Part shown: positions 1-54,600 of the stretch, piece by piece
How the letters are laid out: the number at the start of each line of letters is the position of its first letter
Numbering within the stretch: the first letter of the stretch is position 1
Source of the DNA: an uncultured Candidatus Saccharibacteria bacterium
GTDB taxonomy: Bacteria; Patescibacteriota; Minisyncoccia; Phycocordibacterales; CAIZLB01
Assembly: GCA_964500215.1 (NCBI GenBank)
Contig: CAZCNA010000001.1
Span: 1-54,600, forward strand
Reading direction: 5' to 3'
Length of the DNA stretch: 54,600 nt
The notes under the pieces: generated by a model
Database searches by the model: none
What the model saw: the letters and a program-made list of their open reading frames with translations, nothing else
Told to the model about the DNA's origin: nothing
Program-made: the position numbers and the translations under genes

Positions 1-665
<665 letters not shown>

Positions 666-1005
666 GAAATATAAAAACCACAATCACTTAATGTATTACC
701 TGCCCACCGATCACCTTGAGAAGTGATACGGTGGATTGTCCGGCCCCCACACGGGTGTACGGGAACCGGACTCTGTCTCCGATTTGAAAAGACCAAATAT
801 AACTTGCGTTACATAAGTATCGGGACAGAATGAAGTTGTTAAATTACAATCGGTCGGTATTCATCTGAGCCCATCTCCTTCTAAAGAAGAAAACCGCTCT
901 TTTTAGAAGCGGTCTCTTTAAAACAGCGCCAGACACTTTCGTGCCTATTGGCGTTGTTTCTTAGTTCCGCTGCTAAGATGATTCAACATATCTGATGTGG
1001 TGGTT

Positions 1006-1033
1006 ATTATACGCATGTGAAGAATCTTGTCAA
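1006..1033 (-). promoter_or_regulatory. Sigma70-type promoter, TTGACA-16 nt-TATAAT, about 340 nt upstream of the 23S 5' end
   Basis: The reverse complement reads TTGACA (1028-1033), a 16-nt spacer, then TATAAT (1006-1011). The region between it and the rRNA is non-coding and rich in hairpins. Confidence 0.55.
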
Positions 1034-1064
1034 ATGCTTCCCTTTCCTGGAGATTAGGGGGTCT

Positions 1065-1112
1065 GGAGGGGGCTTTTTGGACCCCTATTTTATAGCCCAA
1101 AAAGCCCCCTCC
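1065..1112. terminator. 16-bp perfect hairpin (GGAGGGGGCTTTTTGG / CCAAAAAGCCCCCTCC), a likely insulator or terminator between the membrane-protein gene and the rRNA promoter
   Basis: Arms at 1065-1080 and 1097-1112 are perfectly complementary, with a 16-nt loop. Confidence 0.5.
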
Positions 1113-1120
1113 CTAAATCA

Positions 1121-1148
1121 AAACAGCCCCGTGTAACAGGGGCTGTTT
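1121..1148 (-). terminator. Rho-independent terminator of the 1201..1887 gene
   Basis: ACAGCCCC / GGGGCTGT stem flanked by A and T runs, about 50 nt after the stop codon on the minus strand. Confidence 0.6.
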
Positions 1149-1200
1149 TGTCCTTCTTTTACACACAATGTGTGCAAAGAAATAGAGAGGTAATTGAAGA

Positions 1201-1887
1201 TTATCGATTGATAACTTCTTTTTCCATTCGTTCGATAGTACGAGCCGCAGCATCGCGTCCACCCAAACCAAATGCAAGTCCGAATGCAAGTGAAATTGCA
1301 ATAACAATTCCCATCGCAATTGTCTGAATCAATGTCTGTGCAACCTGAAGCTGATCAAGTGCTGCAAGAACTGCAAACACGAGAATCGCCCATTTTGCGA
1401 TAGTACCGATTGCATGACCTGATCGAACTCCTGCAGCAGCAGAAGATGCCGCTACAATCTTTTTTACAACGTCAGCAATTACCACAGCTACCATAAGAAT
1501 AAGTACTGCGACAATTACTCGAGGTAAGTAATTAATTACAATTACCTGCAAGAAGAGAGTCACCTGTGGAAGTCCTAATACCTGAAGAGAAGCAAGTAGG
1601 AATACTGCAACGATAAACCACTTTACCAAAGAGCCAACAAAGACACCTGAGTTAAGAGGAATACCACCCTTCTGGAGTGTCTGCTCTACTCCCGCTTCAC
1701 GGAGAGCTGAATCAACTTTGATAGCTCGGAAACCCTTTGCTACCAATTTTCCAATGAAAGATCCAACAACCCAACCAATAGCGAAAATAATAAGAGCGAC
1801 AAATAACAATACAACGATCTGTAATACACTTGGCCATAGACCAAAGAAAGATGCCTGAATTGCTTCGCCCCATGTAGTTAATAACAT
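1201..1887 (-). CDS. Multi-pass membrane protein with repeated conserved-TM-helix units (resembles the N-terminal region of MscS-type channels)
   Basis: 228 aa with several hydrophobic helices separated by short basic loops (e.g. GKLVAKGFRAIKVD, KKIVAASSAAAG). Terminator downstream. Confidence 0.6.
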   Translation of the reverse strand: MLLTTWGEAIQASFFGLWPSVLQIVVLLFVALIIFAIGWVVGSFIGKLVAKGFRAIKVDSALREAGVEQTLQKGGIPLNSGVFVGSLVKWFIVAVFLLASLQVLGLPQVTLFLQVIVINYLPRVIVAVLILMVAVVIADVVKKIVAASSAAAGVRSGHAIGTIAKWAILVFAVLAALDQLQVAQTLIQTIAMGIVIAISLAFGLAFGLGGRDAAARTIERMEKEVINR

Positions 1888-1956
1888 AAGCCGGAATGAA
1901 TATTAATGACTATTTATATGATAGGGTGACTAACCCTATACCCCTATTATACCAGT

Positions 1957-2568
1957 TTAGAAAAGGGCAAGTTTATCTAGAGCAATTTCATGTGGATAGT
2001 CCAAAACGTCCCGTACGAGCCGATCTCCCACTCCAAGGCGGTATTTGAAGTCGTTTGTATCGAGTACTGCATACTGTATCTCTCGTCCCACCTCAGCTTC
2101 GATAGTAGACATAATCGATTCAATAGTGCTCTTCTTGCCATTATCTACAACTACGAGCATATCAAGCCGACTCTCCCACTGTTCTTTGAACAAGCCTGAC
2201 AAAATAACGAGTTTGAGACGACCTATTTTTGATAATTTTTTGAGGATTGTTTGAGGAGTAATTAAACTAGTCTGTAGTAAAAGTCTCTGAAACTCAGCCA
2301 AATATGGAAAGCGTTCATTGAGATACCACACTCCTCGATTTGAAGAATTATTCTTCTTTTTTACCATTCCTACTTTTATAAGAAAATTTGCCTCACGTCG
2401 CACTCGAGAGATTTCGGTTTTAGTTCTGCTAGAAATTTCATCTGCAGTGAAGCTTGAGTTCGGATTGAAGAGGAAGAGTCGCATAAGCTTCACCCGAGCT
2501 GCTCCCCCAAAGATTTTTTCTAATATGTCCATACCCTTAAATTTACCATATTTCGAGATGCATTTCAT
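1957..2568 (-). CDS. Predicted winged-helix transcriptional regulator (ArsR-like N-terminus plus uncharacterised C-terminal domain)
   Basis: RVKLMRLFLFNPNSSFTADEISSRTKTEISRVRREANFLIKVGMV reads as a wHTH. The track ORF starts at a TTG (2580). I prefer the first ATG (2568); an ATG at 2532 is also possible. Confidence 0.5.
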   Translation of the reverse strand: MKCISKYGKFKGMDILEKIFGGAARVKLMRLFLFNPNSSFTADEISSRTKTEISRVRREANFLIKVGMVKKKNNSSNRGVWYLNERFPYLAEFQRLLLQTSLITPQTILKKLSKIGRLKLVILSGLFKEQWESRLDMLVVVDNGKKSTIESIMSTIEAEVGREIQYAVLDTNDFKYRLGVGDRLVRDVLDYPHEIALDKLALF

Positions 2569-2634
2569 GGGTCTTCCCAAATACGATATCTGTGTTCTTA
2601 TTTACCTCCTCCCCCATCCTTTTAGCCGCGGCAA

Positions 2635-2782
2635 AAATAATACAAATAAAAATACCATGTTGAGGAGACTTTGCGCAGGAGGAGGGCTGTGCGTAGCACT
2701 AGCATCTCCGACGAGCAAGAGGAAAGTTTTCTGAGAAAACTATTCCGTTCTCCGATACATGGTATTTTTATTTGTATTATTT
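2635..2782. repeat. 26-bp perfect inverted repeat (AAATAATACAAATAAAAATACCATGT) bracketing a GC-rich 96-nt core and overlapping the rplL stop codon
   Basis: Arms at 2635-2660 and 2757-2782 are exact reverse complements. The core (2661-2756) contains at least one further hairpin (GGAAAGTTTTC-TGA-GAAAACTATTCC). Confidence 0.8.
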
Positions 2783-3187
2783 GAGTTCTACCTTTCCACC
2801 AGCATCCTCAATCTGCTTCTTGAGAGCTTCAGCATCTTCTTTCTTAACGCCTTCCTTGATGAGAGCAGGAGCGGCATCAACGAGATCCTTTGCTTCCTTA
2901 AGACCGAGACCGAGAACTTCCTTTACAATCTTGATGATTGAAATCTTGTTTGCACCAGCATCAGCGAGGTGAACATTGAATGAAGATTTCTCTTCAGCCG
3001 CTGCACCAGCTGCTGCAGGAGCTGCAACTGCAACAGCAGCTGCTGATACTCCGAATTTCTTTTCAAGAAACTTCACGAGTTCGTGGAGTTCGAGAACAGA
3101 CATCTTTTCGATAGCTTCAACTACAGTTTTGAACTGAGCTGGAGTTTCTACAACTTCTGCCTGTGTGTTTGTTGTTTCTTCTGACAT
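2777..3187 (-). CDS. rplL: 50S ribosomal protein L7/L12
   Basis: 136 aa with an Ala-rich hinge ([16 protein letters not shown]) and the C-terminal domain [21 protein letters not shown]...GGKVELK. Confidence 0.95.
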
Positions 3188-3246
3188 AAATAGTAAATAT
3201 TACGGTTGATTAAATAAGGTGTATCTGTAACGAATACCTTGTTTTA

Positions 3247-3735
3247 TTATTGCTTCTTTTCAGCAATTGCATTGAGTCCCAATACAAGTCCCTGAATAGG
3301 AGAATTGATAAGATTGACGAACTGAGCGTACAAAGTCTGTCGTGATGGGATTGAAGCGATTGATGTCATTTCATCCATTGACTTGTATGCGTTTTCAAAG
3401 ATACCGCCAAGAATAGATACTCGTGTATCAAACTTCTTTTGGAAGTTATAGATTTCTCGAGCTGGAGCGATTTGATCCTCTCCGTATACGAGCGCGAGTT
3501 CCCCTTCGAGGTTAGGTAGTTCTCCAGAAATACCAGCTTCGGCAAGAGCTCGTTTCGCAAGAGTCTTCTTTGCTACGTAGTAGCCGAGACCATGTGATCG
3601 GAGTTCTTTTCGAATTGCTGTTGTTTCGAGAACATTGAGTTTGTGAAAGTTCACAAACACAACTGTTTTTGCCTTTGAAAGAACGTCTTTTACATCTGCA
3701 ACAATTTCTTGTTTCTTTGCTTTTGTAATTGCCAT
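3247..3735 (-). CDS. rplJ: 50S ribosomal protein L10
   Basis: 162 aa, immediately upstream of rplL. The N-terminus KAKKQEIVADVKDVLSKAKTVVFVNFHKLNV is typical of L10. Confidence 0.9.
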   Translation of the reverse strand: MAITKAKKQEIVADVKDVLSKAKTVVFVNFHKLNVLETTAIRKELRSHGLGYYVAKKTLAKRALAEAGISGELPNLEGELALVYGEDQIAPAREIYNFQKKFDTRVSILGGIFENAYKSMDEMTSIASIPSRQTLYAQFVNLINSPIQGLVLGLNAIAEKKQ

Positions 3736-3990
3736 AGCACGTTTTGTTGAATTAATTTGTTTCGATTAGTGCATCTAAATGACGCATAACCGATCGACCA
3801 AAGGCTCAAGAATCTCTCATAAAAATTGCCCACATGCGGGTGCATGGGGGCTAAGGAGATGGCGATTCAAAGAGTGTCGTTTGCACGATGCTCTCTGATC
3901 TGACCTCTACATAGGACTTATGGGTGCCTATGGTCTCCGAAGCCTTCGAGAAAAGAATAGCATATAGCCTCTATTAGTCAATATTCTCCC
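3736..3990 (-). promoter_or_regulatory. Long structured 5' leader of rplJ-rplL (possible L10-leader autoregulatory RNA)
   Basis: About 250 nt of non-coding sequence upstream of rplJ with a GC-rich hairpin (CCCACATGC..GCATGGGGG, about 3829-3852). No covariance model was run. Confidence 0.3.
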
Positions 3991-4028
3991 CTATTTGTGC
4001 GGTTTATGCAGTTGTGCGGTTGTGCCCG

Positions 4029-4166
4029 TCAAATGAACATGAAATAAGCCCCAGTTCCCAAGGCATAAGCATACAAAACGCCATAGATAAGCAGACCTAA
4101 GCCGATAATAAGTATGGCTATTTTAATAATTTTTTGTGACAAGAACGGTGGTTTTTGAGCAGACAT
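4029..4166 (-). CDS. Candidate 45-aa single-pass membrane peptide (below the ORF-track cutoff)
   Basis: My own translation: MSAQKPPFLSQKIIKIAILIIGLGLLIYGVLYAYALGTGAYFMFI. The ATG lies 9 nt after the stop of the 4176..7277 gene. It shares the hexamer ILIIGL with the peptide at 7373..7516. Confidence 0.35.
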   Translation of the reverse strand: MSAQKPPFLSQKIIKIAILIIGLGLLIYGVLYAYALGTGAYFMFI

Positions 4167-4175
4167 ATATGTGCG

Positions 4176-7100
4176 TTAATACGTGAATTTTTGTAAAGTG
4201 TTCTGCAATTCAATAAAAATCGTATATATGAATGCATACTGAATATAGATTAGACGGTCACTGTCGTATGTTGGATTCTTTGTCTTATAGATATCAATAT
4301 CATTCATAACATTCACTATGCGATCTACAATTGTGGTAACTATCTGCGCGGTTTCTTTTTGCTTCTGTGCTCGATACGCAATTTCGATACCATCGAATCT
4401 ATCAAGATATTTTTGTTTTATGCTTGTTGCAAGTGTAGTTGATGCAAGCACAGCTCGAAGTCGAATAAACAATGCATCAAAGTCAGTCCAAGTCATAGTA
4501 GATGAGGCGGTCGAGGAAGCTGCCGGATAGATCACTGTATCAGGGTGACCATCTGAATCAACATCCAATTGTAAAGTTGTTGTTGGACCGGTCGTGTCCA
4601 ATGTGGCTGTTGTAACAGGTGTAATAGGAACTTCAAAAAACGAGAGTCCGTATGACACTCCCCCAGCCTGTTTTTCAGTTGTGAACGTAAATGTTCCCAC
4701 TGCATTTCCTTGTATTTTCACCTCGGGAGCAGGCTTGTCTGCGATGGTTATTTTTTTGATTGTACCGACATCGAAGTATGAACTATTAGGAATATCCTCT
4801 TTTATCTGTTCGAATTCACGCAAAGATGTTGGCGGAATATAGCCAGTAGCTTTGTCATTATCACGCACAGCAATTGTTGCAGCCGATGAATCGACTGTGT
4901 ACGTATATGTGGGAGCAGAAGCACCGATTGTACTTCCCAACTGACTTGATGAGTTTACAGGCAATATATATGAGTTGCTTGGAATGGCTTTATTCTGAAT
5001 TATTGAAGCAATCATCTGAATAACCGGAGTCGTATTCATGATATCTCTATGACCGAAGTTTTTTTGAAGAGATTGATTCAATCCGTATAAATCAATGAAA
5101 TACGAGTTTGATGGACGCATATGTATGCCACCACCCATAACAACACCATCACCATTTTTTGAGATAATTGGAAGTCGTCTCGGTTTTGTATATCCACACT
5201 TACTTTTGATGAGAATGTCACCAATGAAAGAGCCCGTATTGCAATCGGAGATGAAATACTCAATACCCTTCACGGTATCTTTTCCCATGCCAGCAATCGT
5301 AAAAATCTTTGTGCGAAACGATGGCGACCAATTATCGTACGTTTGATGAAATTGTTTTGCCAAATCTATGAGAGATGAACTCAGGATATTGGGCCAGTCT
5401 GTATCTTTTGTATCGCTTTTTTTGAGTGTTCTCTCCCCTTTTGAAGAAACAAGAAAATTGTACATACCTAACACATCATGTATCGACGCGCCATATGGAT
5501 ATTCCATAGTTGATTTTGATGAAGAGTACCGCACGACTTCTGGATCAACACTTTTGTCAAAATATGTTGGTGATGGGAGCAAGTTATATGCAGGTATCAT
5601 ATCGTCGGCGAGATCTCTGGCAGTCTTTTTCGAAAGAACAATACCGCCCAAAAAACTCTGACCATCGCCATGCAGAAGTGCCGCCATTGCTTCTGGTGTC
5701 CCGTGTTCAGGCACTGCAACAAATATGATTTTATCTACCAGAGAATCGAGGTGTGCCGCACGCAACTTATTCATAAGTACTTTTGTAAACAATCCACCAT
5801 TACTATGTGCCACAATAGTCACCTTGTGGGTATCAGAAGATGATGCCAGAGCTTGTACAACCTCCATAGGTAATAGTATTGAGCTTTTTTGCATACGAAT
5901 ACCCGTATCCACAATATCACTCATATTGAGCCTCCAGTCATACGGCAAAGGCTTCCACTCCTTGATAACAGACTGTGACACAAGACTGTTCAGCGAGTCT
6001 GTAAACTCTTTGTATACGGATTGAGATATCAGTCCGCCAAGCAAGCTCGTCTTTAAAATAATGTCACGCGTATAGATAAGAGGATTAATACTTTTTCCAA
6101 ATATATCTAAGCTCAATTTTTGTACATCTGCATTTCGATTTGGTTCCCATAATTGATTCTCAAAAAATGTGTCTTTTTTATATAATCGACTCGCTTCGAT
6201 CCCAGGAATAAAAAGGACGTTTGAACAACATGTTTTGCCATCTGTGTCGGGTATTCGCTCGGCACTCCAGGGACTAAATTGAACCTCGGGTGTAATTGAG
6301 ACGCCTTTGCCCAATGGATGAGTAGAGGCATTATATGGTCCTGTTGGATCACCCCACCAGTTATTTTTTGCTGCGAAGACAGATCCAAAAGATGTAATAC
6401 CGTCTTTTGATAATTCGATGTTGTTTCCGTTTATATCGACATACGCACGATATGCTTCTATTCCAATATTGGTGTTTTTGATTGTTGACGAACTCATCGA
6501 TACAGAGCTTGATGAATATGCAGCAAGACCTGCTTTAGCAAATGAATCAATCAAATTTTGTGAAAGGTTTACTTGGGCTCTATCTGATATTTCGATTGCA
6601 GTTCCTCCACCATTTCGTAATTGAACACGTTGTATAATTGATTGCGTCGGATGCTTGTCGCCACCTTCCAGTACACCGAATATTGAAAATAAAGTTTGTG
6701 AAGATACATCATTGAATTCTGAGTCTATAATTGATAACTGAGAACCTTGGAATGCCTCAACACCAACACGTGTTTTGATATGTTCAAATCGACTATCACT
6801 AATAGCTACTGTACTGCTACCAAATACAGAAATATAACTGGACCCACTATTAACCTGTTCAAAGGTACTTGCAGAGATCGCCACAGAGCTCTGCATAAAT
6901 GCATCAATAAGCTTTTCTCCCCCGGACACCTGAACATTATCTAAGGAGAGTGTTCCTCCCATAACTGTAAAGGTTGGGCTTGTCGTTTCTCGACGAATAG
7001 GCGTTAGTTGATCAAGACTACCTATCTGGACTTTGCCCCAAATGCTAAAGCCCCCACTTTGCACATTGATCTCTGTACCAGGCTCAATTGTAAGCGTCGC

Positions 7101-7277
7101 GGGAAATAAGATACGAACATCTCCATTAATGTAATATGGACCCTGAGCAGCCGTCCACGTCTCATCGTGGTCAATAACTTTTTCACTACCAAATGTGGCC
7201 GCTTCTACCCTACTATATCCAATAATCGGGCTCAAACATATAAATACAAAACATACGCATAAAAGTGTTCTTTTCAT
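4176..7277 (-). CDS. Large secreted protein: signal peptide, right-handed parallel beta-helix region, then an LCAT/PGAP1-like alpha/beta-hydrolase (lipase/acyltransferase) domain and a long C-terminal region
   Basis: MKRTLLCVCFVFICLSPIIG signal peptide. Repetitive beta-helix-like segment ending NNWWGDPTGP. LPYDWRL (LCAT-family YDWR motif, ORF residues 452-455) and the nucleophile elbow VTIVAHSNGG (Ser codon at 5802-5804). Start taken at the ATG at 7277 rather than the upstream track start at 7295. Confidence 0.75.
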   Translation of the reverse strand: MKRTLLCVCFVFICLSPIIGYSRVEAATFGSEKVIDHDETWTAAQGPYYINGDVRILFPATLTIEPGTEINVQSGGFSIWGKVQIGSLDQLTPIRRETTSPTFTVMGGTLSLDNVQVSGGEKLIDAFMQSSVAISASTFEQVNSGSSYISVFGSSTVAISDSRFEHIKTRVGVEAFQGSQLSIIDSEFNDVSSQTLFSIFGVLEGGDKHPTQSIIQRVQLRNGGGTAIEISDRAQVNLSQNLIDSFAKAGLAAYSSSSVSMSSSTIKNTNIGIEAYRAYVDINGNNIELSKDGITSFGSVFAAKNNWWGDPTGPYNASTHPLGKGVSITPEVQFSPWSAERIPDTDGKTCCSNVLFIPGIEASRLYKKDTFFENQLWEPNRNADVQKLSLDIFGKSINPLIYTRDIILKTSLLGGLISQSVYKEFTDSLNSLVSQSVIKEWKPLPYDWRLNMSDIVDTGIRMQKSSILLPMEVVQALASSSDTHKVTIVAHSNGGLFTKVLMNKLRAAHLDSLVDKIIFVAVPEHGTPEAMAALLHGDGQSFLGGIVLSKKTARDLADDMIPAYNLLPSPTYFDKSVDPEVVRYSSSKSTMEYPYGASIHDVLGMYNFLVSSKGERTLKKSDTKDTDWPNILSSSLIDLAKQFHQTYDNWSPSFRTKIFTIAGMGKDTVKGIEYFISDCNTGSFIGDILIKSKCGYTKPRRLPIISKNGDGVVMGGGIHMRPSNSYFIDLYGLNQSLQKNFGHRDIMNTTPVIQMIASIIQNKAIPSNSYILPVNSSSQLGSTIGASAPTYTYTVDSSAATIAVRDNDKATGYIPPTSLREFEQIKEDIPNSSYFDVGTIKKITIADKPAPEVKIQGNAVGTFTFTTEKQAGGVSYGLSFFEVPITPVTTATLDTTGPTTTLQLDVDSDGHPDTVIYPAASSTASSTMTWTDFDALFIRLRAVLASTTLATSIKQKYLDRFDGIEIAYRAQKQKETAQIVTTIVDRIVNVMNDIDIYKTKNPTYDSDRLIYIQYAFIYTIFIELQNTLQKFTY

Positions 7278-7372
7278 GCACACATTGTGTGACAAACGAT
7301 ATGAATTTCTAATACATATTTTCTGAAGAGAAAATGAAAAATTTAAAAAGGTTTAGACAGATTTAAATAAAC

Positions 7373-7516
7373 TTAAACAGAACGCACTGTTTTTTGCGAA
7401 TCAATACTTACGTATGAACCATAATATCCGGTGCCTAAAAAGATAAGGAGACCAATAATGAGAATTCCCAAAAATCCACATATGAGTTGAAGAGCTGTTT
7501 TATCTAACATGCTCAT
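7373..7516 (-). CDS. Candidate 47-aa single-pass membrane peptide (below the ORF-track cutoff)
   Basis: My own translation: MSMLDKTALQLICGFLGILIIGLLIFLGTGYYGSYVSIDSQKTVRSV. Lies between the terminator at 7562-7591 and the beta-helix/lipase gene. Confidence 0.3.
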   Translation of the reverse strand: MSMLDKTALQLICGFLGILIIGLLIFLGTGYYGSYVSIDSQKTVRSV

Positions 7517-7561
7517 AGTATACCAAAATAAATGAACAACTTATATAAAAACAAGAAATAC

Positions 7562-7591
7562 AAAAGGCCGCCCCTTGCGGGGCGGCCTTTT
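7562..7591. terminator. Bidirectional rho-independent terminator (AAAAGGCCGCCCC-TTGC-GGGGCGGCCTTTT)
   Basis: 13-bp stem with A and T tracts on either side, about 65 nt after the stop of 7655..9442. Confidence 0.8.
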
Positions 7592-7654
7592 GTTGTTCCT
7601 TATGAACTTCTATTTCTTTCCAAGCTTACGCTAAGTTAGAGATAGAAAGTGTCA

Positions 7655-9442
7655 TTATGGAAGCTGAACGTAACCTGTCTTTGGAGCAATACTGATTGGG
7701 TAAATTGTATTAACCAATGAGCCTGCAACACCAGTTTCGATTCGTTCGATAGCAAGCTGGTACTGACCTGCTGAGAGACCTGTACTTGTAAGTACAGCTG
7801 ACACATCGAATGTGACAGAAGCATCTCGTGGGATCACGTAGTTACTTGCTGTTGTTGTAAGGTTAGCAGGGTTGTTGTAAACAACGTTTGAAACTGCTGT
7901 TGTTGCTCCGTTTGAAGCAACCTGTACAACCTTGAATGCACTTGTTGTTGAAGCAAGAACATCACTGTTTACAGCCTTGATTGTAACAGGGAATCGAGCA
8001 GTAAGACTACTTGATGAAACACCCTGTACACCAGCCTGGTAAGTAGCCACAGGTGTTCCAAATGTGAACACTGGACCCTTACTGAGAACGTTTACAGTTT
8101 CACTAACTGCTGAACCTGAAACTGTTACACTTTCACCGAGTGAGTTTTCAGCTGTGATGTTTGTACCAGGAGCTGGAACTGTTACTGTGAAAGGTGTAGC
8201 TGTTGTGTTAGCACCTGTGAATTCACCTCGAACGATGAATGATCGTGAAGCATCCTTTTCAATCCAAAGGTCAAGGTTTGAGAATGTAGCTGTTCCGTTT
8301 GAAACAACTGCAGAAGCAATTACATTGTTTGTAGCAGCGTCAAACAACCAAAGTGTAGTGTTTGTAGCTGTACCACTAGCTCGTGTTGAACTAGCTGTAA
8401 GTGTTCGTACTCGTACTCGATCCTTTTCTGATCGAAGCTGGAATGCGAGGATAGATGTGTTGTCAGCGTTTCCTGCTGAGTAATCTACTCGACCATCTGT
8501 ATCAGAGATGATGTTCTTCTGACTTGGAGTTGAAGCAAGTCGAGAAACTGTCAAAGTTGCTGAAGTGATCTGACTCTTCTGAACCTGGAATGTTCCAGAG
8601 ATTGATGAAGATGAAGGACCAGTAAGCTGGATACCAGCACCGTCGATAGCTCGAACGCCAAGAGCAGGCACAGTAATTGTGTATGATCCTGATGTGTATG
8701 AAGTATCAACTGTGTTGTATACATCGATAGCGATCACGAAGTCTCGCTGTGTTCCAGCTGGAACAACTCGTGAGAATCCTGAAAGGTCTACGATATAGTC
8801 GTTTCCGTCTCGAACAACTGAAGAAGCATTAGCTGAAGCCAATACTGTTCCGTTTTCCTTGATAGAAAGTCGACTGATAACTCGGTTCTGAAGAACAGCT
8901 GAAGTTCCGAGGTTTACTCGAACTCGCTGTACGAGAATGTCTGAGTTTGTAGCTCGAACTCGAAGTCCAAGTACATCCTTGTTTGTGTCTCCTTCTCGAA
9001 CGAGTGAGTTTGCTGAGATAGCGCCTGTTTCAATTGTCATTACGCCTTCTCGTCCAGGTGTTGTGATCTGATCACCTCCTGTTGTTCCACCAGTTGTTGT
9101 ACCAGGTGTTGTTACAGTCGCGTCAGCCATAGCTGCTGCGTATGTAAGTGGACCAAAGTATCCTGTTGTAGGAAGACCCTTTGATGCCTGGTAAGCAATA
9201 ACTGCTGTTTTTGTAAGACCACCAAAGTATCCCTTAGCTACGCCAGCTGGCATAACGAGAACTCCTTTAGCTTCGAGGAATGACTGAAGTGAAACCACTG
9301 CAGCACCTCGTGAGCCGAGCTTAAGCCCAGCTGCAAAAGTGTATGCTGATGTTGTTGACTGTGCACCTGCTGCTACTGGAGCAACTACTGTAAGTGCGAG
9401 AGCCAATACAAGAACACCAGAAACAAATTTTCTTGTTGACAT
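7655..9442 (-). CDS. Secreted surface protein: signal peptide, peptidoglycan-binding (PG_binding_1-like) domain, and a long Thr/Ser/Val-rich beta-rich region
   Basis: MSTRKFVSGVLVLALALTVVAPVAAGA signal peptide. LKLGSRGAAVVSLQSFLEAKG...TKTAVIAYQASKGLPTTGYFGPLT matches the PG-binding repeat pattern. The remaining ~470 aa are low in charged and aromatic residues, like S-layer or adhesin proteins. Confidence 0.7.
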   Translation of the reverse strand: MSTRKFVSGVLVLALALTVVAPVAAGAQSTTSAYTFAAGLKLGSRGAAVVSLQSFLEAKGVLVMPAGVAKGYFGGLTKTAVIAYQASKGLPTTGYFGPLTYAAAMADATVTTPGTTTGGTTGGDQITTPGREGVMTIETGAISANSLVREGDTNKDVLGLRVRATNSDILVQRVRVNLGTSAVLQNRVISRLSIKENGTVLASANASSVVRDGNDYIVDLSGFSRVVPAGTQRDFVIAIDVYNTVDTSYTSGSYTITVPALGVRAIDGAGIQLTGPSSSSISGTFQVQKSQITSATLTVSRLASTPSQKNIISDTDGRVDYSAGNADNTSILAFQLRSEKDRVRVRTLTASSTRASGTATNTTLWLFDAATNNVIASAVVSNGTATFSNLDLWIEKDASRSFIVRGEFTGANTTATPFTVTVPAPGTNITAENSLGESVTVSGSAVSETVNVLSKGPVFTFGTPVATYQAGVQGVSSSSLTARFPVTIKAVNSDVLASTTSAFKVVQVASNGATTAVSNVVYNNPANLTTTASNYVIPRDASVTFDVSAVLTSTGLSAGQYQLAIERIETGVAGSLVNTIYPISIAPKTGYVQLP

Positions 9443-9989
9443 ATATATGTATTTGATAAGTTTAAAAATATTCCGCCTACGTTATTTAATAACGAATTAA
9501 TAATGTGTAAGCTAAAAATATTTTCGGGTTAATTAATTAACTTGCGAACCCGTCGTGCTGTTCAATGCTGACATACATATATATGTATATGAGACATTAA
9601 CCAACAGGACGGGTCCGCAGTTCCTAAATGACTGAGCATCGGCGCATGTGTCATACCACTTCTTTGTTTTTGTTATCGACACAAAACAAAGAGAGTTGCT
9701 AATGTGATGTTGAGATTCGGAAATGCAGATAGGTCTGAACAATATTCTGAGATGTCTGAAAATGATTACTACTCATAGTAATCGTGTGAGTGACGACTGA
9801 TCAATTTGTTAAATCGAATCGTCTATTAATTTGTCAACGTACTCTCGTTCTGAATTATATTATGCGCGCTATCCAGGACCAAGTAGTAATGTGGATAACT
9901 AACATTAAAATGCATACATACCGTGTACACATTTAGACGGCCAACTAGCGGACATGTTACACCAAAATGGCCCTTTTTGCAATGAAATA

Positions 9990-10766
9990 CTAGCTTATTA
10001 TTGAGTATCGACTCCATCTACGCTCCCCTGCCTTATTCAAAATTCCGGCTTCAACTAGCGCTAAAAGCTCTCTTTGGATGGTTTTTTCGCTGCATCCTTT
10101 GATTACCCCACTGAGATCTCGAATTGAGAGTTCCCCCTTGGCTCTAATAGTCGCAATAATAAGTTCCTGACGCTCATTCTTTCTATCGTGTTTTACCTCA
10201 TTTTGGACTCGCTGAATTCGAGCTGGTGTCTGATTTTGTGCAGAAAATGTTGGTTTATGTTGTTCTGTTGAAGCCTTAGGAGTACTTTGTGACTTGCTCA
10301 TCTGTGTAAGAGCTTCATCCTTTATGAAGTCTGAACTCAATACAAAATTTCGTCCGAGTTTGTTTGGAGCTTCTCGTTCCTCGATAGTCTTGATGAAGAG
10401 CTCAATCTCTCTTTTTATTATCTGATGATTCATAACGGACACAATCCCCGAAAATGTCGCTATCTGAGAATATGAGATAAGTGACAAACTACTTTGAATC
10501 ATTTTGTTCAAAAGATTTTTTCGCTCAGCAGATGGAGAGGTGTTTAATGAAAGTGAGTAACCAATAAGGGACAATGCTGTCTGTCGAATAGATGTCTTTA
10601 ATGGTTCAGAGTCAGAAAGGAAATCTGTAATCATGTAAAGCGCAGCAGCAATCTTCTCTGACTTTTTATATATATAGGTAAAATAATGATCATTATCAAA
10701 GATACTGATTTCGTTCAGTGTTAATATGTTTTGGCTGTCCTTTTGTCTATTAGTATCCTTATCCAT
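9990..10766 (-). CDS. Protein with a C-terminal DeoR-type winged-helix DNA-binding domain and an uncharacterised N-terminal domain
   Basis: C-terminus ELIIATIRAKGELSIRDLSGVIKGCSEKTIQRELLALVEAGILNKAGERRWSRY. Confidence 0.55.
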   Translation of the reverse strand: MDKDTNRQKDSQNILTLNEISIFDNDHYFTYIYKKSEKIAAALYMITDFLSDSEPLKTSIRQTALSLIGYSLSLNTSPSAERKNLLNKMIQSSLSLISYSQIATFSGIVSVMNHQIIKREIELFIKTIEEREAPNKLGRNFVLSSDFIKDEALTQMSKSQSTPKASTEQHKPTFSAQNQTPARIQRVQNEVKHDRKNERQELIIATIRAKGELSIRDLSGVIKGCSEKTIQRELLALVEAGILNKAGERRWSRYSIIS

Positions 10767-10940
10767 AGTATTTGAGTTATATGTAACATATAGTCTTATA
10801 GAATATATGCAAGTGTCTTTTAATAATCCGACCGACCTTTACGCCATCTATGAGTCATGAGATCTACTTTCCTTTATTATATATAAGACAATCTTAAAAG
10901 CAACTTTTAAGAGGACTTTCCTACATGATAAAATAGCCTC

Positions 10941-13229
10941 ATGGCAAAAAAGGAAAAGAAAAAGTCCTCTCAAGAGACAACCGCTGAGAGGCCCATGTTT
11001 AGAGACCTCCAAGAAAGCACCCTCCATAGTGTATGGGGTATCCTACTTCTCGTAGGTTCCCTCTTCTTTCTATTGGCCTCTTTCAAGATAGGCGGTATCG
11101 TTGGCGAAAACATCTATTCAGGACTCACGACACTCCTCGGATTTGGATACTATCTCTTACCGCTTCTTTTATTCATATTATCCCTATCATTCTTTAGCGA
11201 TCATGACAGAAAGTTCCCCTTTTCAAAGACTATAGGTTCTGTCATTTTCTTCTTCTCAGGTCTTGGTCTTTTTGACCTCATTGTTCCAGAGACAGGAGGT
11301 GTTGTAGGCAGACTTGTCGCAGCCCCCTTCCTCAAGTTCTTTGATGTTACAACAGGCCTTATATTCCTTATTGCACTCCTTATAATCGCAGTATTAGTTA
11401 TCTTTGATTCAGCCCTTAGAAAGGAACACTTCATGCCTTGGAGACGCTTTAAAAAGGATTCTATTGAAGATGGCGAGGATATAGAAGACGAATTGGTCAA
11501 AGGCAAGATAGATGAAGCAGCAGCCGCAGCTGAAATTGCTCGAATGAAGGCTGCTGCCAAGCTCGCAGAAGGTGAAACTGGCGAAGAAGAACACCTCGGA
11601 GTTCTTGCCAGTATTCGAAAGAAAATGGGTGTTCAAACAGAGAAACCAGCTGAGCCAGAAACTACAACACCAAGCGACATGATTCAGGTGTCTCGAAAGA
11701 GTATCCTTCTCGGCAAGAATTACATTCAACCACCCCTTTCCCTTCTCGAAATTGATAAAGGAAAGCCTCAAGTTGGTGACATCAAAGCCAACGCAAACAT
11801 CATCAAACGAACACTTCAGAACTTCGGTATTGATGTAGAAATGGATGAAATATCTATTGGCCCTTCTGTTACTCGCTATGCCCTCAAACCAGCTGAAGGT
11901 GTGAAGCTTTCACGAATCCTTGGACTCCAAAATAACCTTGCACTTGCACTTGCCGCTCACCCTATTCGAATCGAAGCACCTATCCCTGGTAAGGCCCTCG
12001 TAGGTATCGAAATTCCAAACAGCGTAAAGACAACAGTTCGACTTGGTAGTTTGCTCGCCAATGATGAATATCAACGATCTGAAAAGCCTCTTTTGTTTGC
12101 GTTAGGTAAAGGCGTTTCAGGAAAGACTCACTTCTCTGATTTGGCAAAAGCTCCCCACCTTCTCATTGCCGGTGCGACAGGTTCTGGTAAGTCTATTACT
12201 ATCCACGCAATCATCTGTTCCCTTCTTTTCAGAAACTCTCCTGATAACCTCCGATTCATCATGATTGACCCGAAGCGAGTGGAACTCACTCAGTATGACA
12301 AGATCGGCCATCTCCTCACTCCAGTTATAAAGGACGCGAAGAAAGCCATTCTAGCGCTCAAATGGGCCGCAAAAGAAATGGACAGACGATATGACCTTTT
12401 GGAAAAGAACTCTGTCCGAGACATCCAGTCATATCACAAGAATGTCCTTATGCCGGCACTCGAGCAAATTAAAAAGACAAAAGGTGACGAAAACGATGAA
12501 GTGGTTATCCCAGATACAATGCCATACATTGTCATCGTTATTGATGAGTTGGCAGATATCATGCAGGCATATCCAAGAGAGCTTGAAGCTGCCATTGTAC
12601 GCCTCGCACAGATGAGTCGAGCCGTTGGTATCCATCTTATCCTTTCTACACAGAGACCTTCCGTAAACGTTATTACAGGTCTTATCAAGGCTAACGTACC
12701 ATCTCGAATTGCTCTTCAGGTGGCATCTCAGATTGACTCTCGAACCATCCTTGATACAAGAGGTGCCGAAGAACTATTGGGTGCCGGAGACATGCTCTTC
12801 CTTTCAAGTGATATGTCTAACCCTCAGCGTATCCAGTCTGCATTCCTTTCTGAAACTGAACTCAAAAACGTTGTTAAACACCTCGTTGATACATCTGATT
12901 CCCTTCCAGATGAAATCGCTATTACGGGCGAATCTGTGACAGGTACAAGTGCCGTTAATGACCCCGTATTCAGTTCAGGCTTCGATGAGTCCGCTTCAAG
13001 CGAAGACGATGATGATCTCTATGAAGAAGCACGTGATCTCGTTATGAAAGCAGGTAAAGCATCTACATCGTATATCCAGAGAAAACTCCGTGTAGGATAT
13101 GCACGTGCTGCGCGTCTTATGGATATCCTCGAAGAGCGAGGAGTTATTGGTCCCTCAGACGGAGCAAAACCTCGAGAAGTTATTGGCTATCAGGGCACCC
13201 AGCAAGATGATGCATCTGACGATGCTTAA
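10941..13229 (+). CDS. ftsK: DNA translocase FtsK/SpoIIIE
   Basis: N-terminal TM helices, Walker A GATGSGKS, Walker B VIVIDELAD, LILSTQRPS, and a C-terminal gamma wHTH (STSYIQRKLRVGYARAARLMDILEERGVIGP). Confidence 0.95.
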   Translation: MAKKEKKKSSQETTAERPMFRDLQESTLHSVWGILLLVGSLFFLLASFKIGGIVGENIYSGLTTLLGFGYYLLPLLLFILSLSFFSDHDRKFPFSKTIGSVIFFFSGLGLFDLIVPETGGVVGRLVAAPFLKFFDVTTGLIFLIALLIIAVLVIFDSALRKEHFMPWRRFKKDSIEDGEDIEDELVKGKIDEAAAAAEIARMKAAAKLAEGETGEEEHLGVLASIRKKMGVQTEKPAEPETTTPSDMIQVSRKSILLGKNYIQPPLSLLEIDKGKPQVGDIKANANIIKRTLQNFGIDVEMDEISIGPSVTRYALKPAEGVKLSRILGLQNNLALALAAHPIRIEAPIPGKALVGIEIPNSVKTTVRLGSLLANDEYQRSEKPLLFALGKGVSGKTHFSDLAKAPHLLIAGATGSGKSITIHAIICSLLFRNSPDNLRFIMIDPKRVELTQYDKIGHLLTPVIKDAKKAILALKWAAKEMDRRYDLLEKNSVRDIQSYHKNVLMPALEQIKKTKGDENDEVVIPDTMPYIVIVIDELADIMQAYPRELEAAIVRLAQMSRAVGIHLILSTQRPSVNVITGLIKANVPSRIALQVASQIDSRTILDTRGAEELLGAGDMLFLSSDMSNPQRIQSAFLSETELKNVVKHLVDTSDSLPDEIAITGESVTGTSAVNDPVFSSGFDESASSEDDDDLYEEARDLVMKAGKASTSYIQRKLRVGYARAARLMDILEERGVIGPSDGAKPREVIGYQGTQQDDASDDA

Positions 13230-13275
13230 TAATTTCTTAGGATTTTATTGATCAATATTTAATGAGAACAAGATT

Positions 13276-13635
13276 ATGATATCAGTGTATGAAGACGGAA
13301 AGCTCATAATTCGTGTACTTCTCATCGCGTTCTTTGTACTGGTCATAGTTGGATATAGTATCTTTCAATCAATAAAGATTATTTCCGGGCCCCAAATATC
13401 AGTTGCTAGTCCCCTTTCAGGATCTACAATCACTCAAAGCGATGTAGATATCAAAGGAGTAGCAAAAAATATATCGTTTATCAGCCTCAATGACCGACCG
13501 ATATATATTGATGAATCCGGCAATTTTCAAGAAAAATTGTTGCTCTATCCCGGCTATAATATAATAAAACTACAAGCTCGAGATAAGTTTGGCGCTTCAG
13601 TCGAAAAGCATCTTGAGCTCGTCTATAAACCTTAG
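13276..13635 (+). CDS. Membrane-anchored protein with a small Ig-like / beta-sandwich ectodomain
   Basis: 119 aa with one TM helix ([21 protein letters not shown]), followed by a beta-rich segment. Confidence 0.45.
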
Positions 13636-13652
13636 CTACTAACGAAATTAAT

Positions 13653-14738
13653 ATGGCAAAAAAAACAAAACCAACAAAAAAGATCGGAAAGGAAGAAGAA
13701 GTCGAAACAACAACAGAAGCGCTTGATACAGATGATGCTCCTACTGCTCCACGGGCAAAGGACTCACAGGAAATCAGCGACACTATTGCTCAAATCAAAA
13801 CAAAATTTGGAGATGATGCAATTATGAAGCTTGGCGAAAAGCCAAAGGTGGATGTAAATGCCATCCCTACAGGCTCTATTGGCCTCGATGCAGCTCTTGG
13901 CGTAGGTGGCCTTCCCCGAGGTCGTATCGTAGAAATATTTGGTCCAGAATCATCTGGTAAGACAACTCTCTCTCTTCATGTAATCGCCGAAGCCCAAAAG
14001 CGTGGCGGTATTTGTGCGTTCATCGATGCAGAACACGCCATGGATCCAGACTATTCAAAACGTCTTGGCGTAAAAATTGACGAGCTTCTTATCTCTCAAC
14101 CTGATACAGGAGAACAAGCACTCGAAATCGTTGAAAGCTTGGTTCGATCAGGCAAGCTCGATGTTATTGTCGTTGACTCCGTAGCTGCCCTCACACCAAA
14201 GGATGAAATTGAAGGTGATATGGGTGCACACCACGTAGGTAAACAAGCTCGACTGATGTCACAAGCCCTCAGAAAGCTCACAAGTATCGTTGCCAAATCA
14301 AAAACAATCGTTATCTTCATCAACCAGATTCGAATGCAAATCGGAGTCATGTTTGGTAACCCTGAAACTACTCCAGGAGGAAAGGCTCTCAAATTCTATA
14401 CATCTGTACGACTTGATATCCGTCGAATCGCTCAGATAAAGAAAGGTGAAGAAGTCATGGGTGGCCGTGTTCGTGTAAAGGTTGTAAAGAATAAGGTAGC
14501 AGCTCCATTCAAACAGACAGAATTCGACCTTATGTATAACGAAGGAATCTCACAGGAAGGTGAAATGATTGCCCTAGGAGAAAAGATGGGCATCATCTCA
14601 AAATCTGGTAACTCATATAGTTACGGCGATGTAAAACTCGGCCGAGGATATGATGCAACTCGACAATACCTCAGAGAAAACAAAGACGTTTCAAAGAAAG
14701 TACTCAAAGAGATTCGAGAACACCTCAAAACAATCTAA
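13653..14738 (+). CDS. recA: Recombinase RecA (with a ~35-aa charged N-terminal extension)
   Basis: [17 protein letters not shown] (Walker A), [39 protein letters not shown]. Confidence 0.95.
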
Positions 14739-14747
14739 ATAGCCCGT

Positions 14748-14787
14748 ATAATAGGCCTTCAACCAAAGACGGTTGAAGGCCTATTAT
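14748..14787 (+). terminator. 17-bp-stem hairpin after recA (no clear T-tail)
   Basis: TATAATAGGCCTTCAACC-AAAGAC-GGTTGAAGGCCTATTAT. Confidence 0.55.
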
Positions 14788-14801
14788 CATGCTTCCAAAG
14801 G

Positions 14802-14830
14802 TTGCCTCTTCCCCATTTCTGGACTAGAAT
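14802..14830 (+). promoter_or_regulatory. Candidate efp promoter, TTGCCT-17 nt-TAGAAT
   Basis: Hexamers at 14802-14807 and 14825-14830, 27 nt upstream of the efp ATG. Confidence 0.4.
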
Positions 14831-14856
14831 GGCTCTACTAAGTAATAAAAACCGAC

Positions 14857-15423
14857 ATGCTTGAATATAACGAAATCACACTACGAAAATACGTCATTTT
14901 TGAGGGAGAGCCATACGAAGTTCTCGCTTCACACGTATTCCGAAAGCAACAGCGAAAGCCTGTAAACGCCGTAAAGATGCGAAACCTCATCTCTGGCCGA
15001 ATTGTAGAACACTCATTCCACGTATCCGACAAGGCAGAGGAAGCAGAAATTGAGTACAAAAATGTAAAGTATCTCTACAATAACAAGAACGAATGGTGGT
15101 TCTGCGACGAAAAGGATCCTTCAAACCGATTCAAGCTTACAGAAGAACTCCTCGGAGACGCTCGAAAGTTCCTCAAGACAAACTCAATCGTTGAAGCAAA
15201 AATCTACGATGATAGGATCTTTGGCATCGTTATCCCTATCAAGGTAGACCTCAAAGTTACTGAATCAGCTCCAGCTGTACGAGGCGATACTGCCAAGGGT
15301 GGTACAAAGATTGTAACTCTCGAAACAGGTGCAACAATGACTGTTCCTATGTTCATCAACACAGGTGACATTCTCCGAATCAATACTGAAACAGGCGAGT
15401 ACACAGAACGAGTGACGAAGTAG
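14857..15423 (+). CDS. efp: Translation elongation factor P
   Basis: 188 aa with the three-domain EF-P pattern (GEPYEV..., GDTAKGGTK, ETGATMTVPMFINTGD). The beta3-beta4 loop is non-canonical (see findings). Confidence 0.9.
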   Translation: MLEYNEITLRKYVIFEGEPYEVLASHVFRKQQRKPVNAVKMRNLISGRIVEHSFHVSDKAEEAEIEYKNVKYLYNNKNEWWFCDEKDPSNRFKLTEELLGDARKFLKTNSIVEAKIYDDRIFGIVIPIKVDLKVTESAPAVRGDTAKGGTKIVTLETGATMTVPMFINTGDILRINTETGEYTERVTK

Positions 15424-15470
15424 GCCTCCTAAGCAGCCGGAACTGCATTACGAAGCCAAATACACAATAT

Positions 15471-15500
15471 AAAACACCCCAGCCGAAGCTGGGGTGTTTT
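15471..15500. terminator. Bidirectional terminator between efp and rpsR
   Basis: AAAACACCCCAGC-CGAA-GCTGGGGTGTTTT. Confidence 0.8.
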
Positions 15501-15510
15501 ATGTTTGACT

Positions 15511-15714
15511 TTAGTTCGCTACGAATGGCAAGAGGGCCATGTATCGAGCTCGTTTGATTGCCATCGCCAACTTTCGCTGGTTCTTGGCTGTAACGCCTGT
15601 CTTATCACGAGAAAGCATTCGAGCATGAGGATTGATGAACTTTTTGATGAGGTCAACATCCTTATAATCAATATGCTTGATATTATTCTGTGAAAAGTAG
15701 CACTGTTTTTTCAT
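15511..15714 (-). CDS. rpsR: 30S ribosomal protein S18
   Basis: 67 aa. [49 protein letters not shown]. Confidence 0.95.
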
Positions 15715-15789
15715 AAAATGTGCGAGCTTTCGCCCGTGGGTACTTTATTTAATTAATAATCTATCTCGTTTTAACCGCCAAACGAAGTA

Positions 15790-16266
15790 TTAAAATGGAA
15801 TTTCTTCCGGATTAATATCTTCCAAAGGATAATCGAATGAATCGCCAGCTTCTTCATCTTTTGAAGGAGCCTTTGAGGCTGGAGCTGCGGCACTAGCTGC
15901 AGGAGCGGCATAATTGCCTCCCTGTCCAGTTGTACCAGCAGATCGTGGGCCGAACTGAATCTTATCAGCTACAACCTCTGTTCGATACTGTTTTTTGCCA
16001 TCCTGGCCATCCCATGATCGTGTCTGCATTCGACCTTCGACGAATACGCCACTTCCCTTTTTGAGGTACTGTGCAGCGATTTCAGCCTGTCGACCGAATA
16101 CTACTACGTTATGATAATCTACGTTTTCTTGCTTTGCACCGCTCTGGTCTTTCCAAACTCGGTTTGTAGCAACTGAAAATGTTACAACTTGCATCCCTGA
16201 CGGAAGAGCCTTTAATTCAGGGTCTCGTGTAATATTTCCGTAAATGATTGCCTTGTTTAAATACAT
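15790..16266 (-). CDS. ssb: Single-stranded DNA-binding protein
   Basis: OB fold (NKAIIYGNITRDPELK...), Gly/Ala-rich linker, acidic tip DINPEEIPF. Confidence 0.95.
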   Translation of the reverse strand: MYLNKAIIYGNITRDPELKALPSGMQVVTFSVATNRVWKDQSGAKQENVDYHNVVVFGRQAEIAAQYLKKGSGVFVEGRMQTRSWDGQDGKKQYRTEVVADKIQFGPRSAGTTGQGGNYAAPAASAAAPASKAPSKDEEAGDSFDYPLEDINPEEIPF

Positions 16267-16271
16267 ATTTG

Positions 16272-16772
16272 TTATTGTACTACTTCTTCTGTTGATTTTT
16301 CAACATGAGCTTCAGCTCCTTCTGCGAGTACTTCTTTTTCTTCTGAAGAATCGTCTGCTTTAGCGCCCTTCTTTTCTTCTTTTGTTACTGAAGACATTGT
16401 GTTTTCAGCTACAGTTTTGATAAGGAGGTATCGGAGCATTGGATCAAACGCCTTGAGTTCTTTTTCGAGAGCCTCAATCTTGTCTGCTTCAAGAGTGAAC
16501 TTCACCCATCCAAAATACGCCTGTGAATATCGCTTTTTCTGAGACTTTACTGTCTTTGAGATCTCATAAGCAAGGTCTCGAAGCTTTGGAAAATCTTCTG
16601 AAATGAATTCACCGCCTTTCTTTTCAATAAATGATTTAAGGTGAGAGAACTGAACAGCTACATCATCTTCTGCAATTACTGGCACGAAGTGAAAGCCGAG
16701 TTCATATACCTTAAGAGATTCGTTTTGTTCCGCATCCATAGTTGTTGCGTCTTTATTCAGTTCTGTTGACAT
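16272..16772 (-). CDS. rpsF: 30S ribosomal protein S6 (with N-terminal and acidic C-terminal extensions)
   Basis: Conserved rpsF-ssb-rpsR order. Core sequence YELGFHFVP...YFGWVKFTL. Confidence 0.85.
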   Translation of the reverse strand: MSTELNKDATTMDAEQNESLKVYELGFHFVPVIAEDDVAVQFSHLKSFIEKKGGEFISEDFPKLRDLAYEISKTVKSQKKRYSQAYFGWVKFTLEADKIEALEKELKAFDPMLRYLLIKTVAENTMSSVTKEEKKGAKADDSSEEKEVLAEGAEAHVEKSTEEVVQ

Positions 16773-16836
16773 GAGCTACAGACTAGCACAGGTTTTATCA
16801 ATACGCAAGGCGTTTTTAGAGGGGTTTAGAGCCCTT

Positions 16837-17700
16837 TTAGGACAGTTTAAAGGCAGTAAAAGCGTTATCTACAAGGGCCTTTTTGACCTCCTCCAAAGAG
16901 AGCCCCTTAATTTCGGCTATCTTCTCTACTACCTCGATAACGTAGCCTGGCTCGTTCCGCTCACCTCTGTGAGCCGCTGGAGCCACAAATGGGCAGTCTG
17001 TTTCTGACATAATGCGAGAAAGTGGCGCAAATTCGACTAATTCTTTGTATTGTTTCGCAAAAGTAATAACTCCAGTAAATGAAAGTGTAAATCCTCTATC
17101 CAAGAATGCCTTTGCCTCTTCGAGTGTGCCGGCGAAGAAGTGGGCATTCCCTCGTAAGTTTGAACCAGGTAACCTTAAATACTCATCAATTATTTTTAAA
17201 ATTTCTGTATACGAATCTCGTGCATGAATCATAATTGGCTTATCGTACTTCATGGCCAATTCAATTTGAGCTCTGAATGCCTGTTCTTGAAGTCTTTTTG
17301 CCTCTTCCTCCCTACCCTTTGGGAGGTGAAAATAATCCAAACCACATTCGCCAACAGCAACAACTTTCGGATGTTTAACGAGCTCTTCGAATGCAGCGAC
17401 ATCAAATACTTCTCCCATCAGATTATGTTCAGTATTCATGTCCTGCGTGGCTGAATCATCTACTGTTTCTTCGTGAGAACTATGTGATGATACAGGATGT
17501 AGTCCTACTATGGCATACATACCTTCAGGATATGTTTCAGTTAATTTCACGACTTCTTTAGAAGTCTTCAAATCTGTGCCAACATTTATCATCCATACGC
17601 CCTTTTCCTTTGCTCGGGCAACAACTTCTGCTTGATCTGATTCATACACAGGGAAATTAATATGTGCATGAATGTCTATATATTCTGGTCTATTGGACAT
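16837..17700 (-). CDS. TatD-family metal-dependent hydrolase/DNase
   Basis: IDIHAHINF, VGECGLDY, PIMIHARD, SETDCPF motifs. Conserved position downstream of metG. Confidence 0.9.
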   Translation of the reverse strand: MSNRPEYIDIHAHINFPVYESDQAEVVARAKEKGVWMINVGTDLKTSKEVVKLTETYPEGMYAIVGLHPVSSHSSHEETVDDSATQDMNTEHNLMGEVFDVAAFEELVKHPKVVAVGECGLDYFHLPKGREEEAKRLQEQAFRAQIELAMKYDKPIMIHARDSYTEILKIIDEYLRLPGSNLRGNAHFFAGTLEEAKAFLDRGFTLSFTGVITFAKQYKELVEFAPLSRIMSETDCPFVAPAAHRGERNEPGYVIEVVEKIAEIKGLSLEEVKKALVDNAFTAFKLS

Positions 17701-17710
17701 GAAAATTGTC

Positions 17711-19141
17711 TTAATCTTTTCTCAAGAAAAGTGGTTGTTCTGGCTTCTTGTTTTGAACTATCGCAGACTTTATCTTTTGTGCCGTTTCAGGGAGGAGCGG
17801 CTCGAGCATACATGCAATTGCATATAGTCGCTGAACGAGAGTTACGATTTGGGCTTTTCCTTTTTCAATATCTACCTTTATCACCTTGAATGGTTCCTGC
17901 TCTTGTATAAATTTGTCTGTATCGTTTATGTAATTCCAAACAATATTCGAAACCTTATTCAATTCGTATTTTTTGAATGACTCGATATATTCTTCAGGTA
18001 GAGTATATGCGCTGATTTCTACAGCGTTTTCAAGATATGTTTCTGAAAGTTTTAAAATTCGAGATGTTAAGTTACCAATACCATTTGCGAGGTTAGCATT
18101 ATATGTCACCTTGAATGCGTCCATGGTAAAGTCTCCGTCTTCAAATGGTGTTATTTCTCGGAGTAAATAATATCGAAGAGCGTCTGTGCCGTATTCGTTC
18201 ACAACATCAATAGGATTAATAACATTACCAACACTTTTACTCATTTTTTGACCACCACTTGTGATAAATCCATTGATAACAATCTGTCGAGAAGGCTCAA
18301 TATCTGCAGACATAAGCATGGCCTGCCACATGGCAGACTGCTGTCTTAGATTGTCTTTGCCTGCGTATTGCACGCCAGGCCACCATGAGTTGAACTCTGT
18401 ATTGTTTGTAGGCCACCCTATTGCAGCAATATAGTTCACAAGTGCATCAAACCATACATACATAACATGTTCAGAATCACCAGGAACTTCAATACCCCAT
18501 GGCATTTTTGATTTCAATCGTGAAATACTGAAGTCTTCTAAACCCCGTTCCACGAATTTTTTGATCTCATTCAATCTAAAATCAGGTAAAACAAAGTCTG
18601 GTCGTGCTGTGTACAAATCAAGCAACTTTTGCTGGTAGTTAGACCATCTGAAAAAATAATTTTCTTCGTCGATTATTTCAATTGCTTTGTCTGGATGTAA
18701 AGGACATTTATCATCAACCAATTCAGAGTCTGTCTTTTCAAGTTCACAGCCAATACAATATTTTATTTTGTAGAGTTTTTTGTATATGTCCCCTTTGTTA
18801 TCACAAGCTTTCCAAAATTCCTGGGCAGCCTCAATATGCTTTGTATCCGTAGTTCGTATAAAACTTGTATAACTTAAATTCAAAATGCCCTTTAGATCCT
18901 TGAATTTTTGAGCATATCTATCTACATACTGTTGTGGAGTTTCGTTATTTTCGAGAGCCTTCTGATAGATTTTAAGACCATGTTCATCTGTTCCCGTATT
19001 GAAAAATACATTATATCCTTGCGCTGTATAGAATCGCGCAATAGCATCAGCTCTAATTACTTCCATTGCAAAACCAACATGTGGGTCACTATTCACATAT
19101 GGAAGTGTTGTTGTTATATAAAAGTTTTTTTCTTCGGACAT
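17711..19141 (-). CDS. metG: Methionine--tRNA ligase (short form, no C-terminal tRNA-binding domain)
   Basis: YITTTLPYVNSDPHVGF (HIGH-class motif region), KMSKSVGN, 476 aa. Confidence 0.95.
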   Translation of the reverse strand: MSEEKNFYITTTLPYVNSDPHVGFAMEVIRADAIARFYTAQGYNVFFNTGTDEHGLKIYQKALENNETPQQYVDRYAQKFKDLKGILNLSYTSFIRTTDTKHIEAAQEFWKACDNKGDIYKKLYKIKYCIGCELEKTDSELVDDKCPLHPDKAIEIIDEENYFFRWSNYQQKLLDLYTARPDFVLPDFRLNEIKKFVERGLEDFSISRLKSKMPWGIEVPGDSEHVMYVWFDALVNYIAAIGWPTNNTEFNSWWPGVQYAGKDNLRQQSAMWQAMLMSADIEPSRQIVINGFITSGGQKMSKSVGNVINPIDVVNEYGTDALRYYLLREITPFEDGDFTMDAFKVTYNANLANGIGNLTSRILKLSETYLENAVEISAYTLPEEYIESFKKYELNKVSNIVWNYINDTDKFIQEQEPFKVIKVDIEKGKAQIVTLVQRLYAIACMLEPLLPETAQKIKSAIVQNKKPEQPLFLRKD

Positions 19142-19215
19142 GTCTTTAATAATTTATTTAGAAAATATGTATCGGATATTCATAAAGCATCTGCAATACT
19201 ATGCTCGTGCATCAC

Positions 19216-20331
19216 CTACTCTCGCGTGTGGTCGACATGCGAATGTGTCTGATGTACCGGAGTCGCAATGTTCACTATAGCGTTTCGTTTTTTCTTGTCG
19301 ACATCATCGAGATATTCCATGAGGGCCACAGAAATTGGAACAGAGAGGAGCGCTCCGATGAATCCTGCAAGCTCAGCGCCCGCAACGAGGGAGATAATCA
19401 CCAATAATGGTGGAACTCCCACAATCTTCTTTACGGCAATTGGATAAATAACGTGTGCCTCAATTTGCTGAATGAACAAATATACGGCGATTACAATGAG
19501 CCCAAGGCCAATACCCTGATCCAGCACAGCAATCAAGAATGCAGGAATAGCTGAAAGTGTGAGACCTATCACTGGTATAAGCTCAAATATTGCTGCAAAA
19601 AATGCGAGCAATAATGGATGACTTACACCAATAATAAGGAGACTTACATATGTAAGCACACACACGACAATGGCGAGAAGCAATTGTCCTTGCATCCATC
19701 TGCCAATTTTGAGCTGAGTTCGCTTCCACAAGCCTCGGATATATTTCTCATTCTCGATCGGTGTAACAATAGCCAAGAATTCTCCCACTCCATCTTCACG
19801 AACTGAGAGATAAAATGAAATTACAACCACAAGGACGAAGCTGATGATGCCTCCGAAGAATCCAGCAACAGTGTCAAATATTCCGCCAGAAAATTCTGAA
19901 ACGGTTTTTGTGATATTCCCAATGAGATCTTCTACAGAAATACTGTTTGGAAGGTTTGGAAAAAATGTCTTTACACTCACAAACGCATCCTTGTGAACCG
20001 GCTTCAAAATGTCGATTGTTCGAATATGTTCGGGGAGATTCTGGAGCGCAGCGATTGTCTGTCCCAATAATGGTGGGACAATGAAGGTAAAGATAGAAAT
20101 GATACAGCCTGCGATGAGCACATACATGAAAATAGCGGCCAATACTCGAGGTATTTTACGCTTCACGAACCACTGAGTACCTGGCTCGATAACTGTTGCA
20201 ATTACGACGGCTGTGAGCACTACGAGAACGAGTCCTGTAAGCTTGAATACAAATAATGCAGCCAACATGAAAAGGCCGATTTTTATCAGTGTTCCTGTAC
20301 TAATTGTGATAGATAAATGCTTGTCACCCAT
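19216..20331 (-). CDS. AI-2E family transporter (PerM/YhhT-like permease)
   Basis: Multi-pass membrane protein with the typical ...AALFELIPVIG... and ...VGVPPLLVIISLVAGAELAGFIGALLSVP segments. The track ORF begins at a GTG (20373). I use the first ATG. Confidence 0.8.
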   Translation of the reverse strand: MGDKHLSITISTGTLIKIGLFMLAALFVFKLTGLVLVVLTAVVIATVIEPGTQWFVKRKIPRVLAAIFMYVLIAGCIISIFTFIVPPLLGQTIAALQNLPEHIRTIDILKPVHKDAFVSVKTFFPNLPNSISVEDLIGNITKTVSEFSGGIFDTVAGFFGGIISFVLVVVISFYLSVREDGVGEFLAIVTPIENEKYIRGLWKRTQLKIGRWMQGQLLLAIVVCVLTYVSLLIIGVSHPLLLAFFAAIFELIPVIGLTLSAIPAFLIAVLDQGIGLGLIVIAVYLFIQQIEAHVIYPIAVKKIVGVPPLLVIISLVAGAELAGFIGALLSVPISVALMEYLDDVDKKKRNAIVNIATPVHQTHSHVDHTRE

Positions 20332-20389
20332 AACGCTAGAATACCACTCCTCTAGGAGAATGGCTAGCCACACGGATGTATTGCTCTTC

Positions 20390-21658
20390 TTATGATAATT
20401 TCAAGAGAGATTTGAGCTTTTGAGCCGTCTTGTGTGGACCCACCAAAGCTACATACATGGCCTCCTCCTTCAATATATCCTTGGCAACACGCTGTACCTG
20501 TTGTACTGAAACATTTTCGATATTCTTAGCCGATTCTTCAGGAGTTTTTATCGTTTTCTTTATCAATTCTTGAAATCCACAATATTCGGCATAGTCATCG
20601 GATGTTTCGAGTCCGAGTACGAGCCCCGAAAGTCTATAATCCTTGATTTTCCGAAGCTCTGGTTCAGTAATACCCTCATCACGAATTGTTCGTAATTCAT
20701 GGAGAATTGCTTGTATAGCCTCAGCAACTTTATCATTGCCTACTCCAGCGCGGATAGTGAGCGATCCATGATCAATCCCCGCATTAAAACTACAACTAAT
20801 GCCATAACACAAACCAAGTTCCTCTCGAATCTTATTAAATAATCTTGAACTCATTCCCCCGCCGAGTGCCGTACTCAATGTATGTGCTACTGCAACTCGC
20901 TTATCAAAAATATTAAACGTTGAAAAAGAAATAATGAGCTGCGTCTGATTTGTGTCCTTGTACATAATTTTTATCGCAGGACCTTTCTTCTTGAGTTGTA
21001 CAGATTCCTTTTTTTGGATAGGCGCTTTTTTCATGTTGCCCAACAATGACTCAACTGTCTTCTCAACATTCTTTGGGACATTGCCAGCAACCACAACAAC
21101 CGTTGCCCCAGGAACATAAAACTTTTTGTGGTACGCAATGAGATCTTCTCTTGTAAAAGAATTCACTGTCTTTTTTGTGCCTATAATTGGCCGACCAAGT
21201 GATGTATCGCCGAACATGAGCTCATCAATAGTATCCCCCACCTTTGTACGAGGATTGTCTTCTCGCATATTTATCTCTTCGATAATCACATTCTTTTCTT
21301 TCTGAAGTTCAGTCTCTGGAAATGTTGAATTCACATAAATATCAGAAATGATATCTATAATTTTGTTCCCATGCTTTTTGTGTGCTTTCGCGTAGTAGCC
21401 AGTATATGTGCCACCAGTATATGCATTATAGTCCGCGCCTATAGAATCCAATTCGTGCGTGAGTACCTGCGAGGTAGGTCGCTTTGTAGTACCTTTGAAA
21501 CACATATGCTCGAGGAAATGCGAGAGGCCACTCTCTTTCTTTGATTCGTATTCTGAACCAGTGCCTACAAGTACGAGCGCGGCCACAGTCTCAACATGAG
21601 GCATAGGAATTGTCAGCAAACGAATGCCGTTTTTGAGAGTAGTTTTATGTAATTTCAT
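20390..21658 (-). CDS. M16-family zinc peptidase (insulinase-like)
   Basis: HFLEHMCFKGT (HxxEH zinc motif). The track start at 21664 is a TTG; the ATG at 21658 is preferred. Confidence 0.9.
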   Translation of the reverse strand: MKLHKTTLKNGIRLLTIPMPHVETVAALVLVGTGSEYESKKESGLSHFLEHMCFKGTTKRPTSQVLTHELDSIGADYNAYTGGTYTGYYAKAHKKHGNKIIDIISDIYVNSTFPETELQKEKNVIIEEINMREDNPRTKVGDTIDELMFGDTSLGRPIIGTKKTVNSFTREDLIAYHKKFYVPGATVVVVAGNVPKNVEKTVESLLGNMKKAPIQKKESVQLKKKGPAIKIMYKDTNQTQLIISFSTFNIFDKRVAVAHTLSTALGGGMSSRLFNKIREELGLCYGISCSFNAGIDHGSLTIRAGVGNDKVAEAIQAILHELRTIRDEGITEPELRKIKDYRLSGLVLGLETSDDYAEYCGFQELIKKTIKTPEESAKNIENVSVQQVQRVAKDILKEEAMYVALVGPHKTAQKLKSLLKLS

Positions 21659-21676
21659 TATCAATCCGTTAGAAAA

Positions 21677-23113
21677 CTAAAAAATGTGTGAAATGAGTTC
21701 TGAGAGAGAAAGTCGTGTTTGTTCACCAGTGTCGCGATCTCGAACAGTCACTGTGTCTTTTTTCTCATCTCCACTTTCACCGAGAGTATCGAAATCAACT
21801 GTCACGCAGAATGGTGTACCTATTTCGTCTTGTCGTCGGTATCGCTTACCAATGTTTCCGTTATCGTCAAAAGAGATTCTATCAAGTGCAATACCTCGAG
21901 CTGCGGCCTCTTTTCGGATATTTATCCAGACATCTTTTGCTTTTGCTACGAGTTCAGGTTTGTTTTTCAAGAGAGGAAAAACAGCAACAAGCACAGGAGC
22001 AACATTTTTTGAAAACTTCATAAATGTTCGTTTTTCGCCACCGAGTTCGTCTTCTGCGTATGCATTTGAGAGTACGGCGAGAACTGTTCGGTCAACACCA
22101 AAAGATGGTTCGATGCAATGTGGCGTGTATCGCTCTTTTGTTTCTTCATCGAAATAGCTCAAATCAACGGTGCTTGCGCCTGTATGTGCGGCGAGGTCAA
22201 AATCAGTTCGGTACGCGAGACCATAGAGCTCTTTTTTGCCGAATGGATAATCAAACTCGAAATCAATTGTTCGTTTTGAATAGTGCGCTCGATCGCCATC
22301 CCCCACTTCGAGTTCGTGAACATTGTTCTGGTTGAGACCAATGTCTTTTGTATATTCCCATACTTCTTTTCGGAGTTCTTCGAATACGCCGGCCCATTCA
22401 GCGGGCTTCACAAAATATTCAATTTCCATCTGTTCGAATTCTCGAGTTCGGAATACAAAATCACGAGGAGCAATTTCGTTTCTGAATGCCTTACCAATCT
22501 GTGCCATACCAAATGGAAGCTTTGGATGGAAGGTGTCGAGAACATTTTTGAAATTCACAAACATACCCTGCGCGGTTTCAGGACGGAGATATGAGATAGA
22601 TGTATCGTCTTGGATTGCGCCAACATTTGTCTTGAACATCATGTTGAACTGTCGAACATCACCGAGTGCATTGCCATCAGGGCTCTTGATTCCCTTCTCT
22701 TTTATGAGAGCATCCATTGCTTCGAGATTCATTCCTTTTGGATCAATCCCTGCATCTTCGAGAAGATGATCAGCTCGATATCGTTTTCTTGTTTTCAAAT
22801 CTTCAACAAGAGGATCAGCAAATCCAGCAACATGTCCAGAAGCTTTCCAAACATTCTGGTGCATCAAAATAGCAGCATCAACACCATACATATCTGTACG
22901 GTTTTCAACAAAACGCTTCCACCAGAGATTCTTTATATTATTTTTGAGAGAAACACCGAGTGGTCCGTAATCCCACGTACCAGCGAGACCGCCGTAAATT
23001 TCTGAACCTTGATAAATAAAACCTCGGCGCTTGGCGAGAGAAATGATGTTTTCCATTGTTGAAGGCTCTTTTTGTGAGCTTGTGTTGCTTGGGGTTGATG
23101 AATCTGTTGACAT
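21677..23113 (-). CDS. glyQS: Glycine--tRNA ligase (class II, alpha2 GlyQS type)
   Basis: LAKRRGFIYQGSEIYGGLAGTWDYGPLG, FRNEIAPR, GVDR. The track start at 23152 is a TTG. ATG candidates are 23113 and 23056 (MENIISLAK...); the N-terminus is uncertain. Confidence 0.9.
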   Translation of the reverse strand: MSTDSSTPSNTSSQKEPSTMENIISLAKRRGFIYQGSEIYGGLAGTWDYGPLGVSLKNNIKNLWWKRFVENRTDMYGVDAAILMHQNVWKASGHVAGFADPLVEDLKTRKRYRADHLLEDAGIDPKGMNLEAMDALIKEKGIKSPDGNALGDVRQFNMMFKTNVGAIQDDTSISYLRPETAQGMFVNFKNVLDTFHPKLPFGMAQIGKAFRNEIAPRDFVFRTREFEQMEIEYFVKPAEWAGVFEELRKEVWEYTKDIGLNQNNVHELEVGDGDRAHYSKRTIDFEFDYPFGKKELYGLAYRTDFDLAAHTGASTVDLSYFDEETKERYTPHCIEPSFGVDRTVLAVLSNAYAEDELGGEKRTFMKFSKNVAPVLVAVFPLLKNKPELVAKAKDVWINIRKEAAARGIALDRISFDDNGNIGKRYRRQDEIGTPFCVTVDFDTLGESGDEKKDTVTVRDRDTGEQTRLSLSELISHIF

Positions 23114-23180
23114 GATGAGGCTAACTATACGCTTCTTAGGCCTTTTTTTCAAGATTTCTGAATTGCGAGGCTACAGTTAC

Positions 23181-23210
23181 AAAAAGCCGCCCCTATCCTG
23201 GGGCGGCCCT
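23181..23210 (-). terminator. Rho-independent terminator of 23215..25164
   Basis: GCCGCCCC-AGGATA-GGGGCGGC followed by TTTTT on the minus strand, directly after the stop codon. Confidence 0.8.
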
Positions 23211-23214
23211 TTTC

Positions 23215-25164
23215 CTACTCTGTTACTTTATCCTGACCGTATATATAGTTTGGATCTTCCTCTATTTTGATATCGCGAGGACCGAGCATTGTTTCTACGA
23301 TGACATCCGAGAAGGCGTCTTTGCCTGCAAGGCGCTGATTATTAATCACTGTTGGACTGGTGCCTATTTGGCTCACACTTGGAGTGAGAACAACTTGGTA
23401 TGAGAATTCCTTGGCTGCAGATGTATACCCTACACCAGGACCGATATCGCCGAGAGTGAATGTGAGTTCACGTTTGTCAGCGTTGTATGTAAAGGCAGAA
23501 TTTTCTGGATACACTTTGTTAATCCATCGAACATAACTTGGGAGTGTTGTTGTGTATGTCACGCCTTTCACAGTGTTGAAAGAGTTTCCTACAGTCACCA
23601 TAACTGTATATGTACTTTCAAGCTCTGCCTTTGGTGGAAACGGACCTGTGTTTTCAAACGGACCAACACTTCGCACAAGGATAGAGTTGAATGCCAACCC
23701 TGATGCGACTTTTACTTCGCGAGAAACTGTTGATTTTATTTCTTCGGGAACATTATCTTCATTCAATCGCTTTCCACGAATTGTAAGTTCGACGTTTATA
23801 GAAGGACGACGGAATTCTGCGTTATTTTTCTCTGTTGGAGGAAGTGAAGCAAACGCAAACTGAACTCGGCCAACCTGGCCCGGACCGATTTGTGCGAGAT
23901 CTTCGAGTGTCGATTTATCCCATAGAATAGTACTGTCTTTTGATCGGTAGAATCCTCGATCCCCGCCCACCGTTGATTTATCAAGCATTGAACCTATAAC
24001 TTTTGCTTCGATAACAATGTCGTTGATTGGCACATCGAGATTATTCTGCCAAATGATTTCACCATTCACTGCATTTCCTGCTGTTGCGACATACACGGGA
24101 TCTCCTTTTCCGTTGAGAGCAATATCCGCGCCGAGGAATGGCTTTTTGACCGCGAGAGCGGCAGTCGTGTTCACAAAGATAGTGCCAATGTTTGATTCAT
24201 CGCGAGCATCCTCTGTTCCAGCATAAAATCTGAATACGCGTTCTTCATTATTTTCACCTACGATTTTCCCTCTCAAAATAATCTTTCGTTCTGCTCCGGG
24301 AGCAATATCTCCAAGATGCCATACATTATCCCCTGACAATGGAGCAACGTCAGAACTCAAATATTTGAATCCAAATGGATAATCCACTTTGAGCACAACT
24401 CCATTCACAACAGATGTAGAGTTTGATACGACATCAATCACAAATTCAGTTTCTTGGTTGGCTGTGATTTCTTTGAGGTATTTTACGTTCAACGTGATTG
24501 GTGAAGATCCGATGAAAATTGGATATTCTTTTTCTTTTACAAAAATAGTGTCTGTTTCAGGCACACGATATTCAAGGGTCACTTTGATAACTTTTCGTAC
24601 GTTTTCTTCTCCAAAGAGAACTGATTTCACATTTGTTCGAATAGTCTCTCCTGCCTTGATTGTACCCACAGGGACACGAGCACTCGACATTGGTGTTTTC
24701 TTGTCACCCGCTTCTCGGGTACCTTCGGGATATGTGACAATCATGTCAGTCAGCACCATATCTGTCTTGTTGAGGTTTGTTATATCCACGTCGAGCGAAA
24801 GTTCTTCGCCGGCAGGCGTAGATACAGGACCAATCAATTTAATATCAATATTATCTGAAGAAATGAGATTGCCTCCGCCTAGATATATATATGCAGCACC
24901 GGCGATTGCAGCAACGAGAACAATACCGGCAAAACCGAGGATGATTTTAAGAAATTTTGATGAAAAACCCTTGTAGCCGCCCGTGGCAGCTTCAGCCTTC
25001 TCTACAGAAATTGTAGAATCTGCATCCTCAGCAGAAGTCCCCCATGATGTATGCACAATAGTGGCATGCGGATGAAGTTTTCCACGATGTGGAGCTGGGA
25101 TAGTATCTGAATTTGAATAGAGCTTTTTCTTTAGTTGTTCAATTTTGCTATCATCTTGCGACAT
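23215..25164 (-). CDS. Membrane-anchored protein with a large repetitive beta-sandwich (CARDB/DUF11-like) ectodomain; function unknown
   Basis: 649 aa: cytoplasmic N-terminus, one TM helix (FLKIILGFAGIVLVAAIAGAAYIYL), then repeated ~100-aa beta-rich units. Confidence 0.6.
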   Translation of the reverse strand: MSQDDSKIEQLKKKLYSNSDTIPAPHRGKLHPHATIVHTSWGTSAEDADSTISVEKAEAATGGYKGFSSKFLKIILGFAGIVLVAAIAGAAYIYLGGGNLISSDNIDIKLIGPVSTPAGEELSLDVDITNLNKTDMVLTDMIVTYPEGTREAGDKKTPMSSARVPVGTIKAGETIRTNVKSVLFGEENVRKVIKVTLEYRVPETDTIFVKEKEYPIFIGSSPITLNVKYLKEITANQETEFVIDVVSNSTSVVNGVVLKVDYPFGFKYLSSDVAPLSGDNVWHLGDIAPGAERKIILRGKIVGENNEERVFRFYAGTEDARDESNIGTIFVNTTAALAVKKPFLGADIALNGKGDPVYVATAGNAVNGEIIWQNNLDVPINDIVIEAKVIGSMLDKSTVGGDRGFYRSKDSTILWDKSTLEDLAQIGPGQVGRVQFAFASLPPTEKNNAEFRRPSINVELTIRGKRLNEDNVPEEIKSTVSREVKVASGLAFNSILVRSVGPFENTGPFPPKAELESTYTVMVTVGNSFNTVKGVTYTTTLPSYVRWINKVYPENSAFTYNADKRELTFTLGDIGPGVGYTSAAKEFSYQVVLTPSVSQIGTSPTVINNQRLAGKDAFSDVIVETMLGPRDIKIEEDPNYIYGQDKVTE

Positions 25165-25242
25165 ACCAAAAGTATATCACACTCTCTCCGAACACATTGT
25201 CCAGAAAAACACAGGTTCCTCGGCGTTTATTGCCACACGAAC

Positions 25243-25845
25243 CTACAAATGACTTTCTTCGAGTGATGCGTAGATTTCTGCTTCCGCTTCCCTTCTCAAT
25301 GAGACAAATTGTTCGAGGATGGGTTGCGAAAATGAAATTTCCTTGAGAAATGGCGTGAGGCGTGCGTCGTTTGTTCCATATCCGAGCACTTTCAATAAAT
25401 AGAGCTTCGCGAGTAACTCAGTGGCGTCAATATATTCTGTGGTAGTCACAAACGAATCACGATCACTAAAGCAAAATGCAGAAACCGTTGATAAAATCTT
25501 GAACACCTCTTCATTACGGCCTTCTTCAGGCATGAGTCGTTTTGTAAACAACAATACACGTGCAAGCATCTTGCGAACAGGCAACGGTAACCGCTTATCA
25601 TAGAGTGAGATAAGCTTTCGAGCGCTTGTGATACGCCACATTTCTTTTCCGCGAACAACAGCGAGTGATGAAAACGAAAATTCCTGCAAAGAGTACCTAA
25701 GTTTTGATTTTAACAAACGCACACCTTGAGCAGAAGCTCGGATGAGACCCAGGTCTTTTGTAAACAATGTATACAGTCGATTAGATTCACCGATATCAAC
25801 GGCTTCAATCACAAATCCTTCTGTTTGATATATATGATATGACAT
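25243..25845 (-). CDS. recO: DNA repair protein RecO (short, 200 aa, no obvious zinc finger)
   Basis: OB-fold N-terminus YQTEGFVIEAVDIGESNRLYTLFTKDLGLIRASAQGVR. Its ATG overlaps the ileS stop (TAATG). Confidence 0.8.
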   Translation of the reverse strand: MSYHIYQTEGFVIEAVDIGESNRLYTLFTKDLGLIRASAQGVRLLKSKLRYSLQEFSFSSLAVVRGKEMWRITSARKLISLYDKRLPLPVRKMLARVLLFTKRLMPEEGRNEEVFKILSTVSAFCFSDRDSFVTTTEYIDATELLAKLYLLKVLGYGTNDARLTPFLKEISFSQPILEQFVSLRREAEAEIYASLEESHL

Positions 25846-28800
25846 TATGCACGAGCGACGTGAACTCGAAGTCGCATCGCATCGATAGCGATTTCTTCAC
25901 CTTCGTTTGCTCCAAATGATACAGATGTCGCCAATACAGCCTTACTGAGCTCTGTTTGATACTTCTTGATCAATGCTTCTGTCGCTTCATCTCCTGCGAT
26001 TGTCATAGAGATTGAGTCTGTTGGAGAAAGGCCGATTTTCTTTCGGATGTCTTGGATTGCGCGCATGAGTTCTCGGAGTGTTCCCTCCTCGATAAGTTCT
26101 GGAGTCAATTGTTGATCAACAGTCACAACATTTTTCACATCAGTCGCAACTGTCTGCCATTGTACGGCCTTAACATTTACTTCATCTTTGATAAGGTCGA
26201 TTGCTTGTGGGAATGTCTCGAATGTTACATCTGCATTCTGTACTGTGACACTCGCAAGTGGTTGTCGAACTTTGAGACTATGTTTTGCTCGGTCGGCAAG
26301 AGCGGCTTCTACTATCTTTCGCACAGCTGTCATTTTCTCGAGCACTTCTGTGTCTGTTTCCACTGTTATTGGCCACCGCTCGAGATGAACACTTTCCTTC
26401 TTTGTGCCTCGTGTAAGTTTCAAATACAAATCTTCTGCAAAGAACGGCGTAAATGGCGCCATAATAAGTGACAATACATATAATACGTATGCGGTTGTAT
26501 CGATGGCCTGTTTCTTGTCTGCAACATCATCACCCTTGTATCTATCTCGTGATCGTCGGAGATACCATGTTGAAAGATCATCAACGAGATCCATGAGTGG
26601 TCGCGCGGCTCGATCAATCTCATATTTTTCAAAAGCAGCTGTTGTCGCATTCACAGTTTCATCAAGTCGAGCAAGAATCCATGTGTCGAGCATATTTGTA
26701 CTTTGTGGTCGTTCGAATGTGCCGGCATATTCACCCGCATATGTCTCATAAAATGTATGTACGTTACCAAGTCGATTGAACAACTTTTTGTTTACTTCAT
26801 CGAGACCTTTTTCTGAGAATAATACTTCTTCACCATGTACCGCCGGTGAAGCCATCAAATAATATCGGAGGGAATCCGCGCCATATTTTTCTACCGTCGG
26901 CATGAGATCGGGATAATTTTTGAGACTCTTTGACATCTTTCGGCCATCTTCAGCGAGAATGAGACCGTTCACAACAACATTTCGATATGGAGCTTTGTTG
27001 AACAATCCCACACACATAACGAGCATGAGATAAAACCACCCTCGAGTTTGGTCGAGACCTTCTGCGATGAAATCAGCAGGAAAAGCTGAACTGCCATCGG
27101 CGAGTAATGTATCTTTTTTCTCAAATGGATAATGCTGACTAGCAAAAGACATTGATCCCGAGTCGTACCACACATCAAATACTTCAGGAATTCGTCGCAT
27201 GACATCCCCTTCTGCATTCACCCATGTGACATCATCAATATATGGTCGGTGCAAATCGAGTTCATACTCTTCATTCTTTGGAAGCTGTTTGAAATCAATT
27301 GCATGAAGAGATGCGGTCGCGTCAGATGTATCTTGCCAATGACCTCGAATCATATCTCGAATAGTCTTCCCCTCGGCGATGAGCTTCGCCAATCGGAGAG
27401 GCAATCCATGCGTAATAATGAGAATATCCTCATTCTTGTGCTTTGCATCTATTTCATACAAGAATTCAGCAACACGTTTTTTGACATCAGCAACAGACTC
27501 GCCATTCGGCGTTCGCTTTGTCATGCGTTCTTCGTTATTTTTGAAATATGCAAATCGCTCCGTCCACGTGCCACCTTCAAACTCCCCTGCGTTCACTTCT
27601 CGGAGTCGTTCGTCGTATATGATTTTTGTTTTATCAAATCCAATTGTCTCTGCCACAAGCTCCGCTGTCTGCTTTGTTCGTTTGAAATCTGAAGCATAGA
27701 TAATAGTCACACCTTTTTCTTTGAGTTCTTCGGCGCTCTTTTGCACTTCACCTACTCCCTTTTCTGTAAGACTGAATTTGTTGAGATCAATAGAGTTAAT
27801 GATGTCTTTTACATTTGATTCAGATTCGCCATGTCGCATCAACACAAAATTGTTTCCGTTTGAAACGATTTTTTCTTTGAGCTCTGCAATTGACCCAATG
27901 AGTTCGATTGCTCCGGTTTGTTCGCCTCGCCATACAGGAAGCGGTGCTCCCCAATATCGACTTCGAGACATTGCCCAATCACGTGCGCCTTCGAGCCATT
28001 TGCCGAATCGTCCTTCGCCAATCTCTTTTGGTACCCAATTCACTTTGTTATTTTCAGCAATGAGCTGGTCTTTCATGGCAGTTACTTTCACAAACCATGA
28101 CGATGTCGCAAAGTTGAGAAGCGGTGTGTCACATCGCCAACAATGTGGATACGAATGAATATATTTTTCTTTTGAAAAGAGAGCCTTTCGTGCAGCCAAT
28201 TGTTTTATCACTTCGATGTCTGTCTTTTGGTGATCCCCTTTTGGCTTCGCCGTCATGCCTGCAAATACAGTCACTTCAGATTTGATTGTACCGTCTGGAA
28301 GAACATGATGAATAACAGGCAGATTGACTGCGCGTGCGAGATTCATGTCATCTTCGCCGAAGGCTGGTGCAATATGCACGATACCTGTACCATCTGTAGC
28401 CGTTACAAAATCCGCGTTATATACCTTCCACGCTTGTGGTCGCTTCATTTCGTTATCACCCTGCAATGTGTTTGGTGCGGTGTAATATTCAAACGGAGGC
28501 TTGTATGAATGTCCGGCAAGCTGTGCGCCTGTGAGTTCTGCGATGACTTCGTGTGCTTCCTTGATAACTTCAAGTCTATCTTTTGCAACGATGTATGTTT
28601 CTTTTGAGCCGTCTTCTTTTGTGACAGCGGCTTTCACATAGGTGATGTCAGGATTAACAGCAAGGGCCACGTTCCCAGGAAGCGTCCAGGGTGTAGTTGT
28701 CCACGCAACGAAAAATGTGCCTGGTTCATCGACGAGTTCGAACTTTGCGTACGCTGATAGATCCGTGATGTCTCTGTATGCACCCGGCTGATTTGTTTCT

Positions 28801-29402
28801 GCATTTGAAAGGACAGTCTGACATCGAGGACAATATGGCATCACTTTGTATCCTTCATAGACGAGACCCTTTGTGTGCAATTCTTTGAAAGACCACATCA
28901 CCGATTCCATGAATGAAGAATCCATTGATCGATAATCGTTTTCCATATCCACCCATCGTCCGAGGCGTGGAATGATTCGTTTCCATTCATCCGCATATCG
29001 AAGCACACTTTCGCGCGCAGCTTTGTTAAAGACATCGATACCGAGTTCTTCGATTTGTTTTTTGTTTTGAAGACCTAATTCTTTTTCGATAAGGTTTTCA
29101 ATTGGAAGACCGTGACAATCCCATCCCCATCGTCGAGGCACGCGAAAACCGCGCATTGTTTTGTATCGTGGAATAACATCTTTGAGTGTAGTTGGAAGAA
29201 TATGACCATAATGTGGAAGTCCCGTTGCATATGGTGGTCCATCATAAAAGACGAAGTTGCCATGAGGGGCATCCTTGGTGAGTGTTTGTTCGAAGATATT
29301 GTGAGATTCCCAATATTCTAATATCTGGTGCTCTCGCTTCCCTGCTGGAGTTTGCTCCAAAACAGGTTGTTCAGTTGTCGGGTTGGCGTCTTCGTTGGTC
29401 AT
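25845..29402 (-). CDS. ileS: Isoleucine--tRNA ligase carrying an in-frame internal histidine-phosphatase domain
   Basis: PHYGH (HIGH, residues 63-67), WTTTPWTLPGN editing domain, CWRCDTP, KMSKS (822-826). 1185 aa, roughly 200 aa of which is the insert described below. Confidence 0.95.
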   Translation of the reverse strand: MTNEDANPTTEQPVLEQTPAGKREHQILEYWESHNIFEQTLTKDAPHGNFVFYDGPPYATGLPHYGHILPTTLKDVIPRYKTMRGFRVPRRWGWDCHGLPIENLIEKELGLQNKKQIEELGIDVFNKAARESVLRYADEWKRIIPRLGRWVDMENDYRSMDSSFMESVMWSFKELHTKGLVYEGYKVMPYCPRCQTVLSNAETNQPGAYRDITDLSAYAKFELVDEPGTFFVAWTTTPWTLPGNVALAVNPDITYVKAAVTKEDGSKETYIVAKDRLEVIKEAHEVIAELTGAQLAGHSYKPPFEYYTAPNTLQGDNEMKRPQAWKVYNADFVTATDGTGIVHIAPAFGEDDMNLARAVNLPVIHHVLPDGTIKSEVTVFAGMTAKPKGDHQKTDIEVIKQLAARKALFSKEKYIHSYPHCWRCDTPLLNFATSSWFVKVTAMKDQLIAENNKVNWVPKEIGEGRFGKWLEGARDWAMSRSRYWGAPLPVWRGEQTGAIELIGSIAELKEKIVSNGNNFVLMRHGESESNVKDIINSIDLNKFSLTEKGVGEVQKSAEELKEKGVTIIYASDFKRTKQTAELVAETIGFDKTKIIYDERLREVNAGEFEGGTWTERFAYFKNNEERMTKRTPNGESVADVKKRVAEFLYEIDAKHKNEDILIITHGLPLRLAKLIAEGKTIRDMIRGHWQDTSDATASLHAIDFKQLPKNEEYELDLHRPYIDDVTWVNAEGDVMRRIPEVFDVWYDSGSMSFASQHYPFEKKDTLLADGSSAFPADFIAEGLDQTRGWFYLMLVMCVGLFNKAPYRNVVVNGLILAEDGRKMSKSLKNYPDLMPTVEKYGADSLRYYLMASPAVHGEEVLFSEKGLDEVNKKLFNRLGNVHTFYETYAGEYAGTFERPQSTNMLDTWILARLDETVNATTAAFEKYEIDRAARPLMDLVDDLSTWYLRRSRDRYKGDDVADKKQAIDTTAYVLYVLSLIMAPFTPFFAEDLYLKLTRGTKKESVHLERWPITVETDTEVLEKMTAVRKIVEAALADRAKHSLKVRQPLASVTVQNADVTFETFPQAIDLIKDEVNVKAVQWQTVATDVKNVVTVDQQLTPELIEEGTLRELMRAIQDIRKKIGLSPTDSISMTIAGDEATEALIKKYQTELSKAVLATSVSFGANEGEEIAIDAMRLRVHVARA
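27267..27860 (-). other. Histidine-phosphatase (PGAM/PhoE/CobC-like) domain inserted within ileS (about residues 515-712)
   Basis: NNFVLMRHGESESN (RHG catalytic motif; His524 codon at 27831-27833), ASDFKRTKQTA, REVNAGEFEGGTW, EDILIITHGLPLR (second catalytic His). Flanked by the IleRS blocks YWGAPLPVW and DLHRPYIDD...EVFDVWYDSGS. Confidence 0.8.
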
Positions 29403-29483
29403 ATATTTATAAAATAAGCGCTTTTATAGTAGCACTTTATGAACAAAAAATGAACGTAGTCTTATGAAATGATGAAAAATATA

Positions 29484-29533
29484 TAAAAAAGAGACCCCCT
29501 GAGAGCGACAGTAACGTGCGCTCCCAGAGGGTC
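29484..29533 (-). terminator. Strong rho-independent terminator (15-bp stem plus TCTTTTTT), about 80 nt upstream of the ileS ATG
   Basis: On the minus strand: GACCCTCTGGGAGCG-CACGTTACTGT-CGCTCTCAGGGGGTC-TCTTTTTT. Stems at 29519-29533 and 29493-29507. Confidence 0.8.
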
Positions 29534-30071
29534 CGGGTGGGGGGATTCAGCGTCTGGAGGGACGGAAAACCCGTAAAGGCTGCCGATGCATGGGCGCCCA
29601 ATTGCAATATCCTTTGGAAAGGCGCTTTTGGGCCCGAAGCTGTCGGTGACTTTTAGTGTTTTTCTTGGTCGCAGCCATGGTCTTTACCGGCAGCGAGCCC
29701 CTTGGTGGTGGCTGTAGCGGGTCAAGCCACCGTGCTGCCGCGTCGGGCGAGCAGCCTTCCGTTCGGGCTTGCGAGGCGTGGCCTCCGTCGCCGTCGGAAT
29801 GTATCCAGTCAATTTCCGATGACCGATGGTGCGGCTCACGTGCGCCAACAACGGGCACTCATCCTGGGGCAGAAACTGCTGGCGAGGAATGCCGAGGCTA
29901 TTGTGAAGCTCCGGCAAGCAATGCTTTTGAACGCTCTCACGAGGTTCATTGGAATCAGTGATGACCAGCACACGGTCATCGACGTACACTTCAATCATGG
30001 GTCAATAATAGGTTTGTTTGATTTTCGTTTCCACGTCGACTGGCACCCTTCGTGTGTTCAGTCCGAGGGGT
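29534..30071 (-). other. GC-rich transcription unit of unknown product (candidate 104-aa basic ORF at 29684..29998, or a structured RNA / ileS leader)
   Basis: Bounded by a consensus promoter and a strong terminator. GC is 42/60 on line 29701-29760, against 22/60 on a typical coding line (35041-35100). Nested helices are present, e.g. CGGCAGC-AC-GGTGGCT-(11 nt)-AGCCACC-(12 nt)-GCTGCCG. There is no Shine-Dalgarno sequence before the ATG at 29998. Confidence 0.4.
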
Positions 30072-30100
30072 ATTATATCATATATATACATAATAGTCAA
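30072..30100 (-). promoter_or_regulatory. Consensus promoter TTGACT-17 nt-TATAAT driving the GC-rich unit
   Basis: Reverse complement: TTGACT (30095-30100), a 17-nt spacer, TATAAT (30072-30077). Confidence 0.6.
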
Positions 30101-30185
30101 TTTGTGGTGTTGTGGGGCTTTGTTGAGCCTCCCCTACACACAGACTTCACCCTAATAGCATCTATCCGCTATCGTTTCGTCAACA

Positions 30186-31118
30186 TTATGAAAATAAACC
30201 GGCGAGAGCTTTTCGAACTTTATATTTGAGTGTTCCGCACTTCTTTGGGCAGAGTGCCTGATTGTTTCTTGTCTCCTGCTCACACGTTTCGCAACAAATA
30301 AATTGATAGTGGCAGATATCATCAGAACAATTTACAAATCGCTCACATGGAATGTGACATCGTATGCATGAACCAACGACTGAACGCTCCTTTGTGGTGT
30401 CCATTGTAATTCGATTATCAAACACATAGAGAGCACCTTCGAAATCTTGGCCTGGAAATTTTTCCATATATGTTGCCATTCCCCCATCGAGTTGATATAC
30501 ATCGGTGAATCCTTTCTTCATCAAATATCCAGAGGCTTTTTCACATCGCACACCGCCGGTACATACGGTCACTACTTTTTTATTTTTGTATGGTTTAAGC
30601 TTTGACACAATCTGAGGAAGTTCACGAAAGTTGCTCATACCAGGATCGATTGAGCCTTTGAAATGTCCAACTTCAAATTCGTATGAATTTCTCATGTCGA
30701 TAATCTGAAAATCTTCACCTTTTTCGTACCATTCTTTGAGTGTCTCTGCGGGAAGATGAACACCTGTGAGTTTGTTTGGATCGACATCATCATCACCGAG
30801 GCGTACAGATACAATTTCAGGGCGCACTTTCACTTTCATTTTGTCGAATGAAGATCCATTGCCTTCGCTCTTTTTGAACACAACATCAGAGAATTGCCCG
30901 AATGTTCCTTCAGAACCATCTTGTCCGTGAAGAACTTTGCAATATGTTTCGATGTCTTTTGTTTTGCCTTCGAGAGTGCCGTTTATTCCTTCATGTGCAA
31001 TGAGCACACGTCCCTTGAGGCCGAGTGTTGAACACAAGTCTTTGTGCCATTTCATAAAACCTTCAGGATCGGCAACGTGTGTGTATTTGTAGTAAAGAAT
31101 AATTGTATATTCTGACAT
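30186..31118 (-). CDS. trhO: Rhodanese-domain protein of the UPF0176/YceA family (tRNA U34 hydroxylase TrhO-like)
   Basis: ILYYKYTHV...RVLIAHEGINGTLEG, rhodanese active-site loop VCTGGVRCEKA, Cys-rich C-terminus. Confidence 0.8.
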   Translation of the reverse strand: MSEYTIILYYKYTHVADPEGFMKWHKDLCSTLGLKGRVLIAHEGINGTLEGKTKDIETYCKVLHGQDGSEGTFGQFSDVVFKKSEGNGSSFDKMKVKVRPEIVSVRLGDDDVDPNKLTGVHLPAETLKEWYEKGEDFQIIDMRNSYEFEVGHFKGSIDPGMSNFRELPQIVSKLKPYKNKKVVTVCTGGVRCEKASGYLMKKGFTDVYQLDGGMATYMEKFPGQDFEGALYVFDNRITMDTTKERSVVGSCIRCHIPCERFVNCSDDICHYQFICCETCEQETRNNQALCPKKCGTLKYKVRKALAGLFS

Positions 31119-31163
31119 AACAATAAATGGATTGAGATTGTATCTAATATATACGTGCTGCGC

Positions 31164-32954
31164 TTACATCTTTGTAGGGACAGAGATGCCGAGAAGCCAC
31201 AGTCCTTTGTGCATAACTGTTTCGAATGCTTTCACTAATCCAATTCTATATGCTGATGCAGCGTCGTCTTTCACAATAATCTGGGTTGATGCATAAAATG
31301 AGTTGAATGTTGCGGCAAGTTCCATACAAAATGTCGCGACAAAATGTGGGGCTTGTTCTGCGTATGCTCGTGCGACAACTTCTGGGAAGCGTGTGAGCAA
31401 TCGTTCGAGTTTGCCTCCTGCCCAGTCGAGTGAACCCGCAGCTGCGATAGTTGGGTTGTCGAGTGATGGAGTAACGCCTTCTTTGTCGGCTTTCTGGAGT
31501 ACGGATGTGGCACGCACTGTTGAATACTGGAGATATGGCCCTGAATCGCCCTCAAATGAGAGTGACTTTTCTGGATCAAAGACAATGTCTTTGCCTGTTG
31601 CCTGTCGGAGTACAGTGTATTTGATTGCAGCTACTGCGACTTGTTGTGCAACTATTTCTTTTTCTGCGGGAGACATTTCGCGTTCAGCCATTTTGAGAAG
31701 GGCCATTTCATTCATATCTGCGAGCAATGATTCACCCGTGATGGCGTCCCCTTTTCGTGAAGACATCTTGCCCGTTGTGAGTCGAAGCATACCGTGAGAA
31801 ATATGTCGCTGTTTTGTTCCGATCTCTGGAAATAAAATGCTTGTTGCTTTAAGCACCACTTTGAAATAATCATCCTGCTCGTTTGCAGTCACTGTGATAC
31901 CACTGTCGTATGGATATGCGGCATATTTCAATTGTGCCAATCCCATTTCCTTTCCTTCGTATGTTGGAAGTCCGAATTTGTTTATGAATACACGAGTGTG
32001 GAGGCCGTATTTTTCACCAGGGAAAATAATAGCGCCATTACTTTCTTCGAATACAGCGAGGCCATGAGGTGCGGTATTTGCTTTTACAATTTCGATACCT
32101 GGAGATGTTGCCTGACTTTCAAAAATATATTGATCGAATGTTGTTCCGAGAATTTTGTATAGTTCTTCGAAGTGTTCGAGACTCCATTCTTTTCCTTTGT
32201 CGTACAATTCGTTTGTTGCAGCATCACTTCGGTCATATATCTTTTTGTTGATTGCTTGTACCTCTTGTTCAATCTTTTTGAATTCTTGTACTTCTGATGA
32301 ATCTTCTGCCTTACCTTCAGCGGCCTGTTCTATTGCATAAAATTTTTGTGCACCTGTTGCATATGCCTTACCAAGAAAATCCACTCTGTCATTGAGTGCC
32401 ATTGATGCGTCAGGAAATGCGGCATCCATGAATCGAAGTCCCCACAATGTGAGAGCCACGTGTCGGCCCACATCACCTTGATAACAAAATCGTCTTACTT
32501 CTGCTCCAGCATATTCGCCGAGGCGAGAAAGAGATTCACCAATAGTATTGGCCATCAAGTGACCGATATGGAATACCTTGAATGGATTTGGGTCAGTATA
32601 TTCGTATGCAATCTTTTTGCCTTTTTGTGATGTCCCCTTTCCGTATGATTCGTGTGTGAGAACTTGTGTTAATTCACTGTTGATAACCTGTGGAGTGACA
32701 TAAAAGTTGATAAAGCCAGGACCAGCAACTTCAATTTTGGAAATGCCCGGGATCTGCTGCGTTTTGAGTTGATCAACGATAGTGAGCGCCAATGTGAGAG
32801 GGTTGGCTTTTTGCTCTTTTGCGCATGCCAAAGCGATGTTCGTCGAATAATCGCCGTTTGTCATTTCGGCAGGTCGGTCGAGGATAATCTGTCTTGCCTC
32901 GATATTGAGTGTGTGGAGAGCCTGCGCAAGTGCAGACTGCAAGGTATCGTTCAT
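31164..32954 (-). CDS. argS: Arginine--tRNA ligase
   Basis: YTDPNPFKVFHIGHL (HIGH), MSSRKG (KMSK-like), and a C-terminal DALR anticodon-binding region ending ...GISVPTKM. Confidence 0.95.
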   Translation of the reverse strand: MNDTLQSALAQALHTLNIEARQIILDRPAEMTNGDYSTNIALACAKEQKANPLTLALTIVDQLKTQQIPGISKIEVAGPGFINFYVTPQVINSELTQVLTHESYGKGTSQKGKKIAYEYTDPNPFKVFHIGHLMANTIGESLSRLGEYAGAEVRRFCYQGDVGRHVALTLWGLRFMDAAFPDASMALNDRVDFLGKAYATGAQKFYAIEQAAEGKAEDSSEVQEFKKIEQEVQAINKKIYDRSDAATNELYDKGKEWSLEHFEELYKILGTTFDQYIFESQATSPGIEIVKANTAPHGLAVFEESNGAIIFPGEKYGLHTRVFINKFGLPTYEGKEMGLAQLKYAAYPYDSGITVTANEQDDYFKVVLKATSILFPEIGTKQRHISHGMLRLTTGKMSSRKGDAITGESLLADMNEMALLKMAEREMSPAEKEIVAQQVAVAAIKYTVLRQATGKDIVFDPEKSLSFEGDSGPYLQYSTVRATSVLQKADKEGVTPSLDNPTIAAAGSLDWAGGKLERLLTRFPEVVARAYAEQAPHFVATFCMELAATFNSFYASTQIIVKDDAASAYRIGLVKAFETVMHKGLWLLGISVPTKM

Positions 32955-33022
32955 GAGGCGATTGTAGCAGAAAAACGGGGTTCCGTCAGCTTATTTCCCT
33001 TCTTTATCCAACAAATATATGT

Positions 33023-33058
33023 AAAAAGGATCGCCCGGCGCGCAAGCGCGCCGGGCGA
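33023..33058 (-). terminator. Terminator of the MazG-like gene (13-bp GC stem plus T-tail)
   Basis: On the minus strand: TCGCCCGGCGCGC-TT-GCGCGCCGGGCGA-TCCTTTTT. Confidence 0.8.
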
Positions 33059-33077
33059 GGTTAAAGTGATGTTGATG

Positions 33078-33800
33078 TTAATTGGTGATCTCCGTCACCG
33101 ACACTGAACGAACTTCCTGACCGCCGATGGGATACGTAATACCACACCGACATGAAGCCAAATGGCAATTGGGGCAGCCATCTTTGAGGGCCTCATCATG
33201 CAAATCAGCGATTCGTATACCGAGTATGTTGGCAACAGCAAATGTGTTGGCAACAACGTCGATACATTCTTCACGGACTTTTTCATAGTCCCTCGGCAAA
33301 TGACTTGCATTGAAGAGTTGGAGGGCCTCGCAGACTTCAGACGGCTCATTCACAAACTGGAGAAAAGCAAAACTGACGTTGTTGTTCGGATAAATCCGCG
33401 CAAACATGTCTTGGAACTCATCCACAGTTTGTACGCGAGCACAGGACGGCGGCAGGACCACCCTCCCTTCTGCCCATTTTTTGCAATTGCCATAATCATG
33501 GGGCACCTTTCCACAGTACGGACAGTGACCAGGAAAGCGGTTCCACACCTCTTCCTGAAGATCAATGTGCATTCTGTTGGCAAGTGCCAAATTCCACGAG
33601 AAAGTCCAAAGCACCAGTGTAGGGATTTGTTGTACCTTCTTCTGATGCCAGTACTTGGCGGCCATGCCGGCGTACCGGTGAGCCTTCATTGCAAAATCCA
33701 GCTTTTCAAGATGGATATCGTTCTGGTATCCATACACCTCTGCATTCCGACGTTGGAGATCACGAAACGTTGATACTGACGCGGACCTACTTATACTCAT
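33078..33800 (-). CDS. Tandem MazG-like (all-alpha NTP pyrophosphohydrolase-like) protein with two Cys knuckle motifs
   Basis: 240 aa from the ATG at 33800 (the track start is a TTG that coincides with a -35-like TTGACA). The second half, VNEPSEVCEALQLF...VREECIDVVANTFAVANILGIRIADL, follows the MazG EExxE...EE..D pattern. The first half is similar but lacks the acidic residues. The halves end in CPYCGKVPHDYGNC and CPNCHLASCRC. Elevated GC (36/60 on line 33421-33480). Confidence 0.5.
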   Translation of the reverse strand: MSISRSASVSTFRDLQRRNAEVYGYQNDIHLEKLDFAMKAHRYAGMAAKYWHQKKVQQIPTLVLWTFSWNLALANRMHIDLQEEVWNRFPGHCPYCGKVPHDYGNCKKWAEGRVVLPPSCARVQTVDEFQDMFARIYPNNNVSFAFLQFVNEPSEVCEALQLFNASHLPRDYEKVREECIDVVANTFAVANILGIRIADLHDEALKDGCPNCHLASCRCGITYPIGGQEVRSVSVTEITN

Positions 33801-33863
33801 ATCTACGACAACAGTAAAACATATATGCTGATATGTCAAACGATTGTCTATGTGACAAAATAG

Positions 33864-33894
33864 AAACAGGCGCCTCCGGAGGAGGCGCCTGTTT
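33864..33894 (-). terminator. Terminator after tmk (14-bp stem)
   Basis: AAACAGGCGCCTCC-GGA-GGAGGCGCCTGTTT, with T-rich sequence following on the minus strand. Confidence 0.75.
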
Positions 33895-33937
33895 GACGAA
33901 AGGATGGATGACCACCGATATTACCGGCAGATACCGA

Positions 33938-34561
33938 CTATTCGGCAATGCATTCACGTAACACGCGACAGAACTCCTCTTTCACTTCATCCAACGGCCT
34001 GTGGGCGTCGATGATGCGACTTGGAACTGTCTTCATAAACTCGAGGTAGCCTTCACGAACACGTTGATGAAACTCGAGTGGTTTCGTATCAAAATGAGTG
34101 ATGTCATCATATTGCTGACCGTTTCTACGAGCAAGCCCAACTTTTGGATCGACATCGAGATAAATATAGAGGTCTGGTTTTACTTCCCCCAAACATTTAT
34201 CACGCATCTGCCAAAAGAGTTCCTTGATATGATGACCTTCTTGACCACAGATCTGATATGTCCACGTAGATGAATCAAACCGATCACAGAGCACATGCTT
34301 TCCTGCTTCGAGAGCTGGAAGAACGATATTTTTCATATGATCGGATCGAGATGCCCACACGAGACAAAACTGGGTAAAAGCGTTGGCTTGCGCACCGCCC
34401 TCTGTCTTGAGCGCCAAGTGTCGAATATCTTCACCAAATGGACTTCCACCTGGCTCACGAGAGAACACGAGTTGTTCACCGTAAATTTCGCGTGCCGCAT
34501 TCAGCATTGTTGTCTTTCCTGTCCCTTCACCACCTTCTATAATGATGAACTTTGTTTTCAT
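33938..34561 (-). CDS. tmk: Thymidylate kinase
   Basis: FIIIEGGEGTGKTT P-loop, SREPGGSPFGEDIR, DRFDSS, 207 aa. Confidence 0.9.
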   Translation of the reverse strand: MKTKFIIIEGGEGTGKTTMLNAAREIYGEQLVFSREPGGSPFGEDIRHLALKTEGGAQANAFTQFCLVWASRSDHMKNIVLPALEAGKHVLCDRFDSSTWTYQICGQEGHHIKELFWQMRDKCLGEVKPDLYIYLDVDPKVGLARRNGQQYDDITHFDTKPLEFHQRVREGYLEFMKTVPSRIIDAHRPLDEVKEEFCRVLRECIAE

Positions 34562-34621
34562 GCCTGTGGAAAGAATATCATCTTTTTCATAAAATTAATA
34601 CATATTATCTTTGAACAATCT

Positions 34622-35005
34622 CTACATTAAGTTGTACTTTTTAAATAAATCTTCTAATACGGCTGCACTCTCTGTCTTATAACCACTCATAAGCTTTTCT
34701 TTTTGTGTATTTAATATGGCAATTTTTTCATATGCATCTGATAATGCAACGAGCATCTCCTGTATACCTCCCACTCCTGTTGAATGTGAAGCCCTAGACA
34801 TCTCTACGTGAATCTCTTCATCAATTTTTTTGATGTCCTCAAAAAGCTTAACCTGTAAATTGAATAAAGCATCCCGAGCTTCCTCTCTTATCTTATCGAT
34901 GAAATGTGCAAGCACATCAACTGAAAGTCCCTCGACCTTACCTCTCATTCTTTTTCCTAATTCGTTTGTAACTTTTGATGAATCCTCTCTTAATATTTTT
35001 TCCAT
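34622..35005 (-). CDS. Hypothetical helical/coiled-coil protein
   Basis: 127 aa, charged and helical. Its start lies 3 nt after the glyA stop, so it is probably co-transcribed with glyA and tmk. Confidence 0.5.
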   Translation of the reverse strand: MEKILREDSSKVTNELGKRMRGKVEGLSVDVLAHFIDKIREEARDALFNLQVKLFEDIKKIDEEIHVEMSRASHSTGVGGIQEMLVALSDAYEKIAILNTQKEKLMSGYKTESAAVLEDLFKKYNLM

Positions 35006-35008
35006 ATG

Positions 35009-36208
35009 TTATGTTCTTAAAATCTGATCAATTTTTTGTGCAATTTTTTTGAAATCTTTTTCTTTCTTACCACGAGTAGTTTCTGCGGCTGAACCTAGAC
35101 GTATTCCTGATGGATCAAAAGCTGATCGAGTCTCACCGGGGATTGTATTTTTGTTCACAATAATGCCTACGCGTTCGAGTCGATCACTGGCTTCTGTACC
35201 ACTGATTCCCTTTCCACTCATCCATGTATCAACGAGCACCATATGTGAATCTGTACCACCAGAAATGATGTGCCAACCCAATGTCTGCAACTCTTTTGCA
35301 AGTGTCGCTGCATTTTTAACTACTTGTTTTGCATAGGCTCGGAATGCAGGAGCTGCGGCTTCTTTGAGAGCAACGGCTACTGCAGCAATCTGATTCATAT
35401 GTGGACCACCCTGAAGACCTGGGAAAATGGCTTTATCAATCAAGTCAGAAATTGACACGGCTGTGCCTTTTGCATTCTTCACCGTGAGTGCTTGCTTTGA
35501 GAAGATAAGCGCACTGCGTGGACCTCGGAGTGTCTTGTGTACTGTTGTTGTAACGACATCTGCGTATTCGAATGGAGATTGATATTGCTTGCCCGCCACA
35601 AGCCCCGCAAAGTGAGACATGTCTACCATGAGGTATGCACCGCATGCATCGGCAATTGCACGAAATTTTTTGAAATCTACAGCACGAGGATATGCTGTGA
35701 ATCCTGCAACGATGAGAGCTGGCTTTTCTTTGAGAGCAATCTTTTTGACTTCGTCATAATCAATGACTTCTGTATCTGCCTGCACACCGAATGGAACTTG
35801 TTCCCACATTTTTCCCGTGATTGAAACTTTTTGTCCATGCGTGAGGTGTCCCCCGTGTGGAAGTGACATACCCATAATTTTTCCACCCTTTGGTACAAGT
35901 GCGAGATATACACCGAGGTTTGCTGGTGAACCAGACAATGCCTGAACATTCACACTCCACACTGATTGTTTGAGTCCAAATAATTTGAGAGCTCTGTCTT
36001 TGCAGAGGTCTTCTATTTTGTCGATGAATGTTTGTCCGCCGTAATATCGTTTGTGAGGATATCCTTCGGCATATTTGTTTGTGAGTTCAGAACCGAGTGC
36101 TTCGAGCACATCTTTTGAGACATAGTTTTCTGAAGCAATGAGGTTGATTACTTTTTTCTGTCGAATCTTTTCTGCGTCGATAAGTTTTTTGATTTGAGTA
36201 TCTTTCAT
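35009..36208 (-). CDS. glyA: Serine hydroxymethyltransferase
   Basis: INLIASENYVS, TNKYAEGYP, VVTTTVHKTLRGPR (PLP lysine). Start taken at the ATG at 36208 (MKDTQIKK...) rather than the extended track ORF. Confidence 0.95.
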   Translation of the reverse strand: MKDTQIKKLIDAEKIRQKKVINLIASENYVSKDVLEALGSELTNKYAEGYPHKRYYGGQTFIDKIEDLCKDRALKLFGLKQSVWSVNVQALSGSPANLGVYLALVPKGGKIMGMSLPHGGHLTHGQKVSITGKMWEQVPFGVQADTEVIDYDEVKKIALKEKPALIVAGFTAYPRAVDFKKFRAIADACGAYLMVDMSHFAGLVAGKQYQSPFEYADVVTTTVHKTLRGPRSALIFSKQALTVKNAKGTAVSISDLIDKAIFPGLQGGPHMNQIAAVAVALKEAAAPAFRAYAKQVVKNAATLAKELQTLGWHIISGGTDSHMVLVDTWMSGKGISGTEASDRLERVGIIVNKNTIPGETRSAFDPSGIRLGSAAETTRGKKEKDFKKIAQKIDQILRT

Positions 36209-36384
36209 TGGAATATATGCATGAATGCGATTAAGAAATGCTAAAAAAATGATGAATAAAAACAGTATAAACTGTCCCAAATGCCCTCTCCAAAGTACTC
36301 AACTTAAATCATATATGTAAAGTATATGACATTTTTGATTTGAGGTATACTAAGGTCACTTACGAAATAACTCATCACAATATT

Positions 36385-37233
36385 ATGAAACAATATCTTG
36401 ACGTTTTGAAGAAAATAATGGAAAAAGGTGTCGACCGAGTCGGCCGAAACGGGACTACACGAGGCCTTTTTGTGGAACAAATGCGGTTTAGTATGAAAGA
36501 TGGCTTTCCTGCCACAACAACCAAGAAATTAGCCTTCAAAACAATGGCTGCTGAGCTCTTTTGGTTCATGTCTGGGTACAATGACAACAACGAACTCATG
36601 CGACTGGGATGCAAGATTTGGGATGCAAATGCCCACGCAGACTATTGGCTTCCCAAGGCAACCTATGATGGCGACCTCGGACGAGTATATGGCGTACAGT
36701 GGAGAGATTGGCGAACACCAGATGGCAAGACCGTAGACCAGCTCAAAGATATTATCGAGCGAATAAAGAAAGACCCTAATGACCGACGTTTGATTGTGAC
36801 AGCCTGGAACCCTGGTGAACTTGACCAGATGGCCCTTCCTCCTTGTCATATGATTTTTCAGTTCTATCCTGCAAATGGGAAACTTTCACTCCATATGTAT
36901 CAGCGATCTTGTGATATGTTTCTCGGCGTACCATTCAATATTGCGTCTTATGCCCTCATGCTCCACATCGTTGCTCAGATGACAAATCTCGAACCTGATG
37001 AACTCATCCTTACTCTCGGTGATGCGCATATTTATCACGATCACTTCGACGCCGTGGCTGAACAGCTTAAGCGAACACCAAAAGAACTTCCAACATTGTG
37101 GCTCAACCCAAATATCAAATCACTCGAAGACCTCGATACAAAAAAGATTGCTGATCAAAAGGCGCTCGATGAATATGTTCGACTCGAAAACTACAATCCA
37201 GAAGATGCCATCAAGGCAAAAATGGCCGTCTAA
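36385..37233 (+). CDS. thyA: Thymidylate synthase (ThyA type)
   Basis: MKQYLDVLKKIMEKG, RLIVTAWNPGELDQMALPPCH (catalytic Cys), YQRSCDMFLGVPFNIASYAL (dUMP-specifying Asn), GDAHIY. The track start at 36340 is a TTG. Confidence 0.95.
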   Translation: MKQYLDVLKKIMEKGVDRVGRNGTTRGLFVEQMRFSMKDGFPATTTKKLAFKTMAAELFWFMSGYNDNNELMRLGCKIWDANAHADYWLPKATYDGDLGRVYGVQWRDWRTPDGKTVDQLKDIIERIKKDPNDRRLIVTAWNPGELDQMALPPCHMIFQFYPANGKLSLHMYQRSCDMFLGVPFNIASYALMLHIVAQMTNLEPDELILTLGDAHIYHDHFDAVAEQLKRTPKELPTLWLNPNIKSLEDLDTKKIADQKALDEYVRLENYNPEDAIKAKMAV

Positions 37234-37244
37234 CTTCCTTACCA

Positions 37245-37766
37245 ATGAATATATTTATTATCGCAGCGCTCACCACTGATGGATTCATTGCAAAGAACGC
37301 ACATCATCCTGCATCATGGACGAGCAAAGCGGACAAACAACGATTTGTCCGACTGACCAAAGAAGCAGGCGTCATGATTATGGGATCAAAAACTTTTAGT
37401 ACATTTCCAAAACCACTCAAAGAACGCCTCAATGTTGTATACACCAGAGATCCTGAAAAGGCTCGTGCATCGCAAGCAGAGCACTATGATAATCTCGAAT
37501 TTACAGCATTGCCTCCTACCGAACTCATCGCATCGCTCGAACAACGAGGCTACACATCCATAGCGATATGCGGTGGAGCCGAGATATATTCGACATTCAT
37601 GGATAGTGGACTTGTGAACAAACTATATCTCACCTACGAACCCCTCCTTTTTGGCGCAGGCGTCACACTATTCAAAAACCCTATGGATGTAGCCCTTGAA
37701 TTGGTGTCTACGGAACACACAGATACAGGGACTATCTTTGCAGAATATAATATTAAAAAAGTATAG
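37245..37766 (+). CDS. Dihydrofolate reductase-like protein (RibD C-terminal domain family)
   Basis: IFIIAALTTDGFIA...VMIMGSKTF...ICGGAEIYSTF. Positioned immediately after thyA. Confidence 0.7.
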   Translation: MNIFIIAALTTDGFIAKNAHHPASWTSKADKQRFVRLTKEAGVMIMGSKTFSTFPKPLKERLNVVYTRDPEKARASQAEHYDNLEFTALPPTELIASLEQRGYTSIAICGGAEIYSTFMDSGLVNKLYLTYEPLLFGAGVTLFKNPMDVALELVSTEHTDTGTIFAEYNIKKV

Positions 37767-37818
37767 TAGACAAAGTCATACCAGCAATTACAATAACAGA
37801 AAACTAACACACATTTAT

Positions 37819-38502
37819 ATGGCGCTTTCAGACCGAAAAATTTTAGAAGAACTCAAAAAAGGTGACATCATTATTACCCCATTCAATCGTGAAAACCTCG
37901 CAACCTCAAGTTACGATGTGACCCTCGGCGAATATTTTTTCCGAGAGCAGCAGCCAAACTACAACCACAGTATCTACAATATCTGGAGCAAAAGTCATAT
38001 GGAGCATGTATGGGGCGCCGACAAAGTAGAGCGAGCAATTACAGCAAAAGAAGCATTTGAGAAATATAATTTTGAATGGGAAGGCATATCGCCAAAAGAT
38101 AGAGTTATTCTTTTACGACCAGGAGAAACTATTCTCGCTCACACAAATGAATTTATTGGCGGAAAAGATCACATTACAACAATGATGAAAGCTCGTTCAT
38201 CTCTTGGCCGCAGTTTCATCGAAGTATGTAAATGTGCTGGTTGGGGAGATGTTGGCTATATCAATCGATGGACAATGGAAATCACAAATAACTCAAAAAA
38301 CTATATCATTCCCCTTGTTGTTGGTCGTCGTATTGCTCAAATAATCTTCTTTGAGACAGGCAAAATTCTCGACAAAGATTACAGTGCATCTGGCAAATAC
38401 AATACATCTAATGATATCAAGATACTAAAAAAGATTTGGAAACCTACCGATATGCTTCCAAAATTATATTCAGACAGAGACGCAAAAAAGAACATAAAAT
38501 AA
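37819..38502 (+). CDS. dcd: dCTP deaminase family protein (possibly the bifunctional dCTP deaminase/dUTPase type)
   Basis: MALSDRKILEELKKGDIIITPF, SSYDVTLG, KARSSLGR, WTMEITNNS (catalytic Glu context), IAQIIFFE. 227 aa from the ATG at 37819. Confidence 0.85.
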   Translation: MALSDRKILEELKKGDIIITPFNRENLATSSYDVTLGEYFFREQQPNYNHSIYNIWSKSHMEHVWGADKVERAITAKEAFEKYNFEWEGISPKDRVILLRPGETILAHTNEFIGGKDHITTMMKARSSLGRSFIEVCKCAGWGDVGYINRWTMEITNNSKNYIIPLVVGRRIAQIIFFETGKILDKDYSASGKYNTSNDIKILKKIWKPTDMLPKLYSDRDAKKNIK

Positions 38503-38525
38503 CTCAAAACTACTTTATGAAAAAC

Positions 38526-38552
38526 GGGCGGGCGTTTAAAAAACGCCCGCCC
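38526..38552. terminator. Bidirectional terminator between dcd and the NDT-like gene
   Basis: GGGCGGGCGTTT-AAA-AAACGCCCGCCC, a 12-bp stem. Confidence 0.8.
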
Positions 38553-38595
38553 TTCTGTTTCAAGTCCTTGAGATATTTCTCCAGTCCTATTGATG

Positions 38596-39114
38596 TTACC
38601 CAATGCTGGCCATCGGCAGAATGCTCGCGTCCAAAGGACGTTCTTTCCAGAACCCCTTGAATTCCACCTGTTCCGCAACATTCGTCGGAATGGCATCCAA
38701 AGCCATCTTGATGTATTGGAACGTGTCTTCGATGACTTCAAAAGGCTGAATTTCAGCCCCAGCGCGAACCAAACAGTCGCTGACAAAACGACTCACCTTG
38801 ACGCCGTTGTAGGCAAAGGCAAGAATTGGTTTTTGAGCTTCTGTGCGCAGAACGATCTCGCCACCGCGTCCGTCCGATCCTTCAAGATTGAGGAAGAACG
38901 CGATTGCCAAATCAGCCTTCAACACCAGATTCTTGTCGTACTCGTAGATGTTGGGTACGGCCTTGGGAGTCCACGTCTGGAGATCGAAGGCCCACATAAG
39001 GATTTCGACATCGAACTTGTCCGTAATCCACTGAAGGATCTTTTTGACCATATTCATGCCATCAATCGTGTTGACCTGAGTCAACGGAATGATGACATAC
39101 ACTGTTTTTTTCAT
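38596..39114 (-). CDS. Nucleoside 2-deoxyribosyltransferase-like / dNMP N-glycosidase-like Rossmann protein
   Basis: 172 aa from the ATG at 39114. KKTVYVIIPL..., IYEYDKNLVLKADLAIAFFLNLEGSDGRGGEIVLRTEAQKPILAF follows the NDT-family pattern (D...aD..i......d.G...E.g.a...kP). Elevated GC (33/60 on line 38821-38880). Confidence 0.5.
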   Translation of the reverse strand: MKKTVYVIIPLTQVNTIDGMNMVKKILQWITDKFDVEILMWAFDLQTWTPKAVPNIYEYDKNLVLKADLAIAFFLNLEGSDGRGGEIVLRTEAQKPILAFAYNGVKVSRFVSDCLVRAGAEIQPFEVIEDTFQYIKMALDAIPTNVAEQVEFKGFWKERPLDASILPMASIG

Positions 39115-39172
39115 GACCACATATACAGTCCTCTCAACCGATTGCCCTGATTGTCGCGTCGGGATCACGCAT

Positions 39173-39201
39173 ATTCTATTCCTGCCGAAATAGTACATCA
39201 A
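39173..39201 (-). promoter_or_regulatory. Candidate promoter TTGATG-17 nt-TAGAAT for the NDT-like gene
   Basis: Hexamers at 39196-39201 and 39173-39178 on the minus strand, about 60 nt upstream of the ATG. Confidence 0.45.
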
Positions 39202-39210
39202 ACCCATACA

Positions 39211-39248
39211 AAAACACACTACCCATATACAGGATAGTGTGTTTTTTT
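39211..39248. terminator. Bidirectional terminator after rplK
   Basis: AAACACACTA-(13 nt)-TAGTGTGTTT with flanking A and T runs. Confidence 0.65.
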
Positions 39249-39283
39249 GTATACCGTTCTGAAAGACGGTGTGTATTTCGACT

Positions 39284-39706
39284 TTATTTAACGTCGATAC
39301 CGAGAGCCTTTGCTGATCCTTCGATCATTTTCATTGCGCCTTCGATGTCTTTGGCGTTGAGGTCAGGCATTTTCTGTTCTGCAATCTCTTTTACCTGAGC
39401 CTTTGTGATTGAACCCACCTTCTTTGAGTTTGGAGTTCCTGAACCTTTTTCAAGGCCAGCAGCTTTGAGGATGAGAGATGCCGCTGGAGGTGTCTTCATG
39501 ACGAAATCGAATGTTCGATCGTCGTACACAGAGATCACTACAGGGACAATACTACCAGCCATCTTTGCTGTGGCGTCGTTGAATCGTTTTACGAATTCAC
39601 CGATGTTCACACCAGCCTGACCGAGCGCTGGACCTACTGGAGGTGCTGGGTTTGCCTTGGCTGCAGGAATCTGCAATTTGAGCTGTTTAATTATCTTTTT
39701 AGCCAT
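39284..39706 (-). CDS. rplK: 50S ribosomal protein L11
   Basis: [43 protein letters not shown]. Start at the ATG at 39706. Confidence 0.95.
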
Positions 39707-39799
39707 AATAGTATAAATTGTTGAATATATTCGTTGCTTCTTCAATCCCGAGGCCGCCTAGAAGCGTGGCGGTGTGGCTGAAGGTTCTTATAAATTACC

Positions 39800-40342
39800 T
39801 TACATTCGCTTAACTTGCAAGAAATCAAGCTCTACAGGTGTTTCTCGGCCGAACATTGATACGAGTACGCGAACCTTGCCTCGTTCATTGTCTACCTCTG
39901 ATACCTTACCTTCGAGGTCCTTGAATGGACCGTCTGTGATAGAGATAATGTCGCCAGGAGCGAGATCGATAGTGTGTTTTACGGTATCTGTGTTCATTCG
40001 GGCAAAGAGACCTTCTACTTCTGCCTTATCGAGTGGTACTGGGAAGACACCTGAACCTACGAATCCTGTCACTCGAGGAGTGTTTCGGACTACGTACCAT
40101 GAATCGTCTGTTACGATCATATCTACAAGTACGTATCCAGGGTAGATCTTTTCTTCTTCTTCTACTCGCTTCCCTGCTTTGATTTTAATCTTCTTTTCGG
40201 TAGGAACGATAACGTTAAAAATTCGGTCTTCCATACCGAGAGACTCGATTCGCTGCTTGAGATTTCGCATTACAGCGTTCTCGTATCCTGCGTATGTGTG
40301 GATGGCGTACCAATTTCGGTCACCTTGAGCTTGTTTTGACAT
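39800..40342 (-). CDS. nusG: Transcription termination/antitermination factor NusG
   Basis: WYAIHTYAGYENAV (NGN domain), KOW motif GDIISITDGPFKDLEGKVSEV. Confidence 0.95.
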   Translation of the reverse strand: MSKQAQGDRNWYAIHTYAGYENAVMRNLKQRIESLGMEDRIFNVIVPTEKKIKIKAGKRVEEEEKIYPGYVLVDMIVTDDSWYVVRNTPRVTGFVGSGVFPVPLDKAEVEGLFARMNTDTVKHTIDLAPGDIISITDGPFKDLEGKVSEVDNERGKVRVLVSMFGRETPVELDFLQVKRM

Positions 40343-40396
40343 AGTTGATGTATATTGTTCCCCGTATTGAGGAATACTATTAATGAGTATCGCGGA

Positions 40397-40576
40397 TTAT
40401 GCGAGGAAGTTTGTAAGAAGTTTTGTAAAAAGGTAATCGAAAAATCCGAGGTATACGGAAACAAATACTGAAATCGCAATCACGATGATTGTGAAAATAA
40501 GTGTCTGCTGTTTTGTTGGCCAACTTACGTGCTTCATTTCTGCACGTGTTTCCTTGATGTAATCTGTAATTGCCAT
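40397..40576 (-). CDS. secE: Preprotein translocase subunit SecE
   Basis: 59 aa. IKETRAEMKHVSWPTKQQT followed by one TM helix. Conserved secE-nusG-rplK order. Confidence 0.9.
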   Translation of the reverse strand: MAITDYIKETRAEMKHVSWPTKQQTLIFTIIVIAISVFVSVYLGFFDYLFTKLLTNFLA

Positions 40577-40628
40577 AATTTTTGTATTTAAAAACACCCT
40601 CCCGGGTGTGGCTGTTATGAATGTATAT

Positions 40629-40657
40629 ATATTACTCCTTTTTTAGTCAATTGTCAA
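40629..40657 (-). promoter_or_regulatory. Promoter TTGACA-17 nt-TAATAT for secE-nusG-rplK
   Basis: Hexamers at 40652-40657 and 40629-40634 on the minus strand. Confidence 0.55.
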
Positions 40658-40680
40658 TCGGGGGTTTTGGATAGACAAGA

Positions 40681-40719
40681 GGTGCGAAAAAAGCCCCTTG
40701 CAGGGGGCTTTTTTCGCAC
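40681..40719 (-). terminator. Terminator (17-bp stem) after the DUF541 gene
   Basis: GGTGCGAAAAAAGCCCC-TTGCA-GGGGCTTTTTTCGCACC. Confidence 0.8.
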
Positions 40720-40750
40720 CGTCGTTTGCTGTCTATAATGGAAGGAATAT

Positions 40751-41587
40751 CTAGTTGATTGAGTATGTAACCATCACGTCCGCATTGATTGTTCTGTCAC
40801 CTGATGGAAGTTCTGGAGCAATCGGAGCTCGAGAAGGTACAGCTGAAATTGACTTCATGTCATATTCAACAGCTCCCCCATACGCTGCGTAATCCATATC
40901 ATTGTATCCAATCACTTTGCCAATCTTTACACCGAGTGTCTTTGCGAGAGCTTCTGCATTCATTCGAGCATTGTAGATAGCGGCTTGCTGCGCTGTGAGT
41001 TTGAGACTTGTTGTGTCATCAAATCCGTATGTGACATCCGTTGTCTTTACGCCCATCTTGCCGAGCTCAGCAATGTACTGACCAAGCTTCTGATTATTGT
41101 CTTGAGCTGACTTGATTTTCACAGTCACAGTCTGATAGGTAATGTATCCTGACACTTCAGGGTTTGCACAAGGAGCAATCTGCGCACCTTCTGACATTGG
41201 ACATGGTACTGATTTGTACTTTTCACTTGTGTTGAAGCCTCCCGTTGAGATGTCTTCAGGTTTTACACCCTGCGCTTTGAGGTATGCAATAGCTTTGTTT
41301 GTCTTGTCAGCAGATTTGTCCTGAGCATCCTGAACTGTCTTGCCCTCTTCGTTTGTTGTCCAACTGAATGTGGCAACATCAGGAAGCGCCTTTATTTCTG
41401 CATGACCTTTTACACTGATAGTTCGGCCCATTTCTGATGGGTTTTCACCAATTGTTGTATATGTCTTTGCTTCATTCACTGTCTTTGTGACGAGGAACAA
41501 TGCGAGCACCCCAAGAACCGCAAGTCCTGCAATTTTGAGATATGTTGTGAGATCGTGATTATAGACCTCTGATTTTATTTTTTCCAT
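40751..41587 (-). CDS. SIMPL/DUF541-family secreted protein
   Basis: N-terminal TM/signal anchor. ISVKGHAEIKALPDVATFSWTT and C-terminal ...INADVMVTYSIN are typical of the family. Confidence 0.7.
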   Translation of the reverse strand: MEKIKSEVYNHDLTTYLKIAGLAVLGVLALFLVTKTVNEAKTYTTIGENPSEMGRTISVKGHAEIKALPDVATFSWTTNEEGKTVQDAQDKSADKTNKAIAYLKAQGVKPEDISTGGFNTSEKYKSVPCPMSEGAQIAPCANPEVSGYITYQTVTVKIKSAQDNNQKLGQYIAELGKMGVKTTDVTYGFDDTTSLKLTAQQAAIYNARMNAEALAKTLGVKIGKVIGYNDMDYAAYGGAVEYDMKSISAVPSRAPIAPELPSGDRTINADVMVTYSIN

Positions 41588-41671
41588 TATAAATAACTAC
41601 GTGAGTAATGCTCGTATTTTATCATCGAATACGTGTTTTTAAAATACATATTTGTGCTATATTGAGCTTCT

Positions 41672-42166
41672 ATGGTACTGAAACATCACATTATCGCCGG
41701 AATTATTGGCACGGCGCTCTTCTATCCCCTCTTGGGTCCATGGAAAAGTGTCGTGTTCTTTTTCGCATCAATCCTTATTGATGCAGATCATTACCTCGAC
41801 TATCTCTGGAAAAATAAATTCACGGATTGGAGCCCGCGACGGATGTTCGCCTATTATGATCAAGTGACAAAACACCGATTTGATAAGCGAAAACTCGCAT
41901 TCAGCATGTTGCACACTGTCGAACTCTACATATTCATCTATCTCCTTGCCGTGTTTGTGAATTACGACTTCTTTCTGACGGTACTCGGAGGAATGGCGTA
42001 TCACACGATCTTTGATGTGGTGTCACTCACTTCAGAAAAACTTCATTTTGTACGGGCATATTCCATCATTGAATATGTCATCCGAAAACATCATATGAAG
42101 AAAAAAGGTCTTCATCCTGAAGAATTCTTCAAAGATATGTTGAAATTTTCTAAAGATTCTAAATAG
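41672..42166 (+). CDS. Small integral membrane protein, YdjM/DUF457-like putative metal-dependent hydrolase
   Basis: 164 aa, TM helices, LIDADHYLDY motif. Confidence 0.45.
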   Translation: MVLKHHIIAGIIGTALFYPLLGPWKSVVFFFASILIDADHYLDYLWKNKFTDWSPRRMFAYYDQVTKHRFDKRKLAFSMLHTVELYIFIYLLAVFVNYDFFLTVLGGMAYHTIFDVVSLTSEKLHFVRAYSIIEYVIRKHHMKKKGLHPEEFFKDMLKFSKDSK

Positions 42167-42214
42167 TCCTTTGCCTGATCACTTGCCAGATCTATTGTCT
42201 GGCTTATTTCCGAC

Positions 42215-43027
42215 CTACTTCATCATAAACAAGAGAAAGAGAATACCGATGATGATTCGATATATACCGAATGATATGAATGAGTGCTTTTGAATAAATG
42301 AAATAAAGCTCTTGATAGCGATAAATGCGACGGTGAATGAAACGAGGAATCCGAGGATGAGAAGCTCTATGTTTTGGGGATTGAAGTTATTGAATTCTTT
42401 GATGATATCGAGACCTGAAGCTGCAAGCATCGTCGGCACGGCGAGAATGAATGAAAACTCTACAATTGATTTTCGAGAAATACCGAGAAGCTGTCCTCCG
42501 ATGATAGTCGCTCCAGATCGTGATACGCCTGGAATAAATGCGATAGATTGGAAAAGACCGATAAGTCCCGCTTGCGTATACGTAATGTCTCGCGCAACTT
42601 CTCCTTGTGGATCGTCCTCGCGGAGTTCTGGCTGGAACAATTCACGTGTTGCTGTTCTTGTTCTATATATAATTTCAAAGATGATGAGGAGTGCTCCCCC
42701 GATGATGAGTGACCACGCGACAACAGCACCACTGCCAAGCAACGATTTCACCGATTTATAAAATATGAGTCCTAGTACAGCCGTTGGGATGAAACCAATG
42801 ACAGCTTTCTTTATCAAATGTTGATGAGAAATTAATGTCTTCCAATATAAGATGACAACGGCGAGGATAGCTCCGAGCTGAATGATGATATTGAAGCTTT
42901 TTGTAAAATCAGTTTCTGCGATACCCAGAAGCTGAGATACGAGAATGAGATGTCCCGTCGAAGATACAGGCAAAAATTCTGTGATACCTTCAACAATACC
43001 GAGGATAATAACATCTAAAAAATTCAT
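42215..43027 (-). CDS. uppP: Undecaprenyl-diphosphate phosphatase
   Basis: GIVEGITEFLPVSSTGHL, PGVSRSGATI. 270 aa, polytopic. Confidence 0.95.
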   Translation of the reverse strand: MNFLDVIILGIVEGITEFLPVSSTGHLILVSQLLGIAETDFTKSFNIIIQLGAILAVVILYWKTLISHQHLIKKAVIGFIPTAVLGLIFYKSVKSLLGSGAVVAWSLIIGGALLIIFEIIYRTRTATRELFQPELREDDPQGEVARDITYTQAGLIGLFQSIAFIPGVSRSGATIIGGQLLGISRKSIVEFSFILAVPTMLAASGLDIIKEFNNFNPQNIELLILGFLVSFTVAFIAIKSFISFIQKHSFISFGIYRIIIGILFLLFMMK

Positions 43028-43036
43028 AGGTGTGTA

Positions 43037-43234
43037 TTACATTATAAAGAAGTACAATGTCGCAATGAGAAGAAGTGTGAATACGAAAAATGCAACTAAT
43101 CTTCGTGCGCTTTTTTGCTCTGCAGGTGTGCGACTGAGCTCTTTAATCATTTTTTCTTGAGACTCGACTGCGGCAGACACAGTTTCATCTTCGAATGTGA
43201 CAAATGTATTTTCTGGGTTTTGAATCATATACAA
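43037..43234 (-). CDS. Small hypothetical membrane protein
   Basis: 65 aa with one C-terminal TM helix, 9 nt upstream of uppP. Confidence 0.4.
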   Translation of the reverse strand: MYMIQNPENTFVTFEDETVSAAVESQEKMIKELSRTPAEQKSARRLVAFFVFTLLLIATLYFFIM

Positions 43235-43276
43235 AGTATATCAAATTACACTGTACCTACCATCACTTTGTACCCT

Positions 43277-43834
43277 TTATTTGAGATATGCCTCGAGAGC
43301 CTTATCTACACTCGCTCGCAATTCGTCGATAGATTCATTGTTGTAGATGAGTGCGTCAGCCAATTCGATGCAGGCCTGTATATTCTGTGAATATGGATCA
43401 GTCGATGTCATCTCCCGCTCGTTATCTTCTTTGAATTTTTCGAAGGTGATGTGATCGGTTTCGGAATTTCGTTTGAGAATTCGGTTGTATCGGGTTTTGA
43501 GGTCGGCATTCACCGCAAGCAAGAAAAACTCTGGATTCTGTCTGAGGTATTTCACTTCCCCAGTGGTACGAATAGATTCAATGATGGCATTGCCGCCTTT
43601 TTTTGCAGCTTCCGCAAAGAGAGCCTCAGCCATATAACACGGACCGTGCACATGACGAAGGTTGTTCGCCACCATAGAGAGATTGTCCCGCGTGATGGGA
43701 AGCCCTCGCTTTTCTACTTCTCGTGCGAGGAGTGCTCGTGCGGAGTAATGTGTGAAGCCTTTGTGTGAGGTGAGATAATCAACGACTGTCCCCTTGCCTG
43801 CGCCTATTGTTCCTGTGAGTCCGATGATTATCAT
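43277..43834 (-). CDS. P-loop nucleotide/nucleoside-monophosphate kinase-like protein (dephospho-CoA kinase / UPF0200-like)
   Basis: IIGLTGTIGAGKGT Walker A, 185 aa. Substrate not assignable by eye. Confidence 0.6.
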   Translation of the reverse strand: MIIIGLTGTIGAGKGTVVDYLTSHKGFTHYSARALLAREVEKRGLPITRDNLSMVANNLRHVHGPCYMAEALFAEAAKKGGNAIIESIRTTGEVKYLRQNPEFFLLAVNADLKTRYNRILKRNSETDHITFEKFKEDNEREMTSTDPYSQNIQACIELADALIYNNESIDELRASVDKALEAYLK

Positions 43835-43843
43835 ACCGTATCT

Positions 43844-44362
43844 TTATCGTAGGGGTTTATGAGTGTGCTGATAAGCGGACAATTGTGGATGCTTCTTTGA
43901 TACCCCTGTAAAGAAGAAGGTTGATCCAATAAACCAAAGCGTACCGAGTGCATATCCCCCAATTACATCCGTCCATGAATGTACTCCGAGATACACACGA
44001 CTATAACTAATGAGCACAATCATCAACACACATCCGAGTGTAAACAAGTACCGCTTGAACGTAGACTTGAGGTGATTTTGATATGAATAAATAACAATGA
44101 GAAAAAAGAGTGTGGCCATCGTTGTATGACCACTTGGAAAACCATACCCGTATTCTGTAATGAGACCTCCTACTGGTCGTGGTGACTGAATAAGTCGTTT
44201 GAGGAGGTATACAGAAATACCGCCGAGACTCATGAACAATCCGAGCTGAATCATGTGGTTATACTTTTTGTGATTCCACAAAAAAACGAGGATGAAAAAG
44301 GTCAAAAGGAACATGGTCTGGGGACTTCCCAGCCGTGTGATGGAAATCATAAAATCATTCAT
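43844..44362 (-). CDS. PAP2-family membrane phosphatase
   Basis: KRLIQSPRP, PSGHT, SRVYLGVHSWTDV (the three PAP2 motifs). Confidence 0.85.
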   Translation of the reverse strand: MNDFMISITRLGSPQTMFLLTFFILVFLWNHKKYNHMIQLGLFMSLGGISVYLLKRLIQSPRPVGGLITEYGYGFPSGHTTMATLFFLIVIYSYQNHLKSTFKRYLFTLGCVLMIVLISYSRVYLGVHSWTDVIGGYALGTLWFIGSTFFFTGVSKKHPQLSAYQHTHKPLR

Positions 44363-44474
44363 TGGTACCTAGTATATCAAATTGTCGGCTATCTTTTCAT
44401 GAGGATAGGACTCAAACCACGCAAAACTGTGGAAATCAATACTTTTTCAAAAAAATACAGGCTATAATCAACGT

Positions 44475-44801
44475 ATGAGTGAAACATATAAGCCTGAACA
44501 AGGCCCTACAATCGAATCATCAGAAGGACTAAATCCATTCGAAGACTGGACTCGAGAAACAATCGTGGACCAACAAGCCGCTTTTCATGCACGTATTCTC
44601 GAACTCCAAAACGAATCTCTCGACCCAACAACACCCGCAGATCAGAAAGAACAAAATGCAACCGACATCAAAATTCTCCAAGATGAAATTGACCTCATGG
44701 AAGAAGCTCTCCGAGCTAAACCTGAATCTGCAGAAAAGAACATACTCGACCTCAGCGGATTATCTCAAGATGAAAGTGACGCAAGAGAACTGTCAGCATA
44801 G
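44475..44801 (+). CDS. Hypothetical acidic protein
   Basis: 108 aa ORF followed by a terminator. No recognisable motif. Confidence 0.4.
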   Translation: MSETYKPEQGPTIESSEGLNPFEDWTRETIVDQQAAFHARILELQNESLDPTTPADQKEQNATDIKILQDEIDLMEEALRAKPESAEKNILDLSGLSQDESDARELSA

Positions 44802-44824
44802 TACCGTCCGCAATACAGTGTATT

Positions 44825-44850
44825 AAAAAAGACCCACTAAGGTCTTTTTT
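44825..44850. terminator. Bidirectional terminator
   Basis: AAAAAAGACC-CACTAA-GGTCTTTTTT. Confidence 0.75.
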
Positions 44851-44861
44851 GTTTTGCTATT

Positions 44862-45392
44862 CTACTCTACGCGTTTGAATGTTTGGATACTGCCACCATA
44901 TAAATACATGAGTTCGAGATTATTCTCATCGGAAACGGTGACCTTGTATTTGTACTCATCACCCTTGCTCAATGTTTTTTGCATATAGATGCCTTCGGCA
45001 AAATCTGCTCCTGTTTGGACATTGCCTCCAGGGAATATTGTGAATAATTTCCATGTTCCCTTTTCGGTTGATGCATCCTCTGTCGGGTTTTGGGCACTGT
45101 ATGCTTCTGTTATTGCTCCGCCTTTTGCAAACGTCACTATATATTGTGTGTCGTATACGCTTTGCCATGTTCCAACAATATTCTTGTTTATCTGACCGAG
45201 ATGAGCTTTGGTCGAAGAAGAGAGAGGTTGGTATGGTACTTCTGATGCTTGGAGTGATTCTGCCTGCCGAATCGTGAGAACTGTAATGCCATATTTTGAT
45301 CCAATCACAAATGCGAGTATGGGTACAACACCACAAAAAACAATATATGAACCCAACCGTGAATACCATGTGACTTTATTCCATTGAATCAT
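44862..45392 (-). CDS. Hypothetical membrane-anchored protein
   Basis: 176 aa with an N-terminal TM helix and a beta-rich ectodomain. Confidence 0.45.
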   Translation of the reverse strand: MIQWNKVTWYSRLGSYIVFCGVVPILAFVIGSKYGITVLTIRQAESLQASEVPYQPLSSSTKAHLGQINKNIVGTWQSVYDTQYIVTFAKGGAITEAYSAQNPTEDASTEKGTWKLFTIFPGGNVQTGADFAEGIYMQKTLSKGDEYKYKVTVSDENNLELMYLYGGSIQTFKRVE

Positions 45393-45554
45393 TTAGAACT
45401 TTTTTAAAATAAATAATCAGAATTCGTACAAGAGATAGCTACAAGTATATCAAATATTTTTGTACGCATATGAACATCGTTGTCATTCATGAGAGATCTG
45501 TGCGAATGCTTAGTTATTGGAAGTTTCTGATAAGTGCGCTAGAATCAGCTCAAT

Positions 45555-46304
45555 ATGCTTACAAAAGGACGAGCCAAATCAATACAGCAGCTTCATGAAA
45601 AGAAATATCGTACTGAACGTGGTCTCTTTCTCGTAGAGGGTGAAAAGAGTGTTGCCGAGTTACTTACTTCTGATTTTGTCATTGAATCGCTCTATATAAC
45701 AGCGCAATTCAAGCAAAAATATAAGGCGTTGATTGAGAAGTGTACTGCCGAAATATCGACTGTGGAGCAGCGCGAGATTGAAAATATCGGGACTTTGGAG
45801 ACAAATAATGCGGCGCTGGCCGTCGTCTATCAAAAGAAGCCAGCGCCGCTTTCCATCGAACCCGGCAAGATAGTCTTGGCTTTAGACAATATTCGAGATC
45901 CCGGAAACTTGGGAACCATCATCCGAATTGCAGACTGGTATGGCATCACTACCATCGTGGCTTCATCAACAACAACTGATTTTTATAACAGCAAAACAAT
46001 CTCTGCGACGATGGGATCTTTCACTCGACTCACCGTATGCTATACAGACCTTGCAGAGTTTTTGAAAACAACAAAATTGCCAATTCTCGGTGCATTTTTG
46101 GAAGGAGCTTCAGCGCACACATTCATCTACCCCACTGAAGGTGTTCTCGTGATGGGAAATGAATCAAATGGTATTAGCACACAAATTGCAGAATTAATTC
46201 AGCAAAAAATCACTATTCCTTCATTTGGAAAAGCAGAATCACTCAATGCCTCTATCGCCACAGCTGTTGTACTCGACAACTGGAAGCGATCACTTTCTCA
46301 ATAA
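45555..46304 (+). CDS. SpoU/TrmH-family RNA 2'-O-methyltransferase
   Basis: LDNIRDPGNLGTIIRIADWYG, LVMGNESNGIS, IPSFGKAESLNASIATAVVL. Confidence 0.9.
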   Translation: MLTKGRAKSIQQLHEKKYRTERGLFLVEGEKSVAELLTSDFVIESLYITAQFKQKYKALIEKCTAEISTVEQREIENIGTLETNNAALAVVYQKKPAPLSIEPGKIVLALDNIRDPGNLGTIIRIADWYGITTIVASSTTTDFYNSKTISATMGSFTRLTVCYTDLAEFLKTTKLPILGAFLEGASAHTFIYPTEGVLVMGNESNGISTQIAELIQQKITIPSFGKAESLNASIATAVVLDNWKRSLSQ

Positions 46305-46345
46305 TCCTTTAGAATAACTTCCGAACGTGTTTAGTTATTTTTGTC

Positions 46346-46942
46346 CTATTTCTTTTCGGCCTGTAGTTTTTCTCGTGCGGATTTCATTACTTCTCCCCAG
46401 AATGCGAGCTCTTTGATCATAGATTCGCCGCTTTTTGCATGTCGATCATTGAATTGATATTCCCCTTTCTCATTCAAGTCACCCCAATAATTTGGAAACA
46501 TGATTTGATTTCGAAGATCAAACATATGAAGTTCTCCCGCAATTCCTCGGAGGTGTTCGACAGATCGTGATCCACCGGCCAGTCCTCCATAACTGATAAA
46601 ACTCACCGGCTTGTTTTCCCATTCTGCAGAAAGAAAATCAATAGCGTTCTTGAGTGCTCCTGGAACAGAGTGATTATATTCTGGTGTAACGATGATGAAC
46701 GCATCGGCATCAGCAATCTTTGCGGCCCAAGCTTTCGTATGTTCGTGTTCATACACGCCGTTTGATGCAGGCTGTGATTCATCGAGAAGAGGCAAATTGA
46801 ATTGTTCCAAATCAAGAAGCTCTACATGTATATCCGGATGTGTGGCTGTGTATGCTTGAGCGAGAGTATATATCCACGTTGCAGGTTGAATATTGAAGCG
46901 TCCAGGACGTGTAGATCCAGCGATGATTTTGATATTTGTCAT
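46346..46942 (-). CDS. NAD(P)H-dependent FMN reductase family protein
   Basis: IKIIAGSTRPGRFN, FIIVTPEYNHSVPGALKNAIDFL. Start at the ATG at 46942. Confidence 0.85.
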   Translation of the reverse strand: MTNIKIIAGSTRPGRFNIQPATWIYTLAQAYTATHPDIHVELLDLEQFNLPLLDESQPASNGVYEHEHTKAWAAKIADADAFIIVTPEYNHSVPGALKNAIDFLSAEWENKPVSFISYGGLAGGSRSVEHLRGIAGELHMFDLRNQIMFPNYWGDLNEKGEYQFNDRHAKSGESMIKELAFWGEVMKSAREKLQAEKK

Positions 46943-46999
46943 ACACTCAGTATAGCAGGCCAATTGAACCATTTGCCTGGGGACAACAATGTGTCAATT

Positions 47000-47593
47000 T
47001 TATTGAGCAACAGTACATTCCGTAGAAAGACTCAACGTCTTTCTTGTTTTTGTCTTTACGTTATATGAAACCTGAGCATTGAATCGAGCATTCCCTGTTG
47101 AACTCATATATTCATCGTATCGTGCGCAATTTTCTTTTGTCACTTCTTTTGTTGTTGGGACAGAATATAAAACTTCATCTCCTTGAATTGTAACTTCTTG
47201 CGAGCCAAACCGGGCATACCAATCTTCATGCATCTTTTCGCATGAACGTAGATTATATATTGTTAACTGGCGTATATCTGGACCTGTGCCACTGTCGATA
47301 ACCACGACATCTGTTGTGGAAGCGAGAAAAGAGGGGTAGTTGTACTTACTTGAAGGAAATTGTTTTTCACCATTACAGCCATACTGAGAAAATGCAGCGA
47401 CCAATTGTGCGTCCTCGTTGAATGTTGATCCTTCTTCTTCTGCAACTACTGTCTGCTCTACCGAAACCGCAGGCTGAGTCGTCTGTGTGGCAGTTGGCAA
47501 TGGAACAAAGATGCTAATAAGTACAACACCAATGATCGCAATTGCGAGAAGTACTGAAAGGATTAGTAAAACAATTTTAAAGAATTTTTTCAT
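47000..47593 (-). CDS. Hypothetical membrane-anchored protein
   Basis: 197 aa with a signal anchor (KIVLLILSVLLAIAIIGVVLISIF) and four Cys in the ectodomain. Confidence 0.45.
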   Translation of the reverse strand: MKKFFKIVLLILSVLLAIAIIGVVLISIFVPLPTATQTTQPAVSVEQTVVAEEEGSTFNEDAQLVAAFSQYGCNGEKQFPSSKYNYPSFLASTTDVVVIDSGTGPDIRQLTIYNLRSCEKMHEDWYARFGSQEVTIQGDEVLYSVPTTKEVTKENCARYDEYMSSTGNARFNAQVSYNVKTKTRKTLSLSTECTVAQ

Positions 47594-47623
47594 TTGTTGA
47601 TGGGTTATAGTAACCTTCAGAAT

Positions 47624-47696
47624 ACTTATAGGGGGTGTCTATCGGGAATTGAACCCGAATTGAGAGTTCCACAAACTCCAGTGTTAACCTTTACAC
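47624..47696 (-). tRNA. tRNA-His (GTG) with a genome-encoded G-1; CCA not encoded
   Basis: Reverse complement: G-GTGTCTA..GGAGT-TTGTGGA-ACTCT..TCGGG-TTCAATT-CCCGA-TAGACAC-C. Folded by hand. Confidence 0.85.
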
Positions 47697-47796
47697 CATA
47701 GACACCATATTGTGCTTCGAGAAACCCCGAAGCGCATCAGAATATAACACATATTTTGGCCTTTTGTACAGCCATCCGACGGTCACTCTCCTCCCC

Positions 47797-48411
47797 CTAT
47801 TTGTAACTCGGTGGCAGCTCACTCACCCCAGCGAGATGATTACTCATACGAGCAAGCGCATAGAGAAGACTCGAAAGTCGATTGAGGTAGGCCAAGGCGG
47901 AATCTGAAATGCACACAATATCCCCAGATTCTGCGGATTGCGTATTTTGTTCGATCAAGGCTTTCAATTCATCATTCCGAGCAACCACTCGACGCTCTGC
48001 ACGACGAGCAAATGTTCGAGCAACATCAAAGAGAGCTGCCAACTCAGTTCCTCCTGAAATAAAGAACGTCTTTATAGGAGGCAACTGCTGTTCGATAGTA
48101 TTGATGATATGTTCGGTGTGAGGCACTTTGCCTTCTGGGAGAGGCTTTGGAAATCCAGCGACTTCAGCTTGGATGATAAACAATGTTTCTTGTACAGAAT
48201 GCACAATTGCATCGAATGACAGAGGCCCTTCTTCGAGCGGAACACTGTATCCGCTTTTTGTACTGGCGATTTTTACTAATCCTAAAAAAGAGTTCACTTC
48301 ATCGAGCGCACCAAGCGCTTCTGCAACGAGTGTGCCTTTTGAGATTCGCTGCCCAGGTTTTGAATTAAATGTTTTTGTAGTACCACCGTCCCCTTTTCCT
48401 GTGAACAACAT
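47797..48411 (-). CDS. PduO-type ATP:cob(I)alamin adenosyltransferase family protein
   Basis: TGKGDGGTT...ISKGTLVAEALGALDEVNSFLG and ...YLNRLSSLLYALAR. Confidence 0.8.
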   Translation of the reverse strand: MLFTGKGDGGTTKTFNSKPGQRISKGTLVAEALGALDEVNSFLGLVKIASTKSGYSVPLEEGPLSFDAIVHSVQETLFIIQAEVAGFPKPLPEGKVPHTEHIINTIEQQLPPIKTFFISGGTELAALFDVARTFARRAERRVVARNDELKALIEQNTQSAESGDIVCISDSALAYLNRLSSLLYALARMSNHLAGVSELPPSYK

Positions 48412-48457
48412 ATGAAGAATTTATTAACGAATTATAAATACAGATACTTTTTATGAT

Positions 48458-49243
48458 TTATTGAACTATTCTGCCGAGCGGACCAGTTTTGGACAATACA
48501 TCATACAATTCTACATATGGCACAAGCACTTCAGGTTCGCCCGCTGCATACGCTGCAACTTGGTACTGATTGAAGATAAATCGAATACCTGCGTCGGTGA
48601 TAACAAACGCTTCGTAATTTTCGGCTTTTGGAGCGGCACCTTGGGCGATGAGGTCGCTATCACCGTATTTGTTTTTCAAGTCCTTTTGCACATATGTGGC
48701 GATACGCTTGAGATACTCACTGCCGGGTGTAAAAAGAGAATCGAGTGTCATTACATTTCCTGTTTGTGTATCAAAGTTAAACGTAACTGTCATATTGCCG
48801 GGATGTGCTGCTCCTGCTTCAAAATATGTCTCTGACATACGAAACGCCACGATATTTGGGAGTATTGTGAATACCTCAGATCTGTATCCAATATCGAGAC
48901 TACTCACCTCTCCTTGCATAGGCGCTATTTCTTGAGAAGATTTTTTGAAATCGTTCGTGAGATTCAAAATTTGATCATAAATTGTTTTATTTATTTTTCG
49001 TTCTGCGTCTTTGTTTTGTAGACCAGAAACTTCAGGATATTCTGTATTAATTTCATATCCTGCGGTGATGTTTTTTTCTGATGTTTTCTTTGGGGTGAGA
49101 ATAGGCTGACTGAGGGCGGGCGTTGATGTGGAGTTCTGAAGTGGACTATGTGCGCGATCCTTATTTAATTCGCGAAGATACAAAAACACAGTACCTCCGA
49201 TAATGATTATTAATATAAGTATGAGTCCTACATTTTTCTTCAT
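48458..49243 (-). CDS. Membrane-anchored DUF3298/DUF4163 (RsiV/PdaC C-terminal-like) protein
   Basis: N-terminal TM helix. YPEVSGLQNKDAERKINKTIYD and YFEAGAAHPGNMTVTFNFDTQTGNVMTLDSLF. The ATG at 49243 is preferred over the GTG at 49249. Confidence 0.7.
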   Translation of the reverse strand: MKKNVGLILILIIIIGGTVFLYLRELNKDRAHSPLQNSTSTPALSQPILTPKKTSEKNITAGYEINTEYPEVSGLQNKDAERKINKTIYDQILNLTNDFKKSSQEIAPMQGEVSSLDIGYRSEVFTILPNIVAFRMSETYFEAGAAHPGNMTVTFNFDTQTGNVMTLDSLFTPGSEYLKRIATYVQKDLKNKYGDSDLIAQGAAPKAENYEAFVITDAGIRFIFNQYQVAAYAAGEPEVLVPYVELYDVLSKTGPLGRIVQ

Positions 49244-49282
49244 GTCCACATTGTATCACCACCCTGCAAAATGTTATCCACC

Positions 49283-49310
49283 AAAAAAGGCCCCTTGTTG
49301 GGGCCTTTTT
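49283..49310. terminator. Terminator following tRNA-Leu
   Basis: AAAAAAGGCCCC-TTGTT-GGGGCCTTTTT. Confidence 0.75.
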
Positions 49311-49316
49311 GTCATG

Positions 49317-49400
49317 TGCGCAGGAGAAGACTTGAACTTCCATACCCTTGCGGGCGCTACCACCTCAAGGTAGTGCGTCTACCAGTTTCGCCACCTGCGC
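49317..49400 (-). tRNA. tRNA-Leu (GAG), long variable arm
   Basis: Reverse complement: GCGCAGG..CTACC-TTGAGGT-GGTAG-(variable arm CGCCCGCAAGGGTAT)-GGAAG-TTCAAGT-CTTCT-CCTGCGC-A. Confidence 0.85.
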
Positions 49401-49410
49401 ATGTGCAGGT

Positions 49411-49438
49411 ACTATACCAGTTTTATATATTATTTCAA
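49411..49438 (-). promoter_or_regulatory. Promoter TTGAAA-16 nt-TATAGT, 10 nt upstream of tRNA-Leu
   Basis: Hexamers at 49433-49438 and 49411-49416 on the minus strand. Confidence 0.55.
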
Positions 49439-49482
49439 CTGTCTCACATACTGTACGGATAATCTGCAGGCGACTTTTGCAC

Positions 49483-49516
49483 AAAAAAACCCTGAGCGTA
49501 GTACTCAGGGCTTTTT
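49483..49516. terminator. Terminator after rplS
   Basis: AAAAAAACCCTGAG-CGTAGTA-CTCAGGGCTTTTT. Confidence 0.75.
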
Positions 49517-49530
49517 GTATGTTTGTTAGA

Positions 49531-50007
49531 TTATGCTGCAACTTCTACGGGAGAGGCTTCTTCTGTAACTTCAGCTGATTCTTCTGGAACGTTTGTGTTT
49601 GCTGACATCATTTCCATTTTCATTCGCTTACTGATTTCCTTTGCTGCCTTTGCTCGGATGTAATAAAGTTTTGATCGTCGAACCTTTGCTCGCTTTGTCA
49701 CCTCGATCTTGTCGATTGATGGAGAGTAAAGTGGGAAAATTCGTTCTACGCCGTATCCATTAGATACCTTTCGTACTGTAAATGTAGCGCCTGCTTCAGC
49801 ACCGTGCTTTCGAGCGAGGACGAGACCTTCGAATACCTGAAGTCGTGTCTTACCTTTTTCCTGAATTTTTTGGTGAACTCGAACTGTATCTCCAGACTTC
49901 ATGTCGAGATTCTTTCGAGCGTCCTTATTGATCTTTGCAACAGTTACTTTTGTAGATCGTGGAGCTGTACCACCTTTGTTTTGAGTTGTTCCTTTGATTG
50001 CTGCCAT
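49531..50007 (-). CDS. rplS: 50S ribosomal protein L19 (with N- and C-terminal extensions)
   Basis: [31 protein letters not shown]...[29 protein letters not shown]. Confidence 0.95.
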
Positions 50008-50033
50008 GGCCCTGCAATATAACAAAACTTATC

Positions 50034-50783
50034 TTATAAGTCAAAGGTTTCTAGGGCTTTTTTGAAGTCCTCGGGTAATGGAGCCTCAAATTGGTGTGCC
50101 TTACCGTCAGGACCTTCTACCTCTATTGTCCTCGCGTGAAGGGCTACACGGGCAAACCCAAGCTCTTTGGGGTGGTTGGGCGCATAGAGACTATCTGCCA
50201 CTACGGGGTGGTTTATAGCCTTAAAATGGACGCGAATCTGGTGCGTACGGCCTGTTTTTGGATACGCTTCTATATATGTAAAATTGAGCGGAATTTCACC
50301 TCCTTTGTGCTGGGGAGATTCTTTTCGGGCAATTACCTTGTATTCCGTCGTTGCTGGACGAAGTTCACCTCGGGCAAATCGTTCAGCTGACCATTTTCGA
50401 AAATCACTCTTACTTCGGCCAATCGGTCGGTCAATAGTGCCTTTGTCTTCTTTTACAAGGCCCCAAACGAATGCATTATATGTCTTCTTTACTTCTCTCT
50501 CCTGGAAAAGTGCCTTGAAATGGCTAAACGCCTCCTGCGTTTTGGCCACAATCATAACGCCAGAGGTCTCTCTATCCAACCGATGCACAATGCCAGGACG
50601 ATACAATATAGTACCGTTTTGGAGGGTCATTGGTTCGCCCACTTCTTTCATATCGGGATACTTCTCCAAAAGCCAATCGCAAAGTGTCTTTTCTACGGTT
50701 TTTCCGTCAGGATGAACAACCAAGCCAGAGGGCTTGTTGATAGCCAAGAAATCGTCATTTTCGAATATGATGGTTGGGGTCAT
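50034..50783 (-). CDS. RluA/RluD-family pseudouridine synthase (no S4 domain)
   Basis: FLAINKPSGLVVHP, HRLDRETSGVMIVAKT, GRTHQIRVH. Start at the ATG at 50783. Confidence 0.9.
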   Translation of the reverse strand: MTPTIIFENDDFLAINKPSGLVVHPDGKTVEKTLCDWLLEKYPDMKEVGEPMTLQNGTILYRPGIVHRLDRETSGVMIVAKTQEAFSHFKALFQEREVKKTYNAFVWGLVKEDKGTIDRPIGRSKSDFRKWSAERFARGELRPATTEYKVIARKESPQHKGGEIPLNFTYIEAYPKTGRTHQIRVHFKAINHPVVADSLYAPNHPKELGFARVALHARTIEVEGPDGKAHQFEAPLPEDFKKALETFDL

Positions 50784-50866
50784 TGCCAGTACTATAGCAC
50801 AGACATTGAAAAGTTTTGAAAAATAGTTTATGATGCCCCTATTCAGTGAAGGCACTGAAAACAGCC

Positions 50867-50939
50867 GGGAGATTAGCTCAGTTGGTAGAGCAACTCGTTT
50901 ACACCGAGAAGGTCACAGGTTCGAGTCCTGTATCTCCCA
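50867..50939 (+). tRNA. tRNA-Val (TAC)
   Basis: GGGAGAT-TA-GCTC-AGTTGGTA-GAGC-A-ACTCG-TTTACAC-CGAGA-AGGTC-ACAGG-TTCGAGT-CCTGT-ATCTCCC-A. Confidence 0.9.
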
Positions 50940-50945
50940 CAAATA

Positions 50946-50978
50946 TAAAAAGGTTCCCATTTTGTGGGAGCCTTTTTT
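50946..50978. terminator. Terminator after tRNA-Val (has both A and T tracts, usable in both directions)
   Basis: AAAAA-GGTTCCCA-TTTTG-TGGGAGCC-TTTTTT. Confidence 0.7.
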
Positions 50979-50994
50979 GTTCACGAAAAACATC

Positions 50995-51191
50995 CTCGTT
51001 CAAAGAGACTTGTGAGCGCGAGGGCGCGAGTACATACAATAAAAAGGAATCGGTCCTTACAGGACCAGTACAGGTTTCGCATCGTACTCGCCTCCGCGTT
51101 GCTCCGGCTCCGTGCGATATGCTCAACCCTTTCGATTCCTCGACGGAGGCGCAACTTTGCGCCTCCTCGGGCGCACATTCGCTCCGCTCAT
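50995..51191. other. GC-rich ~190-nt multi-helix element between tRNA-Val and tRNA-Arg (candidate small ncRNA; strand and family unassigned)
   Basis: 36/60 GC on line 51061-51120. Helices: GGAGGCGCA-(4 nt)-TGCGCCTCC, GCGAGTAC...GTACTCGC, GGTCC-(5 nt)-GGACC, and end-closing TGAGCG...CGCTCA. The only ORFs here (75-128 aa) are track ORFs overlapping on both strands with implausible protein sequence. Confidence 0.35.
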
Positions 51192-51266
51192 TGGTGCCCC
51201 CGCGAGGAATCGAACCTCGAATAACGGCTTAGAAGTCCGCAGTTATATCCATTTAACTACAGGGGC
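51192..51266 (-). tRNA. tRNA-Arg (TCT) with encoded CCA
   Basis: Reverse complement: GCCCCTG-TA-GTTA-AATGGATA-TAAC-T-GCGGA-CTTCTAA-GCCGT-TATT-CGAGG-TTCGATT-CCTCG-CGGGGGC-A-CCA. One A-G mismatch closes the anticodon loop. Confidence 0.8.
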
Positions 51267-51302
51267 ATGTGACCAAACTGAACTCCCGGAATATATCAAA
51301 TT

Positions 51303-51674
51303 TTACTGATTCTGGCTAACAGAAGAACTTGCCGCGCCAGCCGCACCACCAGAGGTTGATGTGGCAGACGAACTCGTTGAATTCACAGGACCATTCGAAA
51401 TTTTCAAAATCGCAGAAAATTGCTTGTTGCGTGCTTCATATCGGGCAACGAGATCCTTGAGTTCATCCCCTTTTGTTCTTCCAGACAATGTCACCTGACC
51501 AATTGCAAAATTCACTGACTCTGTAGAATTCTGAATGTCTTGGAAAAAGAGATATCCCCACACAGCAATACCAATCGTCACACATGTTGCCGCAATCAAT
51601 AGACGCTTCCAATCTCGGTGCGCAGAGCTTCCGAATATATAGAAATGTTTCAATTGTTCTTTGAGTTGTTCCAT
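51303..51674 (-). CDS. Hypothetical single-pass membrane protein, last gene of the pilMNO-like operon
   Basis: 123 aa with a TM helix (LLIAATCVTIGIAVWGYLFF) and a Ser/Ala/Gly-rich tail. Confidence 0.45.
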   Translation of the reverse strand: MEQLKEQLKHFYIFGSSAHRDWKRLLIAATCVTIGIAVWGYLFFQDIQNSTESVNFAIGQVTLSGRTKGDELKDLVARYEARNKQFSAILKISNGPVNSTSSSATSTSGGAAGAASSSVSQNQ

Positions 51675-51678
51675 ATGG

Positions 51679-52221
51679 TTATTTCTTTTTTACAAGAGAG
51701 ATATCAAATTTTGTTTTCCATGTGCCCGTCAATGTATTTCCTTCTGACCCTGTCAGTGCAGTATCAACAGTATCTATACGTACATTGTATGGGAGATTTT
51801 CGACGAGCGAAAGAAACTTCTGTGTTCCTCTCCAACTTCCTTGAGTTGTTATCACAATATGGAGCAACTCTTTACCTTGCCCTGTGAGAGGAGCGTAGTC
51901 AGTGAGCGCAATTGTCTCTGTTGTATACGTGAGACCTGAAGATTTACTGAGACCTTCGATGAGCTGCACGACTTCAACTTCTTGTCCTGGTTCGATGATG
52001 AAGTCTTTTATCTTCACCAATTCATCACTTCCAGAAAGCGCAGCTCGACGAAGAGAACTCATCTTGAGTGTCTTCACCTGTGAATCAACAAGTTCATTTT
52101 TTAATGCGTCTGTTCGAGTATGAACGATACTGATTCGTTTGTATTCCAATATCAATGCACCTACAGCGATGACTGTGATGAGACCAACAAATGTGAGAAG
52201 CTGTGTTGTTTTGCTATTCAT
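51679..52221 (-). CDS. pilO: PilO-like type IV pilus assembly protein
   Basis: 180 aa: N-terminal TM helix, then a coiled coil and a ferredoxin-like region. Position directly after the pilN-like gene. Confidence 0.5.
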   Translation of the reverse strand: MNSKTTQLLTFVGLITVIAVGALILEYKRISIVHTRTDALKNELVDSQVKTLKMSSLRRAALSGSDELVKIKDFIIEPGQEVEVVQLIEGLSKSSGLTYTTETIALTDYAPLTGQGKELLHIVITTQGSWRGTQKFLSLVENLPYNVRIDTVDTALTGSEGNTLTGTWKTKFDISLVKKK

Positions 52222-52222
52222 A

Positions 52223-52786
52223 TTATTGTGGTGTTGAACTTGCTGTTATTCCCTTCACACCCAACATCAATGTGAAATCAATATTTTTGTCTTTTGTGAA
52301 ATTTGAGAGAGGCACACGCGCGCCCTCAAAATACGTATCCGCCTGAAGTAATCGCACAAATTGTGTGAGATCTGATCGACTATCCGCTCGACCAACGAGT
52401 TCGAGAGTCAATGTGTTATCAGCTTTGAGAACATATCCAAATCGAGTGATGTGAATACCCCCTGGTGCCATAGCCTGTATACGGTGAATGACTTCAGTCG
52501 GTGACTGAGCTGCGCCGAATGGTTGCAATGCCTGAATATTATCCGTGATTTCTTTTACAACGTCTGCAGTTTTGTCCCCTTGCTGGAGCGCCAATGCATC
52601 ATCGAGCGATTGTTTGGCGCTCTTTATTTCATTGTACTTCATGTGACTGTATATATATGAAGGAAGAAGTGCGACAACACCAATGACAGCAATTGCGGTA
52701 ATGAATATACAAGCGACAATAATAAGCCTCTTTTGATATTCGAGTTTTACCTGCTTTTTGTGTTGTTCGGGGAGGAGGTGCAACAT
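52223..52786 (-). CDS. pilN: PilN-like fimbrial assembly protein
   Basis: N-terminal LHLLPEQHKK (the INLLP-type motif that binds PilM), then one TM helix. 187 aa. Confidence 0.65.
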   Translation of the reverse strand: MLHLLPEQHKKQVKLEYQKRLIIVACIFITAIAVIGVVALLPSYIYSHMKYNEIKSAKQSLDDALALQQGDKTADVVKEITDNIQALQPFGAAQSPTEVIHRIQAMAPGGIHITRFGYVLKADNTLTLELVGRADSRSDLTQFVRLLQADTYFEGARVPLSNFTKDKNIDFTLMLGVKGITASSTPQ

Positions 52787-52787
52787 A

Positions 52788-53897
52788 TTATGTAGTTTCT
52801 TTAGGAAGAGCTAATCCAACCGCCGTGCCGTAATTGAGCGATTCGGCATACGGAATCTCAGGGATATCTTTGTCGAATGACAATACGTTCGTCCAAACAT
52901 TGGCGAGCTCAACATCCACTTTGAGTGACAATGCGAGATATTCGCGGAAGCCGCCGAGGGATGCGTCTTTGCCGGCAAGAATCACGTGTTTGATAGAATC
53001 GATTGTTCGAAGCCCCATCATTTTCTCTTGGTATGACTGCCAATATATATAAATTCGATTGATTTCGTCTTTGAGTGCAGAGGCGGTGTTGATGAGCGAG
53101 AGAAATAATTCTTCGTTATCTTTTGATCGAGAGAATCCTTTTTCGAATTTTATTTTCTCGGCTTCTTCTTTTGAAACATTGAATGATTTCATGATGGCTT
53201 GTGTAAAATCTTCACTTCCAATTTGAATTGTCGATGTAAACTGCACAACATCATCACTCACCACAGAGAGTACTGTTTTTTTGAATCCGAGGTTCATCAC
53301 CAAATATGAATTTTTGTCTTTTTTGTCGATGATTGCTTTTGAGAGCGCCTGATTTTCAATCAAAAATGAAACTGGTGTCATACCGCATGCCACAAAGAGG
53401 TCAATATAATCTTCAGCAACCGCAAGCGGCACGACAGACACCGCAACATGCACGGTGTTTGCTTTGGTGTTTCGATTGATAACATAATATTCGAACAACG
53501 CATCGCTGAGTGAAATAGGTACGTTCTCTTCGAGATGGAATTCAATGTGACTCCGAATAGCATCACTATCCCCGTCTGGCGCATCCATTGTAAACAAATA
53601 TGATTTTTCTTCAGGAATAGAAACTTCTACAAATGAGAGCTTGTATGTTCGTTGGAGTTTTTTGAGTGCCGCCACCACTTCTGTATTGCGGTGCAGGTTT
53701 GTCATATCTGTGAGCACCGTCGGGAGGAGCTGCTCGCCATAAACGCCTAACTTGAGCCCTGCCGTTGTCTGTTTGAGGCCAATACATCGAATGGCCGTTG
53801 GAGAAATATCCACACCAGTGTGAGACATGCTCAAAAATTCTGGCGTCGGGAAATACTTAAAAATATTTTCAAACATACTCATAATAGATTCAACCAT
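52788..53897 (-). CDS. pilM: Type IV pilus assembly protein PilM (actin-like ATPase fold)
   Basis: GVDISPTAIRCIGL..., ...VILAGKDASLGGFREYLA..., ...YGTAVGLAL. 1-nt spacing to the pilN-like gene. The exact start is uncertain (ATGs at 53897, 53882, 53876). Confidence 0.75.
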   Translation of the reverse strand: MVESIMSMFENIFKYFPTPEFLSMSHTGVDISPTAIRCIGLKQTTAGLKLGVYGEQLLPTVLTDMTNLHRNTEVVAALKKLQRTYKLSFVEVSIPEEKSYLFTMDAPDGDSDAIRSHIEFHLEENVPISLSDALFEYYVINRNTKANTVHVAVSVVPLAVAEDYIDLFVACGMTPVSFLIENQALSKAIIDKKDKNSYLVMNLGFKKTVLSVVSDDVVQFTSTIQIGSEDFTQAIMKSFNVSKEEAEKIKFEKGFSRSKDNEELFLSLINTASALKDEINRIYIYWQSYQEKMMGLRTIDSIKHVILAGKDASLGGFREYLALSLKVDVELANVWTNVLSFDKDIPEIPYAESLNYGTAVGLALPKETT

Positions 53898-53986
53898 TCA
53901 TTGCGAATGCTTGTGTCTATTTTATCACACCAATTGAGTTCATGACTAGCAGATTATGCCCGTATATCTTCGTTTTTCAGAAAAAC

Positions 53987-54313
53987 TTATGAAAGAAGTG
54001 TGCCTGCTGGAATCTCTGCTGTTGGTCTAAGGAGTGCGAGTGTTCCATCATGTGATGCCGCAAAAATCATGGCCTGACTTTCGAGTCCCATGATTGATCG
54101 TGGCTCTAGATTTGTCACGAATGGTGATAATGTGCCCACCAAGTCAGTTGGTTCTGTGAATGTTTTGCCAATACCTGATATCACCTGTCGTGGTGCTTCT
54201 TCTCCGAAATCAACAGAAAGCTTGAGTAATTTGTCTGAACCTTCAATTTTTTCTGCAGAAATAATTTTTCCAATTTTAATTTCAATTTTCTTGAGGTCGT
54301 CTATGGTAATCAT
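53987..54313 (-). CDS. Free-standing tRNA-binding domain protein (CsaA/Trbp111-like OB fold)
   Basis: DDLKKIEIKIGKIISAEKIEGSDKLLKLSVDFGEE..RQVISGI. 108 aa. Confidence 0.8.
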   Translation of the reverse strand: MITIDDLKKIEIKIGKIISAEKIEGSDKLLKLSVDFGEEAPRQVISGIGKTFTEPTDLVGTLSPFVTNLEPRSIMGLESQAMIFAASHDGTLALLRPTAEIPAGTLLS

Positions 54314-54357
54314 ATGATTTTAATTAAATACTAAAGTAACGTGTGCTTGTGTGAAAT

Positions 54358-54600
54358 CTACTGGTCTATCAAATGGTCATCGACATCCAAATCTTCCATC
54401 GTGCGTTCTGTCTCAACACTATCATCTTGCACAATTGTATATTTGTCAGGTTGGATAGTCTGAGGAGTATTCTTGAACTTCTGTCGGTCGAGATAACTCT
54501 GAAGGATCACCGCCGCGGCAGATGCATCTATCGTCGTCGTCACTCCCTGCAATCGCTCTGCTTGTATCGTACTCATGATCTCTGGTTCGTAGATAACCTC
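54358..54600 (-). CDS. ruvX: Putative pre-16S rRNA nuclease / Holliday-junction-resolvase-like RuvX (YqgF), C-terminal part; ORF runs off the window end
   Basis: ...EVIYEPEIMSTIQAERL....IDASAAAVILQSYLD. The frame is open from 54600 down to the stop at 54358. Confidence 0.7.
   Translation of the reverse strand, partial: EVIYEPEIMSTIQAERLQGVTTTIDASAAAVILQSYLDRQKFKNTPQTIQPDKYTIVQDDSVETERTMEDLDVDDHLIDQ

Follow-up and report, generated by a model that had tools for sequence, protein, structure and literature searches.

A predicted histidine phosphatase nested within the isoleucyl-tRNA synthetase of Patescibacteria

The isoleucyl-tRNA synthetase (IleRS) gene described here, ileS, encodes in one frame a complete synthetase, with synthetic, CP1 editing and tRNA-binding parts, and within it a self-contained histidine phosphatase that is predicted to be competent (residues 513-708). 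The gene lies in a stretch of 54,600 nucleotides, hereafter the window. An intact-looking phosphatase of this kind is nested in IleRS across a large bacterial radiation, has been relocated at least twice and is adjacent to ileS when the two are split. Three arrangements of one phosphatase subfamily are observed: nested in the CP3 subdomain, as in the window and the majority of relatives; nested in one of two other loops, on either side of the KMSKS half of the catalytic domain; or encoded by a separate gene directly upstream of an insert-less ileS in the orthologous locus.

Few enzymes have been studied as thoroughly as the aminoacyl-tRNA synthetases, and to our knowledge the catalytic add-ons known to be embedded in them are editing domains. 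The initial annotation, made from the DNA letters, had supposed the architecture to be undescribed, and no description of it was found anywhere in the full-text literature searched. New here are the split-operon form, the alternative insertion sites with their two-copy proteins, and the extra modules in relatives. The pattern implies either an unrecognised biochemistry that links phosphate-ester hydrolysis to isoleucine charging, or a striking case of enzyme accretion, in which an essential translation factor of ultra-small genomes gathers small enzymes. The natural fused, relocated and split variants offer a directly testable system, and metabolic reconstructions of CPR bacteria may overlook enzymes hidden in this way within housekeeping genes.

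The synthetase body

The reading frame and the parts of the synthetase on either side of the insert are as follows.

25845..29402, minus strand: ileS open reading frame, 1185 aa plus stop, a type-2 (eukaryote-like) IleRS with the nested phosphatase, in a single uninterrupted frame
27867..29402, minus strand: IleRS residues 1-512, comprising the first Rossmann half, CP core, CP1 editing domain, CP2 and N-terminal CP3 (Pfam, PDB sequence matches, AF2)
29202..29216, minus strand: HIGH signature PHYGH, residues 63-67, read in the translation
25845..27278, minus strand: IleRS residues 709-1185 plus stop, comprising C-terminal CP3 (LP.NE..ELDLHRPYID), the second Rossmann half, SC fold, anticodon-binding domain and DUF5915 (Pfam, PDB sequence matches, AF2)
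26925..26939, minus strand: KMSKS signature, residues 822-826, read in the translation

The 1185-aa product matches the NCBIfam ileS equivalog TIGR00392 with 873.5 bits, above its cutoff of 621.4. In Pfam, the tRNA-synt_1 match is broken into two stretches, and His_Phos_1 is followed by Anticodon_1 (the anticodon-binding domain PF08264, residues 906-1049) and the C-terminal tRNA-binding DUF5915 (PF19302, residues 1062-1184). Both class signatures are strongly conserved: H64 and G66 of the HIGH motif are invariant and H67 is at least 90% conserved among 120 homologues, and K822, M823 and K825 of KMSKS are invariant in the homologue alignment. The CP1 editing motifs are likewise intact, namely WTTTPWTL at residues 234-241 and GTGIVHIAPAFGEDD at 338-352 (the GTG.VH...D motif), with T235-T237, H343 and D352 invariant across homologues, and the editing-domain PDB entry 1wk8 is matched at 5.5e-25. 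The functional-looking IleRS with intact HIGH, KMSKS and editing motifs that the initial annotation had described is thus what the translation contains, and every motif it quoted (PHYGH, KMSKS, WTTTPWTL, GTGIVHIAPAFGEDD, RHG, FKRTKQTA, REVNAGEFEG and ITHG) is present.

The closest structures are type-2 enzymes, with 8c8v (1e-217), 1ile and the yeast enzyme matched at E = 1e-217 to 1e-191; type-1 references are weaker (1ffy 2e-88; range for 1ffy and 8c9e 1e-88 to 1e-85), and Foldseek ranks type-2 IleRS ahead of type-1 in the same way. The full-length AF2 model is confident (pLDDT 92.9, pTM 0.86) and superposes on 8c8v with a TMt of 0.84. The product of 25845-29402 is a complete class Ia type-2 IleRS and is predicted to be functional. 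Scores against the resistance models MupA and MupB in NCBIfam (697-708) fall far below their cutoff of 1900. Many proteins of this architecture carry only the NCBI label 'class I tRNA ligase family protein'.

The inserted phosphatase

The insert and its predicted catalytic residues are given below; the residues were assigned by alignment to PhoE and PspA.

27279..27866, minus strand: inserted module, residues 513-708, delimited by comparison with insert-less orthologues and flank mapping
27324..27845, minus strand: match to Pfam His_Phos_1 (PF00300), residues 520-693, E = 5.8e-36
27831..27836, minus strand: RHG motif with R523 (binds phosphate) and H524 (nucleophile)
27678..27680, minus strand: R575 (FKRTKQTA), second phosphate-binding Arg
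27597..27599, minus strand: E602 (LREVNAGEFEG), predicted proton donor
27408..27410, minus strand: H665 (ITHG), second catalytic His

Insert-less ileS products align to the window IleRS at q24-510 and again from q716, and flank mapping places the end of the N-terminal flank at q512-515 and the start of the C-terminal flank at q706-708. The module sits inside CP3, a subdomain defined here after PMC7191050; its N-terminal part forms a beta-beta-alpha element at residues 484-512 in the AF2 model (strands E490-493 and E499-501, helix H505-511). In insert-less relatives the site comprises just a few residues, and the sequence reads ...ELxxxSGxxVxDLH... across it. The linker, which had been described as short in canonical enzymes, measures 22 residues (462->485) in the reference P. 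megaterium IleRS2 8c8v as against 217 (496->714) in the window IleRS, and the segment, missing from reference IleRS and insert-less orthologues alike, is not a normal IleRS subdomain. The span first proposed for it, 27267-27860, corresponds exactly to residues 515-712 of the translation.

A profile search agrees with the claim of a complete histidine phosphatase inserted in frame into the single 1185-aa reading frame: His_Phos_1 scores 124.4 bits against a cutoff of 21.7 and is covered from profile position 2 to 175 of 194. The closest PDB sequence matches of the insert are PspA 4ij5 (6e-13) and PhoE 1h2e (1e-12). Its AF2 model has a pLDDT of 96.5 and is matched by Foldseek to 4ij6 (PspA) and 1h2e (PhoE) with a TM of 0.76 and a probability of 1.00. 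The insert is predicted to be a short branch-1 histidine phosphatase that resembles PhoE and PspA and is of phosphatase rather than mutase type. Curated NCBIfam families all score it below their cutoffs: CobC TIGR03162 at 85-91 against 162.9, PspA NF045917 at 72-77 against 350, SixA at 33 against 74.5, and GpmB likewise below. Because of these missed cutoffs, and because identity to known phosphatases is 21-26%, substrate specificity is not transferable from them. The net charge of the insert, taken as a proxy for RNA binding, averages about 0 (sd 6.5) and lends no support to direct RNA binding.

A cofactor-dependent phosphoglycerate mutase (dPGM), hidden in IleRS and filling a glycolytic gap, would be another way to read the fold. 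The short archaeal-type model dPGM_arch is among the top NCBIfam matches (85-97 bits), and the S. pombe mutase 1fzt ranks with the top PDB matches. Every dPGM equivalog cutoff is nevertheless missed widely (pgm_1 44.4 against 81.7; dPGM_arch 85-91 against 225; PRK dPGM models far below), and the best structural neighbours are the phosphatases PspA, PhoE and Rv2419c. Mutases of this family carry E-R-H-Y-G at the acid Glu and a mutase-type C-terminal tail. The insert has instead E-V-N-A-G, within L-R-E-V-N-A-G-E-F-E-G around the proton-donor Glu, and at about 195 aa it ends some 35 residues past H665, directly re-entering CP3 and leaving no such tail. A hidden mutase is very improbable.

Conservation of the predicted active site

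Across 120 homologous sequences, R523, H524, R575, H665, E635 and R643 are present in all and E602 in 119. Deeper representatives differ little: R523 and R575 are each kept in 102 of 104, H524 and H665 in 103 of 104, and the E602 position holds 99 Glu and 3 Asp among the 104. More than 200 sequences, with overall identities of 38-60%, show this set to be near-invariant at all insertion sites and in free-standing copies, and the mean identity of the insert as a whole (0.48) is similar to that of the editing domain (0.55) and the anticodon domain (0.53). Purifying selection appears to act on phosphatase catalysis, and the potentially active phosphatase first read from the letters is well matched by its alignment. 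The reaction predicted for the module is phosphomonoester hydrolysis by way of a phospho-His524 intermediate; R523, R575 and H665 would hold the phosphate group, and E602 would serve as the acid.

The module could alternatively be non-catalytic and serve as a spacer in the structure, as a platform for docking, or as a sensor of a ligand, regulating IleRS with no turnover. The pTM of the full-length model suggests a defined packing orientation of the domains, CP3 is variable among IleRS proteins (PMC7191050), and a pure sensor could need the same residues for binding. In pseudo-enzymes, however, it is commonly the nucleophile or the acid that is lost, and here the full catalytic set is near-invariant at every site and in the free-standing copies, which makes a module without turnover improbable.

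Distribution among relatives

The insert is present in all 120 of the closest protein clusters (best 90%-identity clusters) and in 103 of the best 150 representatives at 50% identity, so that about one third of related IleRS among the latter are without it. The relatives bear the source names Paceibacterota and Patescibacteria, in keeping with the CPR/Parcubacteria setting that had been proposed. Recent horizontal transfer of the insert was considered and rejected, its GC content being unremarkable and the architecture widespread in relatives.

Nor does the architecture arise from an assembly or gene-calling error that joined ileS chimerically to a phosphatase gene. The only point in favour of such an error is that the arrangement is odd a priori, and the same in-frame architecture recurs in hundreds of independent assemblies (NCBI, JGI, ENA and Logan), with conserved junctions, no compositional break over the insert and a confident single-chain model. 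An artefact is next to impossible, and the absence of a chimeric join, on which the initial annotation depended, is borne out by the shared architecture and junctions.

Relocated copies and additional modules

The module is not confined to CP3. By site, 211 copies map to CP3, 7 to q889/896-905, 4-6 to q755-776 and 1 to q731/734; in the lineages with a relocated phosphatase, CP3 is uninterrupted and the module lies at about q760-775 or about q889-895. Four proteins contain two phosphatase copies, and these two-copy forms keep both active sites. The R-H-R-E-H set is kept in nearly all copies across insertion sites, with one E->N change. In the copies mapped, the module is always nested, between q510 and q900, and stands at no terminus.

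Some relatives carry further enzyme modules of GNAT, NUDIX, serine-hydrolase and P-loop type. GNAT occurs together with His_Phos in P0258, P0267 and P0268, and in P0211 His_Phos is paired with a P-loop kinase-like domain. Matches of the co-inserted modules are generic only (an APS/shikimate-kinase-like P-loop at E ~0.02, a MutT/ADPR-type NUDIX and a generic GNAT), and among them no functional theme was found.

The phosphatase as a neighbouring gene

In all 24 of 24 Staskawiczbacteria-type genomes (species level), ileS lacks the insert and the same phosphatase is encoded by a separate gene directly upstream on the same strand; in 16 of the 24 the gap between the two genes is at most 21 bp. The split locus reads argS-X-ileS-recO-DUF11-proS and is orthologous to the ileS locus of the window, where the synteny matches and is anchored by two genes.

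31164..32954, minus strand: argS, upstream anchor of the block argS...ileS-recO-DUF11-proS (synteny)
25243..25845, minus strand: recO-like gene, downstream synteny anchor (synteny)

In split lineages, then, the free-standing phosphatase gene lies between argS and ileS, and all catalytic residues are kept in these ileS-adjacent copies. The closest free-standing homologue, P0121, has 44% identity and occupies this position. A homology search with the insert only, which was subject to a word-index limit, returned 16 free-standing proteins, P0121 among them, and no fused IleRS. No phosphatase gene lies near ileS in three unfused lineages whose flanks are informative. Remote free-standing relatives are found with a phosphonate-type ABC transporter and deoC cluster, with a nucleoside deoxyribosyltransferase and with GCS2 neighbours, contexts that at most hint weakly at nucleotide or sugar-phosphate substrates. 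Neighbour-joining (NJ) trees of the IleRS body and of the phosphatase domain place the Staskawiczbacteria IleRS in three places and their phosphatases in one clade; because of the very short internal branches, nested outgroups and this discordant placement, the trees were not used to polarise split against fused forms or to count losses.

Relationship between phosphatase and synthetase

Since the phosphatase accompanies IleRS both in a split operon and at multiple insertion sites, the association itself appears to be selected. The reading we favour, and hold to be probable by a modest measure, is that of a bifunctional IleRS-phosphatase in which the module is an old, selected partner of the Patescibacteria IleRS. 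The phosphatase would have a task tied to the synthetase, the pair cooperating in cis or as a complex. Its most likely substrate would be either a nucleotide-type phosphoester that the synthetic site makes or binds on its ATP/AMP side, or a phosphate at the acceptor end of tRNA(Ile). The initial annotation had put forward as speculation the hydrolysis of an Ap4A- or ppGpp-like by-product, repair of a tRNA 3'-end phosphate, or a metabolic enzyme that hitch-hikes.

Several observations count against a partnership. The module is absent from the third of representatives noted above and has no nearby copy in the three unfused lineages, so the partnership would be dispensable in some lineages. Adjacency and fusion are also explicable by selection for co-expression alone, and the remote free-standing relatives have unrelated contexts, to which the near-zero net charge of the insert may be added.

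In a possible, if doubtful, alternative explanation, a housekeeping phosphatase, acting for instance on phosphoserine, a sugar phosphate or a nucleotide, was joined to or set beside an essential constitutive gene of a reduced genome and is linked to it by expression and gene economy rather than by mechanism. Such hitch-hiking is consistent with the exclusively generic phosphatase matches, all below the curated cutoffs for CobC, PspA and GpmB, with the many related IleRS that lack the module and the unfused lineages without a neighbouring copy, and with remote relatives that stand beside nucleoside/deoxyribose or ABC-transporter genes; the gain of GNAT, NUDIX, serine-hydrolase and P-loop modules by related proteins suggests that this IleRS tolerates and gathers various small enzymes. 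An operon or a terminal fusion would, however, suffice for co-expression, and the module is nested at no fewer than three internal sites (at least three) and never terminally. Both active sites are kept in the two-copy intermediates, the split-off module is directly upstream of ileS in every one of the 24 genomes, and persistence across repeated rearrangement exceeds what simple tolerance predicts.

A bolder form of the favoured partnership, which we consider rather unlikely, would make the phosphatase a third active site of the synthetase, acting on something that IleRS binds or makes. Candidates would be a phosphate that blocks the acceptor end of tRNA(Ile), a by-product or inhibitor at the ATP side of the synthetic site in the form of a phosphorylated adenylate or another nucleotide, or a phosphorylated residue of the synthetase itself. 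If true, this third active site would constitute a new repair, detoxification or regulatory step linked to aminoacyl-tRNA synthetases, and the GNAT, NUDIX, serine-hydrolase and P-loop modules of sister proteins would be parts of one toolkit built around IleRS in Patescibacteria.

Comparison with known systems

With type-2 IleRS (the mupirocin-resistant type, for example Priestia megaterium 8c8v and Thermus thermophilus 1ile) the window enzyme shares motifs and the order of domains, from the Rossmann fold (HIGH, KMSKS) through the CP core, CP1, CP2 and CP3 to the anticodon-binding and DUF5915-type domains (best E = 1e-217, TMt 0.84-0.92). It differs in the length of the CP3 site and in the zinc-knuckle cysteines of CP3, which are lost in the window IleRS and retained in 34 of 120 homologues and in relatives with insertion site B. 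The short branch-1 phosphatases, Geobacillus PhoE/YhfR (1h2e, 1ebb), the Hydrogenobacter phosphoserine phosphatase PspA (4ij5) and M. tuberculosis Rv2419c, have the same fold as the insert (TM 0.72-0.76), the same length class of about 200 aa and the same catalytic R-H / R / E / H, but they are free-standing enzymes, whereas the insert is nested in an aminoacyl-tRNA synthetase.

A precedent for the arrangement is the CP1 editing domain of the class Ia enzymes IleRS, ValRS and LeuRS, which branches out of the connective-peptide region of the Rossmann fold and carries a hydrolytic active site of its own. CP1 occurs throughout the family, has a different fold and acts hydrolytically on aminoacyl esters, whereas the insert is lineage-restricted, lies in CP3 and is a predicted phosphomonoesterase. 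The curated model NF040702, ileS_w_GNAT, represents an IleRS with an extra enzyme domain, as in some of the relatives with GNAT and His_Phos; the window IleRS differs in having no GNAT domain in Pfam and, at 305 bits, falls short of the model's cutoff of 1999. No paper describing the ileS_w_GNAT architecture was found in the literature searched, and in the SB-203208 paper the IleRS-like and GNAT enzymes are separate, with no fusion.

Branch-1 phosphatases are likewise fused to nucleic-acid or nucleotide enzymes in the mycobacterial bifunctional RNase H/acid phosphatase (NF005567, which scores the insert at 77-81 bits, below its cutoff of 326) and in PFK-2/FBPase-2. Those are end-to-end fusions whose partners are not aminoacyl-tRNA synthetases, unlike the window IleRS. 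As in Rosetta-stone pairs, from which functional association is deduced, most lineages have the two partners fused, and in another lineage the orthologous locus encodes them in separate, neighbouring genes; unlike the end-to-end joins of such pairs, the phosphatase is a nested insertion, found at three or more internal sites of its partner.

Domain architecture of the isoleucyl-tRNA synthetase

The ileS gene of the window encodes a synthetase that carries a histidine phosphatase in-frame within its catalytic body, as the initial annotation had observed, and its features are as follows.

25845-29402, minus strand: ileS ORF, 1185 aa in a single uninterrupted frame
Residues 63-67: PHYGH, the HIGH signature
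Residues 520-693: His_Phos_1 (PF00300), E = 5.8e-36, 124 bits against a gathering score of 21.7
Residues 822-826: KMSKS
Residues 906-1049: Anticodon_1 (Pfam)
Residues 1062-1184: DUF5915 (Pfam)

The Pfam match to tRNA-synt_1 is broken into two stretches with PF00300 between them, the latter spanning profile positions 2-175 of 194, and the ORF scores 873.5 bits with the ileS equivalog model TIGR00392 of NCBIfam (cutoff 621.4). The synthetase motifs WTTTPWTL and GTGIVHIAPAFGEDD are both found, as are R523-H524-G, R575, E602 and H665 of the insert. The coordinates first proposed for the phosphatase, 27267-27860, correspond exactly to residues 515-712, every motif quoted in support of it is found in the translated ORF, and there is no shift in base composition over the insert.

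By sequence comparison, the synthetase body is classified as type 2 (eukaryote-like). The solved enzymes most like it are those of P. megaterium (IleRS2, 8c8v, E = 1e-217), T. thermophilus (1ile), yeast and Candida; type-1 structures reach only about 1e-88. The AF2 full-length model is confident (pLDDT 92.9, pTM 0.86; 93-98 over the insert), and type-2 IleRS structures superpose on it except over the insert, which none of them covers.

Alignment with 8c8v pairs residues 20-496 with 10-462 and residues 714-1096 with 485-864; the reference linker is short, as had been supposed, with 22 residues at a site where the window IleRS has 217. The CP3 subdomain of C. albicans IleRS comprises residues 473-534 (PMC7191050), and since query residue 510 aligns with residue 497 of that enzyme, the insert is nested mid-CP3. 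The AF2 model agrees with this placement, the predicted order being strands 490-493 and 499-501, helix 505-511, the inserted domain and then DLHRPYID. Insert-less orthologues, together with the mapped flanks, place the boundaries at residues ~513 and ~708; in one example of the insert-less relatives, GSLIELQKKSQKELPRNDAGEVDLHRPYID runs unbroken across the insertion site.

Identity of the inserted phosphatase

The best solved sequence matches of the insert are short phosphatases, Hydrogenobacter PspA (4ij5, 6e-13) and Geobacillus PhoE (1h2e and 1ebb, 1e-12), and the catalytic residues of these enzymes line up with its RHG, R, E and H. Modelled by itself in AF2 (pLDDT 96.5, pTM 0.92), the insert is nearest in structure to the same two proteins (TM 0.76), followed by Rv2419c, all short phosphatase-type members. 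In NCBIfam, the insert falls far under the curated cutoffs of CobC, PspA, GpmB, SixA and all dPGM models, with no specific family reached, and its sequence at the acid glutamate is E-V-N-A-G, whereas mutases have E-R-H-Y-G. For these two reasons the insert is called a phosphatase-type member by sequence, with no specific family assigned, and they likewise make a glycolytic mutase role unlikely.

Remote free-standing relatives (32-37% identity) were seen at two loci. One closes a phosphonate-binding-type ABC transporter operon and neighbours a deoC/aldehyde dehydrogenase/Bmp nucleoside cluster (L004, 2436-6588), and the other adjoins a nucleoside 2-deoxyribosyltransferase-family gene (L006, 3571-4608). 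These contexts hint, weakly, at nucleotide or sugar-phosphate substrates.

Distribution and conservation of the fused form

All 120 best matches (90%-identity clusters, 52-60% identical, drawn from NCBI, JGI, ENA and Logan assemblies) combine PF00300 with IleRS domains, and their named members are annotated as 'class I tRNA ligase family protein' or 'isoleucyl-tRNA synthetase' of Paceibacterota or Patescibacteria. Of the 150 best-scoring 50%-identity cluster representatives, 103 have the phosphatase domain and 47 lack it. The recurrence of one architecture across these four assembly sources excludes misassembly, or any other artefact, as its origin.

In the 120-sequence alignment, R523, H524, R575, H665, E635, R643, S571, G549 and N517 are invariant and E602 is kept in 119 homologues; mean identity to the query is 0.48 for the insert, 0.55 for the editing domain, 0.53 for the anticodon domain and 0.32 for the C-terminal domain. 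A deeper set of 104 inserts retains R523 in 102, H524 in 103, R575 in 102, E602 in 99 (with Asp in three more) and H665 in 103. A decaying relic is excluded by this near-invariance. Judged from these sequence sets, the fused architecture is real, widespread and evidently under selection.

Insertion at alternative sites

In 270 relatives, each phosphatase domain was placed on query coordinates by its two flanks.

Table. Insertion sites of the phosphatase module in IleRS relatives (left / right flank, query residues).
Site A (CP3), 512-515 / 706-708: 211 copies
Site B, 889 / 896-905: 7 copies
Site C, 755-766 / 766-776: 4 copies, and 2 preceded by a GNAT domain
Site A', 731 / 734: 1 copy

In none of these relatives did the phosphatase module lie at a terminus or within CP1. 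At site B, the phosphatase lies at the junction preceding the anticodon-binding helices, and at site C (P0184, P0179) directly between HYPF and FPADFIAEG; direct alignments show canonical CP3 uninterrupted in both of these proteins and in the site-B relatives P0226 and P0249. Four proteins hold two copies, as A+B, C+B (twice) and A+A', and are plausible intermediates of relocation. Each copy at every site retains the R-H-R-E-H set, with a single E-to-N exception, which makes it unlikely that the module is a pseudo-enzyme.

The CxxC...CxxC zinc knuckle of CP3, present in T. thermophilus IleRS and P. megaterium IleRS2, has its cysteines replaced in the window IleRS (RGEQT/VNAEG; residues 493, 496 and 729, about 27214-27926). 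They are retained in 34 of the 120 close homologues and, among the aligned site-B and site-C proteins, in the two site-B relatives P0226 and P0249.

A split form at the orthologous locus

A homology search with the insert alone retrieved free-standing proteins of ~190 aa, the closest of which (P0121, 44% identity) is encoded between argS and an ileS, with gaps of 3 bp and 5 bp, respectively. Scanning P0121 against species-representative genomes gave 24 loci, all labelled as Candidatus Staskawiczbacteria, Patescibacteria or 'Saccharibacteria' MAGs. In all 24, the phosphatase gene is followed by ileS on the same strand, the two directly adjoining in 17 (gap ≤21 bp in 16); in the other seven, a single unidentified ORF separates the two. 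Every one of these 24 synthetases lacks the insert, aligning to query residues about 24-510/519 and 716/718 to the end with 5-7 codons between, and the free-standing copies retain all catalytic residues.

The split loci read argS - phosphatase - ileS - recO - DUF11 protein - proS and the window reads argS - trhO-like - ileS(+phosphatase) - recO - DUF11 - proS; the loci are therefore orthologous, with the phosphatase in two configurations. Mean identity is 33% between free-standing and inserted domains and 31% among inserted domains, and neighbour-joining trees were too poorly resolved to polarise split and fused forms.

The syntenic block from argS to proS (window 21677-32954, common to L010-L033) places three aminoacyl-tRNA synthetase (aaRS) genes within ~11 kb. 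Between argS and ileS, the window encodes a protein with UPF0176_N, Rhodanese and Rhodanese_C domains (30186-31118, minus strand), which we take to belong to the TrhO/YceA-type tRNA U34 hydroxylase family; this gene is absent between argS and ileS at the split loci.

Additional modules and unfused relatives

Further domains accompany the phosphatase in several relatives, one of which reaches 1859 aa.

P0258, P0267, P0268: GNAT
P0209, P0260: NUDIX, at query residues 221-263, inside CP1
P0250: alpha/beta serine hydrolase (Ser_hydrolase), at 775-786
P0211: AAA_18 P-loop, at 755-775

Their closest characterised relatives are generic families only, so no functional theme is drawn; NCBIfam already holds a curated 'ileS_w_GNAT' model. 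These domain matches show an IleRS lineage that accretes small-molecule enzymes in a platform-like manner. The partnership is not universal, as is shown by three unfused relatives whose flanks are informative (P0174, P0188, P0200): no gene for the phosphatase is present within 3.5-4 kb, and synteny around their genes differs. At the locus of P0188 (L037, 1-1222), bAvd and reverse-transcriptase (RVT_1) genes lie ~2.3 kb upstream of ileS, a pairing typical of a diversity-generating retroelement, and the sister contig L038 has a shorter ORF in place of the reverse-transcriptase gene.

Functional implications and novelty

A complete IleRS thus contains a complete phosphatase with conserved catalytic residues, and the two stay associated whether the phosphatase is nested, at three or more sites in all, or split off within an operon. 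The inserted domain would be an active phosphomonoesterase acting via phospho-His524 and would work together with IleRS. The main rival is a possible but less favoured reading, in which a housekeeping phosphatase hitch-hikes with a gene that a reduced genome cannot lose: this IleRS lineage generally tends to collect modules and related synthetases frequently lack the phosphatase, but an operon or terminal fusion would suffice for co-expression alone. That the module recurs at internal positions near the KMSKS half, as read from sequence order, with the active site always kept, instead suggests that it has to lie physically close to the synthetase. The most plausible substrate would be either a phosphoester of the nucleotide type, namely AMP or an adenylate phosphorylated at 3' or 2', or a tRNA(Ile) acceptor-end phosphate, a protein phosphosite or unrelated metabolite being a possible alternative.

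Full-text literature searching turned up no account of a histidine phosphatase embedded in an aaRS, in keeping with the initial annotation, which knew of no such IleRS. Fused proteins are abundant in databases under generic annotations, the component families are well known and accessory domains of aaRSs are a familiar theme. Specialist interest is high because of the nested position, the clade breadth, the relocations and the split-operon counterpart.

Other features of the window

In the interval separating the trhO-like gene from the start of ileS, a patch of ~0.5 kb (29490-30010) has GC ~0.60 against ~0.43 around it. Rfam gave no match at gathering or at E≤1, and its ORFs had no Pfam match. 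Folding on the ileS strand is stronger than in shuffles (z = -3.3, 0 of 100 as good; z = -1.55 on the opposite strand), and at its end the patch has a long GC hairpin and then a U-run, ~85 nt before the ATG of ileS. An unannotated structured RNA is one possible identity for the patch, a small foreign island another. The window also has ribosomal and transfer RNA genes.

1-663, minus strand: bacterial LSU rRNA, 5' 594 positions, running off the window start
47631-51266: cluster of four tRNA genes, His-GTG, Leu-GAG, Val-TAC and Arg-TCT (47.6-51.3 kb)

Follow-up and report, generated by a model that had tools for sequence, protein, structure and literature searches.

A predicted transcription unit between trhO and ileS

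In the window analysed here (the whole stretch of DNA, 54.6 kb, from a Candidatus Saccharibacteria bacterium), trhO (30186..31118, minus strand) and ileS (25845..29402, minus strand) are separated by 783 bp (29403-30185), the same size as in the first-pass annotation when re-counted. The identities of both genes were checked against Pfam, and the unit described below has argS, trhO and ileS as neighbours. The gap holds an island of about 580 nt with 58-65% GC (0.58-0.65 reached in 200-nt windows over the island), against 42% for the genome; only two islands of at least 0.56 GC occur in the window, and this is one of them. The 42 G or C residues counted earlier in the 60 nucleotides at 29701-29760 are exact. 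The contrast with the neighbouring genes also stands, although the figure of about 22 in 60 given for them was slightly too low (measured GC 0.42-0.46, or about 25-28 in 60). With 42.4% GC, the host genome is only moderately AT-rich. The sense strand of the unit is 31% C overall, and a U-poor (T 0.13-0.22) and C-rich sense strand was found in every unit compared. The features of the gap, in the order of transcription, are as follows:

30095..30100, minus strand: -35 hexamer TTGACT (promoter scan 11/12; TTGAC invariant in the alignment with the related loci L016, L017 and L018)
30072..30080, minus strand: extended -10 element TGATATAAT, with TATAAT at 30077-30072 (promoter scan)
30031..30064, minus strand: 5' leader motif, comprising GGAC, a 5'-terminal hairpin (pairs 30063-30038) and GUCGACGUGG (alignable to relatives)
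29999..30030, minus strand: A/C-rich, G-poor, unstructured leader up to the AUG (like the leaders in related units)
29684..29998, minus strand: ORF104, putative first cistron, 104 aa, pI 9.5 (first AUG, codon periodicity)
29547..29678, minus strand: ORF43, possible second cistron, 43 aa, pI 12 (AUG 5 nt past the ORF104 stop)
29535..29544, minus strand: C-tract CCCCCCACCC, directly before the terminator (sequence reading)
29485..29534, minus strand: intrinsic terminator with a 16+2-bp G+C-rich stem, a loop and T6 (dG -32 kcal/mol, z = -5.4)
29426..29434, minus strand: extended -10 promoter of ileS, TGCTACTAT, outside the unit and 24 nt before the ileS ATG (29402)

The near-consensus promoter proposed in the first-pass annotation, TTGACT-17-TATAAT at 30100..30072 (minus strand), was recovered with 11/12 positions matching and a TG extension. 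A relaxed pattern, TTGAC-N18-TAnnAT, has two sites in the 54.6 kb, where 0.75 would be expected. At the other end, folding places the terminator stem at 29534-29493, followed by T6. The terminator and its T-tail had been recognised correctly, and the stem of 15 bp then reported was slightly conservative, since folding gives 16+2 bp. The loop of this terminator exceeds 8 nt, which is why a pattern scan missed it. Every related unit is likewise closed by a terminator hairpin, with -17.5 to -38 kcal/mol. At the sequence level, the unit thus has the 17-nt spacing of a sigma70-type promoter and the G+C-rich hairpin and U-tract of an intrinsic terminator. The earlier description of an autonomous promoter-to-terminator unit with odd composition and no assigned product is supported by the promoter, the terminator and the GC scan. 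Judged by these signals, the island is genuine and forms a transcription unit of its own, and we infer that it is both transcribed and translated.

The trhO-ileS slot was compared in 14 related loci of Patescibacteria (Saccharibacteria-like). Each holds one to three GC-rich, U-poor units in this slot, and the parts of the unit recur in all 14.

ileS is preceded by its own predicted promoter

The terminator ends about 80 nt ahead of the ileS ATG, and ileS is regulated by T-boxes in Firmicutes and Actinobacteria. Both points speak for a 5' leader or attenuator of ileS (T-box-like or leader-peptide), with the terminator governing read-through; a leader or attenuator role had been called possible in the first-pass annotation. 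Like an ileS T-box leader (RF00230), the unit lies upstream of ileS and has a terminator hairpin. Unlike such a leader, it has no Stem I, specifier or T-box sequence in a covariance-model search, and no T-box or other cis-regulatory Rfam family was matched at E<=10. A T-box or attenuator has no promoter between the terminator and the ORF it regulates; here the putative extended -10 promoter of ileS lies in exactly that place. This element is nearly identical in L017. An element of the TGCTAnTAT type is found before ileS in L002, L004-L007, L019, L021 and L022, with the variant TGATAGTAT in L020, so that nearly every relative in which ileS follows has one between its terminator and the start codon of ileS. 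Since ileS has a conserved promoter of its own past the terminator, the unit is not its leader. Moreover, the gap of the relatives holds one to three complete, independent units, some of them encoding signal-peptide proteins; the extremely stable terminator has no evident antiterminator pairing as an alternative. We regard the leader or attenuator role as largely refuted and as having hardly any chance of being correct.

A conserved 5' leader precedes the first AUG

The 5' leader motif is the sole part of the unit that can be aligned to relatives; with L016, the alignment covers 53 nt at 81% identity (E = 6e-8). It would begin at the 5' end of the transcript, as transcription is predicted to start at about 30065. 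Its hairpin folds in 16 of the 16 units examined, with differing sequences and a consistent position relative to the -10 element; the evidence for it consists of single-sequence folds and an alignment (A6). In L018, a U-A pair within the hairpin is exchanged for C-G. A covariance model of the leader (R1) recovers syntenic 5' UTRs in relatives outside its training set, and detects no second copy in the 54.6-kb window. In the sub-clade of the window, a GUYGWCGUGG box after the hairpin is additionally conserved, and this box may be a binding site for a protein or an RNA. The whole motif is a candidate regulatory element.

The motif is followed by the A/C-rich leader; each related unit has such a leader ahead of its ORF, and so does secE in the window. 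The first AUG of the transcript comes after a 67-nt leader, at +73 from the -10 element, and opens ORF104. The statement that this ORF has no Shine-Dalgarno sequence is true, but it carries no weight against the ORF, because essentially no gene in the window has one.

The second of the two TTGAC-N18-TAnnAT promoters in the window drives secE (40657..40400, minus strand; Pfam E = 1.8e-18). Both genes combine this promoter type with a hairpin close to the 5' end, and in both an A-rich leader without Shine-Dalgarno sequence leads to the ATG of a small ORF. However, secE codes for a conserved protein found universally, uses A+T-rich codons as the host does and shares its transcript with nusG, whereas the unit is an orphan, is G+C-rich and has its own terminator.

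ORF104 carries a frame-specific coding signature

The 104-aa ORF described in the first-pass annotation exists as stated, as do the overlapping and antisense ORFs. Its N-terminal half is acidic or neutral and its C-terminal half basic (33% R/K/H). GC content at codon positions 1, 2 and 3 is 0.64, 0.47 and 0.69 (0.65, 0.31 and 0.63 in the N-terminal half), and A makes up only 0.07 of position 3 against 0.23 and 0.32 of positions 1 and 2. This periodicity has P~6e-4 against ORFs of at least 80 aa simulated with a first-order Markov model, and that of the N-terminal half was matched by no simulated ORF (roughly P<1e-3). In sliding windows, it begins at the ATG of ORF104, spans 29998 to about 29700, is gone past the stop of the ORF and appears in its own frame only. 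The codon usage is non-host: the log-likelihood ratio per codon is -0.35, whereas 44 host genes give +0.43 +/- 0.17; GC3 reaches 0.69, outside the 0.26-0.51 of host genes, and CGA, which accounts for 53% of host Arg codons, is never used. ORF104 thus combines the first accessible AUG behind a genome-typical leader and periodicity in its own frame with a codon usage that is not host-like. A single-sequence AF2 model reached a pLDDT of 47 and is uninformative.

ORF43 begins 5 nt past the stop of ORF104; in L016 and L017, too, two cistrons lie close together, 3-25 nt apart. ORF43 is uncertain as a coding sequence, because it shows no significant periodicity of its own.

These data bear on a second explanation, in which the unit would give a small or mid-size non-coding RNA whose function lies in the 5' hairpin motif, in the G+C-rich structure or in both, the ORFs being by-products of U-poor sequence. 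The sense strand is U-poor and C-rich, so long ORFs are likely by chance: the length of ORF104 is by itself not significant in such sequence (P = 0.15 for at least 104 aa), and the other frames and the antisense strand likewise hold long ORFs. C/A-rich RNA also translates as a basic, disordered-looking protein in any frame. The orphan status and non-host codon usage of ORF104, and a conservation limited to the 5' leader, point the same way. The nested helices named in the first-pass annotation are present in the sequence. Folding gives some support too: the whole transcript reaches z = -3.8 on the minus strand (plus strand, -1.5), and the body of the unit without the terminator z = -2.3, only modestly better than shuffles. 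On the other side, RNA structure offers no explanation for the depletion of A at position 3 and the GC periodicity, whose extent is exactly that of ORF104, and the layout of leader and AUG is identical to that of secE. Since the body cannot be aligned among close relatives, no conserved structure is demonstrable in it. With no Rfam match (see below), the modest folding of the body, its failure to align and the frame-specific periodicity, the default of a structured RNA proposed earlier for such islands is not upheld. We consider a non-coding RNA unlikely, while granting it a real share of the probability. A role of the transcript as a CsrA sponge was rejected, as its 11 GGA motifs are not enriched over the roughly 9 expected.

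Homologues and known families

No homologue of ORF104 was found by a word search of 5.8 billion clusters or by back-translated scans of metagenome and viral contigs. A phmmer search of 1.84 billion representatives returned one spurious match only, P0001, a 664-aa tandem-repeat artefact in which 11 weak repeats are summed. Exact look-ups of ORF104, ORF43 and ORF103 in the protein collection recorded none of them, ORF104 being absent among 15 billion proteins. Searches of Pfam-A, NCBIfam, PHROGs, PADLOC and PDB sequences gave nothing below E = 0.04 or near cut-offs. None of the ORFs that the closest relatives (70-77% TrhO identity) have in this slot resembles ORF104, and no homologue under purifying selection was found in these searches. 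A resemblance of its residues 9-35 to the N-domain of the L001 family ('LVTVYLSDG...') was rejected, as the family HMM gave no score and pairwise z was at most 0.4.

At the RNA level, a search of 29300-30300 with Rfam 15 at E<=10 matched no family; those covered include RNase P, tmRNA, SRP RNA, 6S RNA, T-boxes, riboswitches and large non-coding RNAs such as OLE, GOLLD, HEARO, ROOL and raiA. The best score was that of RT-19 (16.8 bits against 78.3, E = 1.5), followed at chance level by Prion_pknot, GNAS-AS1_2 and suhB. The RT-19 match overlies the conserved leader and was judged to be chance because it does not recur in relatives. At the Rfam gathering thresholds, the whole window yields only an LSU rRNA fragment and four tRNAs, and eight relatives gave nothing usable; ARAGORN found no tmRNA in the window. 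The first-pass annotation had seen no match to RNase P, tmRNA, SRP RNA or a T-box, which is confirmed and extends to every other Rfam family. Literature searches brought up nothing relevant to the unit.

Related loci keep the cassette and some of the proteins

The three closest loci share the promoter and the 5' leader motif with the window and nothing else, the body of the unit being unalignable even to the closest relatives. The main ORFs of the units have a pI of 9.4-12, save one, and a C-terminal half with 20-50% R/K/H. Among the sister units, the L001 and L022 proteins, and likewise those of L021 and L019, resemble each other with a Smith-Waterman z of 11, at TrhO divergences of 70-74%, which go far past that of the L005/L007 pair. 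For L021/L019, pS is 0.78 and pN 0.46. This last pair is 94% identical, and the four-fold sites of its TrhO and IleRS already differ at 51-58%. Between L005b and L007b, pN/pS is 0.37, with differences in the conserved stretch mostly at third positions; between the unit-1 ORFs of this closely related pair, L005a and L007a, it is 0.95, so that this body is neutral at the protein level, as a non-coding RNA would allow. Against such an RNA, sister units keep protein and not DNA sequence, and by these alignments and substitution patterns some of them are demonstrably protein-coding. For the L001 protein, AF2 predicts a beta-beta-beta-alpha N-domain (pLDDT 75-79) and a disordered tail. A Foldseek hint of likeness between this domain and DUF971 (E = 0.38) was not used.

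The same comparison weighs on the possibility that the unit is a recent horizontal import or decaying foreign G+C-rich remnant (from a high-GC host, say) that is transcribed by chance. Its GC content and GC3, an Arg codon choice alien to the host and the lack of ORF homologues in relatives would fit this origin, which the first-pass annotation had also put forward. However, in all relatives examined the slot contains a unit that is just as G+C-rich and has this promoter and 5' leader. No direct or inverted repeats of at least 12 nt flank the unit, and plasmid and phage blastn and a viral contig scan gave no match to it. In addition, unit orthologues of the sister loci keep a GC3 of 0.51-0.64 past synonymous saturation, in hosts with an overall GC of 0.37-0.45. 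Their high GC3 is therefore evidence of selection on composition and not of recent import. We find an import very improbable.

A hypermutation or DGR-like mechanism for the unalignable bodies was rejected. Neutral drift suffices, because the four-fold sites of L005 and L007 already differ at 51-58%. A further reading starts from this drift. The payload of the cassette would turn over at about the neutral rate under selection for an open frame and a G+C-rich, C-rich, U-poor composition, so that the slot would be a nursery continuously re-inventing small basic proteins whose function lies in composition, as in protamines, or would yield an RNA that depends on composition or C-tracts and not on sequence, with the leader box as an operator. 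In the operator part of this reading, the basic product, or another factor, might control the cassette through the conserved leader box. We hold the proposal as tentative and rather doubtful.

The C-rich 3' end

A dual-function transcript would be an mRNA whose C-rich 3' end acts like 6C or sX13 RNA by pairing with G-rich targets. The C-tract adjoins the terminator, and similar C-runs occur before or inside the terminators of L001, L005, L007, L017 and L022. This resembles 6C RNA (RF01066) and sX13 (RF02232), two sRNAs with C-rich loops, which have C-tracts beside or inside 3' hairpins. The 3' end of L017 has sub-threshold Rfam matches to both (sX13, 26.8 bits, E = 0.005; 6C, 24.5 bits), scores that are far under the gathering thresholds of 50 and 47 bits. 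Neither the window nor L016 matches 6C or sX13, even at E<=10, and several units lack the C-tract. At 31% C, a run of C6 is expected about 0.5 times per unit. The unit further differs from these RNAs in its transcript of about 580 nt and in an ORF with a coding signature. A second function at the 3' end is accordingly improbable in our view.

A proposed expression cassette for small basic proteins

We favour, with a probability of roughly 0.55, the reading of the unit as a lineage-specific operon for small, basic and fast-evolving proteins in a conserved expression cassette. The computations behind it gave the anatomy of the unit, its positional and leader conservation, the periodicity of ORF104 and the conservation of proteins in sister units. 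The transcript would most likely be a mono- to bicistronic mRNA for ORF104 and perhaps for a second, very basic peptide of 43 aa.

Under this proposal, a strong sigma70-type extended -10 promoter would fire at about 30065, and a 5'-terminal stem-loop would shield the 5' end of the transcript. The unstructured A/C-rich leader would then make the first AUG accessible to ribosomes, Shine-Dalgarno sequences being out of use in this genome. ORF104 would be translated, and ORF43 perhaps by reinitiation just past its stop. The very stable terminator would end the RNA and guard its 3' end, ahead of an independent ileS promoter. The cassette of promoter, leader motif and terminator has a conserved place between trhO and ileS in this Patescibacteria clade, while its payload would drift at close to the neutral rate, with a sense strand that stays G+C-rich, C-rich and U-poor. 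The payload would remain translatable into proteins with a basic and probably disordered C-terminal half.

The shielding role is suggested by analogy. 5'-terminal stem-loops stabilise mRNAs, as in the E. coli ompA and the B. subtilis aprE and ermC leaders. As in these, the stem-loop of the unit would lie a few nucleotides from the predicted 5' end and be followed by an unstructured region for ribosome loading, and we infer a stabiliser from this likeness. Unlike the classic stabilisers, the sub-clade of the window adds the GUYGWCGUGG box after the hairpin.

The putative products recall rapidly evolving, composition-constrained basic proteins such as protamine-like proteins, H1-like tails and Chlamydia Hc1/Hc2. 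Like them, they would be small and basic, with C-terminal halves rich in R/K/H, and would keep their composition but hardly their sequence. The likeness stops short of homology, none having been found, and C/A-rich RNA could give such a basic composition as a by-product. With low confidence, we suggest that the function might be that of an abundant small basic protein that binds nucleic acids or ribosomes and in which composition matters over exact sequence.

Patescibacteria (CPR) genomes are tiny and gene-dense, so that a slot of 0.6 kb for a unit with strong predicted expression and no assigned product stands out. Coding or not, the unit is neither a known RNA family nor a regulatory leader of ileS. 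A non-coding unit would amount to a new RNA specific to the clade. Translation of ORF104 and its counterparts would make them a class of small, basic orphan proteins that are abundant and that standard annotation largely misses. They would also be a case of composition and expression signals conserved without sequence, which would bear on de novo genes and on selection for mRNA composition.

Organization of the trhO-ileS gap

The 783-bp gap separates trhO (30186..31118, minus strand), encoding a TrhO/UPF0176 protein with a rhodanese domain, from ileS (25845..29402, minus strand), encoding IleRS (both assigned by Pfam), with argS located upstream. Features of this region were the following:

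30100-30072, minus strand: unit promoter, TTGACT-17-TATAAT with a TG extension
30064-30031, minus strand: 5' leader motif, consisting of GGAC, a hairpin, then GUYGWCGUGG
29684..29998, minus strand: ORF104, first ORF of the unit (104 aa)
29547..29678, minus strand: ORF43 (43 aa)
29534-29485, minus strand: unit terminator, 16+2-bp stem followed by T6
29434-29426: extended -10 promoter TGCTACTAT, between the unit terminator and the ileS ATG
27324-27845, minus strand: histidine-phosphatase insert, IleRS aa 520-693

The first-pass annotation had described an autonomous unit with a promoter, a GC-rich body and a terminator, and this architecture was confirmed. The promoter matches at 11 of 12 positions, and the relaxed pattern TTGAC-N18-TAnnAT occurs just twice in the 54.6-kb window. 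The terminator was detected by folding (dG -32 kcal/mol, z = -5.4), a pattern scan having missed it because its loop is long. The DNA between them contains 58-65% G+C, compared with 42.4% for the genome; the reported 42/60 G+C at 29701-29760 is exact, whereas the neighbouring genes, put at 0.37, measured about 0.42-0.46. Only two G+C-rich islands of this kind are present in the whole window. The second (51000-51191, minus strand, ~170 nt) comes immediately downstream of tRNA-Arg(tct) (51192-51266) and includes the hairpin GAGGAGGCGCAAAGTTGCGCCTCCTC; a terminator-like GGTCCTGTAAGGACC and a T-run close it. It has no Rfam match at gathering and may be a tRNA-linked small RNA.

In the adjacent IleRS (1185 aa), a complete histidine-phosphatase domain (PF00300, E = 6e-36) interrupts the class I catalytic domain. 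This architecture was also called in four related Patescibacteria loci (L019-L022), so the IleRS-phosphatase fusion is clade-wide.

Known RNA families and the proposed ileS leader

Searched permissively against Rfam, 29300-30300 returned chance-level matches only (best RT-19, 16.8 bits against a gathering threshold of 78.3, E = 1.5), in agreement with the earlier failure to match the unit by eye to RNase P, tmRNA, SRP RNA or a T-box. The Rfam and tRNA content of the whole window is an LSU rRNA fragment and four tRNAs. At the window edge, positions 1-663 (minus strand) hold the 5' 594 nt of 23S rRNA; upstream of its 5' end lies a 228-aa ORF (1201..1887) and not a 16S gene, which suggests an unlinked rRNA arrangement.

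A regulatory leader or attenuator of ileS had also been proposed. The promoter TGCTACTAT is located after the unit terminator, and its segment is nearly identical in L017, the closest relative. A TGCTAnTAT-type element precedes ileS in L002, L004-L007, L019, L021 and L022, with a TGATAGTAT variant in L020. With its own promoter, kept in relatives, ileS is therefore transcribed separately, and we give the leader reading hardly any credence.

Coding potential of ORF104

We read the unit as a coding operon for one or two small proteins, with a probability of about 0.55. The first AUG of the transcript opens ORF104. G+C at codon positions 1, 2 and 3 is 0.64/0.47/0.69 (N-terminal half, 0.65/0.31/0.63), and the three-base periodicity is significant against first-order Markov simulations (P = 6e-4), with no simulated ORF matching the N-terminal half. 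The frequency of A is 0.23 and 0.32 at codon positions 1 and 2 but falls to 0.07 at position 3, a signal that, in sliding windows, starts at the ORF104 ATG and is gone past its stop. Only one other promoter in the window is as strong. It drives secE (Pfam E = 1.8e-18), and promoter, hairpin, A-rich leader and ATG are laid out there as in the unit. This secE (40400-40657, minus strand, 59 aa), upstream of nusG and driven by a TTGAC-N18-TAnnAT promoter, falls below the ORF-list cut-offs (40 aa near the unit, 100 aa window-wide).

Several observations weigh against coding. In a U-poor sequence the length of ORF104 does not reach significance (P = 0.15), its codon usage is non-host (log-likelihood ratio -0.35 per codon, GC3 0.69), it uses no CGA although this is 53% of host Arg codons, and the first units of the sister pair L005/L007 evolve at pN/pS 0.95. 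Among 1.84 billion protein representatives no homologue was found, the sole match being a tandem-repeat artefact; ORF104 was not found as a recorded gene product, and AF2 was uninformative. No known RNA or protein family includes the unit. ORF43, 5 nt after ORF104, has no periodicity of its own and is a candidate second cistron; the close bicistronic spacing recurs in L016 and L017, two of the closest relatives. For the whole transcript, the minus strand folds more stably than its shuffles (z = -3.8), which the plus strand does not (z = -1.5); much of the excess comes from the terminator, as the body without it gives z = -2.3. A purely non-coding RNA is considered unlikely.

The annotation correctly noted that ORF104 lacks a Shine-Dalgarno sequence, but this carries no information, since virtually no gene in the window has one. 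The upstream regions of 45 ORFs across the window were covered, and many genes, such as argS, ileS and the gene at 23215-25164, start 7-20 nt past a TAnnAT box, suggesting leaderless or very short-leader mRNAs. The unusual host preference for CGA (306/575 Arg codons) may reflect the tRNA-Arg repertoire of the lineage.

Units in related loci

With TrhO as anchor, 14 informative Patescibacteria loci were retrieved, one labelled Saccharibacteria (TrhO identity to the window 57-77%). The order argS-trhO-gap-ileS is kept wherever the contig permits, with a gap of 0.4-1.9 kb holding one to three autonomous units. Every informative locus has G+C-rich islands (~0.6) after trhO, against 0.37-0.45 overall.

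Parts shared by the units of the trhO-ileS slot

Promoter: TTGAC-N17-TAnnAT
Hairpin: begins a few nt after the -10 element; folds in 16/16 units, with unrelated stem sequences
Leader: A/C-rich, G-poor
ORF: ATG-initiated, 42-109 aa
Terminator: -17.5 to -38 kcal/mol

On the sense strand, all units have C at 0.28-0.34 and T at 0.13-0.22 (0.21 and 0.26 in genes). The main ORF products have pI 9.4-12 in all but one case, and C-terminal halves rich in R/K/H.

Sister units are demonstrably coding. Products of L001/L022 and L021/L019 align at z = 11 across TrhO divergences of 70-74%, a separation far exceeding that of L005/L007, a pair already close to saturation at synonymous sites. For the second units of L005/L007, pN/pS is 0.37, and differences in their conserved stretch fall mostly at third codon positions. 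For the L001 protein, AF2 confidently predicts a beta-beta-beta-alpha N-domain and, behind it, a basic tail that is disordered.

Some slots contain an extra autonomous unit (L021 4722-5054, L022 4793-5116, L019 5359-5736), encoding a protein of ~110-125 aa whose N-terminal segment resembles a signal peptide (e.g. MKLKKVLSATLALAALSILAQA); none of the three proteins has a Pfam match. It seems that small orphan genes accumulate in the slot. A further small unit with a 64-aa ORF, its own TGTGATATAAT promoter and a terminator lies between trhO and the GGAC-leader unit in L018 (5960-6300), where the opposite strand has another TTGAC...GGAC promoter (~4955, minus strand) upstream of trhO.

Conserved leader, drifting body and maintained composition

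Only the promoter and 5' leader motif are conserved with the window unit. The leader matches L016 at 81% over 53 nt (E = 6e-8), and across relatives the hairpin shows G-U in place of G-C pairs and, once, C-G in place of U-A. The four closest sequences were used to build a covariance model, which weakly recovered the first-unit leaders at the syntenic position in relatives outside the training set (L004/L012, E = 0.047; more weakly still L022, L005, L020 and L007, E = 1-9) and found no second copy in the window. The GUYGWCGUGG box could serve as an operator or a pairing site; in the predicted minimum-free-energy fold of the single window transcript it pairs with ORF104 codons 6-8.

Unit bodies could not be aligned between the window and relatives, and ORF104 resembles no ORF in their slots. 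Between L005 and L007, TrhO is 94% identical, yet 51-58% of four-fold sites differ. Identity in this pair is 65-85% for promoters, leaders, the ileS promoter and terminators, the last with compensatory changes, and 43% for the unit-1 body. Hypermutation was considered and is not needed to explain unalignable bodies, because four-fold sites already differ to this extent.

The unusual composition had been taken as a possible mark of recent import. Orthologous sister ORFs retain GC3 of 0.51-0.64 past synonymous saturation in hosts of 0.37-0.45 overall G+C (GC3 of the window's own genes, 0.37); composition is therefore maintained, whether through selection on the mRNA or through some biased process. 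The lack of flanking repeats around the unit and of detectable plasmid, phage or viral similarity agrees with this, leaving import very improbable.

A dual-function transcript with a C-rich 3' end is a doubtful alternative. The 3' end of the L017 unit (2899-3008) forms hairpins whose loops are C-rich, one of them a terminator with a CCCCC loop, and gives sub-threshold Rfam matches to sX13 (26.8 bits, E = 0.005) and 6C RNA (24.5 bits); C-runs also precede terminators in the window (29535-29544), L001, L005, L007 and L022.

Proposed function

Under the coding reading, the unit would be a strongly transcribed, stabilised small mRNA, because it combines a strong promoter, a 5'-terminal hairpin and a strong terminator. 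The hairpin may act as a stabiliser by analogy with ompA and aprE, precedents for such 5' elements. The SD-independent leader would hand ORF104, and possibly ORF43, to the ribosome, yielding small proteins with basic, probably disordered tails; nucleic-acid or ribosome binding is a guess at their function. In this the unit would function as the mRNA of any ordinary small gene does. It stands out by combining four traits: its chromosomal slot is fixed, its expression signals and leader motif are conserved, its composition is held far from the genomic norm, and its payload sequence is essentially free to drift. On present evidence the unit is not a new RNA class and is classed as a kind of orphan small-protein gene. 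For the study of small proteins and de novo genes in CPR bacteria it offers a clean case that can be tested.
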